Of a stretch of 64,000 bases of DNA, positions 1 to 64,000 are shown in pieces. Below the pieces are notes generated by a model that ran no database searches, had not been told where the DNA came from, and saw only the letters and a list, made by a program, of their open reading frames with translations. The position numbers were made by a program, and so were the translations under genes. The stretch lies in the IMG/VR virus record IMGVR_UViG_2844359394_000002. One strand, written 5' to 3'. Positions within the stretch are counted from its first letter, which is position 1, and the number at the start of each line of letters is the position of its first letter. Origin of the DNA: an uncultured virus (IMG/VR IMGVR_UViG_2844359394_000002) (taxonomy: Duplodnaviria; Heunggongvirae; Uroviricota; Caudoviricetes).

Positions 1-213
1 TTACACTTTAGTAATCTCCTCCACTACATATTGGTCTTTTACTTTCTTGCAGGTACATACGAAGAATTCCGGATGTTTCAGAGCTCCTTGTAAAGTATCA
101 GGAAGAATCATTTCTTTAGTACGACGGTCCATTGCAACCGTTGCATACAGGATACCTTCACTCTTGCATTTCTCTATTAATGCACTTTTTAGTTCTTCTA
201 CGCTATATTCCAT
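1..213 (-). CDS. Small hypothetical protein (MEYSVEELK...)
   Basis: ORF track 1..267; start moved to the ATG at 213 because a minus-strand -7 box TAACTTTG lies at 235-242. Confidence 0.65.
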   Translation of the reverse strand: MEYSVEELKSALIEKCKSEGILYATVAMDRRTKEMILPDTLQGALKHPEFFVCTCKKVKDQYVVEEITKV

Positions 214-443
214 TTGTGTGATCCTTTGTCGCTGCAAAGTTATGGAAAATATGTATATTTTGTGCAATAATATTCCTGTAATCTATGGAAAATAGTTCTT
301 TGATTTATTCTAATCCATGACAAAGTAAGTTAGATTCTTGGTATAAATTTAGAATACACATGTTATAGAATAAAAAAAGTCCTTTAACTTGTTAATAACG
401 AAACTATTTAGTACGTTTGAAAAATAAATCAAATTTTAATGCT

Positions 444-860
444 ATGAATAAAGAACAGGCGATGAGTTGTGCTGCAAAATGTATGTCTTCATTTAACAAG
501 TATGCTACAAAGTGGAATATTCCCTCACATTTAACAATTGAAATGTGGAATATTATAAAGGAAGTTTATGATAGAATGGATTCTCCAATTACAACATGTA
601 ATATTGATAGAAATGGAGGGGTTGAACTTGAATATCGAGAAGCTTTTTCTAATGTATTTTATAATGTTTATGTTTGTAGCTGTAAAAATGCAAGATATAA
701 TACATCTGCTTCTTTCTCAAAACATGTAAAGTTACAAAAAGATCAATGTATAAATATTAATTATGACCCAGATGTTCTTTCGATTTCTTATCGTATAAAT
801 GACATTGATATTATAGATATGGGAGAAACGTATGGTGAATTCTATAATAACCTAATTTAA
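444..860 (+). CDS. Hypothetical protein, AT-rich accessory gene
   Basis: ORF 417..860, first ATG at 444; no recognised family. Confidence 0.55.
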   Translation: MNKEQAMSCAAKCMSSFNKYATKWNIPSHLTIEMWNIIKEVYDRMDSPITTCNIDRNGGVELEYREAFSNVFYNVYVCSCKNARYNTSASFSKHVKLQKDQCININYDPDVLSISYRINDIDIIDMGETYGEFYNNLI

Positions 861-1501
861 AATTCAAGTAGTAAAATTAGCTGTTTAAATTTTAAGTTTT
901 TTGTAGTATTGTTTCATCTTCCGAATCCTTCTTTAGAAAGTCGTTTTTATTTGGTATGCAAACATTTTATTTTCATCAGAAGGTCTTAAAAGTGACTTGA
1001 TTCCAGTTTTATTCAAATGATGATCAAGCCACTTTTTTTCGTTTTCTTTTGATATAATATGACTGGTAATAAAATAAATAGATTAGCCATGTTTAAATTC
1101 TATTTAATTAGTATGTATTGCCGCAGTACGGTTGCGGCAATGTAAATAACGTCAAAAGTGACGTTTTAACTTTCAATGATAAATACTCATTAAGAAAGAA
1201 AGGGCTCGATTTGAATTTAATAGTTTGTTGTATATCAATTATAAAAATAGCTCCCTAGTTCGTCCGCTGACGAGGGAGCTATTAACACAAAAACTAAACT
1301 AGACACATTTTTGGAAATCTAGTTGTATATTCTGTATATCAATTATATAGTCCTGCTTTTTTTTATGGTTCGACTATAATTCGACCATTTGATGTTTTAT
1401 GTACTATCAAGATTGTAACCATACTATTTTCCGCCACGCCAATTTTATCGGCTGTCTTTCAGCCGATAAAATAAAAATGCCCGTAAGAAAATATTTTTGT
1501 T

Positions 1502-3307
1502 TTAACATTCCGGTTTATAGAAACATGGCAGAAGAGCCTTCTTGTCGCAGTCCTTACCATGAAGAATACATTCAAACAAGTGTTTCAGGTAATTCTGAGG
1601 GTCTATGCCGTTCAACTTACAGCTTTCTATCAGAGAGAAGGTGAATGCAGAGTTTTCTGCCGCATCCTCACTGCCAACGTTCATACAGTTCTTGAGCAGC
1701 AGCTTTACAGGTTTCATCCTTTGCTCACAGAGGTTGTTCGAGATTTCTGCTGAACCGTCCTTGAGGATATTTCTCAAGGATTTCCACTGGTTTATCGTAT
1801 AGTTCACGGCCTTTCTCATCAGTTCGTTAGCCATAATCTTCGCATCCTGCATCATAATGACCACCTTATGATGGATACGTTCAAGAATCGGTCCTGTTAG
1901 CTTAAGCCTTCTTTCCTTAATCTGCTCACCGCTGAGTTTCATCATACGGAACAGGTCTTCATTTCTGAACATCTCACCGATAGGATCTATTATGTCCATC
2001 GCTGTTCTGTCTGAAGGCAGGGCATCAACCCACAACCTTCTACAATGCGTCCAGCATCCTATATGAAGCACCTTTGAGTCGTCTCCGTCAAACATCCTGT
2101 AAACCGTATATCCGTCAGTGGATATGGTTCCCATAAAATATTCCAGGAATGATTTTGCCGCATCGGACGACCTGCTGCCGTTATTATAGTGATAATAGAC
2201 CATCTTAATATGCTTGGCAAAGAAAGCCCATAAGTACTTTCTCCTGTAAGCCTTACCTTCCTTTGTTTCCACTCCAACAAGCTCAGTAGTCTCATCAACC
2301 ATAAGGTAATTAGCTCTCTGTACAAACTCCTTGAAGACATCTTCCATGAACTCCCTTAGTTTGGCGATTCCGTTATGGATATAGCTGTTCAGCGTGGTAT
2401 TGCTTATGTGGATACCCTCTCTTGCAAGCAGTCTTATCTGTCTGTTCTCAGGCATGCTGAAGTCATATTTCAGACAAAGCAGACGGGCAAGCAGTTCAGG
2501 AGAGAAGATACCTCCAAGGTTTTTCAGCGGATGTTCCATGGTGCTTGTGAAAGTGCCGTCCGCAAGCTTTACCCTTGCCACCTTGTAAACATGCTCCACG
2601 TTATAAGCCCTTACATGTTCTATGACCCTGTATTCCCACACATCAGGCATACCGTTGCGGTTCATAAACCGTCCCCCTTCTGGAAGCGTGTAATACTCGT
2701 CCACTTCATGTACTACCACCTTGTCAACTTTCAATTTTGTTTTCCCGGCACGTGGTGCGGTTTCCTTTCTCCTTGAAGGTTTGCTGTTCTGGGCAGGTAT
2801 GTTGCCGGAAGAGGTATTGCTGCCGGTTTCGTTATCATCGGTCTTATTATTATCATCCTTCCTGTCAGAACCGTCATACTCGGATTGTTCCAGAGCGGAC
2901 TTGTCGAGATTACGGTTGTTCAACAGCCTTCTTTGCTCGGAAGTACGGCCGAAACGGTGTTTCCTGCTGTCCTCAAGCTGAAGTCTGAGATTGGAGATCT
3001 CGTTTGCCAGCATCCTGTTCACCTCATCCTTTGCTTCAAGCTGCTTTCTCATAAGTTCCATTTCTTTCCTGTAATGTTCAACCGTGGTTGACTGCTTTTC
3101 GATGGTATCTTTGAGATCATTGATGGTATCTATCAGATTTTTAGAGTTCTCCCTGTTGGATTCTTCAATAGACTCAAGCCTCGCAATCAATTCTTTATTC
3201 TGTTTGCGAAGACCTGCCTTTTCCTCATTCGCCAGACCCAGCTGGCAGCAAAGTAACTCGTATGCTCTTTCATCAATCATGATATAAAGGTACGAAAAAT
3301 CAGGCAC
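1502..3307 (-). CDS. tnpC: IS66 transposase TnpC (DDE)
   Basis: N-terminal coiled coil, RFGRTSEQ, VDETT, TDGY, CWTHCRR, ISNNLCEQ, SLIESCKLNGIDP motifs. Confidence 0.93.
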   Translation of the reverse strand: MPDFSYLYIMIDERAYELLCCQLGLANEEKAGLRKQNKELIARLESIEESNRENSKNLIDTINDLKDTIEKQSTTVEHYRKEMELMRKQLEAKDEVNRMLANEISNLRLQLEDSRKHRFGRTSEQRRLLNNRNLDKSALEQSEYDGSDRKDDNNKTDDNETGSNTSSGNIPAQNSKPSRRKETAPRAGKTKLKVDKVVVHEVDEYYTLPEGGRFMNRNGMPDVWEYRVIEHVRAYNVEHVYKVARVKLADGTFTSTMEHPLKNLGGIFSPELLARLLCLKYDFSMPENRQIRLLAREGIHISNTTLNSYIHNGIAKLREFMEDVFKEFVQRANYLMVDETTELVGVETKEGKAYRRKYLWAFFAKHIKMVYYHYNNGSRSSDAAKSFLEYFMGTISTDGYTVYRMFDGDDSKVLHIGCWTHCRRLWVDALPSDRTAMDIIDPIGEMFRNEDLFRMMKLSGEQIKERRLKLTGPILERIHHKVVIMMQDAKIMANELMRKAVNYTINQWKSLRNILKDGSAEISNNLCEQRMKPVKLLLKNCMNVGSEDAAENSAFTFSLIESCKLNGIDPQNYLKHLFECILHGKDCDKKALLPCFYKPEC

Positions 3308-3368
3308 TTACGCAAACTTTTTACCGTTTATTTTTTATACTATCCTGTTGATAATCAGTATGTTAATA

Positions 3369-3713
3369 TTAGCCTTTCGGACTAACGTACATCTTGTCAA
3401 CTACAATGCTTTCCGTAAGATAAGCCATGTCCGACCACTGTATCCGGTAGCACCTGGAGACTTCATCAAATACAGGTTTCTTGAATTTGCCCATAACAGG
3501 ACGTTTTTCGTAAAGCACATAAAAACCGCGTTCGTAATGAAGTATCTTCACAACCTTTCGGTTCCGGGACATGAACATATATACATTGGACGCATCGCTC
3601 GGGTCAAGGGACATTTCTTCCCTTATACTCTCACACAGACGGAAAATGCCTTTCCGCAAATCAACATTACCGTTAAACAGGTAATAGTTAAGGTTAGCAC
3701 TCAGTCCAAGCAT
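3369..3713 (-). CDS. tnpB: IS66 accessory protein TnpB
   Basis: VDLRKGIFRL...FMSRNRKVVKILHY...GFYVLYEKR, typical of IS66 Orf2. Confidence 0.9.
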   Translation of the reverse strand: MLGLSANLNYYLFNGNVDLRKGIFRLCESIREEMSLDPSDASNVYMFMSRNRKVVKILHYERGFYVLYEKRPVMGKFKKPVFDEVSRCYRIQWSDMAYLTESIVVDKMYVSPKG

Positions 3714-3714
3714 A

Positions 3715-4089
3715 TCATCCTATCATTTTATTAAGCAACAGGCTCAAATCAAGAACGGTGGTGTTTCTCAGGAACAGTGTTGCGCCAGACGCCAGCTGTA
3801 ACTTGATCCATTTTATTGGTGGTTCACCTTCAGGATGTTTCACGTCCAACTTCACAGTTGGACTATTGCATGGTTTCCCGGTTATCTGGACTTTGGCAAC
3901 CTTGGGCTGCTCAACCTGGACTGTCTTGCCTAACTTCTCACTCCACAACTGGTGACGCTGCCAGTTCATGAACTTGTCGTAATTTACACCATAATCAGCA
4001 CAGAACTCTCGAAGATCTTTGGTCTCGCTGCATAACTGGTAGAGGTCATATACCTCCTGATAGTTTACTTTTTCTTTTGCCATAATCAT
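3715..4089 (-). CDS. tnpA: IS66 accessory protein TnpA (HTH)
   Basis: First ORF of the IS; LREFCADYGVNYDKFMNW HTH-like segment. Confidence 0.75.
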   Translation of the reverse strand: MIMAKEKVNYQEVYDLYQLCSETKDLREFCADYGVNYDKFMNWQRHQLWSEKLGKTVQVEQPKVAKVQITGKPCNSPTVKLDVKHPEGEPPIKWIKLQLASGATLFLRNTTVLDLSLLLNKMIG

Positions 4090-4239
4090 TCTTGTTAAAG
4101 GTTACGGCGCAAAGATATGGCGGCTAACAACTTATGTCAAGGCGGAAAATAGAATGGTTACATCAAGATTTCTATATTTCATATTTTATATTACTTTAAA
4201 TATTATATTTGCGCATTGTCAAACTAAAATAGTGCGTTT

Positions 4240-4578
4240 ATGAAATCGTTATTAAAAAATGTCCTAAGAAGGATAAGTAAAAAACAATCTTCTAAAGAAG
4301 ATAATGCAACAGCCTTTTATCCCCAGTGTTGTGCAAAAGTGGATGATTCCGCTCGTATGCGTATAAAAATGTCTTATGACCAAAATGTAAAAGAAACTAT
4401 ATCAAGCTTGAAAACACTTGCTAATGATATGTCTAGTGGCTTTGTTACTTTTAAAAAGTTTCAGACTAGGCGTTATCAATACAACCCGGATGCAGATGCA
4501 ACTCTATATGCTTCAAGACTGCTTCGTGCAGCTTCTATATTGGAGTTCCTATTAACTGATCCTGATAATAAATCTTAG
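4240..4578 (+). CDS. Hypothetical protein
   Basis: 112-aa ORF preceded by a TATATTTG -7 box at ~4204-4211. Confidence 0.6.
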   Translation: MKSLLKNVLRRISKKQSSKEDNATAFYPQCCAKVDDSARMRIKMSYDQNVKETISSLKTLANDMSSGFVTFKKFQTRRYQYNPDADATLYASRLLRAASILEFLLTDPDNKS

Positions 4579-5042
4579 AGATTCATTTTTTCAGCTAGAG
4601 CAGAGAGCCCTATCAGTAGTTCAGTTATATTTTTGGCTTTTCCGACAACATCATCAACTTTTGCTGCTGTATCAGGGCTTAACTCCTTTTCTAATCGTTC
4701 TAGCTGCATTTGAAATGTATCAAAACTTAATATATATAAGTCTCTTTCAACAGTGAATCCCCCTTTTTCTGCAAAATTGAATATTTCAAAATTCAACGTA
4801 AGATATTCAATACCATATCCTTTATAGTCAATAAATCTCCTATTTTTGAACTCCTCTAAAACTATTTCATATTGTTCTTTACTGATCCTAAGGTCTGGTA
4901 TATCTTTATAATTTAGTTTAGCTGTTCTTTTCCCGTTTGCTACAACCAAAATATAATTTAATACTTTATCCTTTTCTTCAGCCGTTATAACTAAAGGATA
5001 TTCTCTTTCATCTTTGGGTGGTGCAGTTCTAATTTGGCACAT
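4575..5042 (-). CDS. Hypothetical protein in the repressor operon
   Basis: 155-aa ORF tightly packed downstream of the repressor and the secreted protein. Confidence 0.7.
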   Translation of the reverse strand: MCQIRTAPPKDEREYPLVITAEEKDKVLNYILVVANGKRTAKLNYKDIPDLRISKEQYEIVLEEFKNRRFIDYKGYGIEYLTLNFEIFNFAEKGGFTVERDLYILSFDTFQMQLERLEKELSPDTAAKVDDVVGKAKNITELLIGLSALAEKMNL

Positions 5043-5049
5043 ATAATAA

Positions 5050-5628
5050 TTAAATTATTTTTCTCAATACCTCTTTTTGTGAATCGATGTTGAATTTTGT
5101 ATCATTTACTTTGGCAGCCTCTTCTTCAGATATATTCATGTATTTTATAGCTTCATTTAGTTTACCGGAACTTATTGCCCAATATGCAAGATTTCTATAT
5201 ACATATTGTTTTTTAGTGTAAAATTTGCCGGAATCTACATCTTGTTTAGATATCTTGTATTCTTTATTCGGGTCTGTTGCTTCCCTGAACATTTCAACAC
5301 ACCAAAGGCTATTTTCCTTATTCAAATACATTACTACTATCATCTTTTTGTCAATATATTGTCCTGCTTTGTTTTTTATTTTACAGTTAATTATTGCTTT
5401 ATATCCTTTAATATTTAATGTATCTGTATCAAATAATATACCTGTTGGCTCTTCATAATTTAGTAAATCATACATATTTCCTAGATTAAAAGAATATTTA
5501 GAAATAATTTCTTTAGATTCTTCAAATTCAAAAGTCTTACATGCATCTAAGAATTTAATCAAATCACTTTTTTGTCCCCATGTTATAATAGGAGTAAAAA
5601 GCATTAGTATTAACAGTATCTTTTTCAT
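5050..5628 (-). CDS. Exported protein with signal peptide, lysogeny-expressed candidate
   Basis: MKKILLILMLFTPIITWGQ signal peptide; directly downstream of the repressor. Confidence 0.7.
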   Translation of the reverse strand: MKKILLILMLFTPIITWGQKSDLIKFLDACKTFEFEESKEIISKYSFNLGNMYDLLNYEEPTGILFDTDTLNIKGYKAIINCKIKNKAGQYIDKKMIVVMYLNKENSLWCVEMFREATDPNKEYKISKQDVDSGKFYTKKQYVYRNLAYWAISSGKLNEAIKYMNISEEEAAKVNDTKFNIDSQKEVLRKII

Positions 5629-5644
5629 TCGTTAATGTGTTTAT

Positions 5645-6040
5645 TTATCCTATATTACGTTCATTCTTCAACATAGCTAATTCGCCTTTCAGTTTTTGGT
5701 TCTCTTCAGTGAATAGTTGAATTGTTTTCATCTGCTCATTTATAGTCCCCTGAAGGGTTGCTATTGTATCAACTAAACGTTCCATGCGTTCAATATTTGG
5801 ATCAGGTTTGATATCTGAAATCAGCATTGGACCTTTATTGCGTAGTAACCAATCTGCTGAAATATCCGTAAATGCGTTTAATGTGAGCCTAATTACTTTA
5901 GAGGAAGGTTCTGTGTTTTTTTGAAACATAGAACCAATCACCGATTGGGTTACCCCAATTTTAATGGAAAACTGCCTGTCTGACAGCTTATAATAAGAGA
6001 TAATCTCTCTAATTTTTTCGTTTACGCTTGTTTCAGCCAT
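5645..6040 (-). CDS. Phage CI-like repressor (XRE HTH) with C-terminal coiled coil
   Basis: LSDRQFSIKIGVTQSVIG...ISADWLL HTH; divergent from the early right operon. Confidence 0.85.
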   Translation of the reverse strand: MAETSVNEKIREIISYYKLSDRQFSIKIGVTQSVIGSMFQKNTEPSSKVIRLTLNAFTDISADWLLRNKGPMLISDIKPDPNIERMERLVDTIATLQGTINEQMKTIQLFTEENQKLKGELAMLKNERNIG

Positions 6041-6060
6041 ATCTATATTAATAGTTAATT

Positions 6061-6124
6061 AACGTAAATGCGATTATTTATCAAGTTTTATGTTTTGTAA
6101 TTAACGTAAATACGTTTATATTTG
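6061..6124 (+). promoter_or_regulatory. Lysis-lysogeny switch: rightward promoter with two operators
   Basis: -33 TTTG 6094-6097, 19-bp spacer, -7 TATATTTG 6117-6124; operator AACGTA-AA-TACGTT 6103-6116 lies in the spacer; second copy AACGTA-AA-TGCGAT 6061-6074. Confidence 0.8.
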
Positions 6125-6193
6125 CATCATAAATCAATCAATCATACAAACATACAAAAAATGATTGATAAAACCAATTAAAAAATAACGATT

Positions 6194-6487
6194 ATGAGCT
6201 ACAATTTATCACAAATAATGAAGTCTGCACACCGCAATTACAAGAAGGGTGGAAAAACATTTTCAGAGTGTTTAAAATCTGCATGGAGCTTTGCAAAACT
6301 CCAAGAAAGTTTCTCACCGGAAGCAGTGAAATCAAGAACTGATAAATTTTTAGCTGAAAGACATGAAGCTATGAGCAAGACTGCCAAAGCTACACCTAGC
6401 AAGGAATATAATAACCTTAATATTCCCGCTTCCGCTTACTACAACCCAAATAGTACTCATTACGGTGCACATTACGTCGGAGATTAA
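6194..6487 (+). CDS. Early phage hypothetical protein
   Basis: YNLSQIMKSAH...FSECLKSAW motif common in small phage early proteins. Confidence 0.75.
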   Translation: MSYNLSQIMKSAHRNYKKGGKTFSECLKSAWSFAKLQESFSPEAVKSRTDKFLAERHEAMSKTAKATPSKEYNNLNIPASAYYNPNSTHYGAHYVGD

Positions 6488-6502
6488 TCAAATTATACAA
6501 CA

Positions 6503-6739
6503 ATGGATAAAAGAACCGAACTAGAAATACAGCGAGACAAATATGAAGCTGTGATTGAAGAACGAGACGCGTTGATCAGCTCTTTGAGAGGTGAAAATGA
6601 AAAACTCAAACGAGATTTAGAATCAGAACGTGGATTTTATAGAGAGAAAGTTTCCCAATGTGATGATTTGAAGAAATTTATTGAATCGCAACGAAACTTA
6701 ATGGACATAGTTTTGAAGAACAACCAAAGTATTCTCTAA
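6503..6739 (+). CDS. Coiled-coil hypothetical protein
   Basis: 78-aa ORF with heptad character. Confidence 0.65.
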   Translation: MDKRTELEIQRDKYEAVIEERDALISSLRGENEKLKRDLESERGFYREKVSQCDDLKKFIESQRNLMDIVLKNNQSIL

Positions 6740-6833
6740 CCCTCACTAAAGTCAAACCAAACCGCCGGTTATCCGGTACCCAGTCCGGTCTTTGAGCCTG
6801 CCCTTGAAGGGAGACTGGGAACAACAGAGAAGA

Positions 6834-6849
6834 GTTCTTTGACATATTG
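6834..6849 (+). promoter_or_regulatory. boxA-like antitermination site
   Basis: GTTCTTTGACATATTG resembles rrn/nut boxA; preceded by a CCCAGTC...GACTGGG stem (6779-6819). Confidence 0.55.
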
Positions 6850-7013
6850 GTAAAATGGTGTTTTGGAAGCCGACACGTGCTGAAAGGGATTACTGACGTA
6901 GGCGGGCTTCTCAACGATATAATGCTGTGGTTAATGGTCAAGCCGTATCGTTGTAAAACTAAATCAGTTAGACGTTTGTCGGCAAATCGAGGTATTTGCT
7001 TTATGTATATAAA

Positions 7014-7147
7014 GGTGATGTAGCTCAGGCAGGTTAGAGCGCTGTGTGTGGTGGATGGTTGAGAGTTCGAGTCTCTCAAGAAATACTCTTAGCTTAACGG
7101 AAGAGCACCACAAGTAGAGGTCGGCGGTTCGAATCCGCTCATCGCTT
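7014..7147 (+). ncRNA. tRNA-like element 1: double-elbow RNA, no anticodon
   Basis: Acceptor GGTGATG/CATCGCT; two D arms (7023-7040, 7092-7106); two TTCGA T arms (7061-7077, 7123-7139); central helix 7042-7051/7108-7117. Confidence 0.75.
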
Positions 7148-7173
7148 CAATGTTTAATTTAAAATTAGATTGT

Positions 7174-7380
7174 ATGGAAAAGGATATTCAGAGACGTAAC
7201 GTAATTGATGTATTACGGAGTATGGATGTTGGTGCAATAGAAGTATTTCCTATCGTTCAGAAACCGTCTGTAACTAATACATTGAATGCTCGGCTTTATA
7301 AAGAAAAAGCTGAAGGAATGGCTTGGAAAACAAAGTCAGATGTAAAAAATATGCAGTTTATAGTAACCAGAATTGCATAA
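7174..7380 (+). CDS. Small phage protein, probable DNA-binding regulator
   Basis: 68-aa ORF in the early operon. Confidence 0.65.
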   Translation: MEKDIQRRNVIDVLRSMDVGAIEVFPIVQKPSVTNTLNARLYKEKAEGMAWKTKSDVKNMQFIVTRIA

Positions 7381-7397
7381 CTACCTTGCTTGTTGAG

Positions 7398-7655
7398 ATG
7401 ATCAGAGGTGAAATGGCTGAAATATTGCTAGATAATATTCTCCGTCTGTTTTCTACAGAAACGTTTGGAAAAGATAAGTCTGCGTATTATGTGGGTGGGG
7501 AAAAGAAATTGATGAATCTTATAGAAGCGGGTAAGATTGAAAGTGATAAGCCCACTAATGTCCAAAACGGCAAGTGGCATTGTAATGCTGCTCAAGTATT
7601 ACTTCATTGCCGATGTGCGGGAAGGAAAGTTAAATCTAAAAAACGGAAGAAATGA
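7398..7655 (+). CDS. Small winged-helix/excisionase-like protein
   Basis: SAYYVGGEKKLMNLIEAGKI...NGKWHC pattern resembles Xis/MerR-type wHTH. Confidence 0.55.
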   Translation: MIRGEMAEILLDNILRLFSTETFGKDKSAYYVGGEKKLMNLIEAGKIESDKPTNVQNGKWHCNAAQVLLHCRCAGRKVKSKKRKK

Positions 7656-7843
7656 AAAAGATTAAAGTGATACAGTATGCCATGATGTTCATTGCCTTAT
7701 GGACAACACTGTATCTTATAGATAGCATTGAAGTTAGCAAGAAAGAATTTATTGCTGCTTTTGTATTGGTGACTGTCGTATCAGTGAATTATATCTGTTT
7801 TCGATACTACGAAGATAGGAAACAAAATAAGGATAGCCTGTGA
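7652..7843 (+). CDS. Small two-TM membrane protein
   Basis: Two hydrophobic segments in 63 aa; overlaps the upstream stop. Confidence 0.65.
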   Translation: MKKIKVIQYAMMFIALWTTLYLIDSIEVSKKEFIAAFVLVTVVSVNYICFRYYEDRKQNKDSL

Positions 7844-7905
7844 AGGTCTGCATTGCTTAATTTTAGTATTTGTCATGTTTATTTAGCCCGGTTCGCCGGG
7901 CATCT

Positions 7906-7976
7906 GCCGGGATAGCCCAGTTGGTTAGAGCGCATGTTTCTACATGAGGTCAGCGGTTCGAATCCGTTTCCCGGCT
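7906..7976 (+). ncRNA. tRNA-like element 2 (4-nt loop in place of the anticodon loop)
   Basis: GCCGGGA/TCCCGGC acceptor; D arm; CATGT-TTCT-ACATG; AGGTC variable loop; AGCGG-TTCGAAT-CCGTT. Confidence 0.8.
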
Positions 7977-8068
7977 CAACTCAATCAGAGTTAAGTAACC
8001 CGTGAGGGTGAAAATATATTTGCATTATATATACAATCAATGTAGCCGGAAGCGTCTGGCTACGACCT

Positions 8069-8166
8069 GAAGGAATGGCGGAATTGGTAAACGCAAGTAT
8101 GCAGATAGATTGAAGAAAGTCATACATAGGTAATCTATCATCCCGGTTCGAGTCCGGGTTCCTTCA
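8069..8166 (+). ncRNA. tRNA-like element 3 (Leu-type D arm; anticodon and variable region replaced)
   Basis: GAAGGAA/TTCCTTC acceptor; GGCGGAATTGGTAAACGC; CCCGG-TTCGAGT-CCGGG; crossed stems inside. Confidence 0.75.
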
Positions 8167-8393
8167 CAGAGAATTTTTCTTTTTATGTTTAACTAATGTT
8201 GCCAGCGAAAAGGACGCTGTAGGGTTAAAGCCCCTGTTATTTGAGTTTTAATTGTTCTATACTATTCCGGTGTGCTTTGAACGGCTATCCGGAAGCAAGA
8301 AGCTCGTGAGAGTGCTATTTAATAGTTAATGTCGTGTTTTATTTTGTGTTTGTGTTCTAGGTGAATGGTTCGTGAGAATAGTTCACTTAAAAC

Positions 8394-8460
8394 GGATGGC
8401 TGGTGTAATTGGCAGCATACGCAGATATGCGTGATGTGGGTTCGATCCCCACGCCATTCA
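8394..8460 (+). ncRNA. tRNA-like element 4 (4-nt loop in place of the anticodon loop)
   Basis: GGATGGC/GCCATTC acceptor; ACGCA-GATA-TGCGT; GTGGG-TTCGATC-CCCAC. Confidence 0.75.
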
Positions 8461-8561
8461 CCCTTCTGATCCTAATTAAATTATAGTAGTTCATGAGTTT
8501 TGTTTTGTGTTTGTGATTGGGGTGTATGGTCTGTGAAGATAGTGCACCTTTTTAATTAATC

Positions 8562-8644
8562 GGGCGGATATGTATATCGTTGGTTGAAACTGCGGTGAGG
8601 TGCACCAATATTCCGTGAGACCGGTTCGACTCCGGTTCCGTCCA
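8562..8644 (+). ncRNA. tRNA-like element 5 (acceptor and T arm only, G3.U70 pair)
   Basis: GGGCGGA/TCCGTCC-A acceptor; ACCGG-TTCGACT-CCGGT; no canonical D or anticodon arm. Confidence 0.65.
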
Positions 8645-8739
8645 CTAGCATTTACATTATGTATAAATCAGGGAGCCGTACACCCTTCAAAGCGTAGCCG
8701 TTCCATAAGGTACATTGGATTATTCATTTTCTTATTTTT

Positions 8740-8770
8740 CTGCCTGTACAATATCGTACAGGCAGTTTTT
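8740..8770 (+). terminator. Intrinsic terminator closing the ncRNA region
   Basis: CTGCCTGTAC-AATATC-GTACAGGCAG followed by TTTTT. Confidence 0.8.
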
Positions 8771-8778
8771 ACTACCTG

Positions 8779-8880
8779 AAAATGGCGTTAAAATGGCGAA
8801 GTTTCTGTTTGCTAAACTTGTCAATAACGATTACCTTTACTGATGTAATGAACTAAAAGTCAAACCATTAAATTAGAATT
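8779..8880 (+). promoter_or_regulatory. Repeated phage promoter element, copy 1
   Basis: AAAATGGCGTTAAAATGGCG, then TTTG-N20-TACCTTTA, then AAAGTCAAACCA leader. Confidence 0.8.
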
Positions 8881-9663
8881 ATGACAGCGAGAAAAAACAC
8901 TGTATCAACGGTTCAGAATGAAGAGAAGAAGAAAAATTCTATCAGACCGCTTCTAGCTTCTGAAATTGAATGTAGGGTTGGTACTATGAAACCGGACGGT
9001 TCGGGCTGCTCCTTGCTATTATACAAGGATGCTCGAGTAGACATGAGAATACTTGATGAAGTGTTCGGAGAAATGAACTGGAAACGGCACCATGATGTCG
9101 TTAATGGGAATCTATTCTGTACGTTGTCCATTTGGGATAATGAAAAGAAGGAATGGGTGAGTAAACAGGATGTTGGGACAGAATCTAGCACAGAAAAAGA
9201 GAAAGGGCAGGCTTCGGACGCCTTTAAACGTGCAGGATTTAACTGGGGAATTGGGCGTGAACTTTATACGGGTCCTTTCATTTGGATTCCACTTGAGAAA
9301 AATGAAATATATCAGAGCAAAACAGGTTCTCCTGCTCTATACACCAAATTCAGTGTAAAAGAGATTGGTTATAACGAGCAAAAGGAGATTATTTTACTTG
9401 TTATTGTGGACAATAAAAACCGCGTTCGTTTTGCTTATGGTAATACAAAGGAAAAAGTATATGCTCCCAATGTTTCTGCTTCAAACGCTTCGGGCAAAGT
9501 ATATACTGGTGTAGACCTAGATCGTGCAATTAAACAAATGACTGGTGTTAAAAGCCGCGAAGAGCTTGAGAGAGTTTGGGCTGAACATCCCGAACTTCAC
9601 AATAATAAGGAGTTCAGAAACATAACTATTGACATGCAGAAAACGTATCCTCCTAGAAATTGA
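8881..9663 (+). CDS. Sak/Rad52-like single-strand annealing protein
   Basis: LLLYKDARVDMRILDEVFG..NW and EKGQASDAFKRAGFNWGIGRELY motifs. Confidence 0.85.
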   Translation: MTARKNTVSTVQNEEKKKNSIRPLLASEIECRVGTMKPDGSGCSLLLYKDARVDMRILDEVFGEMNWKRHHDVVNGNLFCTLSIWDNEKKEWVSKQDVGTESSTEKEKGQASDAFKRAGFNWGIGRELYTGPFIWIPLEKNEIYQSKTGSPALYTKFSVKEIGYNEQKEIILLVIVDNKNRVRFAYGNTKEKVYAPNVSASNASGKVYTGVDLDRAIKQMTGVKSREELERVWAEHPELHNNKEFRNITIDMQKTYPPRN

Positions 9664-9668
9664 TAATA

Positions 9669-10583
9669 ATGATAGAATTAGTGAAATCCAGTGTGGTTTT
9701 CAATGAGGAAAACCACACTTATATGCTCGGTGAAAAACAGTTGCAAGGTATAACCGGTATGATTAGCCGGCAGTTGTTCCCTGACAAATATAAAGATGTC
9801 CCCGATTTTGTATTGAAGAGAGCTGCAGAGAAGGGTAGCCTTATTCATGCTCAATGCCAGTTTGCTGATGTAACAGGCTTACCTCCTGAAAGTATTGAAG
9901 CAGAGAATTATATCAGAATGAGGGTAAATGCCGGATATAAGGCGCTTGCCAATGAATATACCGTTTCTGATAACGAATACTTTGCATCGAATATAGATTG
10001 TGTTTGGGAGAAAGCCGGTAGAATTAGTCTTGTTGACATCAAAACTACCCTTCATCTTGATAAGGAGTATTTAAGTTGGCAGTTGTCAATCTATGCTTAT
10101 TTCTTTGAACTTCAAAATCCATTACTCAAAGTTGATAAATTGTTTAGCACTTGGTTGCGTGGTAATAAACATGAATTTGTTGAAATTAGCCGTAAGTCTG
10201 ATAAAGAAGTCAAGAAGTTAATGGAATGCGAGAAGAAGGGTGAGCAATATCTATCCAATCTTCCCGTTCCTGCCCCTGATGATGACAAGTTACTTATTCC
10301 AATGCAGCTTGTAAATACTATAATCGGGATTGAGGAAGAACTTGCAGATCTAACCAAGATTCAGAAAGATTATAAGGCAAAATTGAAAACTGCTATGCGT
10401 GAGAATGGTGTCAAGTCATGGGATGCCGGAAGATTGCGAGTTAGTTATACACCCGCTTCTACGAGTGACAATTTTGATACTAAAAAGTTTCAGGCTGACT
10501 ATCCGGAATTATATTCTAAGTATATCAAAACAGTTCCTAAAGCTGATAGTATCCGTGTAACAATAAGGGAGGATAAATCATGA
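9669..10583 (+). CDS. PD-(D/E)XK exonuclease, recombination partner of Sak
   Basis: FNEENHTY, GSLIH, ASNIDCV...LVDIKT, QLSIYAY motifs. Confidence 0.8.
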   Translation: MIELVKSSVVFNEENHTYMLGEKQLQGITGMISRQLFPDKYKDVPDFVLKRAAEKGSLIHAQCQFADVTGLPPESIEAENYIRMRVNAGYKALANEYTVSDNEYFASNIDCVWEKAGRISLVDIKTTLHLDKEYLSWQLSIYAYFFELQNPLLKVDKLFSTWLRGNKHEFVEISRKSDKEVKKLMECEKKGEQYLSNLPVPAPDDDKLLIPMQLVNTIIGIEEELADLTKIQKDYKAKLKTAMRENGVKSWDAGRLRVSYTPASTSDNFDTKKFQADYPELYSKYIKTVPKADSIRVTIREDKS

Positions 10584-11029
10584 GTTTAAACAAATTGATG
10601 CTTATCGGGCATGTTGGCAAAGACCCCGATATTAGAATTTTGGAAGCTGGTTCTAAAGTGGCCACTTTCTCCTTTGCCACCACTGAAAAAGGTTATACCC
10701 TTGCCAATGGAACACAGGTTCCTGAAAGAACTGAATGGCATAATATTGTTGTTTGGCGTGGTCTTGCCGATGTTGTTGAGAAGTATGTCCATAAGGGAGA
10801 CAAGTTGTATCTGGAAGGAAAGATAAGAACTCGGAGTTATGATGATAGCAGAGGAATTAAACGGTATATTACAGAACTTTTTGTTGATAATATGGAGATG
10901 CTTTCTGTTAAGCCTCAACAAGCGCCACCACCGCCACCTCTTCCGGAACACACCAATAATCAGACTCGAAGTGCGGTGAATGAGTGCCCGCCACCGCCAC
11001 CACCGACCAAGGACGATTTGCCATTCTGA
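10580..11029 (+). CDS. ssb: Single-stranded DNA-binding protein
   Basis: LNKLMLIGHVGKDP...TEWHNIVVW...KGDKLYLEGKIRTRSY; C-terminal DDLPF. Confidence 0.95.
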   Translation: MSLNKLMLIGHVGKDPDIRILEAGSKVATFSFATTEKGYTLANGTQVPERTEWHNIVVWRGLADVVEKYVHKGDKLYLEGKIRTRSYDDSRGIKRYITELFVDNMEMLSVKPQQAPPPPPLPEHTNNQTRSAVNECPPPPPPTKDDLPF

Positions 11030-11035
11030 TAGGTT

Positions 11036-11488
11036 ATGGAAGCAACATTGACGAAGAAAGATGGCAAAATCCAAATGGATAAGTCTTTCGAGTTCATGTG
11101 CAGCACACTTCGTAATGGAGAATACACTGTAACCATTAAGAAAAAAACACAGCCGAGAACATTAAATCAAAATGCTCTCATGTGGAAATGGTTTCAGTGT
11201 ATTGGTGCCTGTTTGCGTGAATACACAGGTGAAGAGTATTGGAGCACTGCTGCTGGAGTTCAGGATATACATGACTTGTATTGTAAGAAGTTTCTTGTGA
11301 AACAGGTTCATGTGAATGGTAAAGTGGAAACTATTGTGCGAGGAACAAGTAAACTTAATACTTTAGAGATGCATAATTTCATGGAAAGCGTGAAAATAGA
11401 TGCGGCCACCGAGTTTGGTATTACACTTCCATTGCCTGAAGACCAGCATTACTTAGATTTTATTCATGAGTACCAAAACCGGTACTAA
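11036..11488 (+). CDS. NinB/Orf-like recombination mediator
   Basis: RTLNQNALMW and TSKLNTLEMHNFMESV motifs. Confidence 0.6.
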   Translation: MEATLTKKDGKIQMDKSFEFMCSTLRNGEYTVTIKKKTQPRTLNQNALMWKWFQCIGACLREYTGEEYWSTAAGVQDIHDLYCKKFLVKQVHVNGKVETIVRGTSKLNTLEMHNFMESVKIDAATEFGITLPLPEDQHYLDFIHEYQNRY

Positions 11489-11506
11489 TTAATCCTTTTA
11501 TAATTT

Positions 11507-12175
11507 ATGATTGCAAATTTGAGAAACTACGAACCCGAGACAATCGAGTTTGTAGTTCCCGATTCTATTCGGGAAAAATTTCCCCCTGTTTTATTTCAGG
11601 GTTCTACGAATGTAGATGAATTGATAAAGTTGGTGAATGAGCATTTCAATGCTACATTCCCTGAAAGTGAGGTGACACAACGTTTACTGGATGAATTTGA
11701 GATTTCCGAAATTCGTGAAGAGTATTGCATCAAGCAAGAGAATGAGGTCCCCAAACGCGAACGTGAATTGTTGGAAGCCATTGAACGTGCGAAGAAAATT
11801 AAGAGTGATGCTCAAGACAGGTTAGCTTCTATTAAGACTGAAATTAAAGACCTGGCTGCCGAGGTCAAAAAGGGGACGAGGGAGTATCATCTTTCAAGTA
11901 AGAATACGATCCGGTTTGCTCTTGATGGATATTTCCTGTATTATTCATGGGTGAACGGTGAGTTTAAGCTTGTGAAAGCTGAAAAAATTCCTGATTGGGA
12001 CAAACGTTCTCTTTGGGCACAGGAAGATCGAAACAGAAAAGCGATGCTTGATTTGTTTGGTATTGAATATCCTGAAGTAGAACGTCCTATTGATGATACA
12101 GAAGATTATGGGGACAAGTTCGAAGAAGACCTGTCTGATAAACTTCCTGAAGAAGAACCGGAAGACGATGAGTAG
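11507..12175 (+). CDS. Hypothetical phage protein with acidic tail
   Basis: 222-aa ORF in the operon. Confidence 0.75.
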   Translation: MIANLRNYEPETIEFVVPDSIREKFPPVLFQGSTNVDELIKLVNEHFNATFPESEVTQRLLDEFEISEIREEYCIKQENEVPKRERELLEAIERAKKIKSDAQDRLASIKTEIKDLAAEVKKGTREYHLSSKNTIRFALDGYFLYYSWVNGEFKLVKAEKIPDWDKRSLWAQEDRNRKAMLDLFGIEYPEVERPIDDTEDYGDKFEEDLSDKLPEEEPEDDE

Positions 12176-12443
12176 ATTGCAGCACAAAAAAGGCAGGAAG
12201 TCCAACTATGTGAAGCGGCTTGTGAATAATCCAGATTGGGAAGAAGCCAAGCGTAAAGTTCGTATTAGGGACGGACATAAATGCCAGATGTGCGGTAAAG
12301 ACTTTAATTTAGAGATTCACCACAAAACATACAGGGTTAACGGAAAATCAATCGTTGGTCATGAGCTTGAACATCTTGATTGTCTCGTTACCCTTTGTGG
12401 TGACTGTCATTTGAAAGTTCATAAATATCACATCAAATTATGA
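12168..12443 (+). CDS. HNH endonuclease
   Basis: RDGHKCQMCG...LEIHHK...LVTLCGDCHLKVH. Confidence 0.85.
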   Translation: MSRLQHKKGRKSNYVKRLVNNPDWEEAKRKVRIRDGHKCQMCGKDFNLEIHHKTYRVNGKSIVGHELEHLDCLVTLCGDCHLKVHKYHIKL

Positions 12444-13597
12444 CATACCAGTTAAGAGACTACCAAAAAAGTGCTAGTGATGCAGCGGTCAGCGTTTTTA
12501 AATCCAAGGAAAAGAAAAACTACGTGATAGTTCTTCCCACTGGTGCCGGGAAGTCCCTTGTCATTGCCAATATAGCTGCACGGATAGACGGGCCGCTGAT
12601 AGTGTTCCAGCCTAGCAAGGAAATACTCGAACAAAATTTTGCGAAACTTCAATCATACGGCATATTCGATTGTGGAGTTTATTCAGCTTCTGCCGGAAGA
12701 AAGGATATCAATCGTATTACGTTTGCTATGATTGGTAGTGTGATGAAACACATGAGTTTCTTCAAACATTTCAAGCACGTTCTGATTGATGAATGTCATT
12801 TAGTGAATCCGGAGAAAGGAATGTATAAGGAATTCTTTGAAGATGAGCAAAGGAAAGTTATTGGGCTGACAGCGACTCCTTACAGATTATGTTCAGGAAG
12901 AGGTGGTGCTATGCTTAAATTTATAACTCGTACCCAGCCAAAGGTTTTCACTGATGTTATTTATCACTGTCAGGTGAGTGAACTACTTGCTAAAGGATTT
13001 CTCGCAAGTTTGAAATACTATGATATTACAAAGTTGGATTTAAGTAGAGTCAGGACTAATTCTACTGGTGCAGATTACGATGAAAAAAGTCTTCTGCAAG
13101 AGTTTGAACGTGTGGACATATACAAAGATATAGTTGGATGGACAAAACGTCTGTTGAACCCCAAATCGGGCATACCACGCAAAGGTATTTTAATATTCAC
13201 GAGGTTTATTCGTGAAGCTGAAAAACTGGCTTCCGAAATTCCTAATTGTGCGATCGTTAGCGGTTCTACTCCAAAGGAAGAAAGGGCACGAATTCTGAAA
13301 GGTTTTAAAGATGGAAGAATAAAAGTTGTTGCTAATGTCGGAGTACTTACAACCGGATTCGATTACCCGGAGCTTGATACGATTGTTCTTGCACGTCCAA
13401 CCAAATCCCTTTCCCTCTATTATCAAATGGTCGGTCGTGTTATTCGTCCCTGCCAAGGTAAAGAGGGTTGGGTTGTTGATTTGAGTGGGAATTTCCGGCG
13501 TTTTGGGCGTGTTGAAGAGTTACGCATAGAACAGCCTGAAAAGGGAAAATGGTGTATAATGAGTCGTGGCCGTCAATTAACCAATGTAGTATTTTAA
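12440..13597 (+). CDS. SF2 DEAD/DEAH-box helicase
   Basis: LRDYQ, LPTGAGKS, IDECH, GLTATP, TTGFDYP, QMVGRVIR. Confidence 0.92.
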   Translation: MTYQLRDYQKSASDAAVSVFKSKEKKNYVIVLPTGAGKSLVIANIAARIDGPLIVFQPSKEILEQNFAKLQSYGIFDCGVYSASAGRKDINRITFAMIGSVMKHMSFFKHFKHVLIDECHLVNPEKGMYKEFFEDEQRKVIGLTATPYRLCSGRGGAMLKFITRTQPKVFTDVIYHCQVSELLAKGFLASLKYYDITKLDLSRVRTNSTGADYDEKSLLQEFERVDIYKDIVGWTKRLLNPKSGIPRKGILIFTRFIREAEKLASEIPNCAIVSGSTPKEERARILKGFKDGRIKVVANVGVLTTGFDYPELDTIVLARPTKSLSLYYQMVGRVIRPCQGKEGWVVDLSGNFRRFGRVEELRIEQPEKGKWCIMSRGRQLTNVVF

Positions 13598-13602
13598 TTA
13601 TC

Positions 13603-14067
13603 ATGTGGAGAAATTACAAGAAGAAAGAAAAGAAAAAGCCTCTTTTCGAGGTAGAAGGTGTTAAGGTCAAGAAGAAACCTGATCTTGTCGATAAACTAGA
13701 CAGAATATTTAGTTTATTCATCCGTTATCGTGATACGATGCCTAATGGATATTTTCAGTGTATTTCATGTGGTAAAATAAAGCCTTTCAATAAAGCAGAT
13801 TGCGGTCATTACATCAACCGCCAACACATGAGTACTCGCTTTGATGAAATGAACTGCAATGCTCAATGTTCACATTGTAACCGCTTCATGGAAGGAAATA
13901 TTCAGGATTATCGCAGACGTCTAGTTGCCAAGTATGGTGAACGAAATGTGCTGATCCTGGAAGCCAAGAAAAATGTTACTAAGCAATTTAGTGACTTTCA
14001 ATTAGAAAAGCTGATTACTCATTACAAGGAAGAAGCGAAAAAACTGAAGGAAGCAAAAGGTCTGTGA
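13603..14067 (+). CDS. NinG/Rap-family nuclease
   Basis: FIRYRD...CISCG...DCGHY...TRFDEMNCNAQCSHCN. Confidence 0.8.
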   Translation: MWRNYKKKEKKKPLFEVEGVKVKKKPDLVDKLDRIFSLFIRYRDTMPNGYFQCISCGKIKPFNKADCGHYINRQHMSTRFDEMNCNAQCSHCNRFMEGNIQDYRRRLVAKYGERNVLILEAKKNVTKQFSDFQLEKLITHYKEEAKKLKEAKGL

Positions 14068-14102
14068 GTTTTATTACTAATCGGAGTATAATCCCTTAAA
14101 AT

Positions 14103-14915
14103 ATGGAAAGAAATTCATTCATCTTTTATAAAGGGTGGAGAGAAGCAATCAAGGATTTGCCGGATGATGTCAGGCTGGAGATTTACGAAAGCATAATTGA
14201 GTATGCGACAACGGGAAATCTTCGGGGGTTGAAACCTATGGCAAATATTGCTTTCAACTTTATAAAGATAGATATAGACAGGGATACTGAAAAGTATATG
14301 TCTATTGTGGAAAGGAATAAGAGCAATGGTTCTAAGGGGGGACGTCCGAAAAGTGAAAACCCAAAAGAACCCAAAGAACCCACAAAACCCACTGGGTTAT
14401 TTGGAAACCCAAAAGAACCCACAAAACCCGATAATGATAATGAATATGATAATGATTATGTAGATGATAATGATTCTCATTTAAAAAAGAAAGAAACTTC
14501 TCCTAAAGGAGAATCAAAGAAAGACGAGCTTTCTTTGTTCCCCGAGGAAAAGATTGATTGGGGTGGGCTAATGGATTATTTTAATTCCACGTTTAAAGGT
14601 AAACTTCCTGCTATAAAGTCCATAGATGCAAAACGAAAGAAAGCTATTAAAGCACGTGTCGCACAATACGGGAAGCAAGCTATATTCGATGTGTTCCAAT
14701 TGGTTTTAGACAGTCCTTTCTTGCTTGGACAAAACGATAAAAATTGGAGGTGCACTTTTGACTGGATATTCTTGCCTACAAAATTTACAAATATTTTAGA
14801 AGGTAACTATAATGGAAAACGAACTGATACTGCGGCCACAAGAAGAGAATCGGTTAGCAGTCTTACGGACCTCGCCGAAGAACTACTGCAAAGCTCTATG
14901 CCCAAAGAAGGTTGA
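14103..14915 (+). CDS. Phage replication initiator
   Basis: RNSFIFY N-terminus, NGSKGGRP, WRCTFDWIF...KFTNILEGNY C-terminus; internal iterons. Confidence 0.75.
   Translation: MERNSFIFYKGWREAIKDLPDDVRLEIYESIIEYATTGNLRGLKPMANIAFNFIKIDIDRDTEKYMSIVERNKSNGSKGGRPKSENPKEPKEPTKPTGLFGNPKEPTKPDNDNEYDNDYVDDNDSHLKKKETSPKGESKKDELSLFPEEKIDWGGLMDYFNSTFKGKLPAIKSIDAKRKKAIKARVAQYGKQAIFDVFQLVLDSPFLLGQNDKNWRCTFDWIFLPTKFTNILEGNYNGKRTDTAATRRESVSSLTDLAEELLQSSMPKEG
14358..14429 (+). repeat. Iteron-like AACCC repeats, putative replication origin
   Basis: Seven direct AACCC (14358, 14368, 14377, 14386, 14406, 14416, 14425) and one inverted (14394), followed by GATAAT-rich sequence. Confidence 0.65.
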
Positions 14916-15459
14916 AGATGTATTTCAAAGTGATGAACCTTCTATTGGCACTATCATAAGAAAGTTTGGTGAACCACAGGCTAGAGCAGTGCTGGTCATA
15001 TTGATAGCTGATGCCTTGGAGTTTTTCAATGTCAGTAATACAATGTCTGCTACCCAAGTTGCTACTACAGTAGATTTAATCATTGAAGAATATCCCTATA
15101 TGAAAACTGATGATTTTAAACTGTGTTTCAAGAATGCAATGAAAATGAAATATGGTGAAAATTACAATCGTATTGATGGTTCTATCATTATGGGATGGCT
15201 TCGTGAATACAACAAAGAACGTTGTGCTGTTGCTGATAATCAGTCATGGAATACTCATAAGGCTAAATTGTCAGGGGAAACGAGTTTTACAAGTGGCTTG
15301 TCGTATGAAGAATACCGGAACGAACTCAAACTTAGAGTTGAGCAAGGAGATGAAGAAGCTGCTAAAGCGTTAAGTCTCTCAAATGAAATAATCTCTTATC
15401 TAAACAAAAGAGAATATGGCAAACAAGAAGCAGAAGGTGACAATTTACTGGAACACTAG
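14812..15459 (+). CDS. Replication-associated hypothetical protein
   Basis: 215-aa ORF overlapping the end of the initiator. Confidence 0.7.
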   Translation: MENELILRPQEENRLAVLRTSPKNYCKALCPKKVEDVFQSDEPSIGTIIRKFGEPQARAVLVILIADALEFFNVSNTMSATQVATTVDLIIEEYPYMKTDDFKLCFKNAMKMKYGENYNRIDGSIIMGWLREYNKERCAVADNQSWNTHKAKLSGETSFTSGLSYEEYRNELKLRVEQGDEEAAKALSLSNEIISYLNKREYGKQEAEGDNLLEH

Positions 15460-15637
15460 GCATATCAAACTTGAAGATATTCCTGAAGTGAAAAGAAGAA
15501 TACGGGAGCGTTTTGGTATTCCTAATCACACAACTGTTAATGGTGAAACGGATTGTTATATCCGTGAGGAAGATATGGAATTGCTTCGGGAAACGGAAAA
15601 ACGTGGCTTCATTCAAATACGTAATAAGCCCGCATGA
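15416..15637 (+). CDS. Hypothetical protein
   Basis: 73-aa ORF. Confidence 0.65.
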   Translation: MANKKQKVTIYWNTRHIKLEDIPEVKRRIRERFGIPNHTTVNGETDCYIREEDMELLRETEKRGFIQIRNKPA

Positions 15638-15738
15638 AAATGGCGTTAAAATGGCGAAGTTTCTGTTTGCATAACTTGTCATTTTACGATAACTTTACTG
15701 ATGTAATGAATTAAAAGTCAAACCAATATAATTAAATT
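15637..15738 (+). promoter_or_regulatory. Repeated phage promoter element, copy 2
   Basis: AAAATGGCGTTAAAATGGCG, then TTTG-N20-TAACTTTA, then AAAGTCAAACCA. Confidence 0.8.
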
Positions 15739-17457
15739 ATGGAAGTACAAAACATTAGAATTGACCTTATCAGTCCTTCTCCTTTGAATCCGAGAAAGAC
15801 TTTTGATGAAGCAGCTCTTGAAGAGCTTGCAAGCAACATTGAAAAGCAAGGTTTATTGCAACCTATCACTGTCAGAGTTGCTAAATCCGAGGAGATGACT
15901 AACCTAGAAACCGGAGATGTTACCCCATTACCTTACACATACGAAATTGTTTGCGGTGAGCGTCGTTTCCGGGCTGTGTCACTTTTGAAAGCAAAGGAAG
16001 ATGAAGCGAATGTTGCAAAAATCAAAGCCCATCGAAAAAAGTCGGAAAAATTTCAGACAATATCCTGCATTGTCAGAGAAATGACAGATGATGAGGCTTT
16101 TGAAGCGATGATTACCGAGAATCTTCAAAGAAAAGATGTTGATCCCATCGAAGAAGCTTTTGCCTTTGCGCAGTTGGCTGAAAAAGGACGAACTTTGGAA
16201 GATATCGCTCTTAAAATAGGAAAGTCTACCCGGTTTGTTTTTGACCGTATTAAATTGAATTCTCTTATTCCTGAACTAAAAGAGCGGGTAAGAAATGGAG
16301 ATATACCATTGTCCGGTGCTATGATTCTTTCTAAATTGGATGAAGATACTCAAAAAGAGTTTCATGAGGAGGAGGAAGAACAATGTACTACTGCTATGAT
16401 TCGAGAATTTGTGAGTAATTCTTTCATGGAGCTTGGTAACGCACCTTGGATTAAAGATGATTCCGATAATTGGGAAAATACCGATATTAAATCATGTTCT
16501 CAATGTGAGAATAATACGTGTAATCATGGTTGTTTGTTCTATGAAATGAATAGTAAGGATGCTAGATGTATCAATGCTGCTTGCTATGAGAAAAAACAGA
16601 TTGCTTATGTGACGCGGAAAATTCAACTAGAATATGAACATCTTGTTAAAGTTGGCGAACCTCTTTCATTTGGAAAAACAGTAATTATCGCTAGACGTCC
16701 CGATACATATTGGGGAGAAGATAGAAAGGTTTTCTATGAAAAAACTTTGGAAGCTGTTAAACAACTTGGATTTGAAATAGTTGATCCTGATGAAATCTTT
16801 AGATGTAAGTGCTGGTATTCAGAAGATGATGAACGCACTTTGAAAATGCTTGAAGATGGAGAAGTTTATCGTTGTCTTTCATTTTTTGGACATTATTCTC
16901 CCGAATTTAACGTTAGTTTCTATTATGTTAGAAAAGAAACGGCTTCCTCTACTTCCGCCGTTGCCGATCTAAAAGAGATAGAAAGGGAAAAAATAAACGC
17001 CCAATTAAAAAGAGCGAAGGATATAGTCAAGGAGAAGTCTGCTGAAGAAATGCGCAAGTGGGCGCAAGAGAAAACATATTATCAGAGAACAAAAGAATTC
17101 TCTGAAAATGAACAACTTGTTTTTGATGTGCTGGTTCTTAGCGGTTGTAGCAGTACTTATCTTGAAAAACTGAATTTAAAAAAATGGAATGGTGAGAGTG
17201 ATTTTGTAAATTATGTCAAGAACAACCAAGCTGACCGACACCAATGGTATAGAGCCTTTATTGCTGAATGCTTATCATCGAATAATGTGAATTTCTACTC
17301 CTATTTGCAAAAGTGTCAGAAAATCCTTTTTGCAGAACAATATCCGGATGATTTCAAAGCGCTCTCTAAGAAACTTGCGGATTCATATGATAAGAAAGAA
17401 AAGAAGCTCAAAGAAAGACTGAAAGAACTAAATAACGATAACACAGAGGAAGCCTAG
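15739..17457 (+). CDS. ParB/RepB/Spo0J-family protein
   Basis: PLNPRKTFD...LASNIEKQGLLQPITVR, CGERRFRA, ENLQRKDVDPIEEA. Confidence 0.9.
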   Translation: MEVQNIRIDLISPSPLNPRKTFDEAALEELASNIEKQGLLQPITVRVAKSEEMTNLETGDVTPLPYTYEIVCGERRFRAVSLLKAKEDEANVAKIKAHRKKSEKFQTISCIVREMTDDEAFEAMITENLQRKDVDPIEEAFAFAQLAEKGRTLEDIALKIGKSTRFVFDRIKLNSLIPELKERVRNGDIPLSGAMILSKLDEDTQKEFHEEEEEQCTTAMIREFVSNSFMELGNAPWIKDDSDNWENTDIKSCSQCENNTCNHGCLFYEMNSKDARCINAACYEKKQIAYVTRKIQLEYEHLVKVGEPLSFGKTVIIARRPDTYWGEDRKVFYEKTLEAVKQLGFEIVDPDEIFRCKCWYSEDDERTLKMLEDGEVYRCLSFFGHYSPEFNVSFYYVRKETASSTSAVADLKEIEREKINAQLKRAKDIVKEKSAEEMRKWAQEKTYYQRTKEFSENEQLVFDVLVLSGCSSTYLEKLNLKKWNGESDFVNYVKNNQADRHQWYRAFIAECLSSNNVNFYSYLQKCQKILFAEQYPDDFKALSKKLADSYDKKEKKLKERLKELNNDNTEEA

Positions 17458-17484
17458 TGGTTTCCTCTCTTTATTGACGCACTT

Positions 17485-18249
17485 ATGAAAACGTGGACTG
17501 ACGAACAACTTGCTATACTTGACAGTGAGTACCCGACTGCTGATTTAAAAGAACTTGCTAGGCGTCTTGATAAAACACTTAGTGCTGTTAAAACAAAGGC
17601 CTTGATTCGAAAACTTAGGCGCTCTCCGAGAATCTCGTTTTGGAATAGTGAGAGACTTGATAAATTGAAAAAGTTGTATCCCAATCATACTAATGAGGAA
17701 ATAGCACAGATATTAGGTACCACTTATTCTGCTGTAAATGGAGTTGCATTTAAATTACGGCTCTTTAAATCTAAAGAATTTAAATTTCAATGCGCTTCTA
17801 AAAGCTTCTTTCCCAAAGGCCACCAACCGATGAACAAGGGACGTAAGCAAACGGAATATATGTCAGAGGAACAATTAGCAAAAACGAAAGCTACTCGATT
17901 TAAGAAAGGACATGTCCCCAAAAATCATAAACCAGTCGGTTATGAACGCATAACTCGTGACGGTTACATTGAAGTGAAAACTGCCGAACCGAATGTCTTT
18001 GAACTTAAACATCGGCTTGTATGGATTGAGCATAATGGAGAAATCCCCCCTGGTTATAATATTCAGTTTAAAGATGGCAACAGGCAAAACGTTTCCATTG
18101 AGAACCTTTACATGATTAGTCGTTCTGAACAATTAAAAAAAGAGAATTCTTTGTATGCCCGATATCCGGAAGATGTTCAGTACCTAATCAAACTAAAAGG
18201 AGCTTTGAATAGACAAATTAATAAAGCAACAAAAAAGAATGAATCATGA
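17485..18249 (+). CDS. HNH endonuclease with N-terminal HTH repeats
   Basis: KHRLVWIEHNGEIP...FKDGNRQNVSIENL. Confidence 0.8.
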   Translation: MKTWTDEQLAILDSEYPTADLKELARRLDKTLSAVKTKALIRKLRRSPRISFWNSERLDKLKKLYPNHTNEEIAQILGTTYSAVNGVAFKLRLFKSKEFKFQCASKSFFPKGHQPMNKGRKQTEYMSEEQLAKTKATRFKKGHVPKNHKPVGYERITRDGYIEVKTAEPNVFELKHRLVWIEHNGEIPPGYNIQFKDGNRQNVSIENLYMISRSEQLKKENSLYARYPEDVQYLIKLKGALNRQINKATKKNES

Positions 18250-18683
18250 CTGATGGAGCAATAGATAGATTGAAAGAAATGGTTAATAAACCATTCCTTT
18301 ATCAGAATGAAGAAGTTGTAATTCTCAATTACTGTGACGGTACCGGTGATGATGGTACCGAAGTTGAGATATACTTGAATAATGGCAAAGTATTGGTATT
18401 TAGTATGTTTGATTTGGCTTCCAAATTGAATCGTTTTCGGCCAATAACAAACACAGTTGTCGTGTTGGCTAATGAACGGTTGAATAAGGTGTCTACAGTG
18501 AACCCTACCATTTTACAAGATTTGAGGAATTTGGTTCTTCAACAAATTAAGGATGTGAAAGAAGATCCTAGTAAAGTGAGCCAAGCAAAACAAGTTTTCC
18601 AAGGGGTTAATACCGTAATCAATCTTGCTAAGACAGAATTAGAGTACAGGAAATATTTAGATACAACAGACCCCTCAAAATAA
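18246..18683 (+). CDS. Hypothetical phage protein
   Basis: 145-aa ORF with overlapping start/stop. Confidence 0.7.
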   Translation: MTDGAIDRLKEMVNKPFLYQNEEVVILNYCDGTGDDGTEVEIYLNNGKVLVFSMFDLASKLNRFRPITNTVVVLANERLNKVSTVNPTILQDLRNLVLQQIKDVKEDPSKVSQAKQVFQGVNTVINLAKTELEYRKYLDTTDPSK

Positions 18684-18792
18684 ATAATAGTATGCTGATA
18701 GATAAAGAATATGTTCATTGGTTTCGCATCAGAGACCAACCTAATAGAATCGTGTGAGATTATTCATAGTCTAACAATTTAACCCGATCGAT

Positions 18793-19086
18793 ATGATAAC
18801 ATTGAATAGGTTTGCCCAGAGATGCTTGAATATCATGAGGAAGCGCTTTAAGATGAATGAGCATAGCTCAAGAAAAGCGTTTAGCATAAGAATTGAAGCC
18901 GTTTGGAGAAAATTCGATATTGCTTCTAAATATAGGAGTGATAATCTTCCTAAATATTCGGAAGATGAAGAATTGGCAGCCGAGATGATAATTTACCTTG
19001 TTGCCTATTTAAAAAGATTTGGTTGTGAGGACATTGAACAGCTTATCAAAGATAAGATAGAGTTCGATGATAGAAAAAATGATTAG
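18793..19086 (+). CDS. Hypothetical protein, possibly MazG-like helical
   Basis: EELAAEMIIYLVAYLKRFGCEDIEQLIKDKIEF resembles a MazG C-terminus. Confidence 0.55.
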   Translation: MITLNRFAQRCLNIMRKRFKMNEHSSRKAFSIRIEAVWRKFDIASKYRSDNLPKYSEDEELAAEMIIYLVAYLKRFGCEDIEQLIKDKIEFDDRKND

Positions 19087-19146
19087 GTGTTGTTACTGAC
19101 TGTTTGTGTTGTTGATTTTGTGTTGTTGATTTTAATATAGTTAGTT

Positions 19147-19803
19147 ATGACAGAGATTATTCAAGTCTGCCTACTTGATTTTAATAAGGGGCAGCTCACG
19201 GGATTGCCGAAAAATCCACGTTTTTTTCGTGATTACCGCTTTGAAGCGATGAAGAAAAGCATTCAGGATTCGCCAGAGATGCTTGAGCTTCGAGAACTTA
19301 TAGTTTTTCCCTACAATGATGGCAGATATATTGTTGTTTGTGGTAATTTACGTTTGCGAGCTTGCAAGGAGTTAGGTTATAAAGAACTGCCTTGTAAAAT
19401 TCTGGCACCTGATACCCCCGTTAAGAAGTTGAGGGAATATGCCACTAAAGATAATGTCAATTTTGGTGAGAATGATTTGGACGTTATGGAAAACGAGTGG
19501 AATAAGGCGGAACTCCAAGACTGGGGCATCGAATTTGCCCCGGAGAAGAAAGAGGATGAATTTAAAGAGCGCTTCGATGCCATCACGGATGATACAGCCA
19601 TTTATCCTCTCATTCCAAAGTATGACGAAAAACATGAGTTGTTTATCATCACCTCAAGTAATGAGGTAGATAGCAACTGGCTTCGTGAGAGGCTGGACAT
19701 GCAGCACATGAAGTCGTACAAAACCGGGAAAATAAGTAAATCCAATGTAATTGATATAAAAGACGTTCGCCATGCCCTGCAAAATAGTAATACCAAGTCA
19801 TAA
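19147..19803 (+). CDS. ParB-like N-terminal domain protein
   Basis: PKNPRFF...MKKSI...VVCGNLRLRACKELG. Confidence 0.75.
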   Translation: MTEIIQVCLLDFNKGQLTGLPKNPRFFRDYRFEAMKKSIQDSPEMLELRELIVFPYNDGRYIVVCGNLRLRACKELGYKELPCKILAPDTPVKKLREYATKDNVNFGENDLDVMENEWNKAELQDWGIEFAPEKKEDEFKERFDAITDDTAIYPLIPKYDEKHELFIITSSNEVDSNWLRERLDMQHMKSYKTGKISKSNVIDIKDVRHALQNSNTKS

Positions 19804-20524
19804 ACGCCATGACCGGGTGTTCGCTAAAAAGTTGGTGAACGATCCTATCATTTGCGTTGCTGAAAGTCAAGCTGACTTATATCAGCAATTTAACCCGGAA
19901 TGTGAAATTGTAACTCATCCTGACGACGTTATGGGCCTCATCCCGAAACGTAATTGGATGGCAAAGCATTTTGGAGAACTTTTCATGCTTGATGATGATG
20001 TCCATGCCTGCAAACCTATTTATGTGGAAAAAGGAGAACCTAGCCGGATAAAGGATAAAGATAAGATAACTAATATCATTCAGTCATTATTTGAGATGGC
20101 CAGTATGATGGATGTACATCTGTTTGGCTTCACCGCTCGGATATCGCCGGTAATGTATGATGAATCCGCTTTTCTTTCTCTTTCGAAAATGATAACCGGT
20201 TGCAGTTATGGAGTAATCTATAACAAAAACACTTGGTGGAATGAGGAAATACGTTTGAAGGAAGATTTTTGGATTTCTTGTTACATGAAGTACAAAGAAC
20301 GTAAGGTTTTAACCGATTTGCGGTATAATTTTGAGCAAAAGAACACTTTTGTAAACGCTGGTGGGCTTGCTTCTATAAGGAATCAGGAAGAGGAACGTAA
20401 ATCTATCCTCTTTATCAAAAAGAATTTTGGTGATAGTATTTTGCTAAAGAGTGCAACCACTAATGGGAAAGACAAAACAAAGCAGCTCGTTCAATATAAT
20501 ATATCATGCAAATTCAAATTCTAA
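19772..20524 (+). CDS. GT-A glycosyltransferase, TAGT/GREB1-like
   Basis: IVIPSHKR, FMLDDD, KEDF, FVNAGGL motifs; coupled to the ParB-like gene. Confidence 0.65.
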   Translation: MPCKIVIPSHKRHDRVFAKKLVNDPIICVAESQADLYQQFNPECEIVTHPDDVMGLIPKRNWMAKHFGELFMLDDDVHACKPIYVEKGEPSRIKDKDKITNIIQSLFEMASMMDVHLFGFTARISPVMYDESAFLSLSKMITGCSYGVIYNKNTWWNEEIRLKEDFWISCYMKYKERKVLTDLRYNFEQKNTFVNAGGLASIRNQEEERKSILFIKKNFGDSILLKSATTNGKDKTKQLVQYNISCKFKF

Positions 20525-20532
20525 TAGTCTGT

Positions 20533-20635
20533 AAAAAAGGCGTTTAAATGGCGTCCATTCTGTTTGTCATATTCGCCTTTTTTAGCTAACTTTACTGACG
20601 TAATAAACTAAAAGTCAAACCATTAAATTAGAATT
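20533..20635 (+). promoter_or_regulatory. Repeated phage promoter element, copy 3 (divergent)
   Basis: AAAAAAGGCGTTTAAATGGCG, then TTTG-N20-TAACTTTA, then AAAGTCAAACCATTAAATTAGAATT. Confidence 0.75.
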
Positions 20636-21211
20636 ATGATTATAAGAACAGTTTGCGGATATGATTTCTTTGAGGTGAGTTCTGCAATGCAGAAAGCCAT
20701 TAGGCGAGCCGACACCGGGGTAGCCGGCTTTTTTGCATTGGAACTTTGGGCGAGTGGGTACCGCGACTATGTGTGGAAGCGTCTGTTTACCATTAGTGCT
20801 GAAGATTGCTATGGAATCATTACTAAAGAGATAGAAGCATTGTGGCAGGGGCATGAGCTGGTAAACAAGACTGCTACTGAACCCAAAGGGAGGATATTTG
20901 TCAGTAAAGCTGTTATTCTCCTTTGTGAATGTAGAAAGAATCGTGATGCGGATCATTTGCAAAACTTCATCTATGATAGAAAGGATATTGATATAGAAAA
21001 GTGGATAAATGATGTCAGGCGTTACCCTATTCCTATTCCAGATTACACTTTCGATGTACATACACGAAAGGGTAAAAAACATGGGAGAACCAAAGAAGAA
21101 TTCTTTCAGGAAGAATACAAGGCGTTACAACCTCGTGTTCCTGGTTTATTCGATGATTTGGTTCAACCCAGTCAACCAAAGTTATTTAATGATGAAACCA
21201 CGGCTAAGTAG
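20636..21211 (+). CDS. RarA/MgsA C-terminal-like domain protein
   Basis: SAMQKAIRRAD...WKRLFTISAEDCYG; no ATPase domain. Confidence 0.7.
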   Translation: MIIRTVCGYDFFEVSSAMQKAIRRADTGVAGFFALELWASGYRDYVWKRLFTISAEDCYGIITKEIEALWQGHELVNKTATEPKGRIFVSKAVILLCECRKNRDADHLQNFIYDRKDIDIEKWINDVRRYPIPIPDYTFDVHTRKGKKHGRTKEEFFQEEYKALQPRVPGLFDDLVQPSQPKLFNDETTAK

Positions 21212-21296
21212 CTGTGGTTTCTCATTTTTCATATAAGTCAAACCAATTTAATTAAAAAAATAGAACACGTATTACAAATTTGCGCCAAATGTATTT

Positions 21297-21908
21297 TTGG
21301 CAAAGTGTGATGAGAAGCACGAAAAAGGTGAAACTATTGAAGTTACCACCAAGTATGGTAAGGAGAACGAAAGTATAGTATTTAACCTAATCTTCGAAAA
21401 AGATGGGTTTTACTATTATTCCATCGTTAGAGCTGACGGCTTTAATGTTCAAGAATGGGCTAAGCAAAGAGCGGAACGCAGGCATGAATGGGCGTCATCG
21501 GCAGTACAAAAAAGTAATGAGTATTTTCAGAAATCAAATAAGCATCGTGATTTCCTTTCTTTGGGTGAGCCTATCAAAGTTGGACACCACAGCGAACGAG
21601 GACATCGCAAAATGATAGATGATGCCTGGAATAACATGGGGAAAAGCGTTGAGTTTAGCGATAAGGCTGCCGAACATGAAAGAGTTGCGAAGTATTGGGA
21701 AAAAAGGGCTAATACGATAAACTTGTCCATGCCGGAAAGTATAGATTTCTACGAACATAAGTTGGAACAAGCAAAAGAATATCACGAAGGATTGAAGTCC
21801 GGTAAGTACCGACGCGAGCATACATACGCTATGGCTTATGCCAATAAAGCAGTAAAAGAGGCTAAAAAAAATTATGACCTTGCAGTAAAGCTGTGGGGCG
21901 ATGTTTAA
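21297..21908 (+). CDS. DUF3560-like phage protein; expected start at 21261 reads TAG
   Basis: GEPIKVGHHSERGHRK motif; frame open back to 21264. Confidence 0.7.
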   Translation: MAKCDEKHEKGETIEVTTKYGKENESIVFNLIFEKDGFYYYSIVRADGFNVQEWAKQRAERRHEWASSAVQKSNEYFQKSNKHRDFLSLGEPIKVGHHSERGHRKMIDDAWNNMGKSVEFSDKAAEHERVAKYWEKRANTINLSMPESIDFYEHKLEQAKEYHEGLKSGKYRREHTYAMAYANKAVKEAKKNYDLAVKLWGDV

Positions 21909-21936
21909 TAATCTGTAGTATCTCAAATAATTTACT

Positions 21937-22401
21937 ATGAGAGAATTATCAAAAGAAACCTCATTACAAAGGGTAATGAGGGCTTCAGGTCGTGTACCTG
22001 TACAATGCTCATGCAGTGTTTGTAAACAACAATGTCATACGCCATGTTTAGGTACTCCTGATGATATTGAACGAATTATTGATGCAGGTTATGCCGACAG
22101 GTTAGCGCTGACGAACTGGGCTGCTGGTATATTCTTAGGGGTTATTAATATTGCTATTCCGATGATTCAGCCCGTTGCTGGTAAGGAGTATTGTGCTTTT
22201 TTCGAGAATGGACTGTGTATCTTACATGATAAGGGTTTGAAGCCCACTGAAGGACGTTTGTCTCATCACACAGTCAGGAAGGATAACTTCAATCCTGCTA
22301 TGAGTATTGCTTGGAACGTTGCAAAAGAATGGCTGATGCCGGAGAATGAGGATGTACTTTCTCGTGTAGTAAATAAATTCTTGAATGCGAGGAAGCCATG
22401 A
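21937..22401 (+). CDS. Cys-rich hypothetical protein (zinc or Fe-S cluster-like)
   Basis: CSCSVCKQQC...CAFFENGLCILH..KP. Confidence 0.7.
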   Translation: MRELSKETSLQRVMRASGRVPVQCSCSVCKQQCHTPCLGTPDDIERIIDAGYADRLALTNWAAGIFLGVINIAIPMIQPVAGKEYCAFFENGLCILHDKGLKPTEGRLSHHTVRKDNFNPAMSIAWNVAKEWLMPENEDVLSRVVNKFLNARKP

Positions 22402-22724
22402 ATGTGTGTCAATCAATACCTCGTAGAGATTGTAAGGTGTTTGCTAAATGTGGAGCAAAATCCTTATCACATTGCCGGCGGCACCGCGAAACTGATGAGA
22501 AGTGTAAAAGTTGTACTCTAATTCGTCGTAAGCCGCGTAATCGGATTATAGATGATTCAGGACGTGAAATGAAAAGATGTACCCATTGCGGAAATTACTT
22601 CTACTTGAACCGGTTCTACAATCGTATAGTGGTGAGAAAAGGTAAGGAATATCATTTGTTGACTTCCTGGTGCCGTATGTGTATGTCACAGATTAATAAT
22701 CAGAGGGCAAAGAAGAAAAAGTGA
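22398..22724 (+). CDS. Zinc-finger hypothetical protein
   Basis: CTHCG...WCRMC. Confidence 0.6.
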   Translation: MNVCQSIPRRDCKVFAKCGAKSLSHCRRHRETDEKCKSCTLIRRKPRNRIIDDSGREMKRCTHCGNYFYLNRFYNRIVVRKGKEYHLLTSWCRMCMSQINNQRAKKKK

Positions 22725-22745
22725 CTTGTCCATTAAATTTTTTGT

Positions 22746-23468
22746 ATGAAATATTATGCTTCAGTTAGCTTTGGAAAGGATTCCTTGGCAATGCTTTTCA
22801 TGCTAATAGATAAAGGATATCAGTTGGATGAAGTCGTTTTCTATGATACAGGTATGGAATTTCAGGCAATCTATAACACTCGTGATGCTGTTCTTCCAAT
22901 TCTTAAAAAACTTGGCATTAAATATACAGAACTGCATCCGGAGCAACCTTTTCTTTGGACAATGTTTGAAAGGCCGGTTAAGAAAAGAGGGACCAATATT
23001 ATCCATAAAAAAGGATATAGTTGGTGTGGGGGAACATGCCGGTGGGGAACGAGTGAAAAACTTCGTGCATTGAAAGCTCACACAAAAGACGGAATTGATT
23101 ATGTCGGTATTGCTGCCGATGAGACCCATCGTTTTGAAAAGGAAAAACGACCAAATCGGGTTTTACCACTTCGTGATTGGGGCATTACTGAAGCAGATGC
23201 ACTCCAGTATTGTTACACAAAAGGCTTTGTTTGGCATGAGGATGGAGTAAGGCTATATGAGCTACTTGATCGTGTGAGTTGCTGGTGTTGTGGAAATAAG
23301 AACTTGAAGGAGTTGAAGAATATGTATTTGTACCTTCCATGGTATTGGAAAAAGCTGAAAGAACTTCAGTTAAATACCGATAGGCCCTATCGTCGTAATA
23401 GTGGAGAAACCATTTTTGATTTAGAGGAAAGATTTAGACGTGAATTGTTGAAGAAAAAAACTGATTAA
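22746..23468 (+). CDS. PAPS reductase-family (PP-loop) protein
   Basis: SVSFGKDS, YDTGMEF, GIAADE, RVSCWCC. Confidence 0.85.
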   Translation: MKYYASVSFGKDSLAMLFMLIDKGYQLDEVVFYDTGMEFQAIYNTRDAVLPILKKLGIKYTELHPEQPFLWTMFERPVKKRGTNIIHKKGYSWCGGTCRWGTSEKLRALKAHTKDGIDYVGIAADETHRFEKEKRPNRVLPLRDWGITEADALQYCYTKGFVWHEDGVRLYELLDRVSCWCCGNKNLKELKNMYLYLPWYWKKLKELQLNTDRPYRRNSGETIFDLEERFRRELLKKKTD

Positions 23469-23556
23469 AATGGCGTTAAAATGGCGAAGTTTCTGTTTGC
23501 TAAACTTGTCAATAACGATTACCTTTATAGACGTAAAGCATTAAAAGTCAATCAAC
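23467..23556 (+). promoter_or_regulatory. Repeated phage promoter element, copy 4
   Basis: AAAATGGCGTTAAAATGGCG, then TTTG-N20-TACCTTTA; near-identical to copy 1 over ~60 bp. Confidence 0.8.
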
Positions 23557-23802
23557 ATGAAGAGGAATGAAAAAATAGAAAAATTAGAAAGACTAGGTAT
23601 TTTCAATCAATGGAAATATAACACAGAAAGAGCAAATGATACATTTAATATTGAGTGTCCTGACTTCTCAATGACAAATGAAGAGCGGGTGAACAATTTG
23701 TTAGATGTTGATTGCTGTTTTCATCGATTTCTAGCTATCTCATTCCCTTTTAATGGTACTCCTGAAGGCGTTGCTTTTTGGGAGAATATTGCAAAAAAAT
23801 AA
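23557..23802 (+). CDS. Hypothetical protein
   Basis: 81-aa ORF after promoter copy 4. Confidence 0.65.
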   Translation: MKRNEKIEKLERLGIFNQWKYNTERANDTFNIECPDFSMTNEERVNNLLDVDCCFHRFLAISFPFNGTPEGVAFWENIAKK

Positions 23803-23825
23803 TCGAACTTAATTGAATTGAAATT

Positions 23826-24095
23826 ATGAGTAAAAAAGATTTAATAGAGCAGAACATTACAAGAGTTCAAGAATATGTGAGGGAACTTATTGAAGATGCA
23901 AAGTGGAATAATGGTGTTTCGGAAACTCTTGAATCTACTTCAATAATTGTAGGTAATTTTTGTTCTATGGTACTTCGATTAATGGATACTGAAGAATACA
24001 ATAACAATTATTGCAAATCATTGGATTTAGTTCTGAAGCTGTTTCCTGAAATAGATGGAGAATTATTAGAAAAGGAATTGGATAGATATATTTAA
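23826..24095 (+). CDS. Hypothetical protein
   Basis: 89-aa ORF. Confidence 0.55.
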   Translation: MSKKDLIEQNITRVQEYVRELIEDAKWNNGVSETLESTSIIVGNFCSMVLRLMDTEEYNNNYCKSLDLVLKLFPEIDGELLEKELDRYI

Positions 24096-24106
24096 GCATT
24101 ACAAGG

Positions 24107-24715
24107 ATGAGTAAAATGAATTTAAATGAATTAAGAGACAAAGCATATAAAACAGCTTGTGAACATGGGTTTCACGATCAAGAGCTAAGTAACAATCATT
24201 TTCTTTGCCTTGTGATTTCTGAATTGATGGAAGCTGTGGAAGCAGATAGAAAAGGAAGGCGTGCTAATGTTGATCGGTATAATAAGAAGATTGCTAACAG
24301 CCGCATTTGTCAAGGATTGGATTCTGACATTCCCAAAGAGCGTGGTTACGAAGTCGCATACAATGAAACTATAAAAGGCTCAATTGAGGAAGAGTTAGTC
24401 GATGCTGTAATCCGCTTGCTTGAGCTTGCAGGACTTCGAGGAATAAGCCTTGAACTTGCCAACGGAGATATTGATGACTGTATTGAAGATATGGCAGAAG
24501 CTTGTAAAGACGAAACTTTCACCGAATCAATCTATTCCATCTCTACACTTCCTGTTAGGTATGACGGAATATTTGATTTTCCTACAACCGTGAATGATAT
24601 GATACTATCAATCTTCGGGCTTGCCAAGCACTTAGATATAGACCTGCTTTGGCACATCGAGCAGAAAATGAAGTATAACGAACTTCGTGAAAAGATGCAC
24701 GGGAAGAAGTATTAA
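24107..24715 (+). CDS. MazG-like nucleotide pyrophosphohydrolase
   Basis: LVISELMEAVEADRK...EEELVDAVIRLL...KMKYNELR. Confidence 0.75.
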   Translation: MSKMNLNELRDKAYKTACEHGFHDQELSNNHFLCLVISELMEAVEADRKGRRANVDRYNKKIANSRICQGLDSDIPKERGYEVAYNETIKGSIEEELVDAVIRLLELAGLRGISLELANGDIDDCIEDMAEACKDETFTESIYSISTLPVRYDGIFDFPTTVNDMILSIFGLAKHLDIDLLWHIEQKMKYNELREKMHGKKY

Positions 24716-24792
24716 CTCTCAATACCGAAGATAGAAATGAGTAAAGCGATAAATGAAAAAGTCCTGAATAGGTAGTCAGGACTTTACTGAGA

Positions 24793-25071
24793 TTAGATAT
24801 AAATCTGAAACATTAGAGATTCGACATATTTGCCTTTCATATCACTTCCAGTACTTGATTCAAGAGTCACATGATTGGTTTTTACTGTATAGCCATCAGG
24901 CATTAAGCTATTTATGTGATTACAAATAGCGTTTTCTAAATGGTTCGGTTCCCCGTAATAAGGAGTTTCACATACTACTTTTACAACAGTGTTTCCGGAT
25001 GGCTCAAACAATCTCAGTGAAATCCTTTGATTAAGCTCATAGCCTTCTTTTGTAGATTTAATTACTAACAT
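24793..25071 (-). CDS. Moron hypothetical protein
   Basis: Opposite strand; own -7 box TATCTTTG at 25096-25103; start moved to MLVIKS; hairpin at ~24757-24787 downstream. Confidence 0.6.
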   Translation of the reverse strand: MLVIKSTKEGYELNQRISLRLFEPSGNTVVKVVCETPYYGEPNHLENAICNHINSLMPDGYTVKTNHVTLESSTGSDMKGKYVESLMFQIYI

Positions 25072-25196
25072 ATTTTTATTTTTAAAATTAGACAACAAAG
25101 ATAGGCAATAGTTATTTATAAAACAATGAGATGATTGATTTACAGTATGTAAATGATATGTAAATGGATAAATATTAATTAAAATCATAAAAAGAA

Positions 25197-25445
25197 ATGA
25201 GCGTTTTTGTAAAGCATTTCAGCAAGAAGGTACCCCACAGGTGGTACAGACATGGAAGGAAGGTGTTCCGGCTGACTCCTAAAAGCATGTTTGACAAGAA
25301 ATCCCGGACTTTCCATTATGAATGTATCGAGAACAACTATAAGAGCGGGTGCTACATCATAGGGTTCAACCTTTATGATGACATGATCCCGATAACGGAG
25401 GATGAGTGGCGGAACGCTATGGAGAATTGCATAAACCCGTATTGA
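25197..25445 (+). CDS. Hypothetical protein
   Basis: 82-aa ORF. Confidence 0.6.
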   Translation: MSVFVKHFSKKVPHRWYRHGRKVFRLTPKSMFDKKSRTFHYECIENNYKSGCYIIGFNLYDDMIPITEDEWRNAMENCINPY

Positions 25446-25447
25446 TT

Positions 25448-25696
25448 ATGAGTGAATATTCATTGAAAGAAAGAGCTCAGATGTTAACATCATTGCTTGT
25501 ATATGGCGGTCCTATGACATTTGAGCAAATCAAGAAATTAGATTGGTTGAAAAATACATCTGAATACGGAATATTATTCTATCTCCGGGAAGCTGAAAGA
25601 TATGAATGGATAAAAACTAAATGTTTCAGCGGTGGTAAGCCGAATATCTATTCGGCAACGGCTAAAGGCCGAAGAATGGCTGAAGCAAGAGATTAA
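25448..25696 (+). CDS. Small winged-helix-like protein
   Basis: YSATAKGR C-terminal wing motif. Confidence 0.55.
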   Translation: MSEYSLKERAQMLTSLLVYGGPMTFEQIKKLDWLKNTSEYGILFYLREAERYEWIKTKCFSGGKPNIYSATAKGRRMAEARD

Positions 25697-25716
25697 TATT
25701 CAAATACAGAGTAAAT

Positions 25717-26274
25717 ATGAGTGAAGTAGAATTAAAGAAGTTGTTTCAAATAGAGGATATATTATCACTTCCTAATGCGATTTTTAAAATAATCTTTGAT
25801 AATGACGAAAGATTGCATCATATATATCGAGAGTTATTACAACTCAATACTCATGATCTTTCAAGAGATTGGTTTCAAGATATATATGAGGGTGAATTGG
25901 CTCAAAGAAACCAAAACAAGCAGGATTTTACTCCTAATGTAGTAGGAATACTACTATCAAGATTGACAGGGGTTTCCAAAGGGGTGATTTACGAACCTAC
26001 TGCCGGGAATGGTTCCCTTATTATTTCTAACTGGTGGCATAGAGTTAAAACTTTAGGAACTGATTTCAAACCGTCTGAACACCCCGTTGAATGCTGGGAG
26101 TTGTCTGATAGGTCTATTCCGTTACTCTTGCTTAATTTATCGATACGTGGTATTAATGCAACTGTGTATCATGGTGATGTACTTGTAAAATCAATAAAAA
26201 GTGAATATCGCTTGCTGAACGTGAAAGATATTCCATTCGATTTTTCCATTATAGAAAAGATTAGTTATGATTGA
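25717..26274 (+). CDS. N6-adenine DNA methyltransferase (HsdM-like), N-terminal half
   Basis: QDFTP and IYEPTAGNGSL (SAM-binding motif I), LNLSIRGI, HGDVL; ends before motif IV. Confidence 0.8.
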   Translation: MSEVELKKLFQIEDILSLPNAIFKIIFDNDERLHHIYRELLQLNTHDLSRDWFQDIYEGELAQRNQNKQDFTPNVVGILLSRLTGVSKGVIYEPTAGNGSLIISNWWHRVKTLGTDFKPSEHPVECWELSDRSIPLLLLNLSIRGINATVYHGDVLVKSIKSEYRLLNVKDIPFDFSIIEKISYD

Positions 26275-26860
26275 CGATAATTTTATAAAGAATCTGTACC
26301 AATACACTAGGAAAAGAATCAATTTCTTGTTTCCTGGCATTGATATTAATTACATGGATATCTCTCATTCCGTTATAGCTGACGAACGTTTTTCTATTGA
26401 AAATTGGCGGGATTTGGTTGATCGTCTGATTTACGATGAGGTTTCCTTTATAAAAAGAAACAACCGTTTTGGGGAAGCTGATTTAGCAATTAGAAATACT
26501 CCTGAAAATATTTTATTATGTAATAAATGTGGGGAGTATGTACCTGAAAGCAAATTCTATTTAAGTACGAAAATTTGTAATTCATGTTATTATATTGAAA
26601 ATCGGGAAAAAATACTGAAGAATAATAAGGCATATCGGATTCGTAACAGAGACAAATTACTTGCCCGTAGGAAAGAATTGCGAAATGCCAATATTGAACA
26701 TTATAGAGAATTGGAGAGGGCTAGTTACAAGCGTAGATATAAGGTTAATAAGGAAAAGATATTAGAGAAAAATAGAAAATATCAATTAGCTCACAAAAGT
26801 GAAATACGTGAGTATATGAAAGTGTATTATCAAAAAAATAAATCAAAATGGAAACAGTAA
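26267..26860 (+). CDS. Zinc-finger/basic-repeat protein inserted in the methyltransferase
   Basis: CNKCGE...CNSC followed by NREKI/NRDKL/NKEKI basic repeats, as in the N-termini of phage homing nucleases. Confidence 0.7.
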   Translation: MIDDNFIKNLYQYTRKRINFLFPGIDINYMDISHSVIADERFSIENWRDLVDRLIYDEVSFIKRNNRFGEADLAIRNTPENILLCNKCGEYVPESKFYLSTKICNSCYYIENREKILKNNKAYRIRNRDKLLARRKELRNANIEHYRELERASYKRRYKVNKEKILEKNRKYQLAHKSEIREYMKVYYQKNKSKWKQ

Positions 26861-27513
26861 TAGCAAATCCGCCCTTTTCCGCCAAATGGAGTGCAGATGT
26901 CTCTTTTATGGATGATGAACGATTTAGTGAAGTTGGGAAATTAGCCCCTAAATCTAAAGCTGATTATGCTTTTGTCTTGGATATAGTCCATAAACTGGAT
27001 GTAACAGGGATTGCGGCTATAGTTCTTCCTCATGGAGTTTTATTTCGTGGTGCTGCCGAAGGTGTTATTCGCAGGTTTCTTATTGAAGATAAAAACTGCA
27101 TTGATGCTGTCATTGGGCTACCGGCCAATATATTCTATGGTACTAGTATTCCTACTTGTATCTTGGTAATAAAGAAATGTCGTAAAGAAGATGAGAACAT
27201 CCTTTTTATTGATGCAAGCAAAGATTTTGAAAAGCTTAAAAACAAGAACTCTTTGAGTGATGAACAAATAGACAAGATTGTACAGACGTTCCAAGAGCGT
27301 AAGGAAATTAAGAAATACAGTCATTGTGCCACATTGCAAGAGGTTATGGCTAATGATTTTAATCTTAACATACCGAGATACATAGATGTATTTGAGGAAG
27401 AAGAACCTATTGACATTAAGGCTGTTATGGATGAAATAAAAGAGCTGGAAGCCAAACGTGCCGAATTGGATAAGGAGATTGATGTTTATTTGCGAGAATT
27501 GAAACTGATTTAA
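26848..27513 (+). CDS. N6-adenine DNA methyltransferase (HsdM-like), C-terminal half
   Basis: VIANPPFS, KADYAF, VLPHGVLFRG, IGLPANIFYGTSIP, FIDAS, NLNIPRY. Confidence 0.88.
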   Translation: METVIANPPFSAKWSADVSFMDDERFSEVGKLAPKSKADYAFVLDIVHKLDVTGIAAIVLPHGVLFRGAAEGVIRRFLIEDKNCIDAVIGLPANIFYGTSIPTCILVIKKCRKEDENILFIDASKDFEKLKNKNSLSDEQIDKIVQTFQERKEIKKYSHCATLQEVMANDFNLNIPRYIDVFEEEEPIDIKAVMDEIKELEAKRAELDKEIDVYLRELKLI

Positions 27514-27531
27514 ATAACAAATTTATAAGAT

Positions 27532-28488
27532 ATGAAATTGGATGATGTGTATAAGGCTTGGATTTCTGTAAAGAAAAGGCAAGTCAAGACTAGTTCACTG
27601 GCATCGTACCAGCAGATATACGTGAAAAAGCTTTCTCCAATGTTAGGATGTATGGGAGTTGGGGAATTGAGCAAAAAGGTTATTGTGCCATTCATGAACG
27701 ATCTTATGGATAATTCGGGGTTATCTGTGAAGTACTGCAATGATATTCTGATAGTTCTAAAAATGCTAATTCGGTTTGCTGACGAAGAGTTAGACCTTGA
27801 GGTACATAACATTACATGGAAGATGGTATGGCCAAGTAAAAATAAGATAGCTGCTCAAAAGCTGGAACGTTATTCTCCTGCTGAATATAAGAAAATCGTC
27901 GATTATGTGTTAGCGAATCCATCTCCACGTAATCTTGGAATTTTGCTAACGATATGTTCCGGTATGCGTATAGGGGAAGTATGTGCCTTACAATGGAAGG
28001 ATATAGATTTAGATAAAAAGACTATTCATATTTGTAAAACCTTAGAACGCATATATATGCCAGGCGAGGATGGTACATTTAATAAAGCAAAAACCCATAT
28101 TGAGATTGGGCCCCCGAAAACTTCAAATTCTGATAGGTATATTCCTATCTTAAAAAACATTTTCCCTTTGGTGAAGAAGTTTTCTGCTGTGTGTAATCCC
28201 GATTATTATGTGTGTACTTGTGGTGAGCAATATACAGAACCTCGGACCTTGCGGAATTATTATGAGAAATTTATTCTTGAAAAGGTAAAACTAGACCACT
28301 GTATCAAGTATCATGGATTAAGGCACACTTTTGCCACGACTCTTATAGAGAATAAAATTGATGTCAAAACTGTATCTACTATTCTTGGTCATTCAGATGT
28401 AGGTACCACTTTGAATATTTATGTTCATCCATCAGAGGAAGCTAAAACCGATGCTGTTAATTCAGGATTAAGGAGAATTTTTAAATAG
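27532..28488 (+). CDS. Tyrosine recombinase/integrase
   Basis: SGMRIGEVCAL, PKT, HGLRHTFAT, LGHS, NIYVH catalytic set. Confidence 0.92.
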   Translation: MKLDDVYKAWISVKKRQVKTSSLASYQQIYVKKLSPMLGCMGVGELSKKVIVPFMNDLMDNSGLSVKYCNDILIVLKMLIRFADEELDLEVHNITWKMVWPSKNKIAAQKLERYSPAEYKKIVDYVLANPSPRNLGILLTICSGMRIGEVCALQWKDIDLDKKTIHICKTLERIYMPGEDGTFNKAKTHIEIGPPKTSNSDRYIPILKNIFPLVKKFSAVCNPDYYVCTCGEQYTEPRTLRNYYEKFILEKVKLDHCIKYHGLRHTFATTLIENKIDVKTVSTILGHSDVGTTLNIYVHPSEEAKTDAVNSGLRRIFK

Positions 28489-28498
28489 CCCCAAATAA

Positions 28499-29416
28499 GT
28501 GATGAATATCGGAATACTAGCAGTCGATAGCAACTATCCTAATCTAGCTTTGATGAAGATAAGTAGCTATCACAAGGCAAGAGGTGATAATGTAGAATGG
28601 TATAATCCCCTTTGTTCTTATGATAAGGTTTACATTGCAAAAGTATTTAGCTTTACGCCGGATTACGGCTATTACATCAATGCCGATCAAGTTGAGAAAG
28701 GCGGTACAGGGTATGACATAAAAAAGGTTCTTCTACCGGAAATTGATAGAATGATTCCTGATTACGATCTGTATAATGTTGATAAAAATTTGGCTTATGG
28801 CTTTTTGACAAGGGGCTGTCCTAATCGTTGTAAATGGTGTGTTGTACCTGCCAAAGAAGGAAACATCACTCCTTACATGGATATTGCGGAAGTATCTGCT
28901 GGGCGAAAAAATGTGATTCTCATGGATAACAACATACTTGCATCCAACTACGGTTTGCAGCAGATTGAAAAGATTATCTCCATGGGAGTACGTGTAGACT
29001 TCAATCAAGGATTAGATGCCCGGTTGGTTACGGATGATATAGCCCGGTTGCTTGCAAAAGTAAAGTGGATGAAGCGCATAAGATTCGGTTGTGATACACC
29101 GGGACAAATAGCAGAATGTGAGCGTGCTACGGCTTTGATTGATAAGTACGGTTACAAAGGCGAATACTTCTTTTATTGTATCCTGCTTAGTGACTTTAAA
29201 GAATCGTTTGAGCGTGTCAATCATTGGAAGAATAAAGGCAGTCGGTTCTTGCCGCATTGCCAGCCTTACAGGGACTTAAATAATCCTCGTCAAATTATTC
29301 CTCAATGGCAAAAGGATTTAGCCGGATGGGCTGATAAGAAGTGGGTGTTTAGAAGCTGTGAATTTAAAGATTTTATCCCTCGAAAAGGGTTTAAATGTAG
29401 TGGATATTTTGATTAA
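28499..29416 (+). CDS. Radical SAM protein
   Basis: TRGCPNRCKWC (CxxxCxxC), MDNN, DFNQGLDARL. Confidence 0.85.
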   Translation: MMNIGILAVDSNYPNLALMKISSYHKARGDNVEWYNPLCSYDKVYIAKVFSFTPDYGYYINADQVEKGGTGYDIKKVLLPEIDRMIPDYDLYNVDKNLAYGFLTRGCPNRCKWCVVPAKEGNITPYMDIAEVSAGRKNVILMDNNILASNYGLQQIEKIISMGVRVDFNQGLDARLVTDDIARLLAKVKWMKRIRFGCDTPGQIAECERATALIDKYGYKGEYFFYCILLSDFKESFERVNHWKNKGSRFLPHCQPYRDLNNPRQIIPQWQKDLAGWADKKWVFRSCEFKDFIPRKGFKCSGYFD

Positions 29417-29449
29417 TAACAATACGAAAGTTATGATAATATTAAGAAT

Positions 29450-29478
29450 AAAAAGGACCGGGAAAATTTTCCCGGTCC
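29450..29478 (-). terminator. Perfect palindrome, terminator for the minus-strand moron (possibly bidirectional)
   Basis: GGACCGGGAAAATTTTCCCGGTCC preceded by an A run. Confidence 0.65.
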
Positions 29479-29483
29479 ATAGG

Positions 29484-29681
29484 TCAGTAAACCTTCTGCC
29501 CTTTACGGTTAACTACACAATTATATATAGCTAACTCACCTGCTTTATCTCCTGTGCGTTTACAGTAATTGTACGCACCGCGAGCACCAGAGAATTCTCC
29601 TCTTCCATGTAGGTAGATAAACTCTCCAAGTAAAGCAGCTCCCTTACAAGCAGCGATAAATAAATAATACTTATTGTTCAT
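29484..29681 (-). CDS. Small moron protein
   Basis: 65-aa ORF with own -7 box TATCTTTG at 29776-29783 and a terminator. Confidence 0.55.
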   Translation of the reverse strand: MNNKYYLFIAACKGAALLGEFIYLHGRGEFSGARGAYNYCKRTGDKAGELAIYNCVVNRKGQKVY

Positions 29682-29819
29682 AAATATACATTATTTATAG
29701 GTTAATACTAGATAGATTCTACCTAACAAACTATGTTATGGTCAGAATTTCTCAGTTAGTTATTACTAACAACTGCAAAGATAATAATTATATAGAAAAC
29801 TCAAACTTTAAAATTATCA

Positions 29820-30362
29820 ATGAAAGCAATAACAATAAAACAACCATGGGCTTCTTTAATAGTGCATGGTATCAAGGATATTGAGAACCGTACTTGGGCG
29901 TGTCCATGGAAATACATAGGGCATAGAGTGTTAATCCATGCAAGTGGGAAACCTGTAGAAATGAGAAATCCCAATAGTGTATTTACAAAAGCTCAATGGG
30001 ATAGTCTGCCTATTGAGTTTCAACGAAAAATAATATGTGCAGAGGGCATTGTCAATTCTGCTATCATTGGAAGTGTAGAAATAATTGGATGCTCTATCAA
30101 TCATCCTTCTAAATGGGCAGAGAAAACAGATGATAGTAAAGGCTATTATGAAAATCCTATTTATAACTGGGTACTAGCTAATCCTATATTATTTCCAGAG
30201 CCGATACCGGCTAAAGGGAAATTGTCATTTTGGGAGTATCCCAATATCAATTCAGAGGACGATATTTGCTTGTGTAATTTGGTCGTAAATGAAAGGAATC
30301 AAGTCGTTAGCTATGGAGAGTATGACCGATGTGTATACTGTGGTAGTAAATGGAGTAAATAA
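29820..30362 (+). CDS. ASCH-domain protein
   Basis: MKAITIKQPWASLIVHGIKDIENRTW...LIHAS. Confidence 0.88.
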   Translation: MKAITIKQPWASLIVHGIKDIENRTWACPWKYIGHRVLIHASGKPVEMRNPNSVFTKAQWDSLPIEFQRKIICAEGIVNSAIIGSVEIIGCSINHPSKWAEKTDDSKGYYENPIYNWVLANPILFPEPIPAKGKLSFWEYPNINSEDDICLCNLVVNERNQVVSYGEYDRCVYCGSKWSK

Positions 30363-30392
30363 CAATAGTACAGAATAATAGTAACATAATAG

Positions 30393-31514
30393 TTAGATAT
30401 GAATTATACTGTCAATATCTTCTTCATTGTCAACATACATTTTGATGTATTTTCTTAATAAGGTTGGATTATTGACACATTCATCTGTTTTAATTATTTG
30501 GAGATTATTCAATCCATATAAAGATGTCAAATTCCAATTTGTCATTTCTTGTAGTGAGCGTTTTATCTCAATTTCCGATTTTGCGTCTTTAGTGAATATT
30601 GTAATATTCTTCTTTTGGGGATTAGTGGATGAAGATTGTCTTTCAAAAAAGGCTTTAAAATATTGGCTGTCATTTATGCCTAATGAATGCCCAAATATTG
30701 TAATATCATCAGCATCCATTAAATCATATACCATAGCTGGGGGATTATATTGGGAATCAAATGATTTCTGTATAAAATCATAGTTTTTGTCTATGTTTTC
30801 ATCTCTTGTTCCTAAAATGATATTCCCGTCTAAACATAAGCCATGTACATACTTAACTGCATCATTAAATTCCATAGCAAAACTAGAGTTGGGAGCTATT
30901 GCTCCAAAACTTGTATAATTAAAAGAGTATATGACAATTTCATCATTTACATTGCTTTTGATAAATGTTCTTGCTACTGTAGCAGCTATGGAGTTTTCAT
31001 TAATAGCTTCTTTTTGAATTTTTATTAGGTATTGCATTAACCCAACTTTAATCAACTGTACGGCTTTTTTATCTCGTTCAATTGGAGAATTTAGCACATC
31101 TTCATGTGATAAACAGATTATGTAAGAAAGTCCAGGTTTGGATAATACGCCTATCTTTAATAGTCTATTAACAGTCTCAGCATTTGTTTGTATTAAATCA
31201 TTATATTCAGAAATACCATGATAGGCATGTATCATTTCTAATATTTTTCTTTCTGTGCTATTATATAAATCGAATGGATGCCCATTATTATTCTTAATTT
31301 TAGTATAATAATAACTTAGTTCATTCTCCAAATCATACCACTTGACCGCATCTAAATTATCGTTCCATTTGTCATTTAAATGTTTGATTAAAGGAGATGG
31401 GTAGTCTTTGGGACAAAATTCAGATTGGCAAAAGTCCTTGTATGAAGTCTTTCTGCCTAAACAAAGGTCAAATCCGTTACCTATTATCAGAACTCTTTTT
31501 CTATCTTTATTCAT
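30393..31514 (-). CDS. AbiH-family abortive infection protein
   Basis: LIIGNGFDL, WYDLENEL, SFNYT, YVHG, IFGHSLG..D..YF; AT-rich moron. Confidence 0.85.
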   Translation of the reverse strand: MNKDRKRVLIIGNGFDLCLGRKTSYKDFCQSEFCPKDYPSPLIKHLNDKWNDNLDAVKWYDLENELSYYYTKIKNNNGHPFDLYNSTERKILEMIHAYHGISEYNDLIQTNAETVNRLLKIGVLSKPGLSYIICLSHEDVLNSPIERDKKAVQLIKVGLMQYLIKIQKEAINENSIAATVARTFIKSNVNDEIVIYSFNYTSFGAIAPNSSFAMEFNDAVKYVHGLCLDGNIILGTRDENIDKNYDFIQKSFDSQYNPPAMVYDLMDADDITIFGHSLGINDSQYFKAFFERQSSSTNPQKKNITIFTKDAKSEIEIKRSLQEMTNWNLTSLYGLNNLQIIKTDECVNNPTLLRKYIKMYVDNEEDIDSIIHI

Positions 31515-31615
31515 ACTGCAAAAGTAAGGAAAGATTATGATAATAAGAACTGAAATTTATATAATTGTTGAACCTTTGGTGTATTGGTTATCCGATACAC
31601 CTTTATTTTTTTGTG

Positions 31616-32407
31616 ATGATGAGAAAAATGATTGTAACTGGCAGTGAAGGCTTCATAGGTAAAGCCCTCTGCCAAGAATTAGCGAAAAGAAATGTTGAAG
31701 TGATAGGTATCGATCGAAAGAACGGTACTGAAGCTTCAAAAGTATGTGAACTTCTAAAGTACGGTGATATCGACTGTGTATTTCACCTGGCAGCACAAAC
31801 AAGTGTATTCAATGGAAATCTGGAACAGATCCGGAAAGATAATATTGATACCTTTATGTGCATAGCCGATGCATGTAACCAATACCATGTAAAATTAGTA
31901 TATGCCAGTTCATCGACCGCGAACCCGGAGAACACAACAAGTCTCTATGGTATAAGTAAGTACTTTGATGAACAGTATGCATCTATCTATTGTAAGGCTG
32001 CGACCGGGTGCCGGCTGCATAATGTATATGGACCTAATCCGCGAAAAAGAACTCTTCTCTGGTTCCTGATGGAAAAGGAAAACGTGTCATTATACAACTG
32101 TGGTCAGAATATCCGGTGCTTCACTTACATAGATGATGTCATTGAGGGGCTTATCTATTCGGTGGGTTGTAACCGGCAACTTATCAATATTTGTAACGTT
32201 CAACCTGTGACTACTATGTATTTTGCTTCTTTAGTAAAATACTACAAACCGATTGAAATAGAGTTGATTAATAAAAAACGAGATTTTGACAATTTGGAGC
32301 AGTCGGTGAACCGGGATATCTATTTAGTACCTTTGTCTTACACATCTGTCGAGGACGGAGTAAAGAAGATCTTTGATGAAAGGAAAGGGAAAGATATGTC
32401 GTATTGA
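31616..32407 (+). CDS. NAD-dependent epimerase/dehydratase
   Basis: VTGSEGFIG, FHLAAQ, YASSS, YGISK, RLHNVYGP, FTYIDDV. Confidence 0.88.
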   Translation: MMRKMIVTGSEGFIGKALCQELAKRNVEVIGIDRKNGTEASKVCELLKYGDIDCVFHLAAQTSVFNGNLEQIRKDNIDTFMCIADACNQYHVKLVYASSSTANPENTTSLYGISKYFDEQYASIYCKAATGCRLHNVYGPNPRKRTLLWFLMEKENVSLYNCGQNIRCFTYIDDVIEGLIYSVGCNRQLINICNVQPVTTMYFASLVKYYKPIEIELINKKRDFDNLEQSVNRDIYLVPLSYTSVEDGVKKIFDERKGKDMSY

Positions 32408-32939
32408 CGACTGGGATAAGCCGGAAGCGGTGAAAGGTAAGAGCTGGTCTCATCAGGAACGGTTATGTGATTTGAGAGAAAAGGTGTCACTTCATAAAAA
32501 GGGTGATATCTATTACATCTCCCAGTTCATCCGTTCCAAGACTGGTACCAGCTTTTCAGAAATTAAACAGTCGGAGGAACTTGCATCATTCTTTGCAGAG
32601 AGAGCGTGTGAGTTTCTCCACCGCTTCATTGTAGGGGGATGTGAAGGATGGTGTATAGTCACCACACCGCGACGGAGACACTACGAGGGCTTTCATTTTG
32701 CAACCTCTATCTGCACGAAAATAGCTGGGGCGGTGAAAATACCATTCTATGAGAATGCAATTCAGTGCCTAACTAAAGATAGATTGAATCCGGAATTCTT
32801 TCTTCTTCGTCCGATAAAGGAAAAGAAGATAATAGTGTATGATGACATATTAACAACCGGCAGTACATTACTTGCCACCTATGAGCTTTTAAGAGATAGA
32901 GAGCAGCTTCTTTTTCTCATAGGAATAAACAATAATTGA
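32373..32939 (+). CDS. Phosphoribosyltransferase-fold protein
   Basis: PRPP-binding loop IIVYDDILTTGSTL. Confidence 0.75.
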   Translation: MMKGKGKICRIDDWDKPEAVKGKSWSHQERLCDLREKVSLHKKGDIYYISQFIRSKTGTSFSEIKQSEELASFFAERACEFLHRFIVGGCEGWCIVTTPRRRHYEGFHFATSICTKIAGAVKIPFYENAIQCLTKDRLNPEFFLLRPIKEKKIIVYDDILTTGSTLLATYELLRDREQLLFLIGINNN

Positions 32940-32940
32940 T

Positions 32941-33486
32941 ATGGGAAAGCGAGAGGAACCATTAACATTTAAGCAAGAGAAATTCTGTAAATATTACGTT
33001 GATACAGAAGGTAATGCAAGTGAAGCATATCGAATGTCTTATAATACTTCCAACATGAAGCCAGAGACAATTTGGAGCGCTGCGAGTAGACTATTAGCAA
33101 ATAGCAAGGTTAGTACAAGGATAAATGAGATTAAGGCGCAGAGAGCGAAAGAGTCTGAAGTAGAGAGGAAAACTGTTGAGAGGGTATTAATGGATATAGT
33201 GCTTGCCAATCCCGATGATCTTCATTTTGTTGACCCTGCAACCGGGAAAACAAAAATGAGAACTCCTTCCCAACTTCCCAAACGTGCCCGTAACGCATTG
33301 AAGAAGATACAGAATAAGAGAGGAGAGGTTACCTATGAGTTCAATGGCAAAACAGAAGCGGCCCGGATATTAGGTGCTTGGAATGGATGGGAGGCAGATA
33401 AGAATGTCAACATCAAAGGTGGAGATGGAAATAAAATCGGTGAACTTCGTATCGGCTTTGATGAAAAAGGAGATTCGGAAGAATAG
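32941..33486 (+). CDS. Terminase small subunit
   Basis: LTFKQEKFCKYY...GNASEAYRMSY...AASRLL; upstream of the large subunit. Confidence 0.85.
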   Translation: MGKREEPLTFKQEKFCKYYVDTEGNASEAYRMSYNTSNMKPETIWSAASRLLANSKVSTRINEIKAQRAKESEVERKTVERVLMDIVLANPDDLHFVDPATGKTKMRTPSQLPKRARNALKKIQNKRGEVTYEFNGKTEAARILGAWNGWEADKNVNIKGGDGNKIGELRIGFDEKGDSEE

Positions 33487-33547
33487 AACAATTTGAACTG
33501 CAAAATCCGGTATTCACCCTACGGAGAAACCTTACTTTTAGAACAAT

Positions 33548-35563
33548 ATGGTTATAAATTATAAGAAGCTAAATCCTAACGGATTCTATCTATTGAAGTA
33601 CTTGAATGATGAGACTATCCGTTTTATCATTCTCTATGGAGGTTCATCTTCCGGTAAGTCGTATAGTGTGGCACAAACAATACTGATACAGACATTACAG
33701 GATGGTGAAAACACTCTTGTAATGCGTAAGGTAGGAGCTTCTATTCTCAAAACCATTTATGAAGATTATAAAGTCGCTGCGGCCGGTCTTGGCATATCCC
33801 ATTTGTTCAAGTTCCAACAGAATACTATTAAGTGTCTGGTTAATGGTGCGAAGATAGATTTTTCCGGTCTTGACGATCCGGAAAAGATAAAAGGTATCTC
33901 CAATTATAAGCGTGTTCAGTTAGAGGAATGGTCAGAGTTCGAGCATCCGGATTTCAAGCAGCTACGTAAGCGTTTGCGTGGTAAGAAAGGGCAGCAAATT
34001 ATTTGTACCTTTAATCCGATCAGTGAAAGCCACTGGATAAAGAAAGAGTTCATTGATAAAGACAAATGGCATGATGTACCGATGACGGTTACCATTGCCG
34101 GCAAAGAGTTGCCGAAAGAACTTACCAAGGTCAAATCCGTAAAGAAGAATGCACCCAGGCAAATACTTAATCTTCGTACTAAGCAAATCGAGGAACAGGC
34201 ACCTAATACAGTTATTATCCAATCTACCTATTTGAATAATTTTTGGGTGGTCGGTAGTCCTGACGGTACGTATGGTTTCTATGATGAGCAATGTGTTGCC
34301 GACTTTGAGTATGATAGAGTCCACGATCCGGATTATTACAATGTGTACGCATTGGGAGAGTGGGGTGTTATTCGTACCGGTAGCGAGTTCTTCGGTTCGT
34401 TCAACCGTGGCAAACATTCCGGTGAACATAAATATATCCCGGACCTGCCTATTCATATATCAGTAGATAATAACGTACTGCCATATATCAGTGTGTCGTA
34501 CTGGCAAGTAGATTTCACTACCGGTATCAAGGTTTGGCAGTTCCATGAGACATGCGCCGAAAATCCTAACAATACAGTAAAGAAGTCCTCTAAACTTGTA
34601 GCCAAGTATCTGAAAGATATCAGGTATAGTGATAAAGTCTACCTACACGGGGATGCCTCAACAAAGGTGGCCAATAGCATTGATGATGAAAAACGTTCTT
34701 GGATGGACTTATTCATAGATACATTGCAGAAAGAAGGATTCGAGATTGAGGATAAGGTAGGCAATAAGAATCCGAGTGTTGCCATGACCGGTGAGTTTAT
34801 CAATGCTATCTTTGATTGTACTGTTCCCGGTATAGAGATATACATTGACGAATCATGTTCGGTATCTATTGAGGACTACATGAGCGTACAGAAAGATGCT
34901 AACGGTGCCATTCTTAAAACTAAGGTCAAGAATAAAACTACCTTGCAGACTTATGAGGAGCACGGGCACCTGTCTGATACGTTCCGATATGTCGTTGTGG
35001 ATTTGTGTAGTGAGCAGTATATAGAGTTTAGTAACCGGCGAAAAAGAAACTTGTATGCTTGTAATGGCACTATTAATTTCTTCAATCCAGATACCGAATG
35101 TAAATACACTAAGAAGATTCTATATGTGATGCCGAATGTTAATGGGAAATTTGTCCTTATACAAGCGTTTAGATGTGGAAATAAATGGCATGTTGTTGAT
35201 GTCGTATTTATGGATACTACTTCAACAGAAGATATACGTTCTTCTATTTTGTCCCATGAATCTGATTCATGTGTAATTGAATGTACAGATGCTTATTTCC
35301 CTTTTATCCGGGAACTCCGTTCTAGTACAAACAAGGAGATTCGTGTAATGAAAGAGTTTCCGGATGTAGATAAGCGTATTGCTGCAACATCTGATTATGT
35401 GAAAAATAGTATTCTTTTTTCTGCATCAAAAGTAGAATCTGATACGGAATATGTTGCCTTCATGAATAATCTGATGGACTATAATAAAGATAGTGAAACA
35501 AAAGAGGCCAGTGCTGTTTTGAGTGGGCTAGTACAGTTCGTTGTAAAATTAGGTTTGAATTGA
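33548..35563 (+). CDS. Terminase large subunit (PBSX-like)
   Basis: YGGSSSGKS, GLDDPEKIKG, LEE, TFNP, YALGEWG, HLSDTFRY. Confidence 0.93.
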   Translation: MVINYKKLNPNGFYLLKYLNDETIRFIILYGGSSSGKSYSVAQTILIQTLQDGENTLVMRKVGASILKTIYEDYKVAAAGLGISHLFKFQQNTIKCLVNGAKIDFSGLDDPEKIKGISNYKRVQLEEWSEFEHPDFKQLRKRLRGKKGQQIICTFNPISESHWIKKEFIDKDKWHDVPMTVTIAGKELPKELTKVKSVKKNAPRQILNLRTKQIEEQAPNTVIIQSTYLNNFWVVGSPDGTYGFYDEQCVADFEYDRVHDPDYYNVYALGEWGVIRTGSEFFGSFNRGKHSGEHKYIPDLPIHISVDNNVLPYISVSYWQVDFTTGIKVWQFHETCAENPNNTVKKSSKLVAKYLKDIRYSDKVYLHGDASTKVANSIDDEKRSWMDLFIDTLQKEGFEIEDKVGNKNPSVAMTGEFINAIFDCTVPGIEIYIDESCSVSIEDYMSVQKDANGAILKTKVKNKTTLQTYEEHGHLSDTFRYVVVDLCSEQYIEFSNRRKRNLYACNGTINFFNPDTECKYTKKILYVMPNVNGKFVLIQAFRCGNKWHVVDVVFMDTTSTEDIRSSILSHESDSCVIECTDAYFPFIRELRSSTNKEIRVMKEFPDVDKRIAATSDYVKNSILFSASKVESDTEYVAFMNNLMDYNKDSETKEASAVLSGLVQFVVKLGLN

Positions 35564-35620
35564 AATGTGTTATATGTGATTGAAAATAAGAATGTTATAT
35601 TGTTGGTATTATGTTTTCGT

Positions 35621-35673
35621 AATTTCAAGATTTTAGTGTTTTGGAAAACGGTTTTCCTTTTTACTTAGTTTTG
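35621..35673 (+). promoter_or_regulatory. Late-type promoter motif, copy 1 (portal/head operon)
   Basis: TTTCAAGATTTT...GGAAAAC...TAGTTTTG. Confidence 0.7.
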
Positions 35674-35689
35674 CTCAAAAAGGAACCCA

Positions 35690-37135
35690 ATGAATATTTT
35701 TTTTGATAATCTATTTGGAAAGAAATCTAAGACTAAAGGTGAAGTTGAAATAGTTACTTCATCTGAAAATAAGGATATAGATACTCAAAGTGGCAAGACT
35801 GAAAAATGGTCAGTTGCATACATTGAGGACCTTACTAGTCCTATTGTAGCGGGCAGTAACTATCTAACGCTATTCAGTACGATACCTGAAGTCTTTTTCC
35901 CGATCGATTATATTGCATCGCGAATTGCAGGTGCTAATTTTCAATTGAAGAAAACTAAGGATGACAGTATAGTATGGGCGAATAAACGAATGAATGGCAT
36001 ACTTAGTCGTCCTAATTGTTTGATGCGTTGGAAAGAATTGATTTATCAGCACCATATTTATAAATTGTGTACAGGGAATAGCTTTATTCGTGCCGCTATG
36101 CCTGATGTCTTTTCTACAGCTGAAAAATGGAGATATTGCGATAATTATTGGGTGCTACCTTCTGATAAGACTATTGTAGAACCTGTTTACGGGAATATGC
36201 CATTGTTTGGCATTGCCCAAACAGAAGATATTATTCGTAGCTATCGTTTGGAGTATGGTTGGAATGGTAGTTTGGAAATTCCTCCATACCAAATATGGCA
36301 TGATAGAGACGGAAGTGCAGAGTTCTATTCAGGGGCTATGTTCTTGAAGTCCAAAAGTCGTCTTGCTTCCCAAAATAAGCCAATGTCAAATCTAATAGCT
36401 GTATATGAAGCTAGAAATGTGATTTATGTAAAGCGGGGTGGATTGGGCTTTATTGTAAGTAAGAAAACTGATGCTACCGGTTCAATAGCGTTGACTGACG
36501 ATGAAAAGGAACAGCTTTTGAAGCAAAATTTTGAGAAGTATGGTGTAAGGAAGGGCCAGGTACCTTATGGTATTTCAGATGCAGACATTGACTTTGTTCG
36601 TACTAATCTTTCTATTGCAGAGTTACAGCCGTTTGAAGAGACTTTGGCTGATGCAATAAATATTGCAGGGGCATACGGCATCCCTGCCGTTCTTGTTCCG
36701 CGAAAAGACCAGTCCACATTTAGCAATCAGGCTACTGCTGAAAAGAGCGTATATTGTTCAACTGTTATTCCTATGGCCAAACAATTCTGCAAGGATTTTA
36801 CAGCTTTCCTTGGTCTTGAAGGAGGTGGATATTATTTGGATTGTGATTTCTCTGATGTTGATTGTTTGCAGGAAGGATTGAAAGAATCCGAGGACGTAAA
36901 GACAAATATAAATAAACGTTGTCGTGAACAATTCTCATGTGGGCTTATAACACTCAATGACTGGCGTGCCCAAATAGGCGAAAGTATGATAGAAAATCCC
37001 TTGTTTGACAAATTGAAATTTGATATGTCAGATGAGGAACTGGATAAAGTAAATCGAGTTTTTAACACTAAAAGTGGAGATGAAAAAGATGGAAGAGAAA
37101 ATCAAAAGCCTTCAGTACAAGACAAAGGCAAATGA
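35690..37135 (+). CDS. Portal protein
   Basis: Position after terminase; IAGAYGIPAVLV...STFSNQ, GLITLNDWRAQIG (HK97-type portal). Confidence 0.88.
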   Translation: MNIFFDNLFGKKSKTKGEVEIVTSSENKDIDTQSGKTEKWSVAYIEDLTSPIVAGSNYLTLFSTIPEVFFPIDYIASRIAGANFQLKKTKDDSIVWANKRMNGILSRPNCLMRWKELIYQHHIYKLCTGNSFIRAAMPDVFSTAEKWRYCDNYWVLPSDKTIVEPVYGNMPLFGIAQTEDIIRSYRLEYGWNGSLEIPPYQIWHDRDGSAEFYSGAMFLKSKSRLASQNKPMSNLIAVYEARNVIYVKRGGLGFIVSKKTDATGSIALTDDEKEQLLKQNFEKYGVRKGQVPYGISDADIDFVRTNLSIAELQPFEETLADAINIAGAYGIPAVLVPRKDQSTFSNQATAEKSVYCSTVIPMAKQFCKDFTAFLGLEGGGYYLDCDFSDVDCLQEGLKESEDVKTNINKRCREQFSCGLITLNDWRAQIGESMIENPLFDKLKFDMSDEELDKVNRVFNTKSGDEKDGRENQKPSVQDKGK

Positions 37136-38150
37136 TGTTGATGAGAAGGGTATCGTTACCGTTGCGGTGAACGGTATCGGTGTGAAGGACTCACAAAATG
37201 ACATATCTATGCCCGGCTCATTCAATAAGACATTGAAAGAAAATATTGGTCGGATGCGTTGGTTCCTGAATCATCGTACAGACCAGTTGTTAGGTGTTCC
37301 GTTGAGTGGTAAGGAAACAGAAGGTAATTTGGTTATGGTCGGTCAGTTAAATCTTGAAAAACAGATTGGACGTGATACGTTGGCTGATTATAAGCTGTTT
37401 GCAGAGAATGGAAGAACCCTAGAACACTCTATCGGAGTAAAAGCTATCAAAAGGGATTCTATCGATCCTTGTAAGGTGCTTGAATGGCGTATGATGGAAT
37501 ATTCAACATTGACAAGTTGGGGGAGTAATCCCCAGACGTTCCTTGTGAATATTAAGTCTGCTACTGCTGACCAGGTAAAGGAGGCTGTTGATTTCGTCCG
37601 GAAAGCGTTCTTGCAGCATGGATATAGTGATGAACGTTTAAAAGGATACGATATGGAATTAAGTTTATTACTGAAGAGCCTCAACGGTGGTGCCGTTGTC
37701 TCATGTCCTCATTGTGGTTATCAATTTGATTATGATGCAGAAACGGAGCATACCTTTGCCCAACAGGTATTAGATTATGCTGCTGATTATCAGAGATGGA
37801 TAACACAGGACATTGTAAGGGAAGAAATGGAGAAGCTCACTCCAGAGATTAGAACCCAAGTAATTTCTCTTATTGATTCTGTCAAATCAGAAAAGAAAGA
37901 ATTTACTCAAAAGGGTCTACAAGACCTTATGAATTATGTAAGATGTCCCCACTGTTGGGGAAAAGTATATCGTTCGAATGCTATTCTGCAAAATACTTCT
38001 GAAGATACCACCGGAAAAAATGAGCCGTCTGTTGACACTCAAGAAAAGAATGACGGGGAAAATGGGGACGATGAAGTAACGATTAAAGCCGCTGATAATG
38101 GCACTTTACTCGATTTCAAGAGTTTGAATAGCTGTTTCGAGAATAAATAA
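37089..38150 (+). CDS. Prohead protease (HK97 type) with C-terminal extension
   Basis: DSQNDISMPGSF, FLNH, HSIG, EYSTLTSWGSNP; two CPHC motifs in the tail. Confidence 0.85.
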   Translation: MEEKIKSLQYKTKANDVDEKGIVTVAVNGIGVKDSQNDISMPGSFNKTLKENIGRMRWFLNHRTDQLLGVPLSGKETEGNLVMVGQLNLEKQIGRDTLADYKLFAENGRTLEHSIGVKAIKRDSIDPCKVLEWRMMEYSTLTSWGSNPQTFLVNIKSATADQVKEAVDFVRKAFLQHGYSDERLKGYDMELSLLLKSLNGGAVVSCPHCGYQFDYDAETEHTFAQQVLDYAADYQRWITQDIVREEMEKLTPEIRTQVISLIDSVKSEKKEFTQKGLQDLMNYVRCPHCWGKVYRSNAILQNTSEDTTGKNEPSVDTQEKNDGENGDDEVTIKAADNGTLLDFKSLNSCFENK

Positions 38151-38167
38151 CTTAAAATTTAAATTTT

Positions 38168-39745
38168 ATGCCAATTAGAAAATTTACAGTATCAGATTTT
38201 AATCTGAAAACGGACGGTCTGCCGGCAGAACAGAAAACATTTATGGAAAATATCGCCGGCATGATGTGTGAAGTAGTTAACAAGTCACTTGAAGGATTTG
38301 CTTCACCGGAGGAGGTAACGAAACAGTTTGGTGACATCAATAATCTATTGAAAGCCTATGATGGAGAAAAGTTCCAGCAATTGGTAAAGGACAACGAGCA
38401 ACTTGTAGAACAAGTTAAAACTCTTGGTGAAAGTATCGAGAAAATGAAGCAGAAAGGTCTTTCTATGGATACTATCAACAAGTTCGATGAGAAGTTGAAC
38501 GAGATGCTTGATTCTGAAAAATTCAGAGATTTCGCAGAAGGAAAAACACGCAAATCAGGAGAATTTGACGGCTTCTCCTTGAAAGATGTCGTTTCCATGA
38601 CTGACAACTACACCGGTGATTTGTTGATTACTCAACAACAGAAACGTGTTGTGACTCAGGTTGCCAACAAAAAGTTGCATATGCGTGATGTATTAACGAC
38701 GCTGACAGCTGATCCTGCATATCCTCAACTCGCCTATGCGCAAGTATATGCTTTCAACCGTAATGCCCGTTTTGTAACTGAGAACGGTCGTTTACCGGAA
38801 TCAAGTATCAAGGTAAAAGAGATACAGACAGGAACTAAGCGCCTTGGTACTCATATCCGTATTTCAAAACGTATGTTGAAATCAAGAGTGTACATTCGTT
38901 CCTACATCTTGAACATGCTTCCTGAAGCTGTTTGGATGGCAGAAGACTGGAACATCTTGTTTGGTGACGGTAATGGTGAGAATTTGCTTGGTATTATTAA
39001 TAATACTGGGGTGACTTCTGTAGAGAAGATTATCAGTACAGCCATTGTTACAGGTGCCGCCGGTGCTGTAAAAGCTATTACCGGATATAACGGTGATAAG
39101 GATGTGATTGTAGAGTTTGCAGAACCACAGGATTTGATTCTTGATGGAATGAGTATCACGTTCGCTGGTGCTGCTGTTCTCACTGAACTGAACAAAACAC
39201 ACGCTCTTGTGAAAATGGAAGATGGTCGTATCCTTATTCCTGGTGTCGCGTTCTCCGGTGCTGAAACGGCTACGGATAAAATGACATTCAGTGTTCATGA
39301 AGCCGGCTTTAAGAACATTGAGGAACCCAACTCTGAAGATGTAGTGAAAACAGCTTTCGCCGCAATGACATATGCCCAGTATTTTCCGAATGCCATTATT
39401 CTTAATCCAATGACTGTTAACGGTATGGAATCAGAGAAAGATACGACAGGACGTAATCTTGGTATCGTTAAAATGGTTGATGGGGTGAAATATATTGCCG
39501 GTCGTCCGATTATCGAGTATGGTGGCATTCTTCCAGGTAAGTATCTTTTAGGTGACTTTAACCAAGCCGCAAATTTGGTTGATTATACCACTTTGACACT
39601 TGAATGGGCTGAAGATGTGGAGACCAAGCTTTGCAATGAGGTTGTGCTGATGGCACAAGAAGAAGTTATCTTCCCGATTTATATGCCGTGGGCTTTCGCT
39701 TATGGGGATTTGGCCGCATTGAAGACTGCAATAACTAAAGCGTAG
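38168..39745 (+). CDS. Major capsid protein (HK97 fold)
   Basis: N-terminal coiled coil, VTENGRLPES, ILFGDG, ILNP, LLGDF, PWAF. Confidence 0.88.
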   Translation: MPIRKFTVSDFNLKTDGLPAEQKTFMENIAGMMCEVVNKSLEGFASPEEVTKQFGDINNLLKAYDGEKFQQLVKDNEQLVEQVKTLGESIEKMKQKGLSMDTINKFDEKLNEMLDSEKFRDFAEGKTRKSGEFDGFSLKDVVSMTDNYTGDLLITQQQKRVVTQVANKKLHMRDVLTTLTADPAYPQLAYAQVYAFNRNARFVTENGRLPESSIKVKEIQTGTKRLGTHIRISKRMLKSRVYIRSYILNMLPEAVWMAEDWNILFGDGNGENLLGIINNTGVTSVEKIISTAIVTGAAGAVKAITGYNGDKDVIVEFAEPQDLILDGMSITFAGAAVLTELNKTHALVKMEDGRILIPGVAFSGAETATDKMTFSVHEAGFKNIEEPNSEDVVKTAFAAMTYAQYFPNAIILNPMTVNGMESEKDTTGRNLGIVKMVDGVKYIAGRPIIEYGGILPGKYLLGDFNQAANLVDYTTLTLEWAEDVETKLCNEVVLMAQEEVIFPIYMPWAFAYGDLAALKTAITKA

Positions 39746-39749
39746 GATT

Positions 39750-40172
39750 ATGGATTACATACTTAGAGGTAACGATAAGGATGTAACCAATGTGCTTAAA
39801 GAGCAACGCATTCGGATTAATAGAGGGATGATTCAACTCATCCCTATTTCCGAATGTGGTCTTGTTACAGAAGAAGATGCCCGAAAGACATTGGAATGTA
39901 TGCTTGCAGAGAAAAATGAAGAGATTGGCAGGCTTACTGCATCCATTGCAGAGAAAGATAAGACAATTGTTGAACTGACAGAAGAGCGTGAAACAATGAA
40001 AGCTCGCATTGCAGAACTTGAAGTACAGGTGCCTTCTGATGAAAAGAATCTTCCGGTTGCCGATTCAAAAGATTTGCAAGAGGAAGATGCCAAGGAGGTA
40101 ACTGTTACAGATGATAAAGCCGTTTCCGTGGAAGATGAAAAGAAAACCGGGAAAGGCAAGACTTCTAAATAA
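39750..40172 (+). CDS. Head-module hypothetical coiled-coil protein
   Basis: 140-aa ORF. Confidence 0.7.
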   Translation: MDYILRGNDKDVTNVLKEQRIRINRGMIQLIPISECGLVTEEDARKTLECMLAEKNEEIGRLTASIAEKDKTIVELTEERETMKARIAELEVQVPSDEKNLPVADSKDLQEEDAKEVTVTDDKAVSVEDEKKTGKGKTSK

Positions 40173-40180
40173 CTATCGCT

Positions 40181-40723
40181 ATGTTGATTGATGTTTCATA
40201 TTTTATGTCAGGTCCCAGGCATATTGAGAATGTTTCGGTCGCTGAAATGCCTTCGCCCCAATCTCTTGCTGTGAATGAGGTGATAAATGGGTATATTAAG
40301 GCATTTCAGCCCGAATTTCTCCGGAATGTTGTTGGTGTGACTCTTTCCCAAGCTATCACAGATTATTTGGAGCTTATTGAACGGGAAAAGGAAGATTCTT
40401 CAGATGAAGTTGATATTTCAGAAGAGAAGGAAGCCCCCCAGTCCGGATATGCAGTATTATGCGAGAAGCTGTGTGAACCGTTCGCTGACTATGTCTTTTA
40501 TCATATTCTTCGTGACGCAAACACCCAGGCTACAATAACCGGGCTTGTCCGTTTGAAATGTGCTAATGAATATATAGCTCCTTTGAAGAGACAAGTAAGC
40601 ACATGGAATAGCATGGTAGAGAAGAATAAACAGTTTGTTGAATGGGCTATGTCGAATGATTGTCCTTTCGATGTGAAAATAACCAAGAATCTTTTGACCC
40701 CAATTAATGCTTTCAATTTATGA
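40181..40723 (+). CDS. Putative head-tail connector
   Basis: Synteny only. Confidence 0.55.
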   Translation: MLIDVSYFMSGPRHIENVSVAEMPSPQSLAVNEVINGYIKAFQPEFLRNVVGVTLSQAITDYLELIEREKEDSSDEVDISEEKEAPQSGYAVLCEKLCEPFADYVFYHILRDANTQATITGLVRLKCANEYIAPLKRQVSTWNSMVEKNKQFVEWAMSNDCPFDVKITKNLLTPINAFNL

Positions 40724-41292
40724 TAGATTTAGATATAACAGAACTGTTTGAGGAGATTGTAAAGGAACTTCCAGAAGGGCTTGAAATTCTCTATCCAAAT
40801 GGGAAAGGGGGAACTAAAGTTATGAAGTCCCCAAGGTTGAATTACATCTTCGGTAGCAGTCAATATATCAAAGATATTTTAGATGAATACAGTAAGTCTT
40901 CTGCCCAGTCTGAAAGGAAGTTTCCATTGGTTGCACTATTCACTCCAATTAGTGAGGATAGAGGTGATGCGGATTATTTTTCAAAAGCAAAGGTTTCGTT
41001 AATTATAGCATGTTCTTCTTGTAAAGAGTGGAGCAATGAGATGCGCAGAACCACATCTTTTAAAAATATCCTTCGGCCAATCTATAAACGTTTATTGGAA
41101 GTATTATATGAAGATTCTCGGTTCGACTGCGACTATGACGAAAAAGTGAAACATAGTTATTCAGAAAACTATTCATATGGCAGATACGGAGCCTATACAG
41201 ATTCCGGTGAGGCTGTGAGCGAGCCGATTGATGCCATAAATATACGCTCGATGGAAATAAAAATTAATAATCTTAATTGTAGAAGAAAATGA
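40720..41292 (+). CDS. Putative neck/tail-completion protein
   Basis: Synteny only. Confidence 0.55.
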   Translation: MIDLDITELFEEIVKELPEGLEILYPNGKGGTKVMKSPRLNYIFGSSQYIKDILDEYSKSSAQSERKFPLVALFTPISEDRGDADYFSKAKVSLIIACSSCKEWSNEMRRTTSFKNILRPIYKRLLEVLYEDSRFDCDYDEKVKHSYSENYSYGRYGAYTDSGEAVSEPIDAINIRSMEIKINNLNCRRK

Positions 41293-42128
41293 GAAAGATT
41301 AGAACGTGTAAGGGTTCCCGGATGAACACTGGTAGTTCTGCTTGTAGCATTGACTGGAAAAAGGTCAAAGGTGCTATCTTGACAGAACATGGTGTCAAAC
41401 TCCCTGCTGATATAACAGGTGAGAAGTTGCTCGAATTGTGCCATGCAGACCGTCCCGGGCGTATTTACCCTATTTTGCCATTCCTGGAGTATGCCAAGAA
41501 TGGTGGAGAGCCTCAAGTTAATCCTGTAGGGTACGGTGCAAGTGAATACAACGGGCTTAGCGCTCAAACAGACACCTTCACTTTGAAGAAATTTGATGAG
41601 GTTTTGAATGCCCAGCTTCTGAAATGTGCCAATAAAGGATGGGACGTTTACTTTTGGAATCAGGATAATATGTTGATCGGTTATAATGATGACACTGATA
41701 TCCTTGCCGGTATTCCGATGTCTACTGTTTATCCGACCGTGACACAGTACCCGACCAGTAGTGCTAAGTCTGCGATGACTGTTAGTTTTTCACATGAAGA
41801 TGTGGAAGACAGCCAATTGCACTTTGACTACGTGCAGTTAGACTTCAATCCCAAGAATTTCGTTAAAGGCTTGGTTGATGTTGTGTTTCAAAAGTTGGAG
41901 GCCGAAAATACTTACAAAATAGTTGAAGTTGTTGGTGGTTATGACCGTACAGAAGAATTTGGCAGTCTTATTGCTGATGGTGCTGCTGAAGTTATGAATA
42001 ACGTAACTTCTGCTACGTATTCGGATGGTATCATTACCATTGTTCCTAAAGCTGGGGCGGTTCCTTCGTTGAAAGCTCCTTCTGTATTGTATGAAAAAGG
42101 AATCAGAGGTATTGAGCAGGTGTCATGA
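41289..42128 (+). CDS. Putative major tail protein
   Basis: Size and position upstream of the tape measure. Confidence 0.55.
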   Translation: MRKIRTCKGSRMNTGSSACSIDWKKVKGAILTEHGVKLPADITGEKLLELCHADRPGRIYPILPFLEYAKNGGEPQVNPVGYGASEYNGLSAQTDTFTLKKFDEVLNAQLLKCANKGWDVYFWNQDNMLIGYNDDTDILAGIPMSTVYPTVTQYPTSSAKSAMTVSFSHEDVEDSQLHFDYVQLDFNPKNFVKGLVDVVFQKLEAENTYKIVEVVGGYDRTEEFGSLIADGAAEVMNNVTSATYSDGIITIVPKAGAVPSLKAPSVLYEKGIRGIEQVS

Positions 42129-42280
42129 AGGTAGATAATGTTACGTTCGTCGAGGTTGCTGTGAAGGGCATGACGAAGGAAGAGTTTATTAATGCGCACA
42201 TTAAAGTCGTGTGGCAGGAACTGAAGGAAGCTGACCGCAAGAAGAAGCTCTCGGAAGTGTACGATGCGATAACTAAGTAA
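42125..42280 (+). CDS. Small hypothetical protein (MKVDNVTF..., 51 aa; below the ORF-track cutoff)
   Basis: ATGA overlap with the upstream stop; open to TAA 42280; followed by a GC-rich hairpin. Confidence 0.65.
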   Translation: MKVDNVTFVEVAVKGMTKEEFINAHIKVVWQELKEADRKKKLSEVYDAITK

Positions 42281-42329
42281 CCGACGGGCTGGGGTGTGAT
42301 TACAGCCCGGCCCGTTATATTTTTACTGT

Positions 42330-42851
42330 ATGGCAGATTTTGATGAATTACATAGAGTTATTCATTCCATTGCATCCGGGTTTGAAGAGGAATGTATTAG
42401 GTGTATGGAAGAACATAAGAATGTGCTCGTTGATTGCATTCAGGAGCAATTATATTCCGGTCTGGACGGTACTGAACATCTATTGAATCCTGATTATGAT
42501 ACTGACACCTATTTTAACGAGCCCGGTCCCTGGCAGAACCGTGCGGAACAATATAAACGATGGAAGGAGAGGATAACTCCACCTCTTAGAAGTGAGATGC
42601 TTTATTTGCCACCGCGTCCGGTTGAGGTACCTAACCTCTTTATTACTGGTACTTTCTATGATAGCATAACTGCCGATAGAATTGATTCCGGGCTTCGATT
42701 CTCAACGAAAGGATTTACGGACGGTAGTTCTATTGAGAAGAAATACGGTGAGCAGATTTTAGGCATTGGTGATACAGCTAAAGAGTACTTTAATATTATG
42801 TATCTCCGTCCCTGGATGGAACGTTTCTTTTCAGAATGTGGATATCGGTAG
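42330..42851 (+). CDS. Putative neck/tail protein
   Basis: PNLFITGTFYDSI motif; synteny. Confidence 0.6.
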   Translation: MADFDELHRVIHSIASGFEEECIRCMEEHKNVLVDCIQEQLYSGLDGTEHLLNPDYDTDTYFNEPGPWQNRAEQYKRWKERITPPLRSEMLYLPPRPVEVPNLFITGTFYDSITADRIDSGLRFSTKGFTDGSSIEKKYGEQILGIGDTAKEYFNIMYLRPWMERFFSECGYR

Positions 42852-42854
42852 AAA

Positions 42855-43044
42855 ATGGCTTGTAGTTGCGAAATAAAAAAGAATGCAGAGTGAACTGGAA
42901 CGTATCAGTGATCTTGCAAAGAAAGCAGCTGTCTTGGATGGTTGCATGTATGTCGTTTATCAGAAAGAAGATGGTACCTATGCTTTTGATAAACTAGGAG
43001 TTGAGATAAAAGGAAAGATTGTTGAATATAGACATTACCTGTAA
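42855..43044 (+). pseudogene. Small tail-region gene with an apparent 1-nt insertion near 42882
   Basis: MACSCEIKK (42855) continues as MQSELERISDLAKK...HYL (42883-43044) only in the +1 frame. Confidence 0.5.
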
Positions 43045-43046
43045 TT

Positions 43047-46000
43047 ATGGCAGATTTAAAATTAAAAGATTTCGTTGATGAGAACGATTTGCAGAAATTG
43101 GTGGAGCTTGATAATACTATTGAGCGTGTGAGGGCTGATTATGTTAATGCGGCCAAAGAATTAGCAAAAGGTTTGAAACTAAATGTAGAAGGCGTTGCTG
43201 ATCTTGAAAAGTTGAGTAATCTTTATAATACCCAAGCAAAAACGGCTGGCTCTGCATCTGCTGAATTAACCGAGGCTCTTAGAAAACAGTCTGAAATAAC
43301 TCAAACTGTCAGTAAGAAGATAGAGGAAAAGCTAAATGTAGAGAAATTATCTGCTGCTGAATTGAAGAAACTAACCAAGGCAAACTCGGATAATGCTGCG
43401 TCCTTGGAAAAGGCTGTTAAAGCGGAAGCTAACTTGACAAAAGCGCAGAATGCCGGTAATACTACTCGTAAGAAAGCTGTTTTATCTGAAGAAGAACGTT
43501 TAAAACTTATCAGAACTGCTATTACCTTGACTAATCAGGAAGTACATAGCCGTTCACAAGCAAAGGAAATGAATAAGCAGCTACAAAAGGCTGTTGATGT
43601 TTTGAAAGATACGGATGAAAACTATATTCGTACACTTGCCCGTCTTAATTCTACTATTGGAATCAACACTGATTACATAAAGCGAAATTCCGATCGATAT
43701 AGTCAACAGAAAATGACCATTGGTGCATATCGGGAAGAAGTAAAGGCGGCATGGATTGAAATACAGAACGGTAATAAGTCCATGCAGAACATGGGAATTA
43801 TTGCCCGGAATGCTGGAATGATGCTTAAAACGGAGATGGCTCCTGGGCTAAACAAAGTTGGTGCAGGATTGAAAGGGTGGGCTGCTGGATATATTGGTGC
43901 ACAAGCTGTTGTTAGTGGAGTTGTTGCTTTATTTACAAAACTGCGTGAAGGAGTAGGTGATATTGTTAAATTTGAATTAGCTAATAGTAGGCTTGCTGCA
44001 ATATTAGGAACCACTTCTGATAAAGTGAAGGAGTTAACTGCGGATGCTCAACGTTTGGGTGCTACAACGAAATACACTGCATCCGAAGCTACGGATTTGC
44101 AAATAGAACTTGCTAAACTAGGTTTTACTCGAAAAGAAATATTAGATGCAACAGAGCACGTTCTAAAATTTGCACAAGCTACCGGGGCAGAATTAGCAGA
44201 TGCGGCTTCATTGGCAGGTGCTTCTCTTCGTATGTTTAATGCTGATACAAGAGAAACTGAAAGATATGTGTCTGCGATGGCTGTCGCAACAACCAAAAGC
44301 GCATTGTCGTTTTCATATCTCGCTACTGCATTACCAATTGTTGGACCGGTTGCAAAAGCCTTTAATTTCAGTATTGAAGATACTTTGGCTTTGTTGGGTA
44401 AATTATCGGATGCCGGCTTTGATGCTTCAATGGCTGCTACTGCTACCCGTAATGTTTTTCTAAATTTAGCTGATAGTAATGGAAAGCTGGCAAAGGCGTT
44501 AGGTAAGCCCGTTAAAACATTGCCTGAGTTAGTTGAAGGATTGAAATCGCTAAAAGAAAAAGGGGTAGACTTGAATACTACTCTTGAATTAACTGATAAG
44601 CGTAGTGTTGCCGCTTTTAATGCCTTTCTCACCGCTGTTGATAAAATATTACCACTTAGAGAACAGATTACTGGTGTAGAACGTGAATTGGGCGATATGG
44701 CTCACACGATGGGAGATAATGTTCATGGAGCTCTTGCTAACTTATCTTCAGCATGGGAAGCGTTTATGCTTTCTTTCTCCGAGTCAACGGGACCTGCTAA
44801 GGAGTTTCTTAATTGGATGGCTGATAAAATAAGAGGTATCGCCAATGATTTGAAATCTCCTGAAGAAAAAATAGAAAAGATAGATTATAATTTTAGAACA
44901 CTTGCAAAAAAAGATGCGAACAAAAAGTTATTGGAAGTAGAAAAAGATTTTCAGGCAGAATATAAGAGGCTTATTGATGCTGGTGATACAGAGGAACAAG
45001 CATACACAAAAGCTGTTATTCAAATGAAAAATAAACGTATTGAAGTAACGGCCCAAGAGAGAGAAGCTTTAAAACGGATGAAAACTCGTGCTCAATATGC
45101 AACATCAGAGTTTGAAGATATGTCTTGGATAAAGAATGGTGCTGCTAAAATGTTTGGCTATTACACGTCGGAAGCAGAAAAAGCGGATAAGGCTCAGTTG
45201 GAATTTTCTAAAAACTTATTCAAAATAGCATCTAGCGATGAGTTTAATCGTGGACTTGATGTGATTGCAGAAAAGTTCCGTCCAAAGGGTAACGACAAAA
45301 ATGGTTCAGGTATAACAGTCCTTACTGATAAAGAAAAACGTGAACAGGAAAAAGCTCTCAAAGAGAAGCTGAAAATTCATGAAACTTATCAGGAGTCAGA
45401 ACTAGCTCTTATGGATGAGGGACTGGAGAAAGAACTTGCTAAAATTGGTGTTGCTTACTCGAAGAAGATTGCTGCCGTCAAGGGTAATAGCAAAGAGGAA
45501 ATTGCTACACGTCAGAATTTAGCTAAGGAAATGCAGGAAAGGCTAGATGAGTTTACTATTAAGTATAATTCTGATCGTGAGAAGAAGGATGTTGAGAACG
45601 CTCTTGCTGTTGTAAAAAAGGGGTCCCAGGAAGAACTTGATTTGAAATTGCACCAGTTAGAATTGCAACGTGAAGCAGAAATTGATGCAGCAGAGAAAAC
45701 AGGTGAAGATGTAATATTGATAGATGAAAAATATGCTAGGAAAAAACAAGAGATTTACGGAAAGTATGCTTCTGATCAGGTAGCATTGATTGCGGAAAAT
45801 GCAGCCCATGAGCAAGAGATACGTGACGCTGCGTATGTAATGGATATGCTTGCTCTTAAAAAGAAGTTAGCATCCAAGCTAATAACAGAAGAGCAATATG
45901 CGATAGAGGAATACAATTTACAACTTGAATATGCACATAAGACTACTGAAGCAGCGATTGAAGCTTTGGAACTGGAATTAACCGTTGAGAATATTACTGC

Positions 46001-46958
46001 TGAAGAACGTACTAAGATTGTTACTCAGTTGTATGTTTTGAAGGCTGCTCTCGCTAAAAAGGAGGCAGAATTACAGATAAGTGCTATTCAAAATATTACT
46101 AAAGCTGAAGATAAAGCGTTAAAAGAACGCCAAAAGAATCTCAAAAAATGGTTGCAAACTGCATCACAAGCTGTAGGGACTATTGGAAATCTTGTTTCTA
46201 CACTTTATGATGCTCAAATTGATAAGATAGAGGAAGAGCAGGATGCTAATGATGAAAAATATGATAAAGATGTTGAACGGGTTGATAAACTGGCAGAGTC
46301 AGGTGCTATTTCCGAAGAAGAAGCAGAAGCGCGTAAACGTGCTGCAAAATCTTTGACAGAAGCAAAAAATGCTGAACTAGAAAAACAAAAACAAGAAATG
46401 GCACGTAAACAAGCCATTTGGGAAAAGGCGACTAGTGTCGCTCAAGCTGGAATAGCCACTGCACTGGCAATAACTGAAGCTTTACCGAATATTCCTTTAT
46501 CTATTGTTATTGGTGCCATGGGAGCAATTCAGGTTGCAACTATTCTTGCAACTCCTATTCCTTCCTATGCAGACGGTACTAAAGGTAATGATAGGCATCC
46601 TGGCGGTACCGCTTTAGTTGGTGATGCTGGTAAACATGAGGTTATCATGTATTCTGGAAAAGCATGGATTACTCCTGATGCTCCAACTTTAGTTGATATT
46701 CCTAAAGGTGCACAAGTCTTTCCTGATGTTGATAAGGTAGATATCTCTAATTTTGATATGCCGGATTGGGACTTTCCTACATTTTCACCGACATATTTTG
46801 CATCTTCTTCCGGTGACACCATTGTTTTCAATGATTATTCCCGATTAGAAAAAAGAGTTGATAGAACAAATCTCCTTTTGATGAAGAGTCTTAAAATGCA
46901 GCGTCAGGATGCGTCTAACCGTGATTTTGAACTGTATAAGTTGTCTAAACTGAAATAG
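43047..46958 (+). CDS. Tail tape measure protein (TP901-like core)
   Basis: 1303 aa, helical; AQRLGATTKYTASEA, LAKLGF, NLSSAWEAF. Confidence 0.92.
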   Translation: MADLKLKDFVDENDLQKLVELDNTIERVRADYVNAAKELAKGLKLNVEGVADLEKLSNLYNTQAKTAGSASAELTEALRKQSEITQTVSKKIEEKLNVEKLSAAELKKLTKANSDNAASLEKAVKAEANLTKAQNAGNTTRKKAVLSEEERLKLIRTAITLTNQEVHSRSQAKEMNKQLQKAVDVLKDTDENYIRTLARLNSTIGINTDYIKRNSDRYSQQKMTIGAYREEVKAAWIEIQNGNKSMQNMGIIARNAGMMLKTEMAPGLNKVGAGLKGWAAGYIGAQAVVSGVVALFTKLREGVGDIVKFELANSRLAAILGTTSDKVKELTADAQRLGATTKYTASEATDLQIELAKLGFTRKEILDATEHVLKFAQATGAELADAASLAGASLRMFNADTRETERYVSAMAVATTKSALSFSYLATALPIVGPVAKAFNFSIEDTLALLGKLSDAGFDASMAATATRNVFLNLADSNGKLAKALGKPVKTLPELVEGLKSLKEKGVDLNTTLELTDKRSVAAFNAFLTAVDKILPLREQITGVERELGDMAHTMGDNVHGALANLSSAWEAFMLSFSESTGPAKEFLNWMADKIRGIANDLKSPEEKIEKIDYNFRTLAKKDANKKLLEVEKDFQAEYKRLIDAGDTEEQAYTKAVIQMKNKRIEVTAQEREALKRMKTRAQYATSEFEDMSWIKNGAAKMFGYYTSEAEKADKAQLEFSKNLFKIASSDEFNRGLDVIAEKFRPKGNDKNGSGITVLTDKEKREQEKALKEKLKIHETYQESELALMDEGLEKELAKIGVAYSKKIAAVKGNSKEEIATRQNLAKEMQERLDEFTIKYNSDREKKDVENALAVVKKGSQEELDLKLHQLELQREAEIDAAEKTGEDVILIDEKYARKKQEIYGKYASDQVALIAENAAHEQEIRDAAYVMDMLALKKKLASKLITEEQYAIEEYNLQLEYAHKTTEAAIEALELELTVENITAEERTKIVTQLYVLKAALAKKEAELQISAIQNITKAEDKALKERQKNLKKWLQTASQAVGTIGNLVSTLYDAQIDKIEEEQDANDEKYDKDVERVDKLAESGAISEEEAEARKRAAKSLTEAKNAELEKQKQEMARKQAIWEKATSVAQAGIATALAITEALPNIPLSIVIGAMGAIQVATILATPIPSYADGTKGNDRHPGGTALVGDAGKHEVIMYSGKAWITPDAPTLVDIPKGAQVFPDVDKVDISNFDMPDWDFPTFSPTYFASSSGDTIVFNDYSRLEKRVDRTNLLLMKSLKMQRQDASNRDFELYKLSKLK

Positions 46959-46960
46959 CT

Positions 46961-47542
46961 ATGATTGAAAGATTAAATCAGATAACATTGAATGATTTCA
47001 TTGAGCTTTCATGTGGAAACTATGCTTGTTTGCTTTCGGGTCGCGGATCTGTGTCTGAAAGCATGCTTAAAGAGATGGCATCTAAATTAATTATCGAATA
47101 CAGAAGCATTGTTAATCCTTCAGGTATGCAGGCTATGATTATGGACAAAGAGGATATGGTGAAGGAACGTGCCAAACTATTGAGCCTTCGTATATGTCAG
47201 ACTCTTGTTTCTCTTGGCTTTTATGATGATGTTCGTCAGGTGTTGGGCCAACTAAATGTAGATATCCGGGATATGAGTGATGAGCAAGTTATATCGAAGC
47301 TTGATTATTTACTTCATTCTGCAATTTTTGAGCAAAAACGGAATGAGGAGAGACGCAGTGAGGAACATAAAGGAAGTAAGGCTACTCCTGAACAAATTCG
47401 TTCTTCTTTTGATGCAGAGATTGCTTTTCTAATGACATTCTTTAAAATGAGTATTGATTCCCGCGTAATTAATGCTGCTGTCTATGCGAATATCGTTCAT
47501 CAAGCTGATGTTGAAATATCGATCAGAAAAAGAAGCACATGA
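46961..47542 (+). CDS. Hypothetical phage protein
   Basis: 193-aa ORF. Confidence 0.7.
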   Translation: MIERLNQITLNDFIELSCGNYACLLSGRGSVSESMLKEMASKLIIEYRSIVNPSGMQAMIMDKEDMVKERAKLLSLRICQTLVSLGFYDDVRQVLGQLNVDIRDMSDEQVISKLDYLLHSAIFEQKRNEERRSEEHKGSKATPEQIRSSFDAEIAFLMTFFKMSIDSRVINAAVYANIVHQADVEISIRKRST

Positions 47543-47649
47543 TAATATTGGTATTACATATATGCTGTAATTCGATTAATTTTTAATTAAAGCGAATTAT
47601 TTCATACAGTCGTTTGTACATCTCCTTTAGAATCACAAACGACTTTTTT

Positions 47650-47937
47650 ATGAATAGAAAAAACAGCATCCATTGTATAAATAGGCATTTATACAATGTT
47701 TTATTGTCAGAATTACGTACATTAGAGACGAAGTGTAATCGGATAACGGCAGAAGTGTCCGAGGTAAAAAAAATGATTGCCTTATTGCCCCCCGATATAG
47801 GCACTCTTATTAGTTCAATCGAGCGTTCTGCTAAGGAAATGCACGAACAAAGTATCATGCACCGGAAATATGTGGAAAGGTGCATTAATGGCGAACCGAA
47901 GATACACCTAATAAGGAGGGCTGACAATGGACTTTGA
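47650..47937 (+). CDS. Hypothetical protein upstream of the sigma factor
   Basis: 95-aa ORF overlapping the sigma start. Confidence 0.6.
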   Translation: MNRKNSIHCINRHLYNVLLSELRTLETKCNRITAEVSEVKKMIALLPPDIGTLISSIERSAKEMHEQSIMHRKYVERCINGEPKIHLIRRADNGL

Positions 47938-48400
47938 AAAGGAATTATCAGAAATATATCCTTGGATATTAAAGGTGGCAAGAAAATTCTGCTGTTCCAT
48001 GCAAGATGCTGAAGACTTAGCCGGTGATACAGTTTATAAGCTACTTGTGAATCGTGATAAATTTGATTGTTCTAAACCACTTCAACCGTGGTGCCTTATT
48101 ATAATGAGGAATACTTATATAATAAGATACAATAGAAATTCCCTTATACATTTTACAGGGCTTGATATGGTAGACGGAAGTGCCATTTCTAACTGTACAG
48201 CTCATTCAATACTGTTTGATGATTTGGTTTCCACAATACAACGGTGTGCTAAAAAATCCCGTTGTATTGATAGTGTGATGTATTATGCTAGTGGGTATTC
48301 ATATGATGAGATAAGTGAAATCCTGAACATTCCTGTTGGAACTGTAAGAAGTCGTATTTCTTCTGGTCGGAAAATGCTACTTCAAGAATTCAAATATTAA
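47927..48400 (+). CDS. ECF-type RNA polymerase sigma-70 factor
   Basis: Region 2 DAEDLAGDT...W...IMRN; region 4 GYSYDEISEILNIPVGTVRSRISSGR. Confidence 0.88.
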   Translation: MDFEKELSEIYPWILKVARKFCCSMQDAEDLAGDTVYKLLVNRDKFDCSKPLQPWCLIIMRNTYIIRYNRNSLIHFTGLDMVDGSAISNCTAHSILFDDLVSTIQRCAKKSRCIDSVMYYASGYSYDEISEILNIPVGTVRSRISSGRKMLLQEFKY

Positions 48401-48492
48401 TAGTGTGACTTATTAGAGAATTAACTTTATAATATCACGAAAATATATTATGTTTGAATATTTAATTTTGAATAATTTTTTTATAAACTATA

Positions 48493-49608
48493 ATGGATGA
48501 AAAAATAATAACCACAAATGAATTGGAGGTACTTGCTAATGAATTTTATGGTTCTAAAATAACGCAAGAAGAGTATTTTTCTAGGTTGGATGATATAGAT
48601 TGTTATCAGGCACATTATTTGAAAGCACGTGTGTATTTGGATAAGCAAGATTTATCTAACGCAATGATAGAAATTAATACTTCTATTCATATGATTGAAG
48701 CGTATGATGAAAATGATTTAAAGTGTGAGTTGGGAACTTTTTTCCCTTCTTTGCAAGCATATGTTTATAGAGCTGCAGGAGAAATATATGCAATCCTAGG
48801 TGAACAAGATAAAGCGACTGAATTTTACATAAAGTCACAGTATTATTCTATCCAATTAAAGTCTGATTTTGACGGTGTAAAGTCAGGAATTGTTTATTCA
48901 TTTAGAAGTGTGAGTATTTATTCTTTGTCTGATTTAATATCAAATACTATAACAGTGTGTCATCCTTCTAAAATGAATGACCCCTTTGATAGTCTATTTC
49001 TTTTGTGGTCAAGTGAAAGTAATTTGAATAGAATTTGTAAAAATAATGCTCATATAAAGCCTTTCAGTGACTCTTTTCAATATTTTAAAATTAGAAGTTT
49101 TGTCGGAAATAAAAAATTAAGTTTAGATAATAACCTAATAAGAAAGGTGGTCATGTGGTCTCATTATGCTGATGCTCATAAAGGTTTTTGTATTAGATAT
49201 AAACTTTCAACGGTATTTATAAAACAGGCTCAGGGTAATGGTTATTCTCATAAATATTTAAAGAGGGTGCATTATCTCTCTAAAAATGAGAAATGTGATA
49301 TTTTAACTAAAAAGAAAGATACAAATAGTTTGTTTATATGGAAATCTACAGAATGGAAATATGAAAATGAAATAAGATTAATTAGTTATGACCCAAGCTG
49401 TAAAGATGATCATCTTCAAATTCCTCTTGATAAGAACTCTATGATTGAAGCGATTTATTTCGGTTATAGATGCGTTGAAAGTAGTGTAAAGAATATAATG
49501 CAAATTTTAGGAGAAGGAGTTCAGTATTTTAAGATGGATTATGATCCTAATAACGTTTATAAGTTGAAAGTGAATAAAATCTTATATAAAGACTATATTG
49601 ATACATAG
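48493..49608 (+). CDS. TPR-like plus DUF2971-domain protein (AT-rich moron)
   Basis: MNDPFD, MWSHYADAHKGFCI, KSTEWKYENEIR, IYFG. Confidence 0.78.
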   Translation: MDEKIITTNELEVLANEFYGSKITQEEYFSRLDDIDCYQAHYLKARVYLDKQDLSNAMIEINTSIHMIEAYDENDLKCELGTFFPSLQAYVYRAAGEIYAILGEQDKATEFYIKSQYYSIQLKSDFDGVKSGIVYSFRSVSIYSLSDLISNTITVCHPSKMNDPFDSLFLLWSSESNLNRICKNNAHIKPFSDSFQYFKIRSFVGNKKLSLDNNLIRKVVMWSHYADAHKGFCIRYKLSTVFIKQAQGNGYSHKYLKRVHYLSKNEKCDILTKKKDTNSLFIWKSTEWKYENEIRLISYDPSCKDDHLQIPLDKNSMIEAIYFGYRCVESSVKNIMQILGEGVQYFKMDYDPNNVYKLKVNKILYKDYIDT

Positions 49609-49709
49609 TTTTTAAGTTGATTCCGGTTACCTTATAAATTCTATTTTTACTAGATAATTTCGTAATATGCTTAAAATCTGATGCTTACATCTGTGTTTTG
49701 TAATGCGTG

Positions 49710-49762
49710 ATTTTCAAGAATTTAGCCAATCGGAAAACCGGTTGGCTTTTTCTATATATTTG
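49710..49762 (+). promoter_or_regulatory. Late-type promoter motif, copy 2 (tail-tip operon)
   Basis: TTTTCAAGAATTT...GGAAAAC...TATATTTG. Confidence 0.7.
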
Positions 49763-49788
49763 CTCGTGAACGTTCAAAAGGAGTTAAA

Positions 49789-51780
49789 ATGCTTTGTAAA
49801 TATGTACTTACCGTTGATAGTATTTCCTATGATATTCCCAAATCTTGTATTCAGAATTGGGATGAAATAAAGTTTTCCCGTAAACGCTCCGGACTTGAAG
49901 GAATAACTAGAACCTTTACTTCAAAATTCCAGTTTGTGGGAGAAGCCTATGATCTCATATTGGAGGAGTATTTGAGCAAATACCTAGCTTCTAATGCTAG
50001 TATCACTGTTTATACTATAACTAATTCTCATACTTATGAAGAATTCTTCAGTTGCCGACTGGATTTCGGTTCATTGACCTATGATGGAAATACTGTTTCT
50101 ATTAATTCGATAGATGATAGTGTCGCTAATATCATAAAGGCTAACAAAGGAACGCAGTACGAATATTCGGTAGATGAGATAAAAGATGTATATCAGCTTT
50201 ATTATGATAGACTACCGTTTAATTACTACGCGAACTATATATGTGGTGGATACTCTTTAGAAGATGGAGGGCAATATGTTGATTTCTCAAGAGATATAAC
50301 AGGAAAAACTATATTCCAGTCTCTTCCATTGGAAGTCGTAGAAAAAGACTTACCAGAATCAGATAGTCCTGTAGAAATAAATTCTGTGACTTTAGATACT
50401 TCTGTACCTGCTTTTTTAAGGGCGCATAAACCAGTCAAGGTATATATAACCCCCGAATTCAACTTTTATTTAGGCAGAGGAGATGTAATGTTGACACTTG
50501 CTAAAGTTGATGGGAACGGTACCACAAGCACTATTGCGAGTTGGATAAATACCGATTATTCAGGAAATACACATACAACAGAAAAAGACACTTATAGACC
50601 CGAACAATATCGGGATGTTTATGCAATAGATCTTCAAGATGGTGAATGTCTTCAATTTGTCATACATGATCCGATAGGTAATATGAATGTTAACGGACCT
50701 GGAAAGGTGTATTTTTCTAAATATTCACTACAGATTAAATGGACTTCAATAGCATCACCTATCAATATAGATGTGGTAAAACCTATTACTGTTCTGAATA
50801 GTTTGCTCAAAAGTATGAATGGTGGTAAAGGGGGTATAAAAGGCGAGATAGCTTCCGGTGTAGACAATCGGTTGGACAATTGCCTTATTTTGGCTGCCGA
50901 AAGTATTCGTGGGATATTGTCTGCTAAATTATATACCTCATATACGAAGTTTGTAGACTGGATGGAAGCCTGTTTTGGCTTTGTTCAGAAGATTGAGGGG
51001 GATATTGTAAAGTTTGTCCATCGTGACAGCTTATTTACTTTTAATGGTAATAAGAATATATCAAGAAACATTTCAGATTTTCAATTTAAAGTAGACAGTT
51101 CTAGGATATATGCACGAGTTAAAGTTGGTTATGATAAAGTTGATTATGAATGCTTGAATGGTCGTGATGAATTTCGATTTACTGCTGAATATACTACTGG
51201 ATTGCAAGTAACAGATAATACACTAGAGTTAGTGAGCCCTTATCGTGCAGATGCTTATGGCTTGGAAATCGTGTCACAGAAAAGGGGAAGTAGTTCTACT
51301 GATAACGAAAGTGATAATGATGTGTTTATCGTTGGCGCAATGCTCGCTTATAATAAGGTTATTGGGAAAGCGGAATATGTACTAGAAAGGAATGCGGATT
51401 GGAAGATTGCAGGTGTTCTAAATCCTGATGCAATGTTTAATGTTATGTATTGGCAGAAAGCTATGTTGAAAGCTAATGCTAAGTATATTGGCATGTTCGC
51501 TGATTCTCTTCATTATGCTTCTTCGGATGGGAATAGCAATGTTATAGTCAATGATGTGAAATTAACTGATGACTTTATACTTGAAGAGCATTTGGTCACT
51601 TGTGGAGATGTTTCATTTACAACCTTTGATGAGGATATTCCACAAACAGATGATGGAACGATTAAGATTCAAAAAGGTGGCCTTGTTTACGAAGGTTACA
51701 TCAAAGAGGTGAGTAGTACAGTTGAGAGAAACGAGGGAGTGAAGTATGATTTATTTGTCCGTTCAATAACAAAAGCCTAG
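49789..51780 (+). CDS. Tail-tip/baseplate structural protein
   Basis: 663-aa beta-rich ORF after the tape measure. Confidence 0.65.
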   Translation: MLCKYVLTVDSISYDIPKSCIQNWDEIKFSRKRSGLEGITRTFTSKFQFVGEAYDLILEEYLSKYLASNASITVYTITNSHTYEEFFSCRLDFGSLTYDGNTVSINSIDDSVANIIKANKGTQYEYSVDEIKDVYQLYYDRLPFNYYANYICGGYSLEDGGQYVDFSRDITGKTIFQSLPLEVVEKDLPESDSPVEINSVTLDTSVPAFLRAHKPVKVYITPEFNFYLGRGDVMLTLAKVDGNGTTSTIASWINTDYSGNTHTTEKDTYRPEQYRDVYAIDLQDGECLQFVIHDPIGNMNVNGPGKVYFSKYSLQIKWTSIASPINIDVVKPITVLNSLLKSMNGGKGGIKGEIASGVDNRLDNCLILAAESIRGILSAKLYTSYTKFVDWMEACFGFVQKIEGDIVKFVHRDSLFTFNGNKNISRNISDFQFKVDSSRIYARVKVGYDKVDYECLNGRDEFRFTAEYTTGLQVTDNTLELVSPYRADAYGLEIVSQKRGSSSTDNESDNDVFIVGAMLAYNKVIGKAEYVLERNADWKIAGVLNPDAMFNVMYWQKAMLKANAKYIGMFADSLHYASSDGNSNVIVNDVKLTDDFILEEHLVTCGDVSFTTFDEDIPQTDDGTIKIQKGGLVYEGYIKEVSSTVERNEGVKYDLFVRSITKA

Positions 51781-51783
51781 AAT

Positions 51784-53028
51784 ATGATTATAAGTCCGTT
51801 TACCCCACTGTTTTTTTCTCCGTCTACCGATAAATTTGGAGCGAAAAGTAAATATGTGCAGTTATTCGCACGTACAGACAGGATTTTTGTTGAATTGATT
51901 TTGACACCCAAAGAGCAGGAGCCTATTGTTTACATTAATAATCTTTTAAGTAATATATCTACACTTGTATCATTAAGCTCATGGAAGATGAATGATGATA
52001 AGATTCTCTATTTCTATAACATTTCATTGCTTCCATGTGGATATTATACTGTAACAGTTAATGGGAATACGAGTGAGATTTTTAAAGTTACGGATGATGA
52101 GTGTGAGTTATCAGAAACCAGCCTTATTCAGTATTCAATGAAAGATAATAAGCAGCGTCTTGATGCTGTCTGGTGGATAGATGGGATGCAATACTTTTTT
52201 GATTTTCGAGTTCCTGGTGGTTTCAAAGATAACGGATGGACGTTCGGTGTGGATAATGAGCAGTTCGTGACTTCTGATGAGGATATTGTTGAGCTATTCA
52301 GCCACGAATATACAACTATATTATTCACGCTTGGAAATGGGATGGGATGCCCTGTATGGTTTGCTGAATTATTGAATCGTGTCTTATGCTGTAATTACGT
52401 CTACTTTGATGGTATTCGATATGCAAGAAAGGAAAGTAATGTTCCGGAACTTAACCAGCAAATCGAAGGATTGAAGAGTTTTGTATTCAATCAAATGTTA
52501 CAGAGGGTAAAAACGATTAATCCTGTTTTGGAGTGGAACAACCAAATGTCTATAAGAAGAATTCAAAATGATACTTATAGGATAACATCTGACAGTGGAG
52601 AGTTGAGGAGCATAAAGTCTGGTGGTGAAGCTGTAGAAGAATATACGTCAGTAATCACCGGTAAGTTGTATGTGCATTATCAGAAGATTATGACTAGTCT
52701 TTTTACATCTCATAATTATAGTTGTAAAGTGATTTTGGATAAACCGGCTAATAGTGGGGTGACGTTCATGATACCTTTTAATCTCACAAGCGCTGGTGTC
52801 GTAACTTCGGAAGTTAATCAGATTACAGTTGTCTTGGGAGGTTATTCGAATGAAGTTCAATTTTCTCAAAAGGGAAGTTCATACGATATTGATTTATTAT
52901 CAGGAGGTATATTAGAGTTCTTGAAAGGAACTGATGATAGGACTTATTATGAGGTGACTTGGGACGGTGAATTTGTTGATACGTTACCTGTTGCTTCTGA
53001 TGAAGTTTCTGATCCGTCATCAAATTAA
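51784..53028 (+). CDS. Tail structural protein
   Basis: 414-aa ORF; synteny. Confidence 0.6.
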   Translation: MIISPFTPLFFSPSTDKFGAKSKYVQLFARTDRIFVELILTPKEQEPIVYINNLLSNISTLVSLSSWKMNDDKILYFYNISLLPCGYYTVTVNGNTSEIFKVTDDECELSETSLIQYSMKDNKQRLDAVWWIDGMQYFFDFRVPGGFKDNGWTFGVDNEQFVTSDEDIVELFSHEYTTILFTLGNGMGCPVWFAELLNRVLCCNYVYFDGIRYARKESNVPELNQQIEGLKSFVFNQMLQRVKTINPVLEWNNQMSIRRIQNDTYRITSDSGELRSIKSGGEAVEEYTSVITGKLYVHYQKIMTSLFTSHNYSCKVILDKPANSGVTFMIPFNLTSAGVVTSEVNQITVVLGGYSNEVQFSQKGSSYDIDLLSGGILEFLKGTDDRTYYEVTWDGEFVDTLPVASDEVSDPSSN

Positions 53029-53061
53029 TATAATAGTTTTAAACAATAAAGATAGAATAAA

Positions 53062-56000
53062 ATGACAGAGTCAGAGAAACAACAAATTATTAGCCTTGTG
53101 CTGCAAGCGTTGAAGACAAACAGTCTTACAATAGAACAACTGGCTGATACAACAGAGCTATCTAGAGATATGTATGTTGAAGTTAGTGGTGGTCGGAAAA
53201 TATCTATTGATTTGCTTTCAAGTACCATTGCTAAAATGGTGAATGGGGATTTTGATGCATTAGTGGAGAATGTCAATAAGATTGCAAAAGATTTATCGGA
53301 TGGAGACGCCGAGTTATTGAAACGTATAACAGGAGTGTCTGATAAATCCAATCCTTTGACTGACCCATTTAAAAGTATTGGCTCTTTTACTACTATTGGT
53401 AGCTTTAAAGATAAATTAAAAACAATGTATTCCGGGGATTCTTCTATTGGGAATTATCGGTGTATTTTGTCTGTTGATTCGTCTAAGATTCCTGTAAATA
53501 TACAAATTGAACGGTTGGAGCTTAATAAGGTTTGTCAATCATTCACTTCGTGTATACAACTGGCTACCATGTCAGACAATGCCGAAGGTGTATATTTAGG
53601 TACAGTTTGTACAATCTCACGAATAGGTATTGTTTCCAATGAGAGTGTTGCATGGGGCAAATGGACTTCTGTAATAAATGACTTTGAGGAAAGGATAGGA
53701 AAAGCGAACGGTATCGCTCCTTTGAACGAAGAAAGTAAAGTTCCTTCTGAATGTCTGCCTGAACCGTTGTCTCTTGGGGAAGGTGAAGAAGAAGCTTTCC
53801 CCGGCAACCGTGGAAAGTCTTTGGAAGATACAATGAAAAATATCCCTTCCGATATAATCAAACCGGGTTCTTTCTCCGTCCTGTCTGACGCTTCCTATCT
53901 CGATGTGTATTTTAAGAAAGTGTCCAAAACAACCGGTAAAGAAACGGATGACAGCTTCCGTCTGCCTTCTGCTACCCTTGAACAAGCCGGCCTTTTGTCC
54001 GCCGAGGATAAGCAAGCCCTTGAGGATATGAAGAGCGGCACGCCCGCTGACGATGTAACACACCCCATCGTCATTGTTGATGAGATCCGCCCATTGAAAG
54101 ACGGCTACTATACCCTTGAAACCGCTATTGCCGCCATTGTCTCCTATCAACAGGAATCTGGCGTCAAATATGAGCGAACGGGTCTCATCATTACTTACAA
54201 AACAGGCGAGTATGAAATGGAAACCCGGCAGTTCCAGGGTGCTGTGTCCGATTTTGCGACCCCTTCTCTTTGGAAACCCTTCGGGAATGGTGGTGGCGGT
54301 TCCGTTTTTGAAACTTCCGATGAACCGGCGGAAGGGGGAAAGGACGCCTTTTCAACTGGTGGCGCCTATGCCTATGTTCCGGCTAACCTCGACGTAAACG
54401 TGGAAACAGAAGGCATTGTAAAACTTCAGATGAAGAACGCTGCCGGTGAAACCCTTGGCGATGAAGTGCAGTTCGCTATCGGCACGGGTGGCGGCGGTCA
54501 AACTGGTGGTACCATTGTTGCCATTGCTTTCCAGTCGACACCTGTCTATGGCTCTTACGGCTCCACGCTACGAACCTTTGCCGCCATTCGTTCCGTGACC
54601 TCGAACGGTGTCGAATCCTCTGACAACCTGATTGAGAAACTGGAACTCGTAGACCGTGAAAGCGGGCTTACCGTCTGGACTGAAACCGTCAACAAAGCAT
54701 CTTCCGGTGACATGAAGGACTTCTCCTTTGAACTGGACTTCACCACATACTTTACGGCTGCCGGTACTCGGAAATTCAAGCTGATAGCCACTGACGAAAG
54801 CGGCAACACCGGTTCCAAGAATGTCAATGTAACAGCTGTTGATATTACCTGTACCTGTGTGCAGGTGCTCAACTATACCCCTGAAACTCTGCTTACTCCG
54901 ACAACTGAAAGTTTCAGCCTTCCACTCTATAAGTTCGGAAACAACACCTCTGATAAAGGTATCAGTGCCCAGGTTGACATCAAGATTAATGGTGAATGGC
55001 AATCCCTGTCTACCACCGTTGTAAATGACAACTACTCGCACTCCGTTGTAATCCGCCCTGCTTCCCTCGGCCTAGAACACGGTACCTATCCCTTGCGCAT
55101 CCAAGGAACGGATGTCGCATCCGGAGTGAAAGGAAATGTCATCTACACGGCTGTCATGGTAATTGACCCGAATAGTTCCACACCTCTTGTCGCCTTGAGA
55201 TACGATGATAAAAACGGTGGAGTAGTCCGACTGTACGAAACCGTAGAACTTGATGTTGCCTGTTATGACCCGTTGGAAATGACTTCACCCGTCAGCGTGA
55301 AAGCCAATAACGTGCAGGTAACACAAATTGCTGCCAGTCGTAACAAAACCTATCAGGTCAAACAACAACTGCAGGGCTACAAGGCTGACGGCACCGATAC
55401 GGTCAACTATACTGCCGTATGCAAGGACGTGACTAGCGAACCTGTCCGGGTGACAGTTAGCGGTTCCGCCATTGACGCCGCCATAAAAGAAGGCGCCATC
55501 TATAACTTTGACTTCTCATCCCGTACCAATCAGGAAACTGACCATAGCATTGTCAGCGGTAATTATGAAATGAAAGTGGACGGTGCCAACTGGACTACCA
55601 ACGGTTTTGGCACATTCTTGGGTGAGAACTGCCTTCGCGTAGCCGAGAATGTGGGCGTGTCATTAAACCATGCCCCGTTTGCCGGCTCGTCCATCGAATC
55701 CAACGGTGCCGCCATCCAGTTCGCTTTCGCTTCCAAGAACGTGACCGATGATGATGCCCTGCTCCTTAGCTGCTATGACGAAACGTCCGGTGCCGGCTTC
55801 TATGTCACCGGCCGGGTGGTCGGCATCTTCTGTAACAATGGCGTTTCCCGTCGTGAAGAACGCGCCTATCGACAGGGTGAAAAGATAACCGTAGCCGTGG
55901 TTGTTGAACCTGCAAGCAACTACGTTGAACGTGACGGCACACGGTATTCCATGATGAAACTCTTCCTCAGCGGTGAGGAAGTCGCCTGCCTTGGTTATGT

Positions 56001-59000
56001 TCCGGGCGGCGGCTCCCTGATTCAGACCAAGTATATAACGATGGATGGCAAACTGGGTGATTTGTATCTTTATTACATGATGGCCTGGAACTCCTATATG
56101 GAATGGGCACAGGCGTTCAAGAACTACCTTGTCCGTCTGACCGATACAGAGGTAATGGTGAAGGAATACGCCTTTGAGGACATCCTTAAAAGCCAGACAG
56201 CCGAGGGTAGTACCCAAAGCCGCCCGTCGGCTGCCGAAATCTATTCACGCGGTATGCCTTACATTGTCGAATGCCCCTATGAAGGCTCCGATATAGAAGC
56301 ACTGGACGGCACCACTTCCACCAGTACGAAGATATACATCACGCTCTATTACTTTGACCCCGAACGCCCGTGGCGTAACTTCAAGGCCGTGAGTGTCCAA
56401 ACCCGCAACCAGGGAACCACCTCTGCCAAACGCCCGGTAAAGAATAAACGCTACTACCTCGCCAAGAGCAAAGGCAAAAACAAGGACACTCGAATCATAT
56501 TACTTAATCCGGACGATACGACGGAGGAAGGACGCCGTGCAATAGCCTTGGCTGCCATCAACAAAGTACAGGTCGGTGATAATACAATCCCGGTCGATGT
56601 CATTACCGTAAAAGTCGATTACTCCGATTCCGGCAATGCGAACGACTGCGGCGCCTGTGAAATGATGAACGTTACATACCGTGCCTTGGGTGGTAACTAT
56701 ATGACACCTGTCCAACGTGCATTTGACGGAACATTTGACAGCGGTGACTTGCATATCGAAGATTTGCAGATGAACCACTCTACCGCCAATCACCCGGTAG
56801 CCACCTATCGGTGTAAGGATGACAGCCTGCAAAACGTCTATTTCCATGCCAAAGGCAACTGGAAAGAAGACAAAGGGGAACAGTTTGCCCTCGGCTTCAA
56901 AGATACCCCCGGCTATAACAAAGGTTGCCTGAATTATGGTGACTTCATAGAGTTCTTCGGTACTCCTGACGAAACTTTAGACGCAATTGAGATACGCTTC
57001 AAACAGACTGACGGCCTCGATACGGACAGTGTGTACCTGCTTTCCCTGTATTGTGGCAGCTCATACCGGATAATGAGGTACCAGGATGGTGTCTGGAAAA
57101 AGCAGTCCGGTTCCATGAAGTATGAAAACGGCAAATGGAATGTCACCGGTGACATCCTGAATCCGGTTGAAGGCTTCGAACTTCTTAACTACCAAGGTAT
57201 GGACTGGTTTCAGGGCGTCGGTTCTGTTCAGGATATGATGGCCATGAAAACGGACAAGTCCTCATGGGTTCAAAAACTCGTGGATAACGGAACTATCTCT
57301 GCTGATACCTTCCCGGCATGGACTTACTACTTTGAATCGCTTGTCGATGATGACCAGCTCGCCATTGATTACGCTTTGGGTAAGAAAGTGCCGTATAACC
57401 TCTACCGATGGTTGCGCTTCTGTGATTCCTGCGATTACTCCAAAGGCGGGAACTGGCAAAGAACATGGAAGGAAAACCTGTATAAATACGCCTGCCCAGA
57501 AAGTGTCTTGAGTTATGACATCTTCACCGACTACCTTGCCGCCACTGACCAACGCGCCAAGAATATGCAGCCGATGTGGTTCTTGGAAGAGTATGCTTCC
57601 GTAACAGACGGTGTGTACAGCTCCGAGGATGCCATGCGCATGTACCTGAATAAAATCTATGACTGTGATACGCTCAATAGCAAGGACAACGACGGTGGTT
57701 GCACGGTTGACGCCGAGGTGGACCCCAACCGGACGAGCGATGAAACATTCACTAACCCTTATGCTGGCTACGGCTCCGTTCTGTTTAATAACATCTATCT
57801 CCAGCAAGTAGTGTGGACTGACTCATCCGGTACGGAACTCTCCCTGCGTACCGTTGCCGCCGCCATGCGTAACGTTCAGGCGACCATTGACGGCGTCACC
57901 CTGCACCCGTTCTCACCCGAAGGAGCTACGCATTTCTTCATTGACAAACGGCTCAAAAAATGGCAGAAACTGGTTAGTTCTTACGACGGTGAACGGAAAT
58001 ACATCTCCTATACCGCCACCTCTGATGCTATTTACTTCTATGCCCTGCAAGGTCTTGGACTTACCGCCCTTCCGTCTTTCATCGAAAGACGTTGGCGTAT
58101 TCGTGACGGCTATTTCCAAACCGGTGATTTCTTCAGCGGTGTAATTTCCGGGCGCGTATCTTCCAAATCAAACGCCACCATCCGGATTGTCGCTGCTAAA
58201 AACGGTTACTTCGGTGTCGGCAATGACGCTAGCGGCAACCTTTCCGAAAGCTGCTTCCTTGAAGCGGGCGAAGAATATGTATTCACCAACTTCTCACATG
58301 AGGAAGGCGCCTTGCTGTATATCTATCAGGCTGACCGCATGAAGCTGCTCGACCTGTCTGAAATCTCCCTGTCAAGTACGGTGAGCTTCTCCGCCATGCA
58401 ACTTGTGGAAACCCTTATCTTGGGCTCTGACACCCATACAGAACAATCCATCGGTTCTTACGCACCGCTTACCTCGCTGAACTGCGGCGAAATGCCCTTC
58501 CTCGTATCACTCGATATCCGGAACACACAAATCGCTACGCTCGTCACCGACAAATGCCCACGTATCGCCCATATCAATGCGTCCGGTAGCAAACTGGAGA
58601 ACATCACTCTTGCAGAGACTTCTCCGATTAATGACATCTCTCTTCCAGCAACAATGACAAGCCTCCGTTTTGTCGGTCTTCCTGAACTGACCTATACAGG
58701 TCTTTCCGCCCCGTCCGGCCTGCAAATAGAATCCATGCCGAACGTCCAACGCCTGCGTCTTGAAACGTCGCCTAAACTTGACGCCATTCAGATGCTCCGT
58801 GACGTCCTCGCTTCACAAACGGCATCCCGTAAACTTTCCATGCTCCGTATCTCGAACATGACACTGAAGGCTGACGGCTCCGAGCTTCTTGCCATTCTCG
58901 AATATGGAGTTGCCGGAATGGATGAGGACGGCAACAGACAGGATAAACCGGTAGTCAACGGCACGTATGAACTGACAGTTATCCGTGAAACGGATGAAAT

Positions 59001-59235
59001 CGAATCCCTTGAATCCGGTATCGACGGCCTTGTCATCCTTACCGTCATAGATGCCTACATCGACCTGATCAACTGGTTCAATAATGAGTCTTATGGCGGA
59101 GAACCGTACTACGATAACGTAACGCTGGACAACATCAATGAAGTCCTTGAATATTATAACGGCGAAACCTACGAAGAATATCTCGAACGCTTCGCTGAAG
59201 ACAATATGGATATTAATGATTTAATCAACAAGTAA
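53062..59235 (+). CDS. Giant multidomain tail/receptor-binding protein (2057 aa)
   Basis: Tail-fiber-like N-terminus (GKANGIAPL, LPSATLEQAGLLSAEDK), beta-rich middle, LRR-like C-terminus. Confidence 0.75.
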   Translation: MTESEKQQIISLVLQALKTNSLTIEQLADTTELSRDMYVEVSGGRKISIDLLSSTIAKMVNGDFDALVENVNKIAKDLSDGDAELLKRITGVSDKSNPLTDPFKSIGSFTTIGSFKDKLKTMYSGDSSIGNYRCILSVDSSKIPVNIQIERLELNKVCQSFTSCIQLATMSDNAEGVYLGTVCTISRIGIVSNESVAWGKWTSVINDFEERIGKANGIAPLNEESKVPSECLPEPLSLGEGEEEAFPGNRGKSLEDTMKNIPSDIIKPGSFSVLSDASYLDVYFKKVSKTTGKETDDSFRLPSATLEQAGLLSAEDKQALEDMKSGTPADDVTHPIVIVDEIRPLKDGYYTLETAIAAIVSYQQESGVKYERTGLIITYKTGEYEMETRQFQGAVSDFATPSLWKPFGNGGGGSVFETSDEPAEGGKDAFSTGGAYAYVPANLDVNVETEGIVKLQMKNAAGETLGDEVQFAIGTGGGGQTGGTIVAIAFQSTPVYGSYGSTLRTFAAIRSVTSNGVESSDNLIEKLELVDRESGLTVWTETVNKASSGDMKDFSFELDFTTYFTAAGTRKFKLIATDESGNTGSKNVNVTAVDITCTCVQVLNYTPETLLTPTTESFSLPLYKFGNNTSDKGISAQVDIKINGEWQSLSTTVVNDNYSHSVVIRPASLGLEHGTYPLRIQGTDVASGVKGNVIYTAVMVIDPNSSTPLVALRYDDKNGGVVRLYETVELDVACYDPLEMTSPVSVKANNVQVTQIAASRNKTYQVKQQLQGYKADGTDTVNYTAVCKDVTSEPVRVTVSGSAIDAAIKEGAIYNFDFSSRTNQETDHSIVSGNYEMKVDGANWTTNGFGTFLGENCLRVAENVGVSLNHAPFAGSSIESNGAAIQFAFASKNVTDDDALLLSCYDETSGAGFYVTGRVVGIFCNNGVSRREERAYRQGEKITVAVVVEPASNYVERDGTRYSMMKLFLSGEEVACLGYVPGGGSLIQTKYITMDGKLGDLYLYYMMAWNSYMEWAQAFKNYLVRLTDTEVMVKEYAFEDILKSQTAEGSTQSRPSAAEIYSRGMPYIVECPYEGSDIEALDGTTSTSTKIYITLYYFDPERPWRNFKAVSVQTRNQGTTSAKRPVKNKRYYLAKSKGKNKDTRIILLNPDDTTEEGRRAIALAAINKVQVGDNTIPVDVITVKVDYSDSGNANDCGACEMMNVTYRALGGNYMTPVQRAFDGTFDSGDLHIEDLQMNHSTANHPVATYRCKDDSLQNVYFHAKGNWKEDKGEQFALGFKDTPGYNKGCLNYGDFIEFFGTPDETLDAIEIRFKQTDGLDTDSVYLLSLYCGSSYRIMRYQDGVWKKQSGSMKYENGKWNVTGDILNPVEGFELLNYQGMDWFQGVGSVQDMMAMKTDKSSWVQKLVDNGTISADTFPAWTYYFESLVDDDQLAIDYALGKKVPYNLYRWLRFCDSCDYSKGGNWQRTWKENLYKYACPESVLSYDIFTDYLAATDQRAKNMQPMWFLEEYASVTDGVYSSEDAMRMYLNKIYDCDTLNSKDNDGGCTVDAEVDPNRTSDETFTNPYAGYGSVLFNNIYLQQVVWTDSSGTELSLRTVAAAMRNVQATIDGVTLHPFSPEGATHFFIDKRLKKWQKLVSSYDGERKYISYTATSDAIYFYALQGLGLTALPSFIERRWRIRDGYFQTGDFFSGVISGRVSSKSNATIRIVAAKNGYFGVGNDASGNLSESCFLEAGEEYVFTNFSHEEGALLYIYQADRMKLLDLSEISLSSTVSFSAMQLVETLILGSDTHTEQSIGSYAPLTSLNCGEMPFLVSLDIRNTQIATLVTDKCPRIAHINASGSKLENITLAETSPINDISLPATMTSLRFVGLPELTYTGLSAPSGLQIESMPNVQRLRLETSPKLDAIQMLRDVLASQTASRKLSMLRISNMTLKADGSELLAILEYGVAGMDEDGNRQDKPVVNGTYELTVIRETDEIESLESGIDGLVILTVIDAYIDLINWFNNESYGGEPYYDNVTLDNINEVLEYYNGETYEEYLERFAEDNMDINDLINK

Positions 59236-59237
59236 CT

Positions 59238-60026
59238 ATGACGAATGAACAAAGCGCAACGCTGCTTCGCTTGAATAAACAGGCACAAGTGGCAGCACTG
59301 AACGCCGTGGGCTTCTCGGATGTCACCGAGAATTCCCGCGCATCTGAATTTGGACAACGTATCAAGTGGGCCGCCGGTCTGCTTGATCTGCATCTTGCCT
59401 GTAATCGTATTTCGGATAACTCCAAGGCATACTTTACTGCTGCCGAATGGAACTCCCTTACGCTCGCTAATAAGCAACTGTATATCAAACGCGGGCTTCG
59501 TATCCGTGCCCATGGACACTCCTTCGTAATCGCCGCCCAGGAGTGCTATAATGCCGATATGACTACTACCTTCTATTGGGGCGGTCAGGGTAAAGCCATA
59601 GACGGCCTGAACCAAAAAGGACTGGGTGCCATGTACGGCTGCTTCACGGGTGAGGAAGATACCGACCTGATTATCACTGGCCTGAAAGACCAAAACAATA
59701 GCGGTGTAATCGGTGCGCCGGCTGCCGAAGCCGCCCGTGCATACCGTGCCTACACTTTGGAAAGTGACGGTATCGAGGATGAATCCAACTGGTTCCTTCC
59801 TTCATCTGGCCAAATGCTTCTGATGTACCGCTACCGGGATAAAATCAATGAGATGATGCGTACCTTTTGGAGTAGTGACAGTATGCTGATGACTGATAAA
59901 TACTACTGGTCATCAACAATTTGGGATACTAACTCCGCCTGGGCGTTCGAACTGAATACCGGGCGTATTACGAATCAAAACAAAAATTCAGCCCTTCTTC
60001 ATGTGAGAGCTGTTGCTTCCGAATAG
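59238..60026 (+). CDS. C-type-lectin-fold protein, paralog of the DGR target without a VR
   Basis: Collinear with 60052..60861 (LLRLNKQ, FTAxEWNS, GAPAAE, YWSST, VRAV) but no nucleotide match to TR. Confidence 0.8.
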   Translation: MTNEQSATLLRLNKQAQVAALNAVGFSDVTENSRASEFGQRIKWAAGLLDLHLACNRISDNSKAYFTAAEWNSLTLANKQLYIKRGLRIRAHGHSFVIAAQECYNADMTTTFYWGGQGKAIDGLNQKGLGAMYGCFTGEEDTDLIITGLKDQNNSGVIGAPAAEAARAYRAYTLESDGIEDESNWFLPSSGQMLLMYRYRDKINEMMRTFWSSDSMLMTDKYYWSSTIWDTNSAWAFELNTGRITNQNKNSALLHVRAVASE

Positions 60027-60051
60027 TATTAACTTAATATTATACAATAAA

Positions 60052-60861
60052 ATGGATAAAAATATCGCCAACGCCATGCTTCTGCGCTTGAATAAACAAG
60101 ACCAGATAGAAGCCTTAAAATCAATAGGTTTTACAACCGTGAATGAAAACACCCCCGCAAGCGACATCGCCAAATATATGCAATGGTCAGGTACGCTTCT
60201 TGACCTTTCTTTGGCTACGCTCCGGATTGAAGACGGTGAACAAGTCTTTTTCACGGCTTCCGAATGGAACTCCATGAGCGCAAATAACCGCTCCAAGTAT
60301 ATCCGTATCGGCATCCGACTTCGCGCCGAATGCCACCAGTTCATTATCGCCAAAAGCGACTGCGTTGACGCAGGCGGCAATAAAACGTTCAAATGGGGTG
60401 GCTACGGAACTGACCTACGCGGCCTGAAAAACTACGGCAGTGGTAACCAAGGACTCTATGATACCTTCGACGGCAAGGAAAATACCGATGTTATAATAGA
60501 AACCCTTGCAGGCGTCAAGGACACCCAGGGAACTGTCGGCGCCCCTGCCGCCGAAGTTGCCAGAGCCTATAAAGCCTGTACGCTTGAATCTGACGGAATT
60601 GAAGATACAACCGTGTGGAACCTGCCCGCATTGGGTGAACTTATGCTTATGGCCAAGTATAAAACCGAAATCAATGAGCTCATAACTTCTATGTTTGGCA
60701 ATCAAAATATATTTACAAACGACTGGTATTGGTCTAGTACCGAATATGACGCTTCCAGCAGTTGGTACGTGGGCTTCAACTACGGCACCGTCTACACGTA
60801 CTACCGCCAGGGCGCGAGCCGGGTTCGTCCCCTCGCCGCAATAAACACTTTATCTCTTTAA
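60052..60861 (+). CDS. DGR target protein (C-type lectin fold, putative receptor-binding)
   Basis: WNLPALGEL, YWSSTE, VRP motifs; VR at the 3' end. Confidence 0.92.
   Translation: MDKNIANAMLLRLNKQDQIEALKSIGFTTVNENTPASDIAKYMQWSGTLLDLSLATLRIEDGEQVFFTASEWNSMSANNRSKYIRIGIRLRAECHQFIIAKSDCVDAGGNKTFKWGGYGTDLRGLKNYGSGNQGLYDTFDGKENTDVIIETLAGVKDTQGTVGAPAAEVARAYKACTLESDGIEDTTVWNLPALGELMLMAKYKTEINELITSMFGNQNIFTNDWYWSSTEYDASSSWYVGFNYGTVYTYYRQGASRVRPLAAINTLSL
60751..60841 (+). repeat. DGR variable repeat (VR)
   Basis: 91-bp ungapped match to 61508-61598 with 11 mismatches, all opposite TR adenines. Confidence 0.97.
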
Positions 60862-60890
60862 TTCTTTATCCCTTAGAGAGTTAGCTAAAT

Positions 60891-60912
60891 AAAAGCCCCG
60901 GTAGGGGCTTTT
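60891..60912 (+). promoter_or_regulatory. DGR target-recognition hairpin (may also terminate transcription)
   Basis: AAAAGCCCC-GGTA-GGGGCTTTT, GRNA loop, 50 bp after the VR. Confidence 0.8.
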
Positions 60913-61007
60913 CAGTTTCACTTTTTTGTGCTAAAATTGTGTTAATTACTTTACAGTTATTAACTTTGCGCCCTCTAATACATACATTAAAATATTAAAA
61001 AATTAAC

Positions 61008-61415
61008 ATGGCACTTACACAAGACCTTCCTATATCAAATTCGATGTATAAGCTTCTGAATCTTATCATTGATGCCCGGCAACAATTCCCCAAGGCGTTC
61101 CGGTATGAATTTGGTACGGAGTTGATGATGCTTGCCGTCCATTGTTGCGAATATATCCGTTATGCAAATACAGATATGAACCTTGAGCACCGTGCAGATT
61201 ATCTGATGAAGTTTTTGTGTGAGTTTGATGCATTGAAATTACTGCTAAGAGTGTGTGAAGAACGACATTTGACCAGCCTGACTCAAACAGCCGAAATCTG
61301 TCTGCTTGCAGAGAGCATCGGTAAGCAAAGTACCGGCTGGTACAAAAAAACGGTTGCAGATCTCCAACGGCAAAAAGCTAACGGATCGCAACAAGTCGCA
61401 AAGCCGGAGTCATAA
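61008..61415 (+). CDS. avd: DGR accessory variability determinant (four-helix bundle)
   Basis: FPKAFRYEFGTEL...IGKQSTGW; lies between VR and TR; -7 box TAACTTTG at 60961-60968. Confidence 0.88.
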   Translation: MALTQDLPISNSMYKLLNLIIDARQQFPKAFRYEFGTELMMLAVHCCEYIRYANTDMNLEHRADYLMKFLCEFDALKLLLRVCEERHLTSLTQTAEICLLAESIGKQSTGWYKKTVADLQRQKANGSQQVAKPES

Positions 61416-61429
61416 TCGCCAAGGGGATT

Positions 61430-62851
61430 ATGAGTGAGCAATTAGAATTATTTATTGGGCATCCCCCCGGTGATGAGCCGGGAAAGACTAAGATAGCGGA
61501 TGCAACGGCTTCCAGCAGTTGGAACGTGAACTTCAACAACGGCAACGTCAACACGAACAACCGCCAGAACGCGAACCGGGTTCGTCCCCTCGCCGCAACA
61601 GGTAATATAATCTATGACATACTTCTTAGCAGTATTTTCGAAGCATCCGAAGATTGTGCCAGGCAGAAAAGAACGAGTACGGATTGTGTTGAGTTCTATA
61701 ATGATTATCAGTCCGCATTGGTGCGGCTATGGTATTCTATTATTTACGGTGAATATGTACCGGACTTTTCAAAAGTATTCATACGGACTTACCCGGTATA
61801 TCGGGAGGTTTTTGCCGCCGCTTTCATTGATCGTGTTGTCCATCACTGGATCGCTCTTCGTATCGAGCCGATCTTAGAGGAACGCTTCCGGGAACAAGGA
61901 AACGTCTCCAAGAACTGCCGGAAAGGTGAGGGATGCTTGTCTGCCGTGCACTATCTGAATAACATGATAGTCGAGGTCAGTGAGAATTATACTGCCGATG
62001 CGTACATTTTCAAAGATGACCTGTTCAGTTTCTTCATGTCTATCTCGAAATCGTTGGTATGGGAAATGCTGAACATATTCGTAAGGGACAATTATAAAGG
62101 CGATGATATTGAATGTTTGCTTTACCTTCTAGCCGTTACTATCTTTCATTGTCCACAAAATAAGTGTATCAGACGCTCTCCCGTCTCCATGTGGGACAAA
62201 CTTCCCAGTAATAAAAGTCTGTTTCATAATGACCCTGACAGGGGAGTGGCTATCGGGAACCTGCCGTCGCAACTCATAGCCAACTTTCTGGCGTCTGTAT
62301 ATGATTATTTCGTGATGGAAATACTGGGATTCATGTATTATGTACGCTTTGTTGATGACTTTTGTATCGTAGTGAAATCACCGGAAGAAATATTGTCCAA
62401 AGTCCATCTTCTTGATGGTTTCCTGAAAGAACAACTCCTTTTACGGTTGCATCCACGCAAACTGTATCTTCAGCATTATAAAAAAGGAGTCTTGTTTGTA
62501 GGGGCGTTCATTTTGCCTGGTAGAATTTATGTATCTGACAGGGTGGTTGGTAACACATATAACGCTGTCAGGAAATTTAATAGAATAGCTGAAAATGGAT
62601 TTGCAGAAGCGTATGTTGAGAAGTTTGTGAGTACGATGAACTCTTATTATGGCCTGATGAAACACTTTGCAACGTACAATATCCGCCGTAGAATTGCAGC
62701 GATGTTACTTCCTGAATGGTGGGAATATGTTTATATCGAAGGACATTTTGAAAAGTTTGTATTGAAGAATAAATATAACCATAGAAAACAACTAATTAAA
62801 CATATCAAAAGACATGGATCAAAAAAATATCTTACCGCGTGGGATTGCTAA
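61430..62851 (+). CDS. DGR reverse transcriptase
   Basis: REVFAAAFIDRVVHH, GVAIGNLPSQLIANF (DGR SQ signature), YVRFVDDF. Confidence 0.96.
   Translation: MSEQLELFIGHPPGDEPGKTKIADATASSSWNVNFNNGNVNTNNRQNANRVRPLAATGNIIYDILLSSIFEASEDCARQKRTSTDCVEFYNDYQSALVRLWYSIIYGEYVPDFSKVFIRTYPVYREVFAAAFIDRVVHHWIALRIEPILEERFREQGNVSKNCRKGEGCLSAVHYLNNMIVEVSENYTADAYIFKDDLFSFFMSISKSLVWEMLNIFVRDNYKGDDIECLLYLLAVTIFHCPQNKCIRRSPVSMWDKLPSNKSLFHNDPDRGVAIGNLPSQLIANFLASVYDYFVMEILGFMYYVRFVDDFCIVVKSPEEILSKVHLLDGFLKEQLLLRLHPRKLYLQHYKKGVLFVGAFILPGRIYVSDRVVGNTYNAVRKFNRIAENGFAEAYVEKFVSTMNSYYGLMKHFATYNIRRRIAAMLLPEWWEYVYIEGHFEKFVLKNKYNHRKQLIKHIKRHGSKKYLTAWDC
61508..61598 (+). repeat. DGR template repeat (TR)
   Basis: Ten in-frame AAC codons; matches the VR. 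Confidence 0.97.
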
Positions 62852-63092
62852 GCCTATCGAGCAACAGCCGGACGGAACTTGGATTGTACGTCATCACTTC
62901 CGGGTGGTTGGTACCAGTGAGAATGGTGAAGAACTGGTAACTTTTGCCAGTTCGGAATATCCCGAGAAACCTACCTTGCAACAGATTCAAAGAAGTATTG
63001 ACCGTTATCGGGTGTGTCTTACAATGTATGGAGATACGATTTCAGACGAAATAGAAAAGGTTGATCTTTCCGTGTATATGTTTACGGATTAA
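62814..63092 (+). CDS. Hypothetical protein downstream of the RT
   Basis: 92-aa ORF overlapping the RT end. Confidence 0.6.
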   Translation: MDQKNILPRGIAKPIEQQPDGTWIVRHHFRVVGTSENGEELVTFASSEYPEKPTLQQIQRSIDRYRVCLTMYGDTISDEIEKVDLSVYMFTD

Positions 63093-63114
63093 TAGTTCAA
63101 TCTGTTGGTTGTTT

Positions 63115-63143
63115 AGGGGTGCTTATCAAGCATCCCTTTTTTA
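63115..63143 (+). terminator. Intrinsic terminator after the DGR cassette
   Basis: AGGGGTGCTT-ATC-AAGCATCCCT followed by a T run. Confidence 0.7.
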
Positions 63144-63201
63144 TTTATGGAAAAAGTGAAAATTATAATGTCTTGTTTTATAGATATTTATCATAGAATT
63201 G

Positions 63202-63254
63202 ATTTCCAAGATTTTCCATTTTTGTAAAACTCGTTATTATACTCAATACATTTG
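63202..63254 (+). promoter_or_regulatory. Late-type promoter motif, copy 3 (lysis module)
   Basis: TTTCCAAGATTTT...GTAAAAC...TACATTTG. Confidence 0.65.
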
Positions 63255-63289
63255 TTCCATACAGAATATTTTATTAATAATTAAACGCT

Positions 63290-63583
63290 ATGAGTATGGG
63301 TATAAAAGTATTGTATGATTGGCTTTTGCAATCTAACCGACCGGCACACGTCAAAGCCGGGATGTTCGTCTTTGTTGTAATGCTTGTTTTCTGTTTCCTT
63401 CTATTAGGCATTGATTTCTGTAAATCTGCTATTGTTTCTTTAACGACAACCGCCATTGCCGCAATAGTGGTTGAGTACATTCAGAAAAAGTGCGGGTTCA
63501 TCTTTGATTGGCTTGACGCATTAGCTACTGTTTTGCTTCCTGGGCTGATTACTGTGTTTTCAATATTGGTAGTAACTTTATGA
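63290..63583 (+). CDS. Small membrane protein (three TM segments)
   Basis: Hydrophobic; H...G, E..Q, DWLDALAT pattern. Confidence 0.7.
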   Translation: MSMGIKVLYDWLLQSNRPAHVKAGMFVFVVMLVFCFLLLGIDFCKSAIVSLTTTAIAAIVVEYIQKKCGFIFDWLDALATVLLPGLITVFSILVVTL

Positions 63584-63591
63584 TTAATATT

Positions 63592-64000
63592 ATGAGATGG
63601 TTATATGAGTTATTTAATGTAGACCAGATACGAATTATTTTCGTTTCGATGTTCAGTTCTCTTCTTGCTTATTTAACGCCGACTAAAGGTTTTCTTATAG
63701 CATTAGTTGTAATGTTTGGATTTAATATTTGGTGCGGAATGAGGGCTGATGGTGTTTCAATTATACGTTGTAAAAACTTTAAGTGGGATAAGTTTAAAAA
63801 TGCCTTGGTCGAACTTCTCCTCTATCTTATAATCATTGAGGTAGTCTTCTCCTTTATGACCTTGATAGGAGACGGTGAGAACTCATTGTTAGTTATTAAG
63901 ACTATTACGTATGTGTTCTCTTATGTGTATCTTCAGAACGCATTTAAGAATCTAATTATTGCTTATCCTAAAAACAAAGGGTTTCGTATTATCTATCATG
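63592..64000 (+). CDS. Holin-like membrane protein, truncated by the window end
   Basis: MRWLYELFNVDQIRIIF... open to 64000 with several TM segments; lysis-module position. Confidence 0.6.
   Translation, partial: MRWLYELFNVDQIRIIFVSMFSSLLAYLTPTKGFLIALVVMFGFNIWCGMRADGVSIIRCKNFKWDKFKNALVELLLYLIIIEVVFSFMTLIGDGENSLLVIKTITYVFSYVYLQNAFKNLIIAYPKNKGFRIIYH

Follow-up and report, generated by a model that had tools for sequence, protein, structure and literature searches.

The window, by which we mean the whole 64-kb stretch of DNA analysed here, belongs to a prophage of a gut bacterium and carries, at the start of the early genes, an array of five co-oriented tRNA-like elements, E1 to E5 (Table 1). 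The initial annotation had reported five such elements from their acceptor and T arms, and all five are seen in the sequence. In each, the acceptor stem is 7 bp long and a 5-bp T stem closes a TTCGA loop; all lie between ORFs on the transcribed strand, and a canonical anticodon loop is missing from every one. D arms are present in four of them, as had been noted, and E5 has no D stem, its interior being unrelated to a tRNA. The array is part of a single early unit that runs from the -7 box at 6117 to the intrinsic terminator at 8740. The early promoter is divergent from a repressor-like gene, and its -7 box has the pattern TAnnTTTG, which we take to be the promoter consensus.

Table 1 Features of the early unit and its surroundings in the window
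Feature	Position	Strand	Acceptor stem	T loop	Description
Repressor-like gene	5645-6040	-			divergent from the early promoter
-7 box	6117..6124	+			TATATTTG; early rightward promoter
E1 leader hairpin	6981..7000	+			weak, A+U-rich, 13 nt before E1; RNAfold of the 50 nt upstream, dG -7.1, z ~0
E1	7014..7147	+	GGTGATG/CATCGCT	TTCGAAT	outer tRNA body; Rfam 36.6 bits with 72-nt insert
Three small conserved ORFs	7150..7843	+			phrog_21219, phrog_18744, phrog_26666; between E1 and E2
E2 leader hairpin	7886..7901	+			GCCCGG-TTCG-CCGGGC, 4 nt before E2; dG -12.7, tail 4
E2	7906..7976	+	GCCGGGA/TCCCGGC	TTCGAAT	tRNA-Met(CAT)-derived body; a 4-nt loop, TTCT, replaces the 7-nt anticodon loop; Rfam 54.7 bits
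Second -7 box	8015..8022	+			TATATTTG; ahead of the E3 unit
E3 leader hairpin	8042..8063	+			GTAGCCGG..CTGGCTAC, 5 nt before E3
E3	8069..8166	+	GAAGGAA/TTCCTTC	TTCGAGT	tRNA-Leu-derived body; 39-nt pseudoknot-like insert in place of the anticodon arm; Rfam 40.8 bits
GU-rich 23-mer	8334..8356	+			identical to a multicopy host element
E4 leader hairpin	8360..8387	+			two-tier, GTGA tetraloop, 6 nt before E4
E4	8394..8460	+	GGATGGC/GCCATTC	TTCGATC	tRNA body with 4-nt GATA loop; Rfam 39.1 bits
Second GU-rich element	8495..8517	+			3 mismatches to the first
Second GTGA-tetraloop leader hairpin	8521..8548	+			followed by TTTTTAATTAATC and then E5
E5	8562..8644	+	GGGCGGA/TCCGTCC	TTCGACT	acceptor with G3:U70, T arm, unrelated interior, no D stem
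Intrinsic terminator	8740..8775	+			10-bp stem and T run; closes the unit
Prophage integrase	27532-28488				~20 kb from the array

RNA-library data from four runs, which consist of assembled contigs so that RNA ends are not visible, cover the unit. Contigs start near the promoter, at 6144 in X1 and 6130 in X9, and the contig spanning 6144-8806 has a depth of 24.8; depth is 363 on the side of the repressor-like gene and 8.7 farther downstream. Around the second -7 box, X9 gives a weak hint of initiation, with a depth of 18 in the downstream contig and 5.7 upstream. The contig breaks disagree between studies: X10 ends at 7910 and resumes at 7971, leaving 7911-7970 of E2 uncovered, whereas X9 covers to 7959. 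X9 also breaks within E1, at 7119/7123, and a fall in depth across E1 is seen in X9 only.

When searched with the Rfam tRNA model (RF00005, cut-off 29 bits), E1 to E4 score above the cut-off. E5 falls under it, and with the tRNA-Sec model it reaches 17.1 bits (cut-off 47). In these alignments the departures from a tRNA lie precisely at the anticodon arm, as the insertions in E1 and E3 and the shortened loops in E2 and E4. In the whole window ARAGORN called E2 alone, as 'tRNA-???' with a 2-nt anticodon. The initial annotation would have been refuted by an existing Rfam family for these RNAs, and none beyond generic tRNA covers them. Both strands were scanned for a 5-bp T stem joined to a T-loop-like heptamer and a 7/7 acceptor. 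Of the 15 matches returned, those with a TTCGA loop and a G+C-rich T stem are confined to the five sites; the remainder are A+T-rich chance matches and one alternative register of E4. In none of the elements, as had been claimed, did we find an anticodon loop of 7 nt, with its U33, 3-nt anticodon and purine at 37. The anticodon position is instead a slot, which holds exchangeable structured inserts of 25-90 nt or loops of 3-5 nt.

An elaborate occupant of this slot is found in E1, the 'double tRNA'. Its anticodon stem is lengthened to ~11 bp with an invariant G.A, and its cap is a circularly permuted second elbow, made of a T arm, a mini acceptor hairpin and a D arm, which bears out the earlier description of a second tRNA body. 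E1 was found in at least 94 viral contigs. Among relatives it shows 90.7-97% identity, as against 71-90% for the flanking ORFs, and the three small ORFs that follow it are kept in 12 of 12 representative loci. In an alignment of 25 distinct long E1 sequences, 96.7% of cells pair and 10 pairs have changed on both sides; the covariation is strong in the outer stems, and the core is nearly invariant, an invariance partly fixed by the search pattern itself. That E1 is a new structured RNA is well supported by these data. We considered whether it might be a YrlA or bacterial Y RNA (RF02553), with which the inner module shares its order of T arm, closed acceptor-like hairpin and D arm atop a long helix. 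However, the helix of E1 leads into a second, complete tRNA body instead of having free ends, the scores (21.5 bits in the window, 24.8 bits in the relative L079) do not reach the cut-off of 69, and no TROVE/Rsr gene was found among the ORFs of the window or in the four host-genus genomes searched. The YrlA/Ro identity was therefore rejected.

E2 is ~84% identical to host tRNA-Met genes, and its TTCT loop is as first described, as are the GATA loop of E4 and the crossed stems of E3 (GTATG/CATAC and GATAGATT/AATCTATC). The best host matches of E3 are four tRNA-Leu genes. In relatives, E3 carries alternative inserts that give element lengths of 105, 112/113 and 148 nt, and a GATA or GGTA loop occurs in eight distinct E4 variants. 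E5 is present in all architectures among near relatives. Its G3:U70 pair is kept in 6 of 9 E5-type variants (counted by eye), accompanied by A73 in all six, and is absent in L060 and L205; ACCA is encoded in four distinct E5-type sequences, and the E5 of the window ends in ACTA. Several variants have self-complementary apical stretches of 8-10 nt. A kissing loop was rejected because palindromes of equal or greater length arise in 4-15% of shuffles and variant L064 has no apical palindrome.

Among related phages, 61 loci extend far enough upstream to be assessed, and each of them has at least three such elements. These loci show 15 architectures, and the arrays hold 3-7 elements; clusters also occur in five more distant phage records. 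Module content differs strongly even among phages whose Erf genes are 99-100% identical. Among 50,697 phage records, we found no annotated relatives and only 3 short tRNA-like matches. The best host match is tRNA-Leu for five element families and tRNA-Ser for one. Homologs with normal anticodon loops would have spoken against the initial annotation; such loops were found in 0 of 75 real distinct elements from relatives (the set of 78 distinct sequences includes 3 scan artefacts). ARAGORN made 16 calls on the 78 sequences, comprising 11 'tRNA-???', 1 irregular Lys and 4 E5-type elements with a G32/C37 loop. The stems, in turn, covary: in the alignment of 16 distinct E1/E2 sequences, 97.3% of cells pair and 9 pairs have changed on both sides. 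For this and the long E1 alignment, none of 500 shuffles reached the observed pairing, and slid controls gave 32-58%. These patterns support the original proposal that selection keeps the acceptor/T/D shape and not decoding.

The elements are regularly preceded by a hairpin. In 20 of 25 leaders, which fall into ~9 hairpin classes and are therefore not independent, dG is -10 kcal/mol or lower and the hairpin ends 3-7 nt before +1, whereas this dG is reached by 1 of 20 host tRNA genes. Among the exceptions are the E1 of the window and a minimal E1 form, both without a strong leader hairpin. The spacing of 3-7 nt leaves no room for a promoter, and hairpin and element are therefore co-transcribed. 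The E3 leader hairpin is kept whichever insert is present (E3A, E3B, E3C and E3D, with dG of -14.4 to -16.5 and tails of 4-5), and in alignment A5, which holds 20 distinct GTGA leader hairpins, pairing is kept in 94.1% of cells and two-sided changes occur at 8 of the 11 pairs. Several leader hairpins carry U-rich tails, which could instead reflect transcription termination.

The leaders of E4 and E5 consist of a host GU-rich element and a homologue of that element's terminator hairpin. Of 41 genomes of the genus, 36 contain a match to a 29-nt version of the element from L079, nearly always at 100% identity, and in the host the Rfam Bacteroides-1 motif is found immediately 5' of the element. 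A search of the phage for targets of the GU-rich element, allowing up to 3 mismatches, gave none. At BLAST level, in sets of 61 and 41 genomes, no mimicry of host RNAs by the inserts was found, and the host matches are limited to the tRNA-Met-like body, pieces of T arms and the GU-rich element. The portion of PMC11697453 available to us mentions a phage copy of the FopS small RNAs of B. thetaiotaomicron; we do not call the GU-rich leader FopS, because the 5' end of FopS-10 in the primer table of that paper differs. The host also has a 120-nt anticodon-less tRNA-like RNA of its own, which adjoins rsgA. The insert slot, the fusion of E4 and E5 to copies of the host element, and the universal and modular nature of the array in this phage group had not been foreseen in the initial annotation.

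Among the roles that were first listed, an RNase P/Z processing signal appears to fit the context best, because of the leader hairpin 3-7 nt upstream, the location between mRNAs and small-RNA-like modules, and the single unit. At the locus, a tRNA-like fold that does not decode marks the edge of another RNA encoded by the same strand, and the predicted new 3' end of that upstream RNA would be protected by a hairpin. Our model, which we favour tentatively and regard as quite possible, is that of a tRNA-punctuated polycistronic RNA in which RNase P/Z, cutting at the tRNA-like elements, would release mRNAs and small RNAs that end in a hairpin, and the tRNA bodies would also act as scaffolds. The elements seem to retain what the tRNA maturation enzymes recognise, namely the acceptor/T-arm stack, the T-loop/D-loop elbow and G+1, with the anticodon loop gone, and they would punctuate an early unit that begins at the promoter near 6117, has a second promoter near 8015 and closes with the terminator at 8740. 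Host RNase P would cleave at the 5' end of each element, and RNase Z or exonucleases would trim the 3' ends. The precursor would yield two small mRNAs, short RNAs that terminate in a stabilizing hairpin with a tail of 3-7 nt, two of which copy the host-genus GU-rich element, and free tRNA-like RNAs. The tRNA bodies would have turned into scaffolds that present exchangeable structured modules at the anticodon position, and the strong conservation of the E1 module makes a function in trans probable for at least some of the released RNAs.

Processing alone would be an incomplete account, because the elaborate conserved inserts, the recurrent G3:U70 of E5-type elements and the ACCA of four E5-type variants are not needed for it. 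A broader hypothesis, possible although we hold it doubtful, is that temperate phages of Bacteroides-type hosts possess a modular toolkit of anticodon-less tRNA 'chassis' RNAs. Cuts by the host maturation machinery at the chassis would free, from an early polycistronic RNA, mimics of a conserved host small RNA, and each chassis would display exchangeable effector modules, such as the double-elbow E1, that would bind host or phage factors.

A different use of the same RNAs would be as decoys or sponges: once freed, the tRNA-like RNAs would bind and sequester host factors with an affinity for the body or the 3' end of a tRNA. Examples would be tRNA-binding sensors, defence nucleases, and toxins that are nucleotidyl- or pyrophosphoryl-transferases; processing would then be a mere biogenesis route. 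Such decoys would spare translation because they have no anticodon, and the anticodon has indeed been removed across every family. The early position directly after the immunity region would suit this role, as would the strong module variation at near-identical Erf, which we read as typical of conflict loci, and the near-invariant core of E1 with its covarying outer stems suggests a specific partner. However, that invariance is partly set by the search pattern, no partner protein is encoded beside the elements, where the small ORFs belong to no known family, and the link to leader hairpins and the host GU-rich element goes unexplained; we therefore consider this role unlikely. Less likely again is that the elements are chargeable but non-decoding tRNAs, with tRNA-Leu, tRNA-Ser and Ala-type (G3:U70) acceptors that would be aminoacylated and serve as amino-acid donors, sinks or tmRNA-like ligands. 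Charging without an anticodon is conceivable because the Leu, Ser and Ala synthetases are not known to read it, and the tRNA-Leu and tRNA-Ser affinities of six families, the G3:U70 with A73, the encoded ACCA and a weak match of one E5-type element to the tmRNA model (13.5 bits) are all consistent with this idea. Against it, E1 and E2 derive from tRNA-Met, whose synthetase requires the CAU anticodon, G3:U70 is lost in two variants, the E5 of the window lacks the ACCA end, and no aminoacyl-tRNA-dependent transferase was seen in the window.

We also asked whether the array could consist of decaying tRNA genes or integration-site remnants devoid of RNA function, the conserved halves serving as recombination homology for module exchange. 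Integrases are well known to cross over in anticodon loops, and the variable inserts flanked by tRNA halves and the mosaic architectures are what such a history might leave. In contrast, the stems are maintained by compensatory changes, both tRNA halves are always there and always paired, E1 is better conserved than protein genes, the integrase lies ~20 kb away, and no locus among the 61 has fewer than three elements, all of which makes this origin very improbable.

Organelle transcripts are the subject of the tRNA-punctuation model. In plant mitochondria, according to the part of PMC1920247 available to us, t-elements are non-decoding tRNA-like structures between or behind genes that set mRNA ends via RNase P/Z, and the phage elements would resemble them in both respects. 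Unlike the organellar t-elements, they occupy a phage early unit in a bacterium and form arrays of 3-7 with dedicated leader hairpins and large conserved inserts, and their cleavage is predicted. For MALAT1-mascRNA and MEN-beta-menRNA, the accessible text of PMC8457004 and PMC11693755 describes how cleavage by RNase P both forms the 3' end of the RNA lying upstream and releases a small tRNA-like RNA; there too, a tRNA-like fold with an irregular anticodon arm stands directly behind a protective 3' structure. Those, however, are vertebrate nuclear lncRNAs with a triple helix in place of a hairpin and one element per transcript, and there is no common descent. Among viruses, the TMERs of MHV68 and the stable RNAs of phage T4 are tRNA-like RNAs that are joined to further small RNAs and depend on the tRNA enzymes of the host for their maturation; TMERs are herpesvirus Pol III units that feed the miRNA pathway, and the T4 stable RNAs sit among genuine tRNAs. 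Our array differs from both in containing no genuine tRNA and in using the anticodon arm as a module slot. With genuine phage tRNAs (RF00005) the elements share a cloverleaf core, with E1-E4 passing the cut-off, but the 7-nt anticodon loop is absent from all distinct sequences examined. E5-type elements recall the tRNA-like domain of tmRNA (RF00023): they have a G3:U70 acceptor, a T arm and a D-loop-like stretch but no D stem, and those of some relatives encode ACCA. E5-type elements nevertheless have no reading frame or tag and score at most 13.5 bits against a cut-off of 47; no tmRNA was called by ARAGORN, and the host has its own tmRNA.

The initial annotation had recognised no described system here. 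This stands for the literature searched, in which no published description of such a phage array was found, but analogues exist outside bacteria, and because of the plant mitochondrial t-elements and mascRNA the array is less remote from known kinds than first assumed. A catalogue of phage candidate structured RNAs mentions tRNA-like candidates in the text available (PMC10690425); three contig names of these loci are absent from the portion of its supplement that was searched, and the rest may list the elements unnamed. In a 2026 review, as far as its available text goes, 'anticodon-less' denotes tRNAs trimmed by a defence nuclease and not phage genes (PMC13434031).

If our model is true, phages would use tRNA-shaped RNAs, not terminators, to obtain several small RNAs and mRNAs from a single early transcript. 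The same tRNA-punctuated design was invented by synthetic biologists for multiplexed guide RNAs, and as a natural phage strategy it is unreported in the papers we searched. It would also provide a route of small-RNA biogenesis and stability for bacteria without Hfq and ProQ, both of which, to our knowledge, these bacteria lack. Prophages of abundant gut bacteria would be linked to mimicry of a host small RNA conserved across the genus, and the host's tRNA-like RNA beside rsgA hints that the principle extends to bacteria themselves. The exchangeable modules also show the early locus to be hypervariable, and RNA-based counter-defence may reside there. Were the toolkit hypothesis true, mascRNA/TMER-type biogenesis would have its first prokaryotic counterpart in the array, whose RNAs would form a new class with regulatory or counter-defence roles in phages.

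The initial annotation had placed five anticodon-less tRNA-like RNAs (E1 to E5) in the early operon, and the sequence bears this out: the five elements were confirmed and are far from chance. Against the Rfam tRNA model (cut-off 29 bits), E2 scored 54.7, E3 40.8, E4 39.1 and E1 36.6 bits. In these alignments the departures from a tRNA fall exactly at the anticodon arm, as inserts of 72 nt in E1 and 39 nt in E3 and as shortened loops in E2 and E4. E5 reached only 17.1 bits, against the tRNA-Sec model. ARAGORN called E2 alone among the five, with a 2-nt 'anticodon'. A pattern scan of the 64 kb on both strands showed a 7/7 acceptor stem, a TTCGA loop and a 5-bp T stem rich in G+C together at these five sites only. 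Membership in tRNA proper, YrlA or tmRNA was considered and fails on defining features.

Coordinates of features in the window and in related sequences
Feature	Position	Remarks
IS66 element	1502-4089	first in gene order
Repressor-like gene	5645-6040 (-)	followed by rightward early region: small ORFs, then E1 to E5
TAnnTTTG boxes	6117; 6708; 8015	6708 inside an ORF
E1	7014-7147 (+)	
E2	7906-7976 (+)	
E3	8069-8166 (+)	
E4	8394-8460 (+)	
E5	8562-8644 (+)	
GU-rich 23-mer	8334-8356	exact copy, E4 leader
GU-rich 23-mer	8495-8517	3 mismatches, E5 leader
Strong intrinsic terminator	8740-8765	
~107-nt repeat	8777-8885	in front of Erf operon
Erf, exonuclease, SSB, NinB, helicase, NinG, replication genes		after the tRNA-like elements
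DNA-modification set	19772-20524; 22746-23468; 25717-27513	after the replication genes
Integrase	27532-28488	then AbiH, terminase, structural genes
Two Lcl_C-domain genes	59238-60861	precede the retroelement
Diversity-generating retroelement	61008-62851	far end of prophage
Host GU-rich element loci (genome G006)	L097 738-905; 972-1142	
Host 120-nt tRNA-like RNA	L101 986-1108 (-) = G001:C1:1764385-1764507; G004:C1:3818953-3819072	
tRNA-Leu-like element, second prophage of G004	L102 1438-1547 (-) (G004:C1)	110 nt

As a whole, the window is a prophage of lambdoid type. Its host is inferred to be of Bacteroides type from the copies of the Rfam Bacteroides-1 motif in related genomes and from the TAnnTTTG boxes, which we take to be the -7 consensus of such hosts. 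Its DNA-modification set comprises a TET-associated glycosyltransferase, a PAPS-reductase-like protein and an N6-methylase split over two ORFs, and its retroelement a bAvd-like protein and a reverse transcriptase. Three further copies of the ~107-nt repeat, 78-93% identical, lie in the prophage at about 15635, 20534 and 23466 (positions carried over from G001); two copies match a 38-nt core with at most 3 mismatches. In two cases (8881 and 20636) the repeat ends at or a few bases before the next gene's ATG, and RNA contigs are broken at it. The repeat resembles a middle-operon promoter or leader present in several copies.

Using the Erf protein as query, we retrieved 76 IMG/VR loci. Sixty-one loci reach 3 kb or more beyond Erf on its upstream side, and every one of them has at least three elements in those 3 kb, arranged in 15 architectures. 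In a DNA search of 61 genomes the locus turned up in G001 (identical), G015 and G004, and later in G065 as well. From the relatives, 78 distinct element sequences were extracted, three of them scan artefacts. None of the 16 ARAGORN calls on these 78 was a canonical tRNA: 11 were 'tRNA-???', one was an irregular Lys, and four were Cys or Tyr assignments for E5-type sequences that lack a D stem and have a G32/C37 loop. Homologous elements share the tRNA body and differ in what occupies the anticodon position. In E2 this is TTCT, TTCC, TTTT, AAT, TTT or TCT, or else a larger insert with which the element reaches 93, 139, 158 or 160 nt; E1 is either a 'double tRNA' of 130-133 nt (E1-long) or a minimal form of 67-71 nt; and E3 measures 97, 105/106, 112/113 or 148 nt, depending on its insert. 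The tRNA-Leu-like element in the second G004 prophage has a 49-nt insert, scores 33.6 bits with the Rfam tRNA model and adjoins another GU-rich element copy.

The stems bear signs of selection. An alignment of 16 distinct sequences (E1-minimal and E2) had standard pairs in 97.3% of its cells and nine pairs changed on both sides, much of the acceptor covariation being the difference between the E1 and E2 paralogues; no shuffle out of 500 came up to the real alignment in pairing or in covariation score, and 32-56% was obtained with slid controls. A search pattern built on the inner part of E1 hit at least 94 stretches in IMG/VR. The matches listed gave 24 distinct sequences, from which one deletion variant (L118) was dropped and to which the window and L074 were added. 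Among these 25 E1-long sequences, 96.7% of cells were paired and ten pairs had changed on both sides (six of seven in the outer acceptor, three of five in the outer T stem, one in the long stem), which 0/500 shuffles reached. All 25 share a G.A opposition in the long stem. The inner module is almost invariant too, about 33 columns being set by the search pattern and about 35 beyond it free to vary. E1 identity between phages is 90.7-97.0%, against 70.8-92.5% for flanking ORFs. In the module a variable-loop-like linker is followed by a T arm and a closed 4-bp acceptor mimic; after another linker, a D arm with GG leads back into the helix. On its sequence, it reads as a circularly permuted tRNA elbow. 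Its few changes (A-U to G-U, U-G to C-G) are compatible with this model and no proof of it.

As for origin, E2 is ~84% identical to host tRNA-Met(CAT) genes and short of about three loop nucleotides. Among 40 host tRNAs sampled, tRNA-Leu was the best match for E3 and four further families, and tRNA-Ser for one family in a distant phage. Most E5-type elements have G3:U70 and A73, and ACCA is encoded in four distinct variants. The host chromosome carries its own 120-nt anticodon-less tRNA-like RNA directly downstream of rsgA, and two species conserve it. Its acceptor has G3:U70 and its D and T arms are normal, with a hairpin and long linker replacing the anticodon arm. It scores 50 bits with the Rfam tRNA model and 29.9 with tmRNA (cut-off 47).

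RNA-library contigs, which cannot show RNA ends, start at 6144 (run X1) and 6130 (run X9). In X1 a single contig spans 6144-8806 at depth 24.8, while depth is 363 towards the repressor and 8.7 downstream of the contig, an unevenness that favours RNA over contaminating DNA. The 50 nt before the element fold at -10 kcal/mol or below, with the hairpin ending 3-7 nt before +1 (the element's first nucleotide), in 20 of 25 leaders from the window and relatives, which form about nine hairpin classes and are thus not independent; the window's E1 is among the exceptions. Of 20 host tRNA genes, one reached -10 (mean -6.7), and hairpin tails were scattered from 2 to 25 nt. Relatives conserve the non-coding stretches 6740-7013 (upstream of E1) and 8167-8330 (from E3 to the first GU-rich element), for which the DUF2693 RNA model, at 14.5 bits, was the only match. 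Further small GTGA-tetraloop hairpins occur, such as CCCGTGAGGG at ~7991-8000 and CTCGTGAGAG near 8300.

The GU-rich 23-mer is present in three chromosomal copies per genome in 4/4 host-genus genomes (G001, G004, G006, G020), and a 29-nt version from the relative L079 has matches in 36 of the 41 genomes of this genus, almost all of them 100% identical. In the host the element follows a TAGTTTTG box immediately 3' of the Bacteroides-1 motif, and a hairpin with a GTGA tetraloop and a U tract forms its end. It is probably a conserved small RNA that has no name yet; identity with FopS-10 was rejected. The phage leader hairpin is a homologue of this terminator hairpin, with a two-tier stem and GTGA tetraloop; across 20 distinct versions, 94.1% was paired and 8/11 pairs had changed on both sides. 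In phages the module stands before various tRNA-likes (E4, both E5 types, E3, E1-long and others), and its -7 box is altered in the window and intact in some relatives.

These observations fit one picture, in which the elements retain what RNase P and RNase Z require and nothing required for decoding. Each is co-transcribed with a stable hairpin a few nucleotides upstream, E1 of the window again excepted. If the transcript is cut at +1, the RNA before the cut would end in a hairpin and short tail, like a terminated bacterial small RNA, and transcription of the remaining unit would continue. The 5' part would yield mRNA 1 (6130-7013), E1, mRNA 2 (7148-7905, 3' hairpin 7886-7901) and E2; the 3' part, a short leader RNA with E3 and two GU-rich small RNAs with E4 and E5. 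Such RNA-end-defining cleavage beside tRNA-likes is described for plant mitochondrial t-elements (PMC1920247) and for the MALAT1-mascRNA pair (PMC8457004, PMC11693755); these appear nearest in mode of working to the predicted cleavages of the phage array. We found no description of phage arrays of this sort in the full-text literature searched, including the part covered of a catalogue of phage candidate structured RNAs, which mentions tRNA-like candidates (PMC10690425).

Processing alone accounts neither for the conserved inserts and the nearly invariant core of E1 nor for the encoded ACCA and the G3:U70 pair in E5, and we therefore added scaffold and trans roles to it. The elements could also be decoys, or chargeable tRNAs; either reading could rival processing or coexist with it. 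Anticodon-less tRNA-like arrays are real and widespread. The processing mechanism is our proposal, under which tRNA bodies would have turned into scaffolds and some of the freed RNAs may act in trans.

Follow-up and report, generated by a model that had tools for sequence, protein, structure and literature searches.

Two spacers of a tRNA-like array in a Bacteroides prophage as candidate phage-borne forms of a host sRNA module

What are the spacers that separate the tRNA-like units of a Bacteroides prophage array, and which of them could act as regulatory RNAs? The array lies in a window of 64,000 nt (the whole stretch of viral DNA analyzed here), and a first-pass annotation of positions 7845–8770 had taken its spacers for hairpin-capped small RNAs (sRNAs) directed against start-codon regions. 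Our preferred reading, to which we assign a probability of about one-half, is that 7845–8770 forms the noncoding 3′ part of an early rightward transcript of the prophage and that two of its spacers are host sRNA modules in phage form, processed from that transcript. To our knowledge, Bacteroidota lack Hfq and ProQ, and RbpB with its sRNA ligands is the first global posttranscriptional network described in them.

Results

In the array, tRNA-like units without an anticodon appear to take turns with spacer RNAs, and a stable hairpin closes each spacer 4–13 nt before the next unit. A custom acceptor/T-arm finder recovered all five units, which lie on the plus strand. Unit 1 (7014–7147) has acceptor, D, and T arms and a 72-nt insert that replaces the anticodon loop (Rfam tRNA, 36.6 bits); the insert resembles a permuted tRNA-like or YrlA-like domain (Rfam YrlA, 21.5 bits, E 0.24). 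Unit 2 (7906–7976) is a full cloverleaf with a 4- to 5-nt loop on the anticodon stem (Rfam tRNA, 54.7 bits), unit 3 (8069–8166) has an anticodon arm enlarged by a 39-nt insert (40.8 bits), and unit 4 (8394–8460) has a GAUA tetraloop on the anticodon stem (39.1 bits). Unit 5 (8562–8643) has only the acceptor and T arm, the rest being noncanonical, and gave a weak match to Rfam tRNA-Sec (17.1 bits, E 6.3). Four units exceed the gathering threshold of the Rfam tRNA family (RF00005) through their acceptor and T arms; in comparison with RF00005, the decoding 7-nt anticodon loop is absent, its place being taken by a 4- to 5-nt loop, a tetraloop, or an insert of 39–72 nt. ARAGORN reported one unit only (unit 2, as “tRNA-???”), with an “anticodon” of two bases. 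An Rfam search of 6500–9200 with E values up to 10 assigned no family to any spacer and returned chance-level matches only (snR36, E 5.7). Searching the GenBank phage collection by blastn with 6740–8880 brought up no relative of the array; three records matched over 53–84 bases, two under annotated tRNA-Thr genes and one in an unannotated record.

Upstream of the array, a scan with the Bacteroides TAnnTTTG motif (a sigma-70 scan is irrelevant for Bacteroides) located a Bacteroides-type −7 box, TATATTTG, at 6117–6124 on the plus strand, with a −33 TTTG 19 nt upstream. The early rightward transcript bearing the array likely begins at this box. A repressor-like gene (5645–6040, minus strand; PHROG matches to transcriptional regulators and repressors) is divergent from it, and from 6194 onward the neighboring phage genes are all on the plus strand. 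A second TATATTTG box occurs at 8015, within a variable A/T-rich stretch before hairpin 2. The array ends in an intrinsic terminator (8740–8770, plus strand), with a stem of 10 pairs, six of them G–C, at 8740–8765 and a T-run (TTTTT) reaching 8770. RNA libraries of several studies contain the array, and Logan contigs cover 5000–11000 in four libraries; coverage is shallow and no different over the array than over its flanks, and the contigs carry no information on transcript ends, strand, or level. Contigs break at a 107-nt repeat; those of run X11, which has low depth, also break near units 1, 2, and 4. A weak hint of a transcript start comes from RNA-library contigs of two studies, which begin at 6130 (X9) and 6144 (X1).

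All four hairpins, the four U-rich tracts, and the terminator were confirmed where the first-pass annotation had placed them, the quoted tracts falling at 7868–7882, 8331–8354, 8489–8515, and 8722–8739. On the plus strand, tract A (7865–7885, with CAT inside) precedes hairpin 1 (7886–7901; GCCCGG-UUCG-CCGGGC), and hairpin 2 (8042–8063; GUAGCCGGA-AGCG-UCUGGCUAC) precedes unit 3. Tract C (8326–8359, plus) leads into hairpin 3 (8360–8387), which consists of an outer stem, a C/A mismatch, and a 4-bp inner stem closed by a GUGA tetraloop. Tract D (8487–8519, plus) leads into hairpin 4 (8520–8549), which is of the same phage type, has a compensated inner stem (GUCU/AGAU), and is followed by UUUUUAAUUAAUC. 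Tract E (8717–8739, plus; CAT inside) precedes the terminator. The hairpins end 4, 5, 4–7, and 12–13 nt before units 2–5, within the range of 4–13 nt noted earlier, and have predicted energies of −11.2, −12.9, −12.0, and −14.0 kcal/mol; that of unit 1 is weaker (−7.1 kcal/mol, 13 nt upstream). To count as adjacent, a closed hairpin had to have 5 bp or more and end no more than 16 nt upstream of a unit; among 33 host tRNA genes taken as a control, 3 had such a hairpin at −8 kcal/mol or better and 10 at −6 or better. Hairpin adjacency at the units is above this control.

Local folds reproduced every hairpin and left tracts C and E unpaired and tract A largely so. Compared with 200 shuffles, the fold z score was −1.82 for the spacer at 7845–7905 (11 of 200 shuffles as stable), −3.33 for 7978–8068 (0/200), −2.79 for 8326–8393 (3/200), −1.42 for 8461–8561 (16/200), and −3.17 for 8644–8775 (1/200). 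The 5′ domain of spacer C (8167–8325, plus), which is conserved and includes small hairpins such as UUCCGG...CCGGAA and AGCUC-GUGA-GAGUGCU, was unremarkable (+0.32); alignments place its 3′ part again upstream of U-rich tracts in phages L052, L078, and L131. A fold of the whole 937-nt precursor gave unpaired probabilities of 0.52 (A), 0.69 (C), 0.24 (D), and 0.73 (E) and was set aside for its noisy long-range pairings.

Pairwise differences among 16 close arrays, and between these and the divergent relative L075, separate the tracts from one another. Tract C is identical across the close arrays (0.000) and differs by 0.086 from L075. Hairpins 1 and 2 are also conserved (0.022 and 0.011 among close arrays, 0.000 and 0.091 against L075). 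Tract A differs on average by 0.089 within the close set and by 0.57 from L075, and L085, L104, and L075 have deletions of 6–7 nt in it; for tract E the values are 0.025 and 0.46, and L081 has an insertion. In the comparison of spacer variability with scaffold conservation suggested by the first-pass annotation, the insert of unit 3 varies (0.161 among close arrays, 0.707 against L075) on a scaffold that is kept (0.022–0.056). In L072, copies C and D have recombined and unit 4 is deleted. We found no host counterpart of tracts A and E: in the host-like genome G001, at three mismatches or fewer, tract A matched only itself (one match against one in the control), with no further copy or near-antisense site, and tract E matched six times against eight in the control. 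Tract A also gave no match to our module model, R1. The trailer and the spacers that precede units 2 and 3 are also built as tract plus hairpin, but conservation is confined to their hairpins, and they are more likely structural 3′-end caps than sequence-specific regulators. By these alignments, tracts A and E are not conserved, which counts against the earlier reading of all four tracts together.

A host sRNA family carries a U/G-rich block, UGUCGUGUUUUAUUUUGUGUUUGUGUU, that is present twice in the window. In copy C, 8330–8356 (27/27) is identical over 27 nt to seven of the eight host loci compared and over 24 nt to the eighth; copy D is a diverged second copy that agrees at 18 of 20 positions (two mismatches in the 20-mer 8495–8514) and reads CAUGAG instead of GUCGUG. 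A 24-mer of the block, with one mismatch allowed, occurs in 68 of 121 host-family genomes and in 25 of 35 genera, usually once, and the reversed control in none. By blastn, the array resembles host genomes only over ∼40 nt around the block. In B. thetaiotaomicron, the block maps to the abundant sRNA BTnc028 and to the equally abundant tandem pair BTnc101/102. Each of the three has a PM2 promoter, with coverage ranging from 66,000 to 258,000 (Ryan et al. 2020, PMC7366714), and BTnc028, with its transcription start at 768697 and terminator at 768818–857, was validated by Northern blot. CLIP data place an RbpB peak at 768765–768845 on BTnc028 (log2FC 5.3, padj 7.9e-14) and further peaks at 2410598–2410668 and 2410839–2410908 on BTnc101/BTnc102 (PMC11697453). 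For BTnc028 and BTnc102, the two on which the block was mapped by hand in these data, the peak spans the block and the first half of the terminator. The spacers with tracts C and D (8326–8393 and 8487–8556) are homologous to the conserved, RbpB-bound tract of the host sRNAs.

The binding peaks come from host RNAs of another species, B. thetaiotaomicron, and this counts against the mimic reading. In its favor, RbpB is a global RRM protein, and the host-like genome G001 has three RRM_1 genes. The host block copies score below the Rfam cutoffs (26–30 bits for BTnc049/BTnc201, against 81.9 and 105), and identity of the block with BTnc049 was rejected, the true BTnc049 of G001 lying elsewhere. A literature search found no paper beyond the 2020 atlas naming BTnc028/101/102.

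The phage copies share with BTnc028/101/102 a GNRA-capped hairpin directly after the block and a block that is single-stranded in local folds. The host RNAs are ∼170 nt long, with their own PM2 promoter, a 5′ domain of 80–95 nt, and a true terminator, which the block directly precedes, and they have no tRNA-like unit. In contrast, the phage copies have another 5′ domain and another conserved hairpin, lack a promoter of their own, and are followed within 4–13 nt by a tRNA-like unit. The host 5′ domain (UAUGYGAAUA..., with a AUGCCUCCCCGGCAU hairpin in Bacteroides) has no counterpart in the window sequence (L163). The GUGA-loop hairpin of the phage differs in sequence from host terminators; copy C has no U-run after it (UUAAAAC), and copy D has UUUUU and then AAUUAAUC. 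The earlier description of the spacers as hairpin-capped sRNAs is supported in part: they are built like Bacteroides sRNAs, and two of them have host homologs, but tracts A and E are without a host counterpart.

The module extends well beyond this prophage. The exact 20-mer of the block occurs in at least 101 viral contigs, with 49 distinct 160-nt variants, although collecting these loci by exact match explains in part why it is invariant among them. The order of block, hairpin, and tRNA-like unit is kept: of 83 distinct loci, 79 have a unit starting 55–76 nt downstream of the block, and allowing one acceptor mismatch places a tRNA-like unit in 82 of the 83. At least eight lengths and types of unit are represented. 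The module hairpin forms in 99.7% of 316 cells (29 variants) compared with 28.8–57.0% with slid partners, and changes on both sides of a pair were seen in 36 cells against 13.1 ± 2.6 after shuffling (reached in 0 of 500 shuffles), a test that overstates the difference because the viral loci are related. Two inner pairs switch from C-G/U-A to U-A/C-G in 11 of the 29 sequences. The phage hairpin is distinct from the host terminator and is kept by compensatory changes. In most phage variants the hairpin is followed by UUUCUUAUU or UUUUUUAUU, and most phage and host copies read UGUCGUG. Within the window, R1 matched twice only, at 8326–8395 (80.8 bits) and 8487–8556 (75.1 bits). The contig sequences indicate an arrangement common to many gut phages.

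Block homology, the compensated hairpin, and the linkage to tRNA-like units lead us to view the two spacers as phage-borne mimics of the host sRNA module. The homology, the conserved structure, and the tRNA-like linkage are observed; beyond them, we infer that the transcript is processed, that RbpB binds the phage copies, and that a regulatory effect follows. The spacers at ∼8167–8393 and ∼8461–8561 would be phage versions of the module, with a phage-specific, GNRA-capped hairpin after the block, and cleavage at the tRNA-like units probably frees them from a polycistronic transcript made early. RNase P would cut at the 5′ end of each unit, and 3′ trimming of the preceding unit would leave stable spacer RNAs that carry a terminator-like end. 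Since cutting and trimming would release them, the spacers would need no promoter or terminator of their own. The order of block, hairpin, and unit in 79–82 of the 83 loci fits either release or 3′-end formation at the unit. Once released, the RNAs may engage the partners of the host block, namely RbpB (as decoy or recruiter), the mRNA targets of the host sRNA, or both, and host posttranscriptional control could be rewired early in infection.

The antisense explanation holds that all four U-rich tracts are seeds that block translation of host or defence mRNAs at an A-rich leader plus AUG. In its favor, the spacers match the architecture of FopS and GibS, RbpB ligands in which a hairpin comes after a U-rich, single-stranded 5′ stretch and which repress susC mRNAs by pairing beside the start codon (Ruttiger et al. 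2025, PMC11697453). Host start regions are rich in A (41% over the sequence upstream of 604 predicted starts in G001), the lack of pairing in tracts C and E and over most of tract A suits a seed, and UUGCAUAGUAG, which precedes the host block, shares CAUAGUA with the FopS seed. The reverse complements of the tracts do read as an A-rich leader plus ATG, as the first-pass annotation observed, but so would any U-rich sequence containing CAT. The CAT or CGT feature itself is not conserved: tract C lacks CAT, as do most phage and host copies, which read UGUCGUG, and tracts A and E, with no host homolog, vary by indels and substitutions, the indels even among close relatives. We calculated duplex energies against 664 start regions (604 predicted host starts from 800 kb of G001 and 60 starts in the window), with 40–45 shuffled seeds and mid-gene windows as controls, and found no enrichment over either; z scores (mean of the 10 best) were −0.21 for C, −1.49 for D, −1.34 for A, and −0.86 for E, and the proven FopS seed, our positive control, was equally flat at −1.30, so that the test has no power to decide. 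Near-perfect antisense sites in G001 did not exceed control counts for any tract. We consider this explanation distinctly unlikely. Real minus-strand ORFs, which the first-pass annotation had named as the alternative that would overturn it, would make the CAT triplets start codons, and ATGs are indeed found at 7876, 8494, and 8727 on the minus strand. However, the ORFs are of 31, 35, and 19 aa, the one of 35 aa crosses tRNA-like unit 4 in antisense, tract C has none, tract A has indels in relatives, and the phage genes from 6194 onward are all on the plus strand; we reject this alternative as extremely improbable.

The same linkage that we read as release of an sRNA could instead mean that the tRNA-like units are the effectors and that tract plus hairpin is a cis-acting leader, serving RbpB or factor recruitment, folding or processing, or 5′ protection, with no role in trans. 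The module almost always lies at a fixed distance from a unit, a hairpin stands 4–16 nt upstream of every unit in the window and of the other phage units examined, and the units are diverse and often have large inserts, as cargo might. Nevertheless, a lasting role in cis is hard to see because RNase P cutting, as on tRNA precursors, would separate leader from unit, and the host sRNAs carry the same block without a tRNA-like unit; we regard a leader as unlikely. Because a U-run follows in most variants, the phage hairpin could also mark leaky termination instead of processing, and hairpins with U-tails might then act as terminators or insulators that meter read-through, the U/G block being a functionless passenger of a captured host terminator region. 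This would account for the host block standing directly before a true terminator, for UUUCUUAUU or UUUUUUAUU after most phage hairpins, and for UUUUU in copy D, but copy C has no U-run, the hairpin is a separate structure with compensatory changes rather than the host terminator, and the block stays intact beside differing units and upstream sequence, which neutral hitch-hiking would not predict. We judge it quite improbable and retain the reading of two spacers as processed phage versions of the host module.

Identity of the block with FopS was itself rejected, the FopS-10 primer showing a different seed. The FopS-10 5′ end, GTGTTTTTCATAGTATTAG in the primer table, has no match in the window at three mismatches or fewer and has 11 exact copies in G001 outside the window. 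FopS sequence was noted in one Caudovirales phage by the authors of the RbpB study (PMC11697453). Unlike the phage module, FopS in viral contigs is a standalone gene with another seed, a TAnnTTTG box, and a terminator, and a tRNA-like unit follows in 1 of 59 variants.

Discussion

A block copied in more than 100 viral contigs, beside a covarying hairpin and fused to tRNA look-alikes, points to a functional interface worth attacking, and the phage module would give a direct handle on the role of host BTnc028/101/102. RbpB normally relieves FopS repression of SusC-like transporters. A tentative and, on balance, doubtful extension of our reading is that phages titrate or redirect RbpB through mimics of the RbpB-binding core of a host sRNA, punctuated by tRNA-like units and delivered by a single early transcript, that this is widespread in gut Bacteroides phages, and that it reprograms outer-membrane and glycan-uptake genes. 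If true, receptor shutdown against superinfection would be possible, and the array would be the first natural tRNA–sRNA polycistron of any bacterial virus, as well as the first case of a phage attacking the RNA network of an RRM protein. It would also offer a natural example of tRNA-guided small-RNA production in bacteria, a design whose known examples so far are a herpesvirus and engineered arrays of guide RNAs. A literature search on tRNA-like elements in Bacteroides prophages, on RbpB and phage, and on BTnc028/101/102 found no paper describing the arrangement.

Several known systems share parts of this design. AgvB and AsxR of EHEC, pseudo-ToxI of phage TE, and DicF of Qin are phage-borne sRNA mimics or processed prophage sRNAs. 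Like the array, they present host-RNA look-alikes or early-transcript sRNAs to host RNA control, but they belong to another phylum, depend on Hfq or ToxN, and have no tRNA-like punctuation. Transcribed spacers of tRNA precursors yield functional RNAs in E. coli glyW-cysT-leuZ (3′ETS-leuZ and the internal spacers), and an RNase P cut at a tRNA-like structure sets the 3′ end of MALAT1 beside mascRNA. Those are cellular genes with real tRNAs or a single tRNA-like element, whereas the array has several anticodon-less units carrying copies of another sRNA. The TMERs (tRNA-miRNA-encoding RNAs) of murine gammaherpesvirus 68 are eukaryotic Pol III transcripts in which hairpins lie downstream of a tRNA-like unit and are separated by a tRNase Z cut. 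In both, a virus joins nondecoding tRNA-like units to hairpin regulatory RNAs that host tRNA enzymes separate (in the array, by our proposal), but here the host is bacterial and the sRNA module lies upstream of the unit.

Two spacers carry the core of a host sRNA

A DNA search of 201 host-family genomes returned two kinds of short match to the array (7845-8770, + strand): host tRNAs resembling tRNA-like unit 2 (7906-7976), and stretches of ∼40 nt matching 8320-8360. The eight ∼40-nt host loci that we retrieved were identical to 8330-8356 over exactly 27 nt (24 nt in one), a U/G-rich segment of a host sRNA hereafter called the block. With at most one mismatch, a block 24-mer occurred in 68 of 121 genomes and 25 of 35 genera, typically as a single copy; the reversed 24-mer matched none of the 121. 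All chromosomal copies share the block (...UUGCAUAGUAGUUUUGUCGUGUUUUAUUUUGUGUUUGUGUUGUR). In the host, a hairpin comes next; its stem varies in sequence among genera with pairing kept, its loop is mostly GNRA-type, with few exceptions, and in most copies a U-run, interrupted in a few, then follows.

In Bacteroides thetaiotaomicron, the block lies within the sRNA BTnc028 (TSS 768697, terminator 768818-857) and the tandem pair BTnc101/BTnc102. PMC7366714 lists all three with a noncanonical PM2 promoter and very high coverage, and BTnc028 with Northern blot confirmation. CLIP-seq of the RRM RNA-binding protein RbpB gave one significant peak over the block-bearing part of each, and a second, weaker peak on the 5′ part of BTnc028 (PMC11697453). 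Mapping the block by hand in BTnc028 and BTnc102, we found that the peak takes in the block together with the terminator's first half. Our literature search found no further studies of these three sRNAs. By sequence identity, the spacers holding U-rich tracts C (8326-8359) and D (8487-8519) thus copy the core of an abundant, conserved host sRNA, the part contacted by RbpB. Tracts C and D were also considered as copies of the sRNA FopS, a reading that we rejected: the FopS-10 5′ end, taken from a primer table, had no match in the window.

In several genera, a galE-like epimerase gene immediately precedes the host sRNA gene (in G001, at C1 2371501-2371797 and 1310449-1310472), which is tandemly duplicated in Bacteroides, B. 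thetaiotaomicron included. TAGTTTTG within the host block fits the -7 promoter consensus, but the TSSs map upstream of it.

The core is linked to a phage hairpin and a tRNA-like unit

The exact block 20-mer was present in at least 101 viral contigs (49 distinct 160-nt variants). The hairpin that follows it in phages (consensus GGUGYRYSGUYYGUGARRAUAGYRCACC) differs from the host's; we call block plus phage-type hairpin the module. Across 29 distinct module sequences, 99.7% of 316 cells pair, against 28.8-57.0% when the 3′ partners are slid. Both sides have changed at 5 of 11 pairs, a count matched in 154 of 500 shuffles; doubly changed cells number 36 versus 13.1 ± 2.6 in shuffles (0/500 reach 36) in this set of related sequences. 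In 11 of the 29, the two inner pairs have switched jointly. Block invariance among these loci is partly built in, because they were gathered by exact block match; the second copy in the window, tract D, shows that the block can drift (2 of 20 positions changed).

A tRNA-like unit starts 55-76 nt past the block start at 79 of 83 distinct loci, or 82 when one acceptor mismatch is allowed. Host-type terminator hairpins occur at two of these 83 loci, L064 and L069; L069 lacks a unit, and the L064 unit call may be spurious. The attached units are diverse, with lengths of 66-145 nt. FopS genes in viral contigs (at least 109 loci, L237-L345, in 59 variants) served as a control for both the unit finder and the biology. 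These genes are complete (TAnnTTTG box, exact 19-nt seed, terminator) and standalone, a tRNA-like unit occurring 40-140 nt downstream in 1 of 59 variants. Across many phages, comparison of the viral loci thus shows that a covarying hairpin and a tRNA-like unit accompany the core copy. Searched with a module covariance model, the window gave only the two known copies (80.8 and 75.1 bits), with zero matches in the other array spacers. In relative L072, unit 4 and the interblock sequence are lost (window equivalent 8357-8516), and copy C is fused to hairpin 4 and unit 5, a deletion that apparently arose by recombination between the two repeated blocks.

Architecture and variation of the array

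The hairpins before units 2-5 (7886-7901, 8042-8063, 8361-8386, and 8521-8548), the U-rich tracts, and the terminator (8740-8770) all proved, when checked on the sequence, to lie where the first-pass annotation had placed them. The flanking units (7014-7147, 7906-7976, 8069-8166, 8394-8460, and 8562-8643) have tRNA acceptor, D, and T arms (acceptor and T arms only in unit 5), and four score 36.6-54.7 bits against Rfam tRNA. All units lack a decoding anticodon loop, having instead a 4- to 5-nt loop, a GAUA tetraloop, or a 39- or 72-nt insert; ARAGORN reports one unit only, with a two-base "anticodon." Units 2-5 are each preceded at 4-12 nt by a strong hairpin (-11.2 to -14.0 kcal/mol), and 3 of 33 host tRNA genes have a hairpin of -8 kcal/mol or lower in the equivalent position. 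Local folds recover every hairpin and leave tracts C and E (8717-8739) unpaired and tract A (7865-7885) largely so; in spacer D, the minimum-energy structure pairs part of the tract and the centroid leaves it open. In unit 1 (7014-7147), a 72-nt insert with a T-arm and then a D-arm-like hairpin replaces the anticodon loop. By its arm order, the insert looks like a permuted tRNA-like domain, in effect a "tRNA within a tRNA scaffold"; it has a weak YrlA (Y RNA-like) match (21.5 bits, E 0.24).

We aligned 16 close relatives of the array plus L075 (∼80% identity). Differences of 0.00-0.09 mark hairpins 1 and 2 and the terminator as conserved. In tract A, 6- to 7-nt deletions occur alongside substitutions (difference 0.089 within the close set, 0.57 versus L075), and tract E differs in L075 (0.46); for neither did extra copies or near-perfect antisense sites in the host-like genome G001 exceed the control count. 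The 159-nt 5′ domain of spacer C is conserved, and its 3′ part recurs in other phages before other U-rich tracts, hairpins, and units. The general plan of the spacers is therefore a structured 5′ part, a single-stranded U-rich tract, a hairpin, a few bases, and a tRNA-like unit. Among the tracts, constraint visible in the alignment falls on the BTnc028-type tract only. L054 and L105 have a ∼180-nt insertion in the spacer C 5′ domain, near the equivalent of 8300.

Prophage setting and transcription

Both a viral record and the 6.47-Mb genome G001 contain the window DNA at 100% identity. Judged by 11 exact FopS seeds, a BTnc049 match above the Rfam cut-off, and three RRM_1 genes, G001 behaves as Bacteroides. 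A siphovirus-like prophage with nearly all genes on the + strand spans ∼6000 to ∼62000, with Pfam matches to large terminase, portal, capsid, tail tape measure, SSB, helicase, NinG, and ParB-like proteins and PHROGs matches to an Erf-like annealing protein, a RecE-like exonuclease, and a NinB-like protein. A repressor-like gene (5645-6040, - strand; PHROGs) faces a canonical Bacteroides promoter predicted by motif scan at 6117 (+ strand; -33 TTTG, 19 nt, -7 TATATTTG). Small ORFs without known function, unit 1, and three more small ORFs (the last ending at 7843) follow, then the array, its strong terminator, and recombination genes.

Among assembled contigs, the stretch is present in 18 runs from eight studies, 13 of them recorded as RNA; contigs of four runs cover the array and its neighbors alike. 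Two RNA-run contigs start at 6130 and 6144, just 3′ of the predicted promoter, and in one run the contig 6144-8806 has depth 24.8 versus 8.7-15.7 for downstream genes. These observations hint weakly that the array is part of a transcript starting near 6130. The array has one terminator, and neither spacer C nor spacer D has its own Bacteroides-type -7 box. A single TATATTTG -7-type box without a -33 TTTG, at 8015-8022 in the spacer before unit 3, is a possible internal promoter; the stretch around it varies among close relatives.

RNA contigs break at a ∼107-nt repeat because of its repetition. Its four phage copies (8777-8883, 15635-15741, 20534-20639, and 23467-23551; identity 78-93%) contain a direct repeat (AAAATGGCG...AAAATGGCG), then TTTG, ∼19 nt, and TAccTTTA, and the two copies inspected, the first two, end at the ATG of the following gene. 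The repeat resembles a regulated phage promoter that includes an activator or operator site. The segment 1241-1314 (- strand), in which a U/G-rich stretch precedes a terminator-like hairpin and U-run, matches the module model weakly (17.1 bits, E ∼0.05). It adjoins an IS66 transposase gene (1502-3307, - strand) and could represent a further small RNA; PMC11697453 mentions an sRNA family whose genes neighbor transposases and invertases.

Start-codon pairing and a proposed mechanism

The array had been read as a polycistron of sRNAs, released by cleavage at the tRNA-like units, that block translation at start codons. This reading is partly borne out: tracts C and D, as host sRNA core copies with a hairpin and tied to units, favor the polycistron. 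The variation of tracts A and E speaks against start-codon pairing by these two. Minus-strand ORFs starting at the CATs were rejected as an explanation (31, 35, and 19 aa, none starting in tract C). The pairing test used 604 host starts predicted in 800 kb of G001 plus 60 predicted in the window (upstream regions 41% A); RNAduplex energies were compared per tract with 40-45 shuffles and mid-gene windows. Ten-best mean z was -0.21 (C), -1.49 (D), -1.34 (A), and -0.86 (E), and start regions resembled mid-gene controls, in a test that cannot decide start-codon pairing because the FopS seed, a proven start-region binder, itself reaches just -1.30.

RNase P substrate recognition needs an acceptor/T-arm stack. 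RNase P would cut at this stack in each unit, leaving the upstream spacer with its hairpin and a 4- to 13-nt tail, shaped like a terminated sRNA; several small RNAs could thus be obtained from one early transcript. The released mimics may bind RbpB, the host sRNA's targets, or both. Because RbpB counteracts FopS repression of susC-like mRNAs (PMC11697453), an RbpB decoy would, speculatively, be expected to deepen that repression.

By sequence, BTnc028/101/102 are closest, but the phage copies lack that family's promoter and 5′ domain and are therefore derived modules, not members. In design, the array resembles herpesvirus TMERs, the sRNAs that E. coli derives from spacers in its tRNA operons, and 3′ ends generated by RNase P, as in MALAT1/mascRNA; in strategy, it resembles prophage sRNA mimics. 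We found no description of the block-hairpin-unit arrangement in literature on these sRNAs, on Bacteroides prophage tRNA-like units, or on RbpB and phage. The accessible part of PMC11697453 notes a FopS sequence in one phage and nothing resembling the present arrangement; FopS is far more abundant in our viral contigs than that one phage. In L332, one of these contigs, the FopS seed begins 4 nt past the apparent 3′ end of a tRNA or tRNA-like gene.
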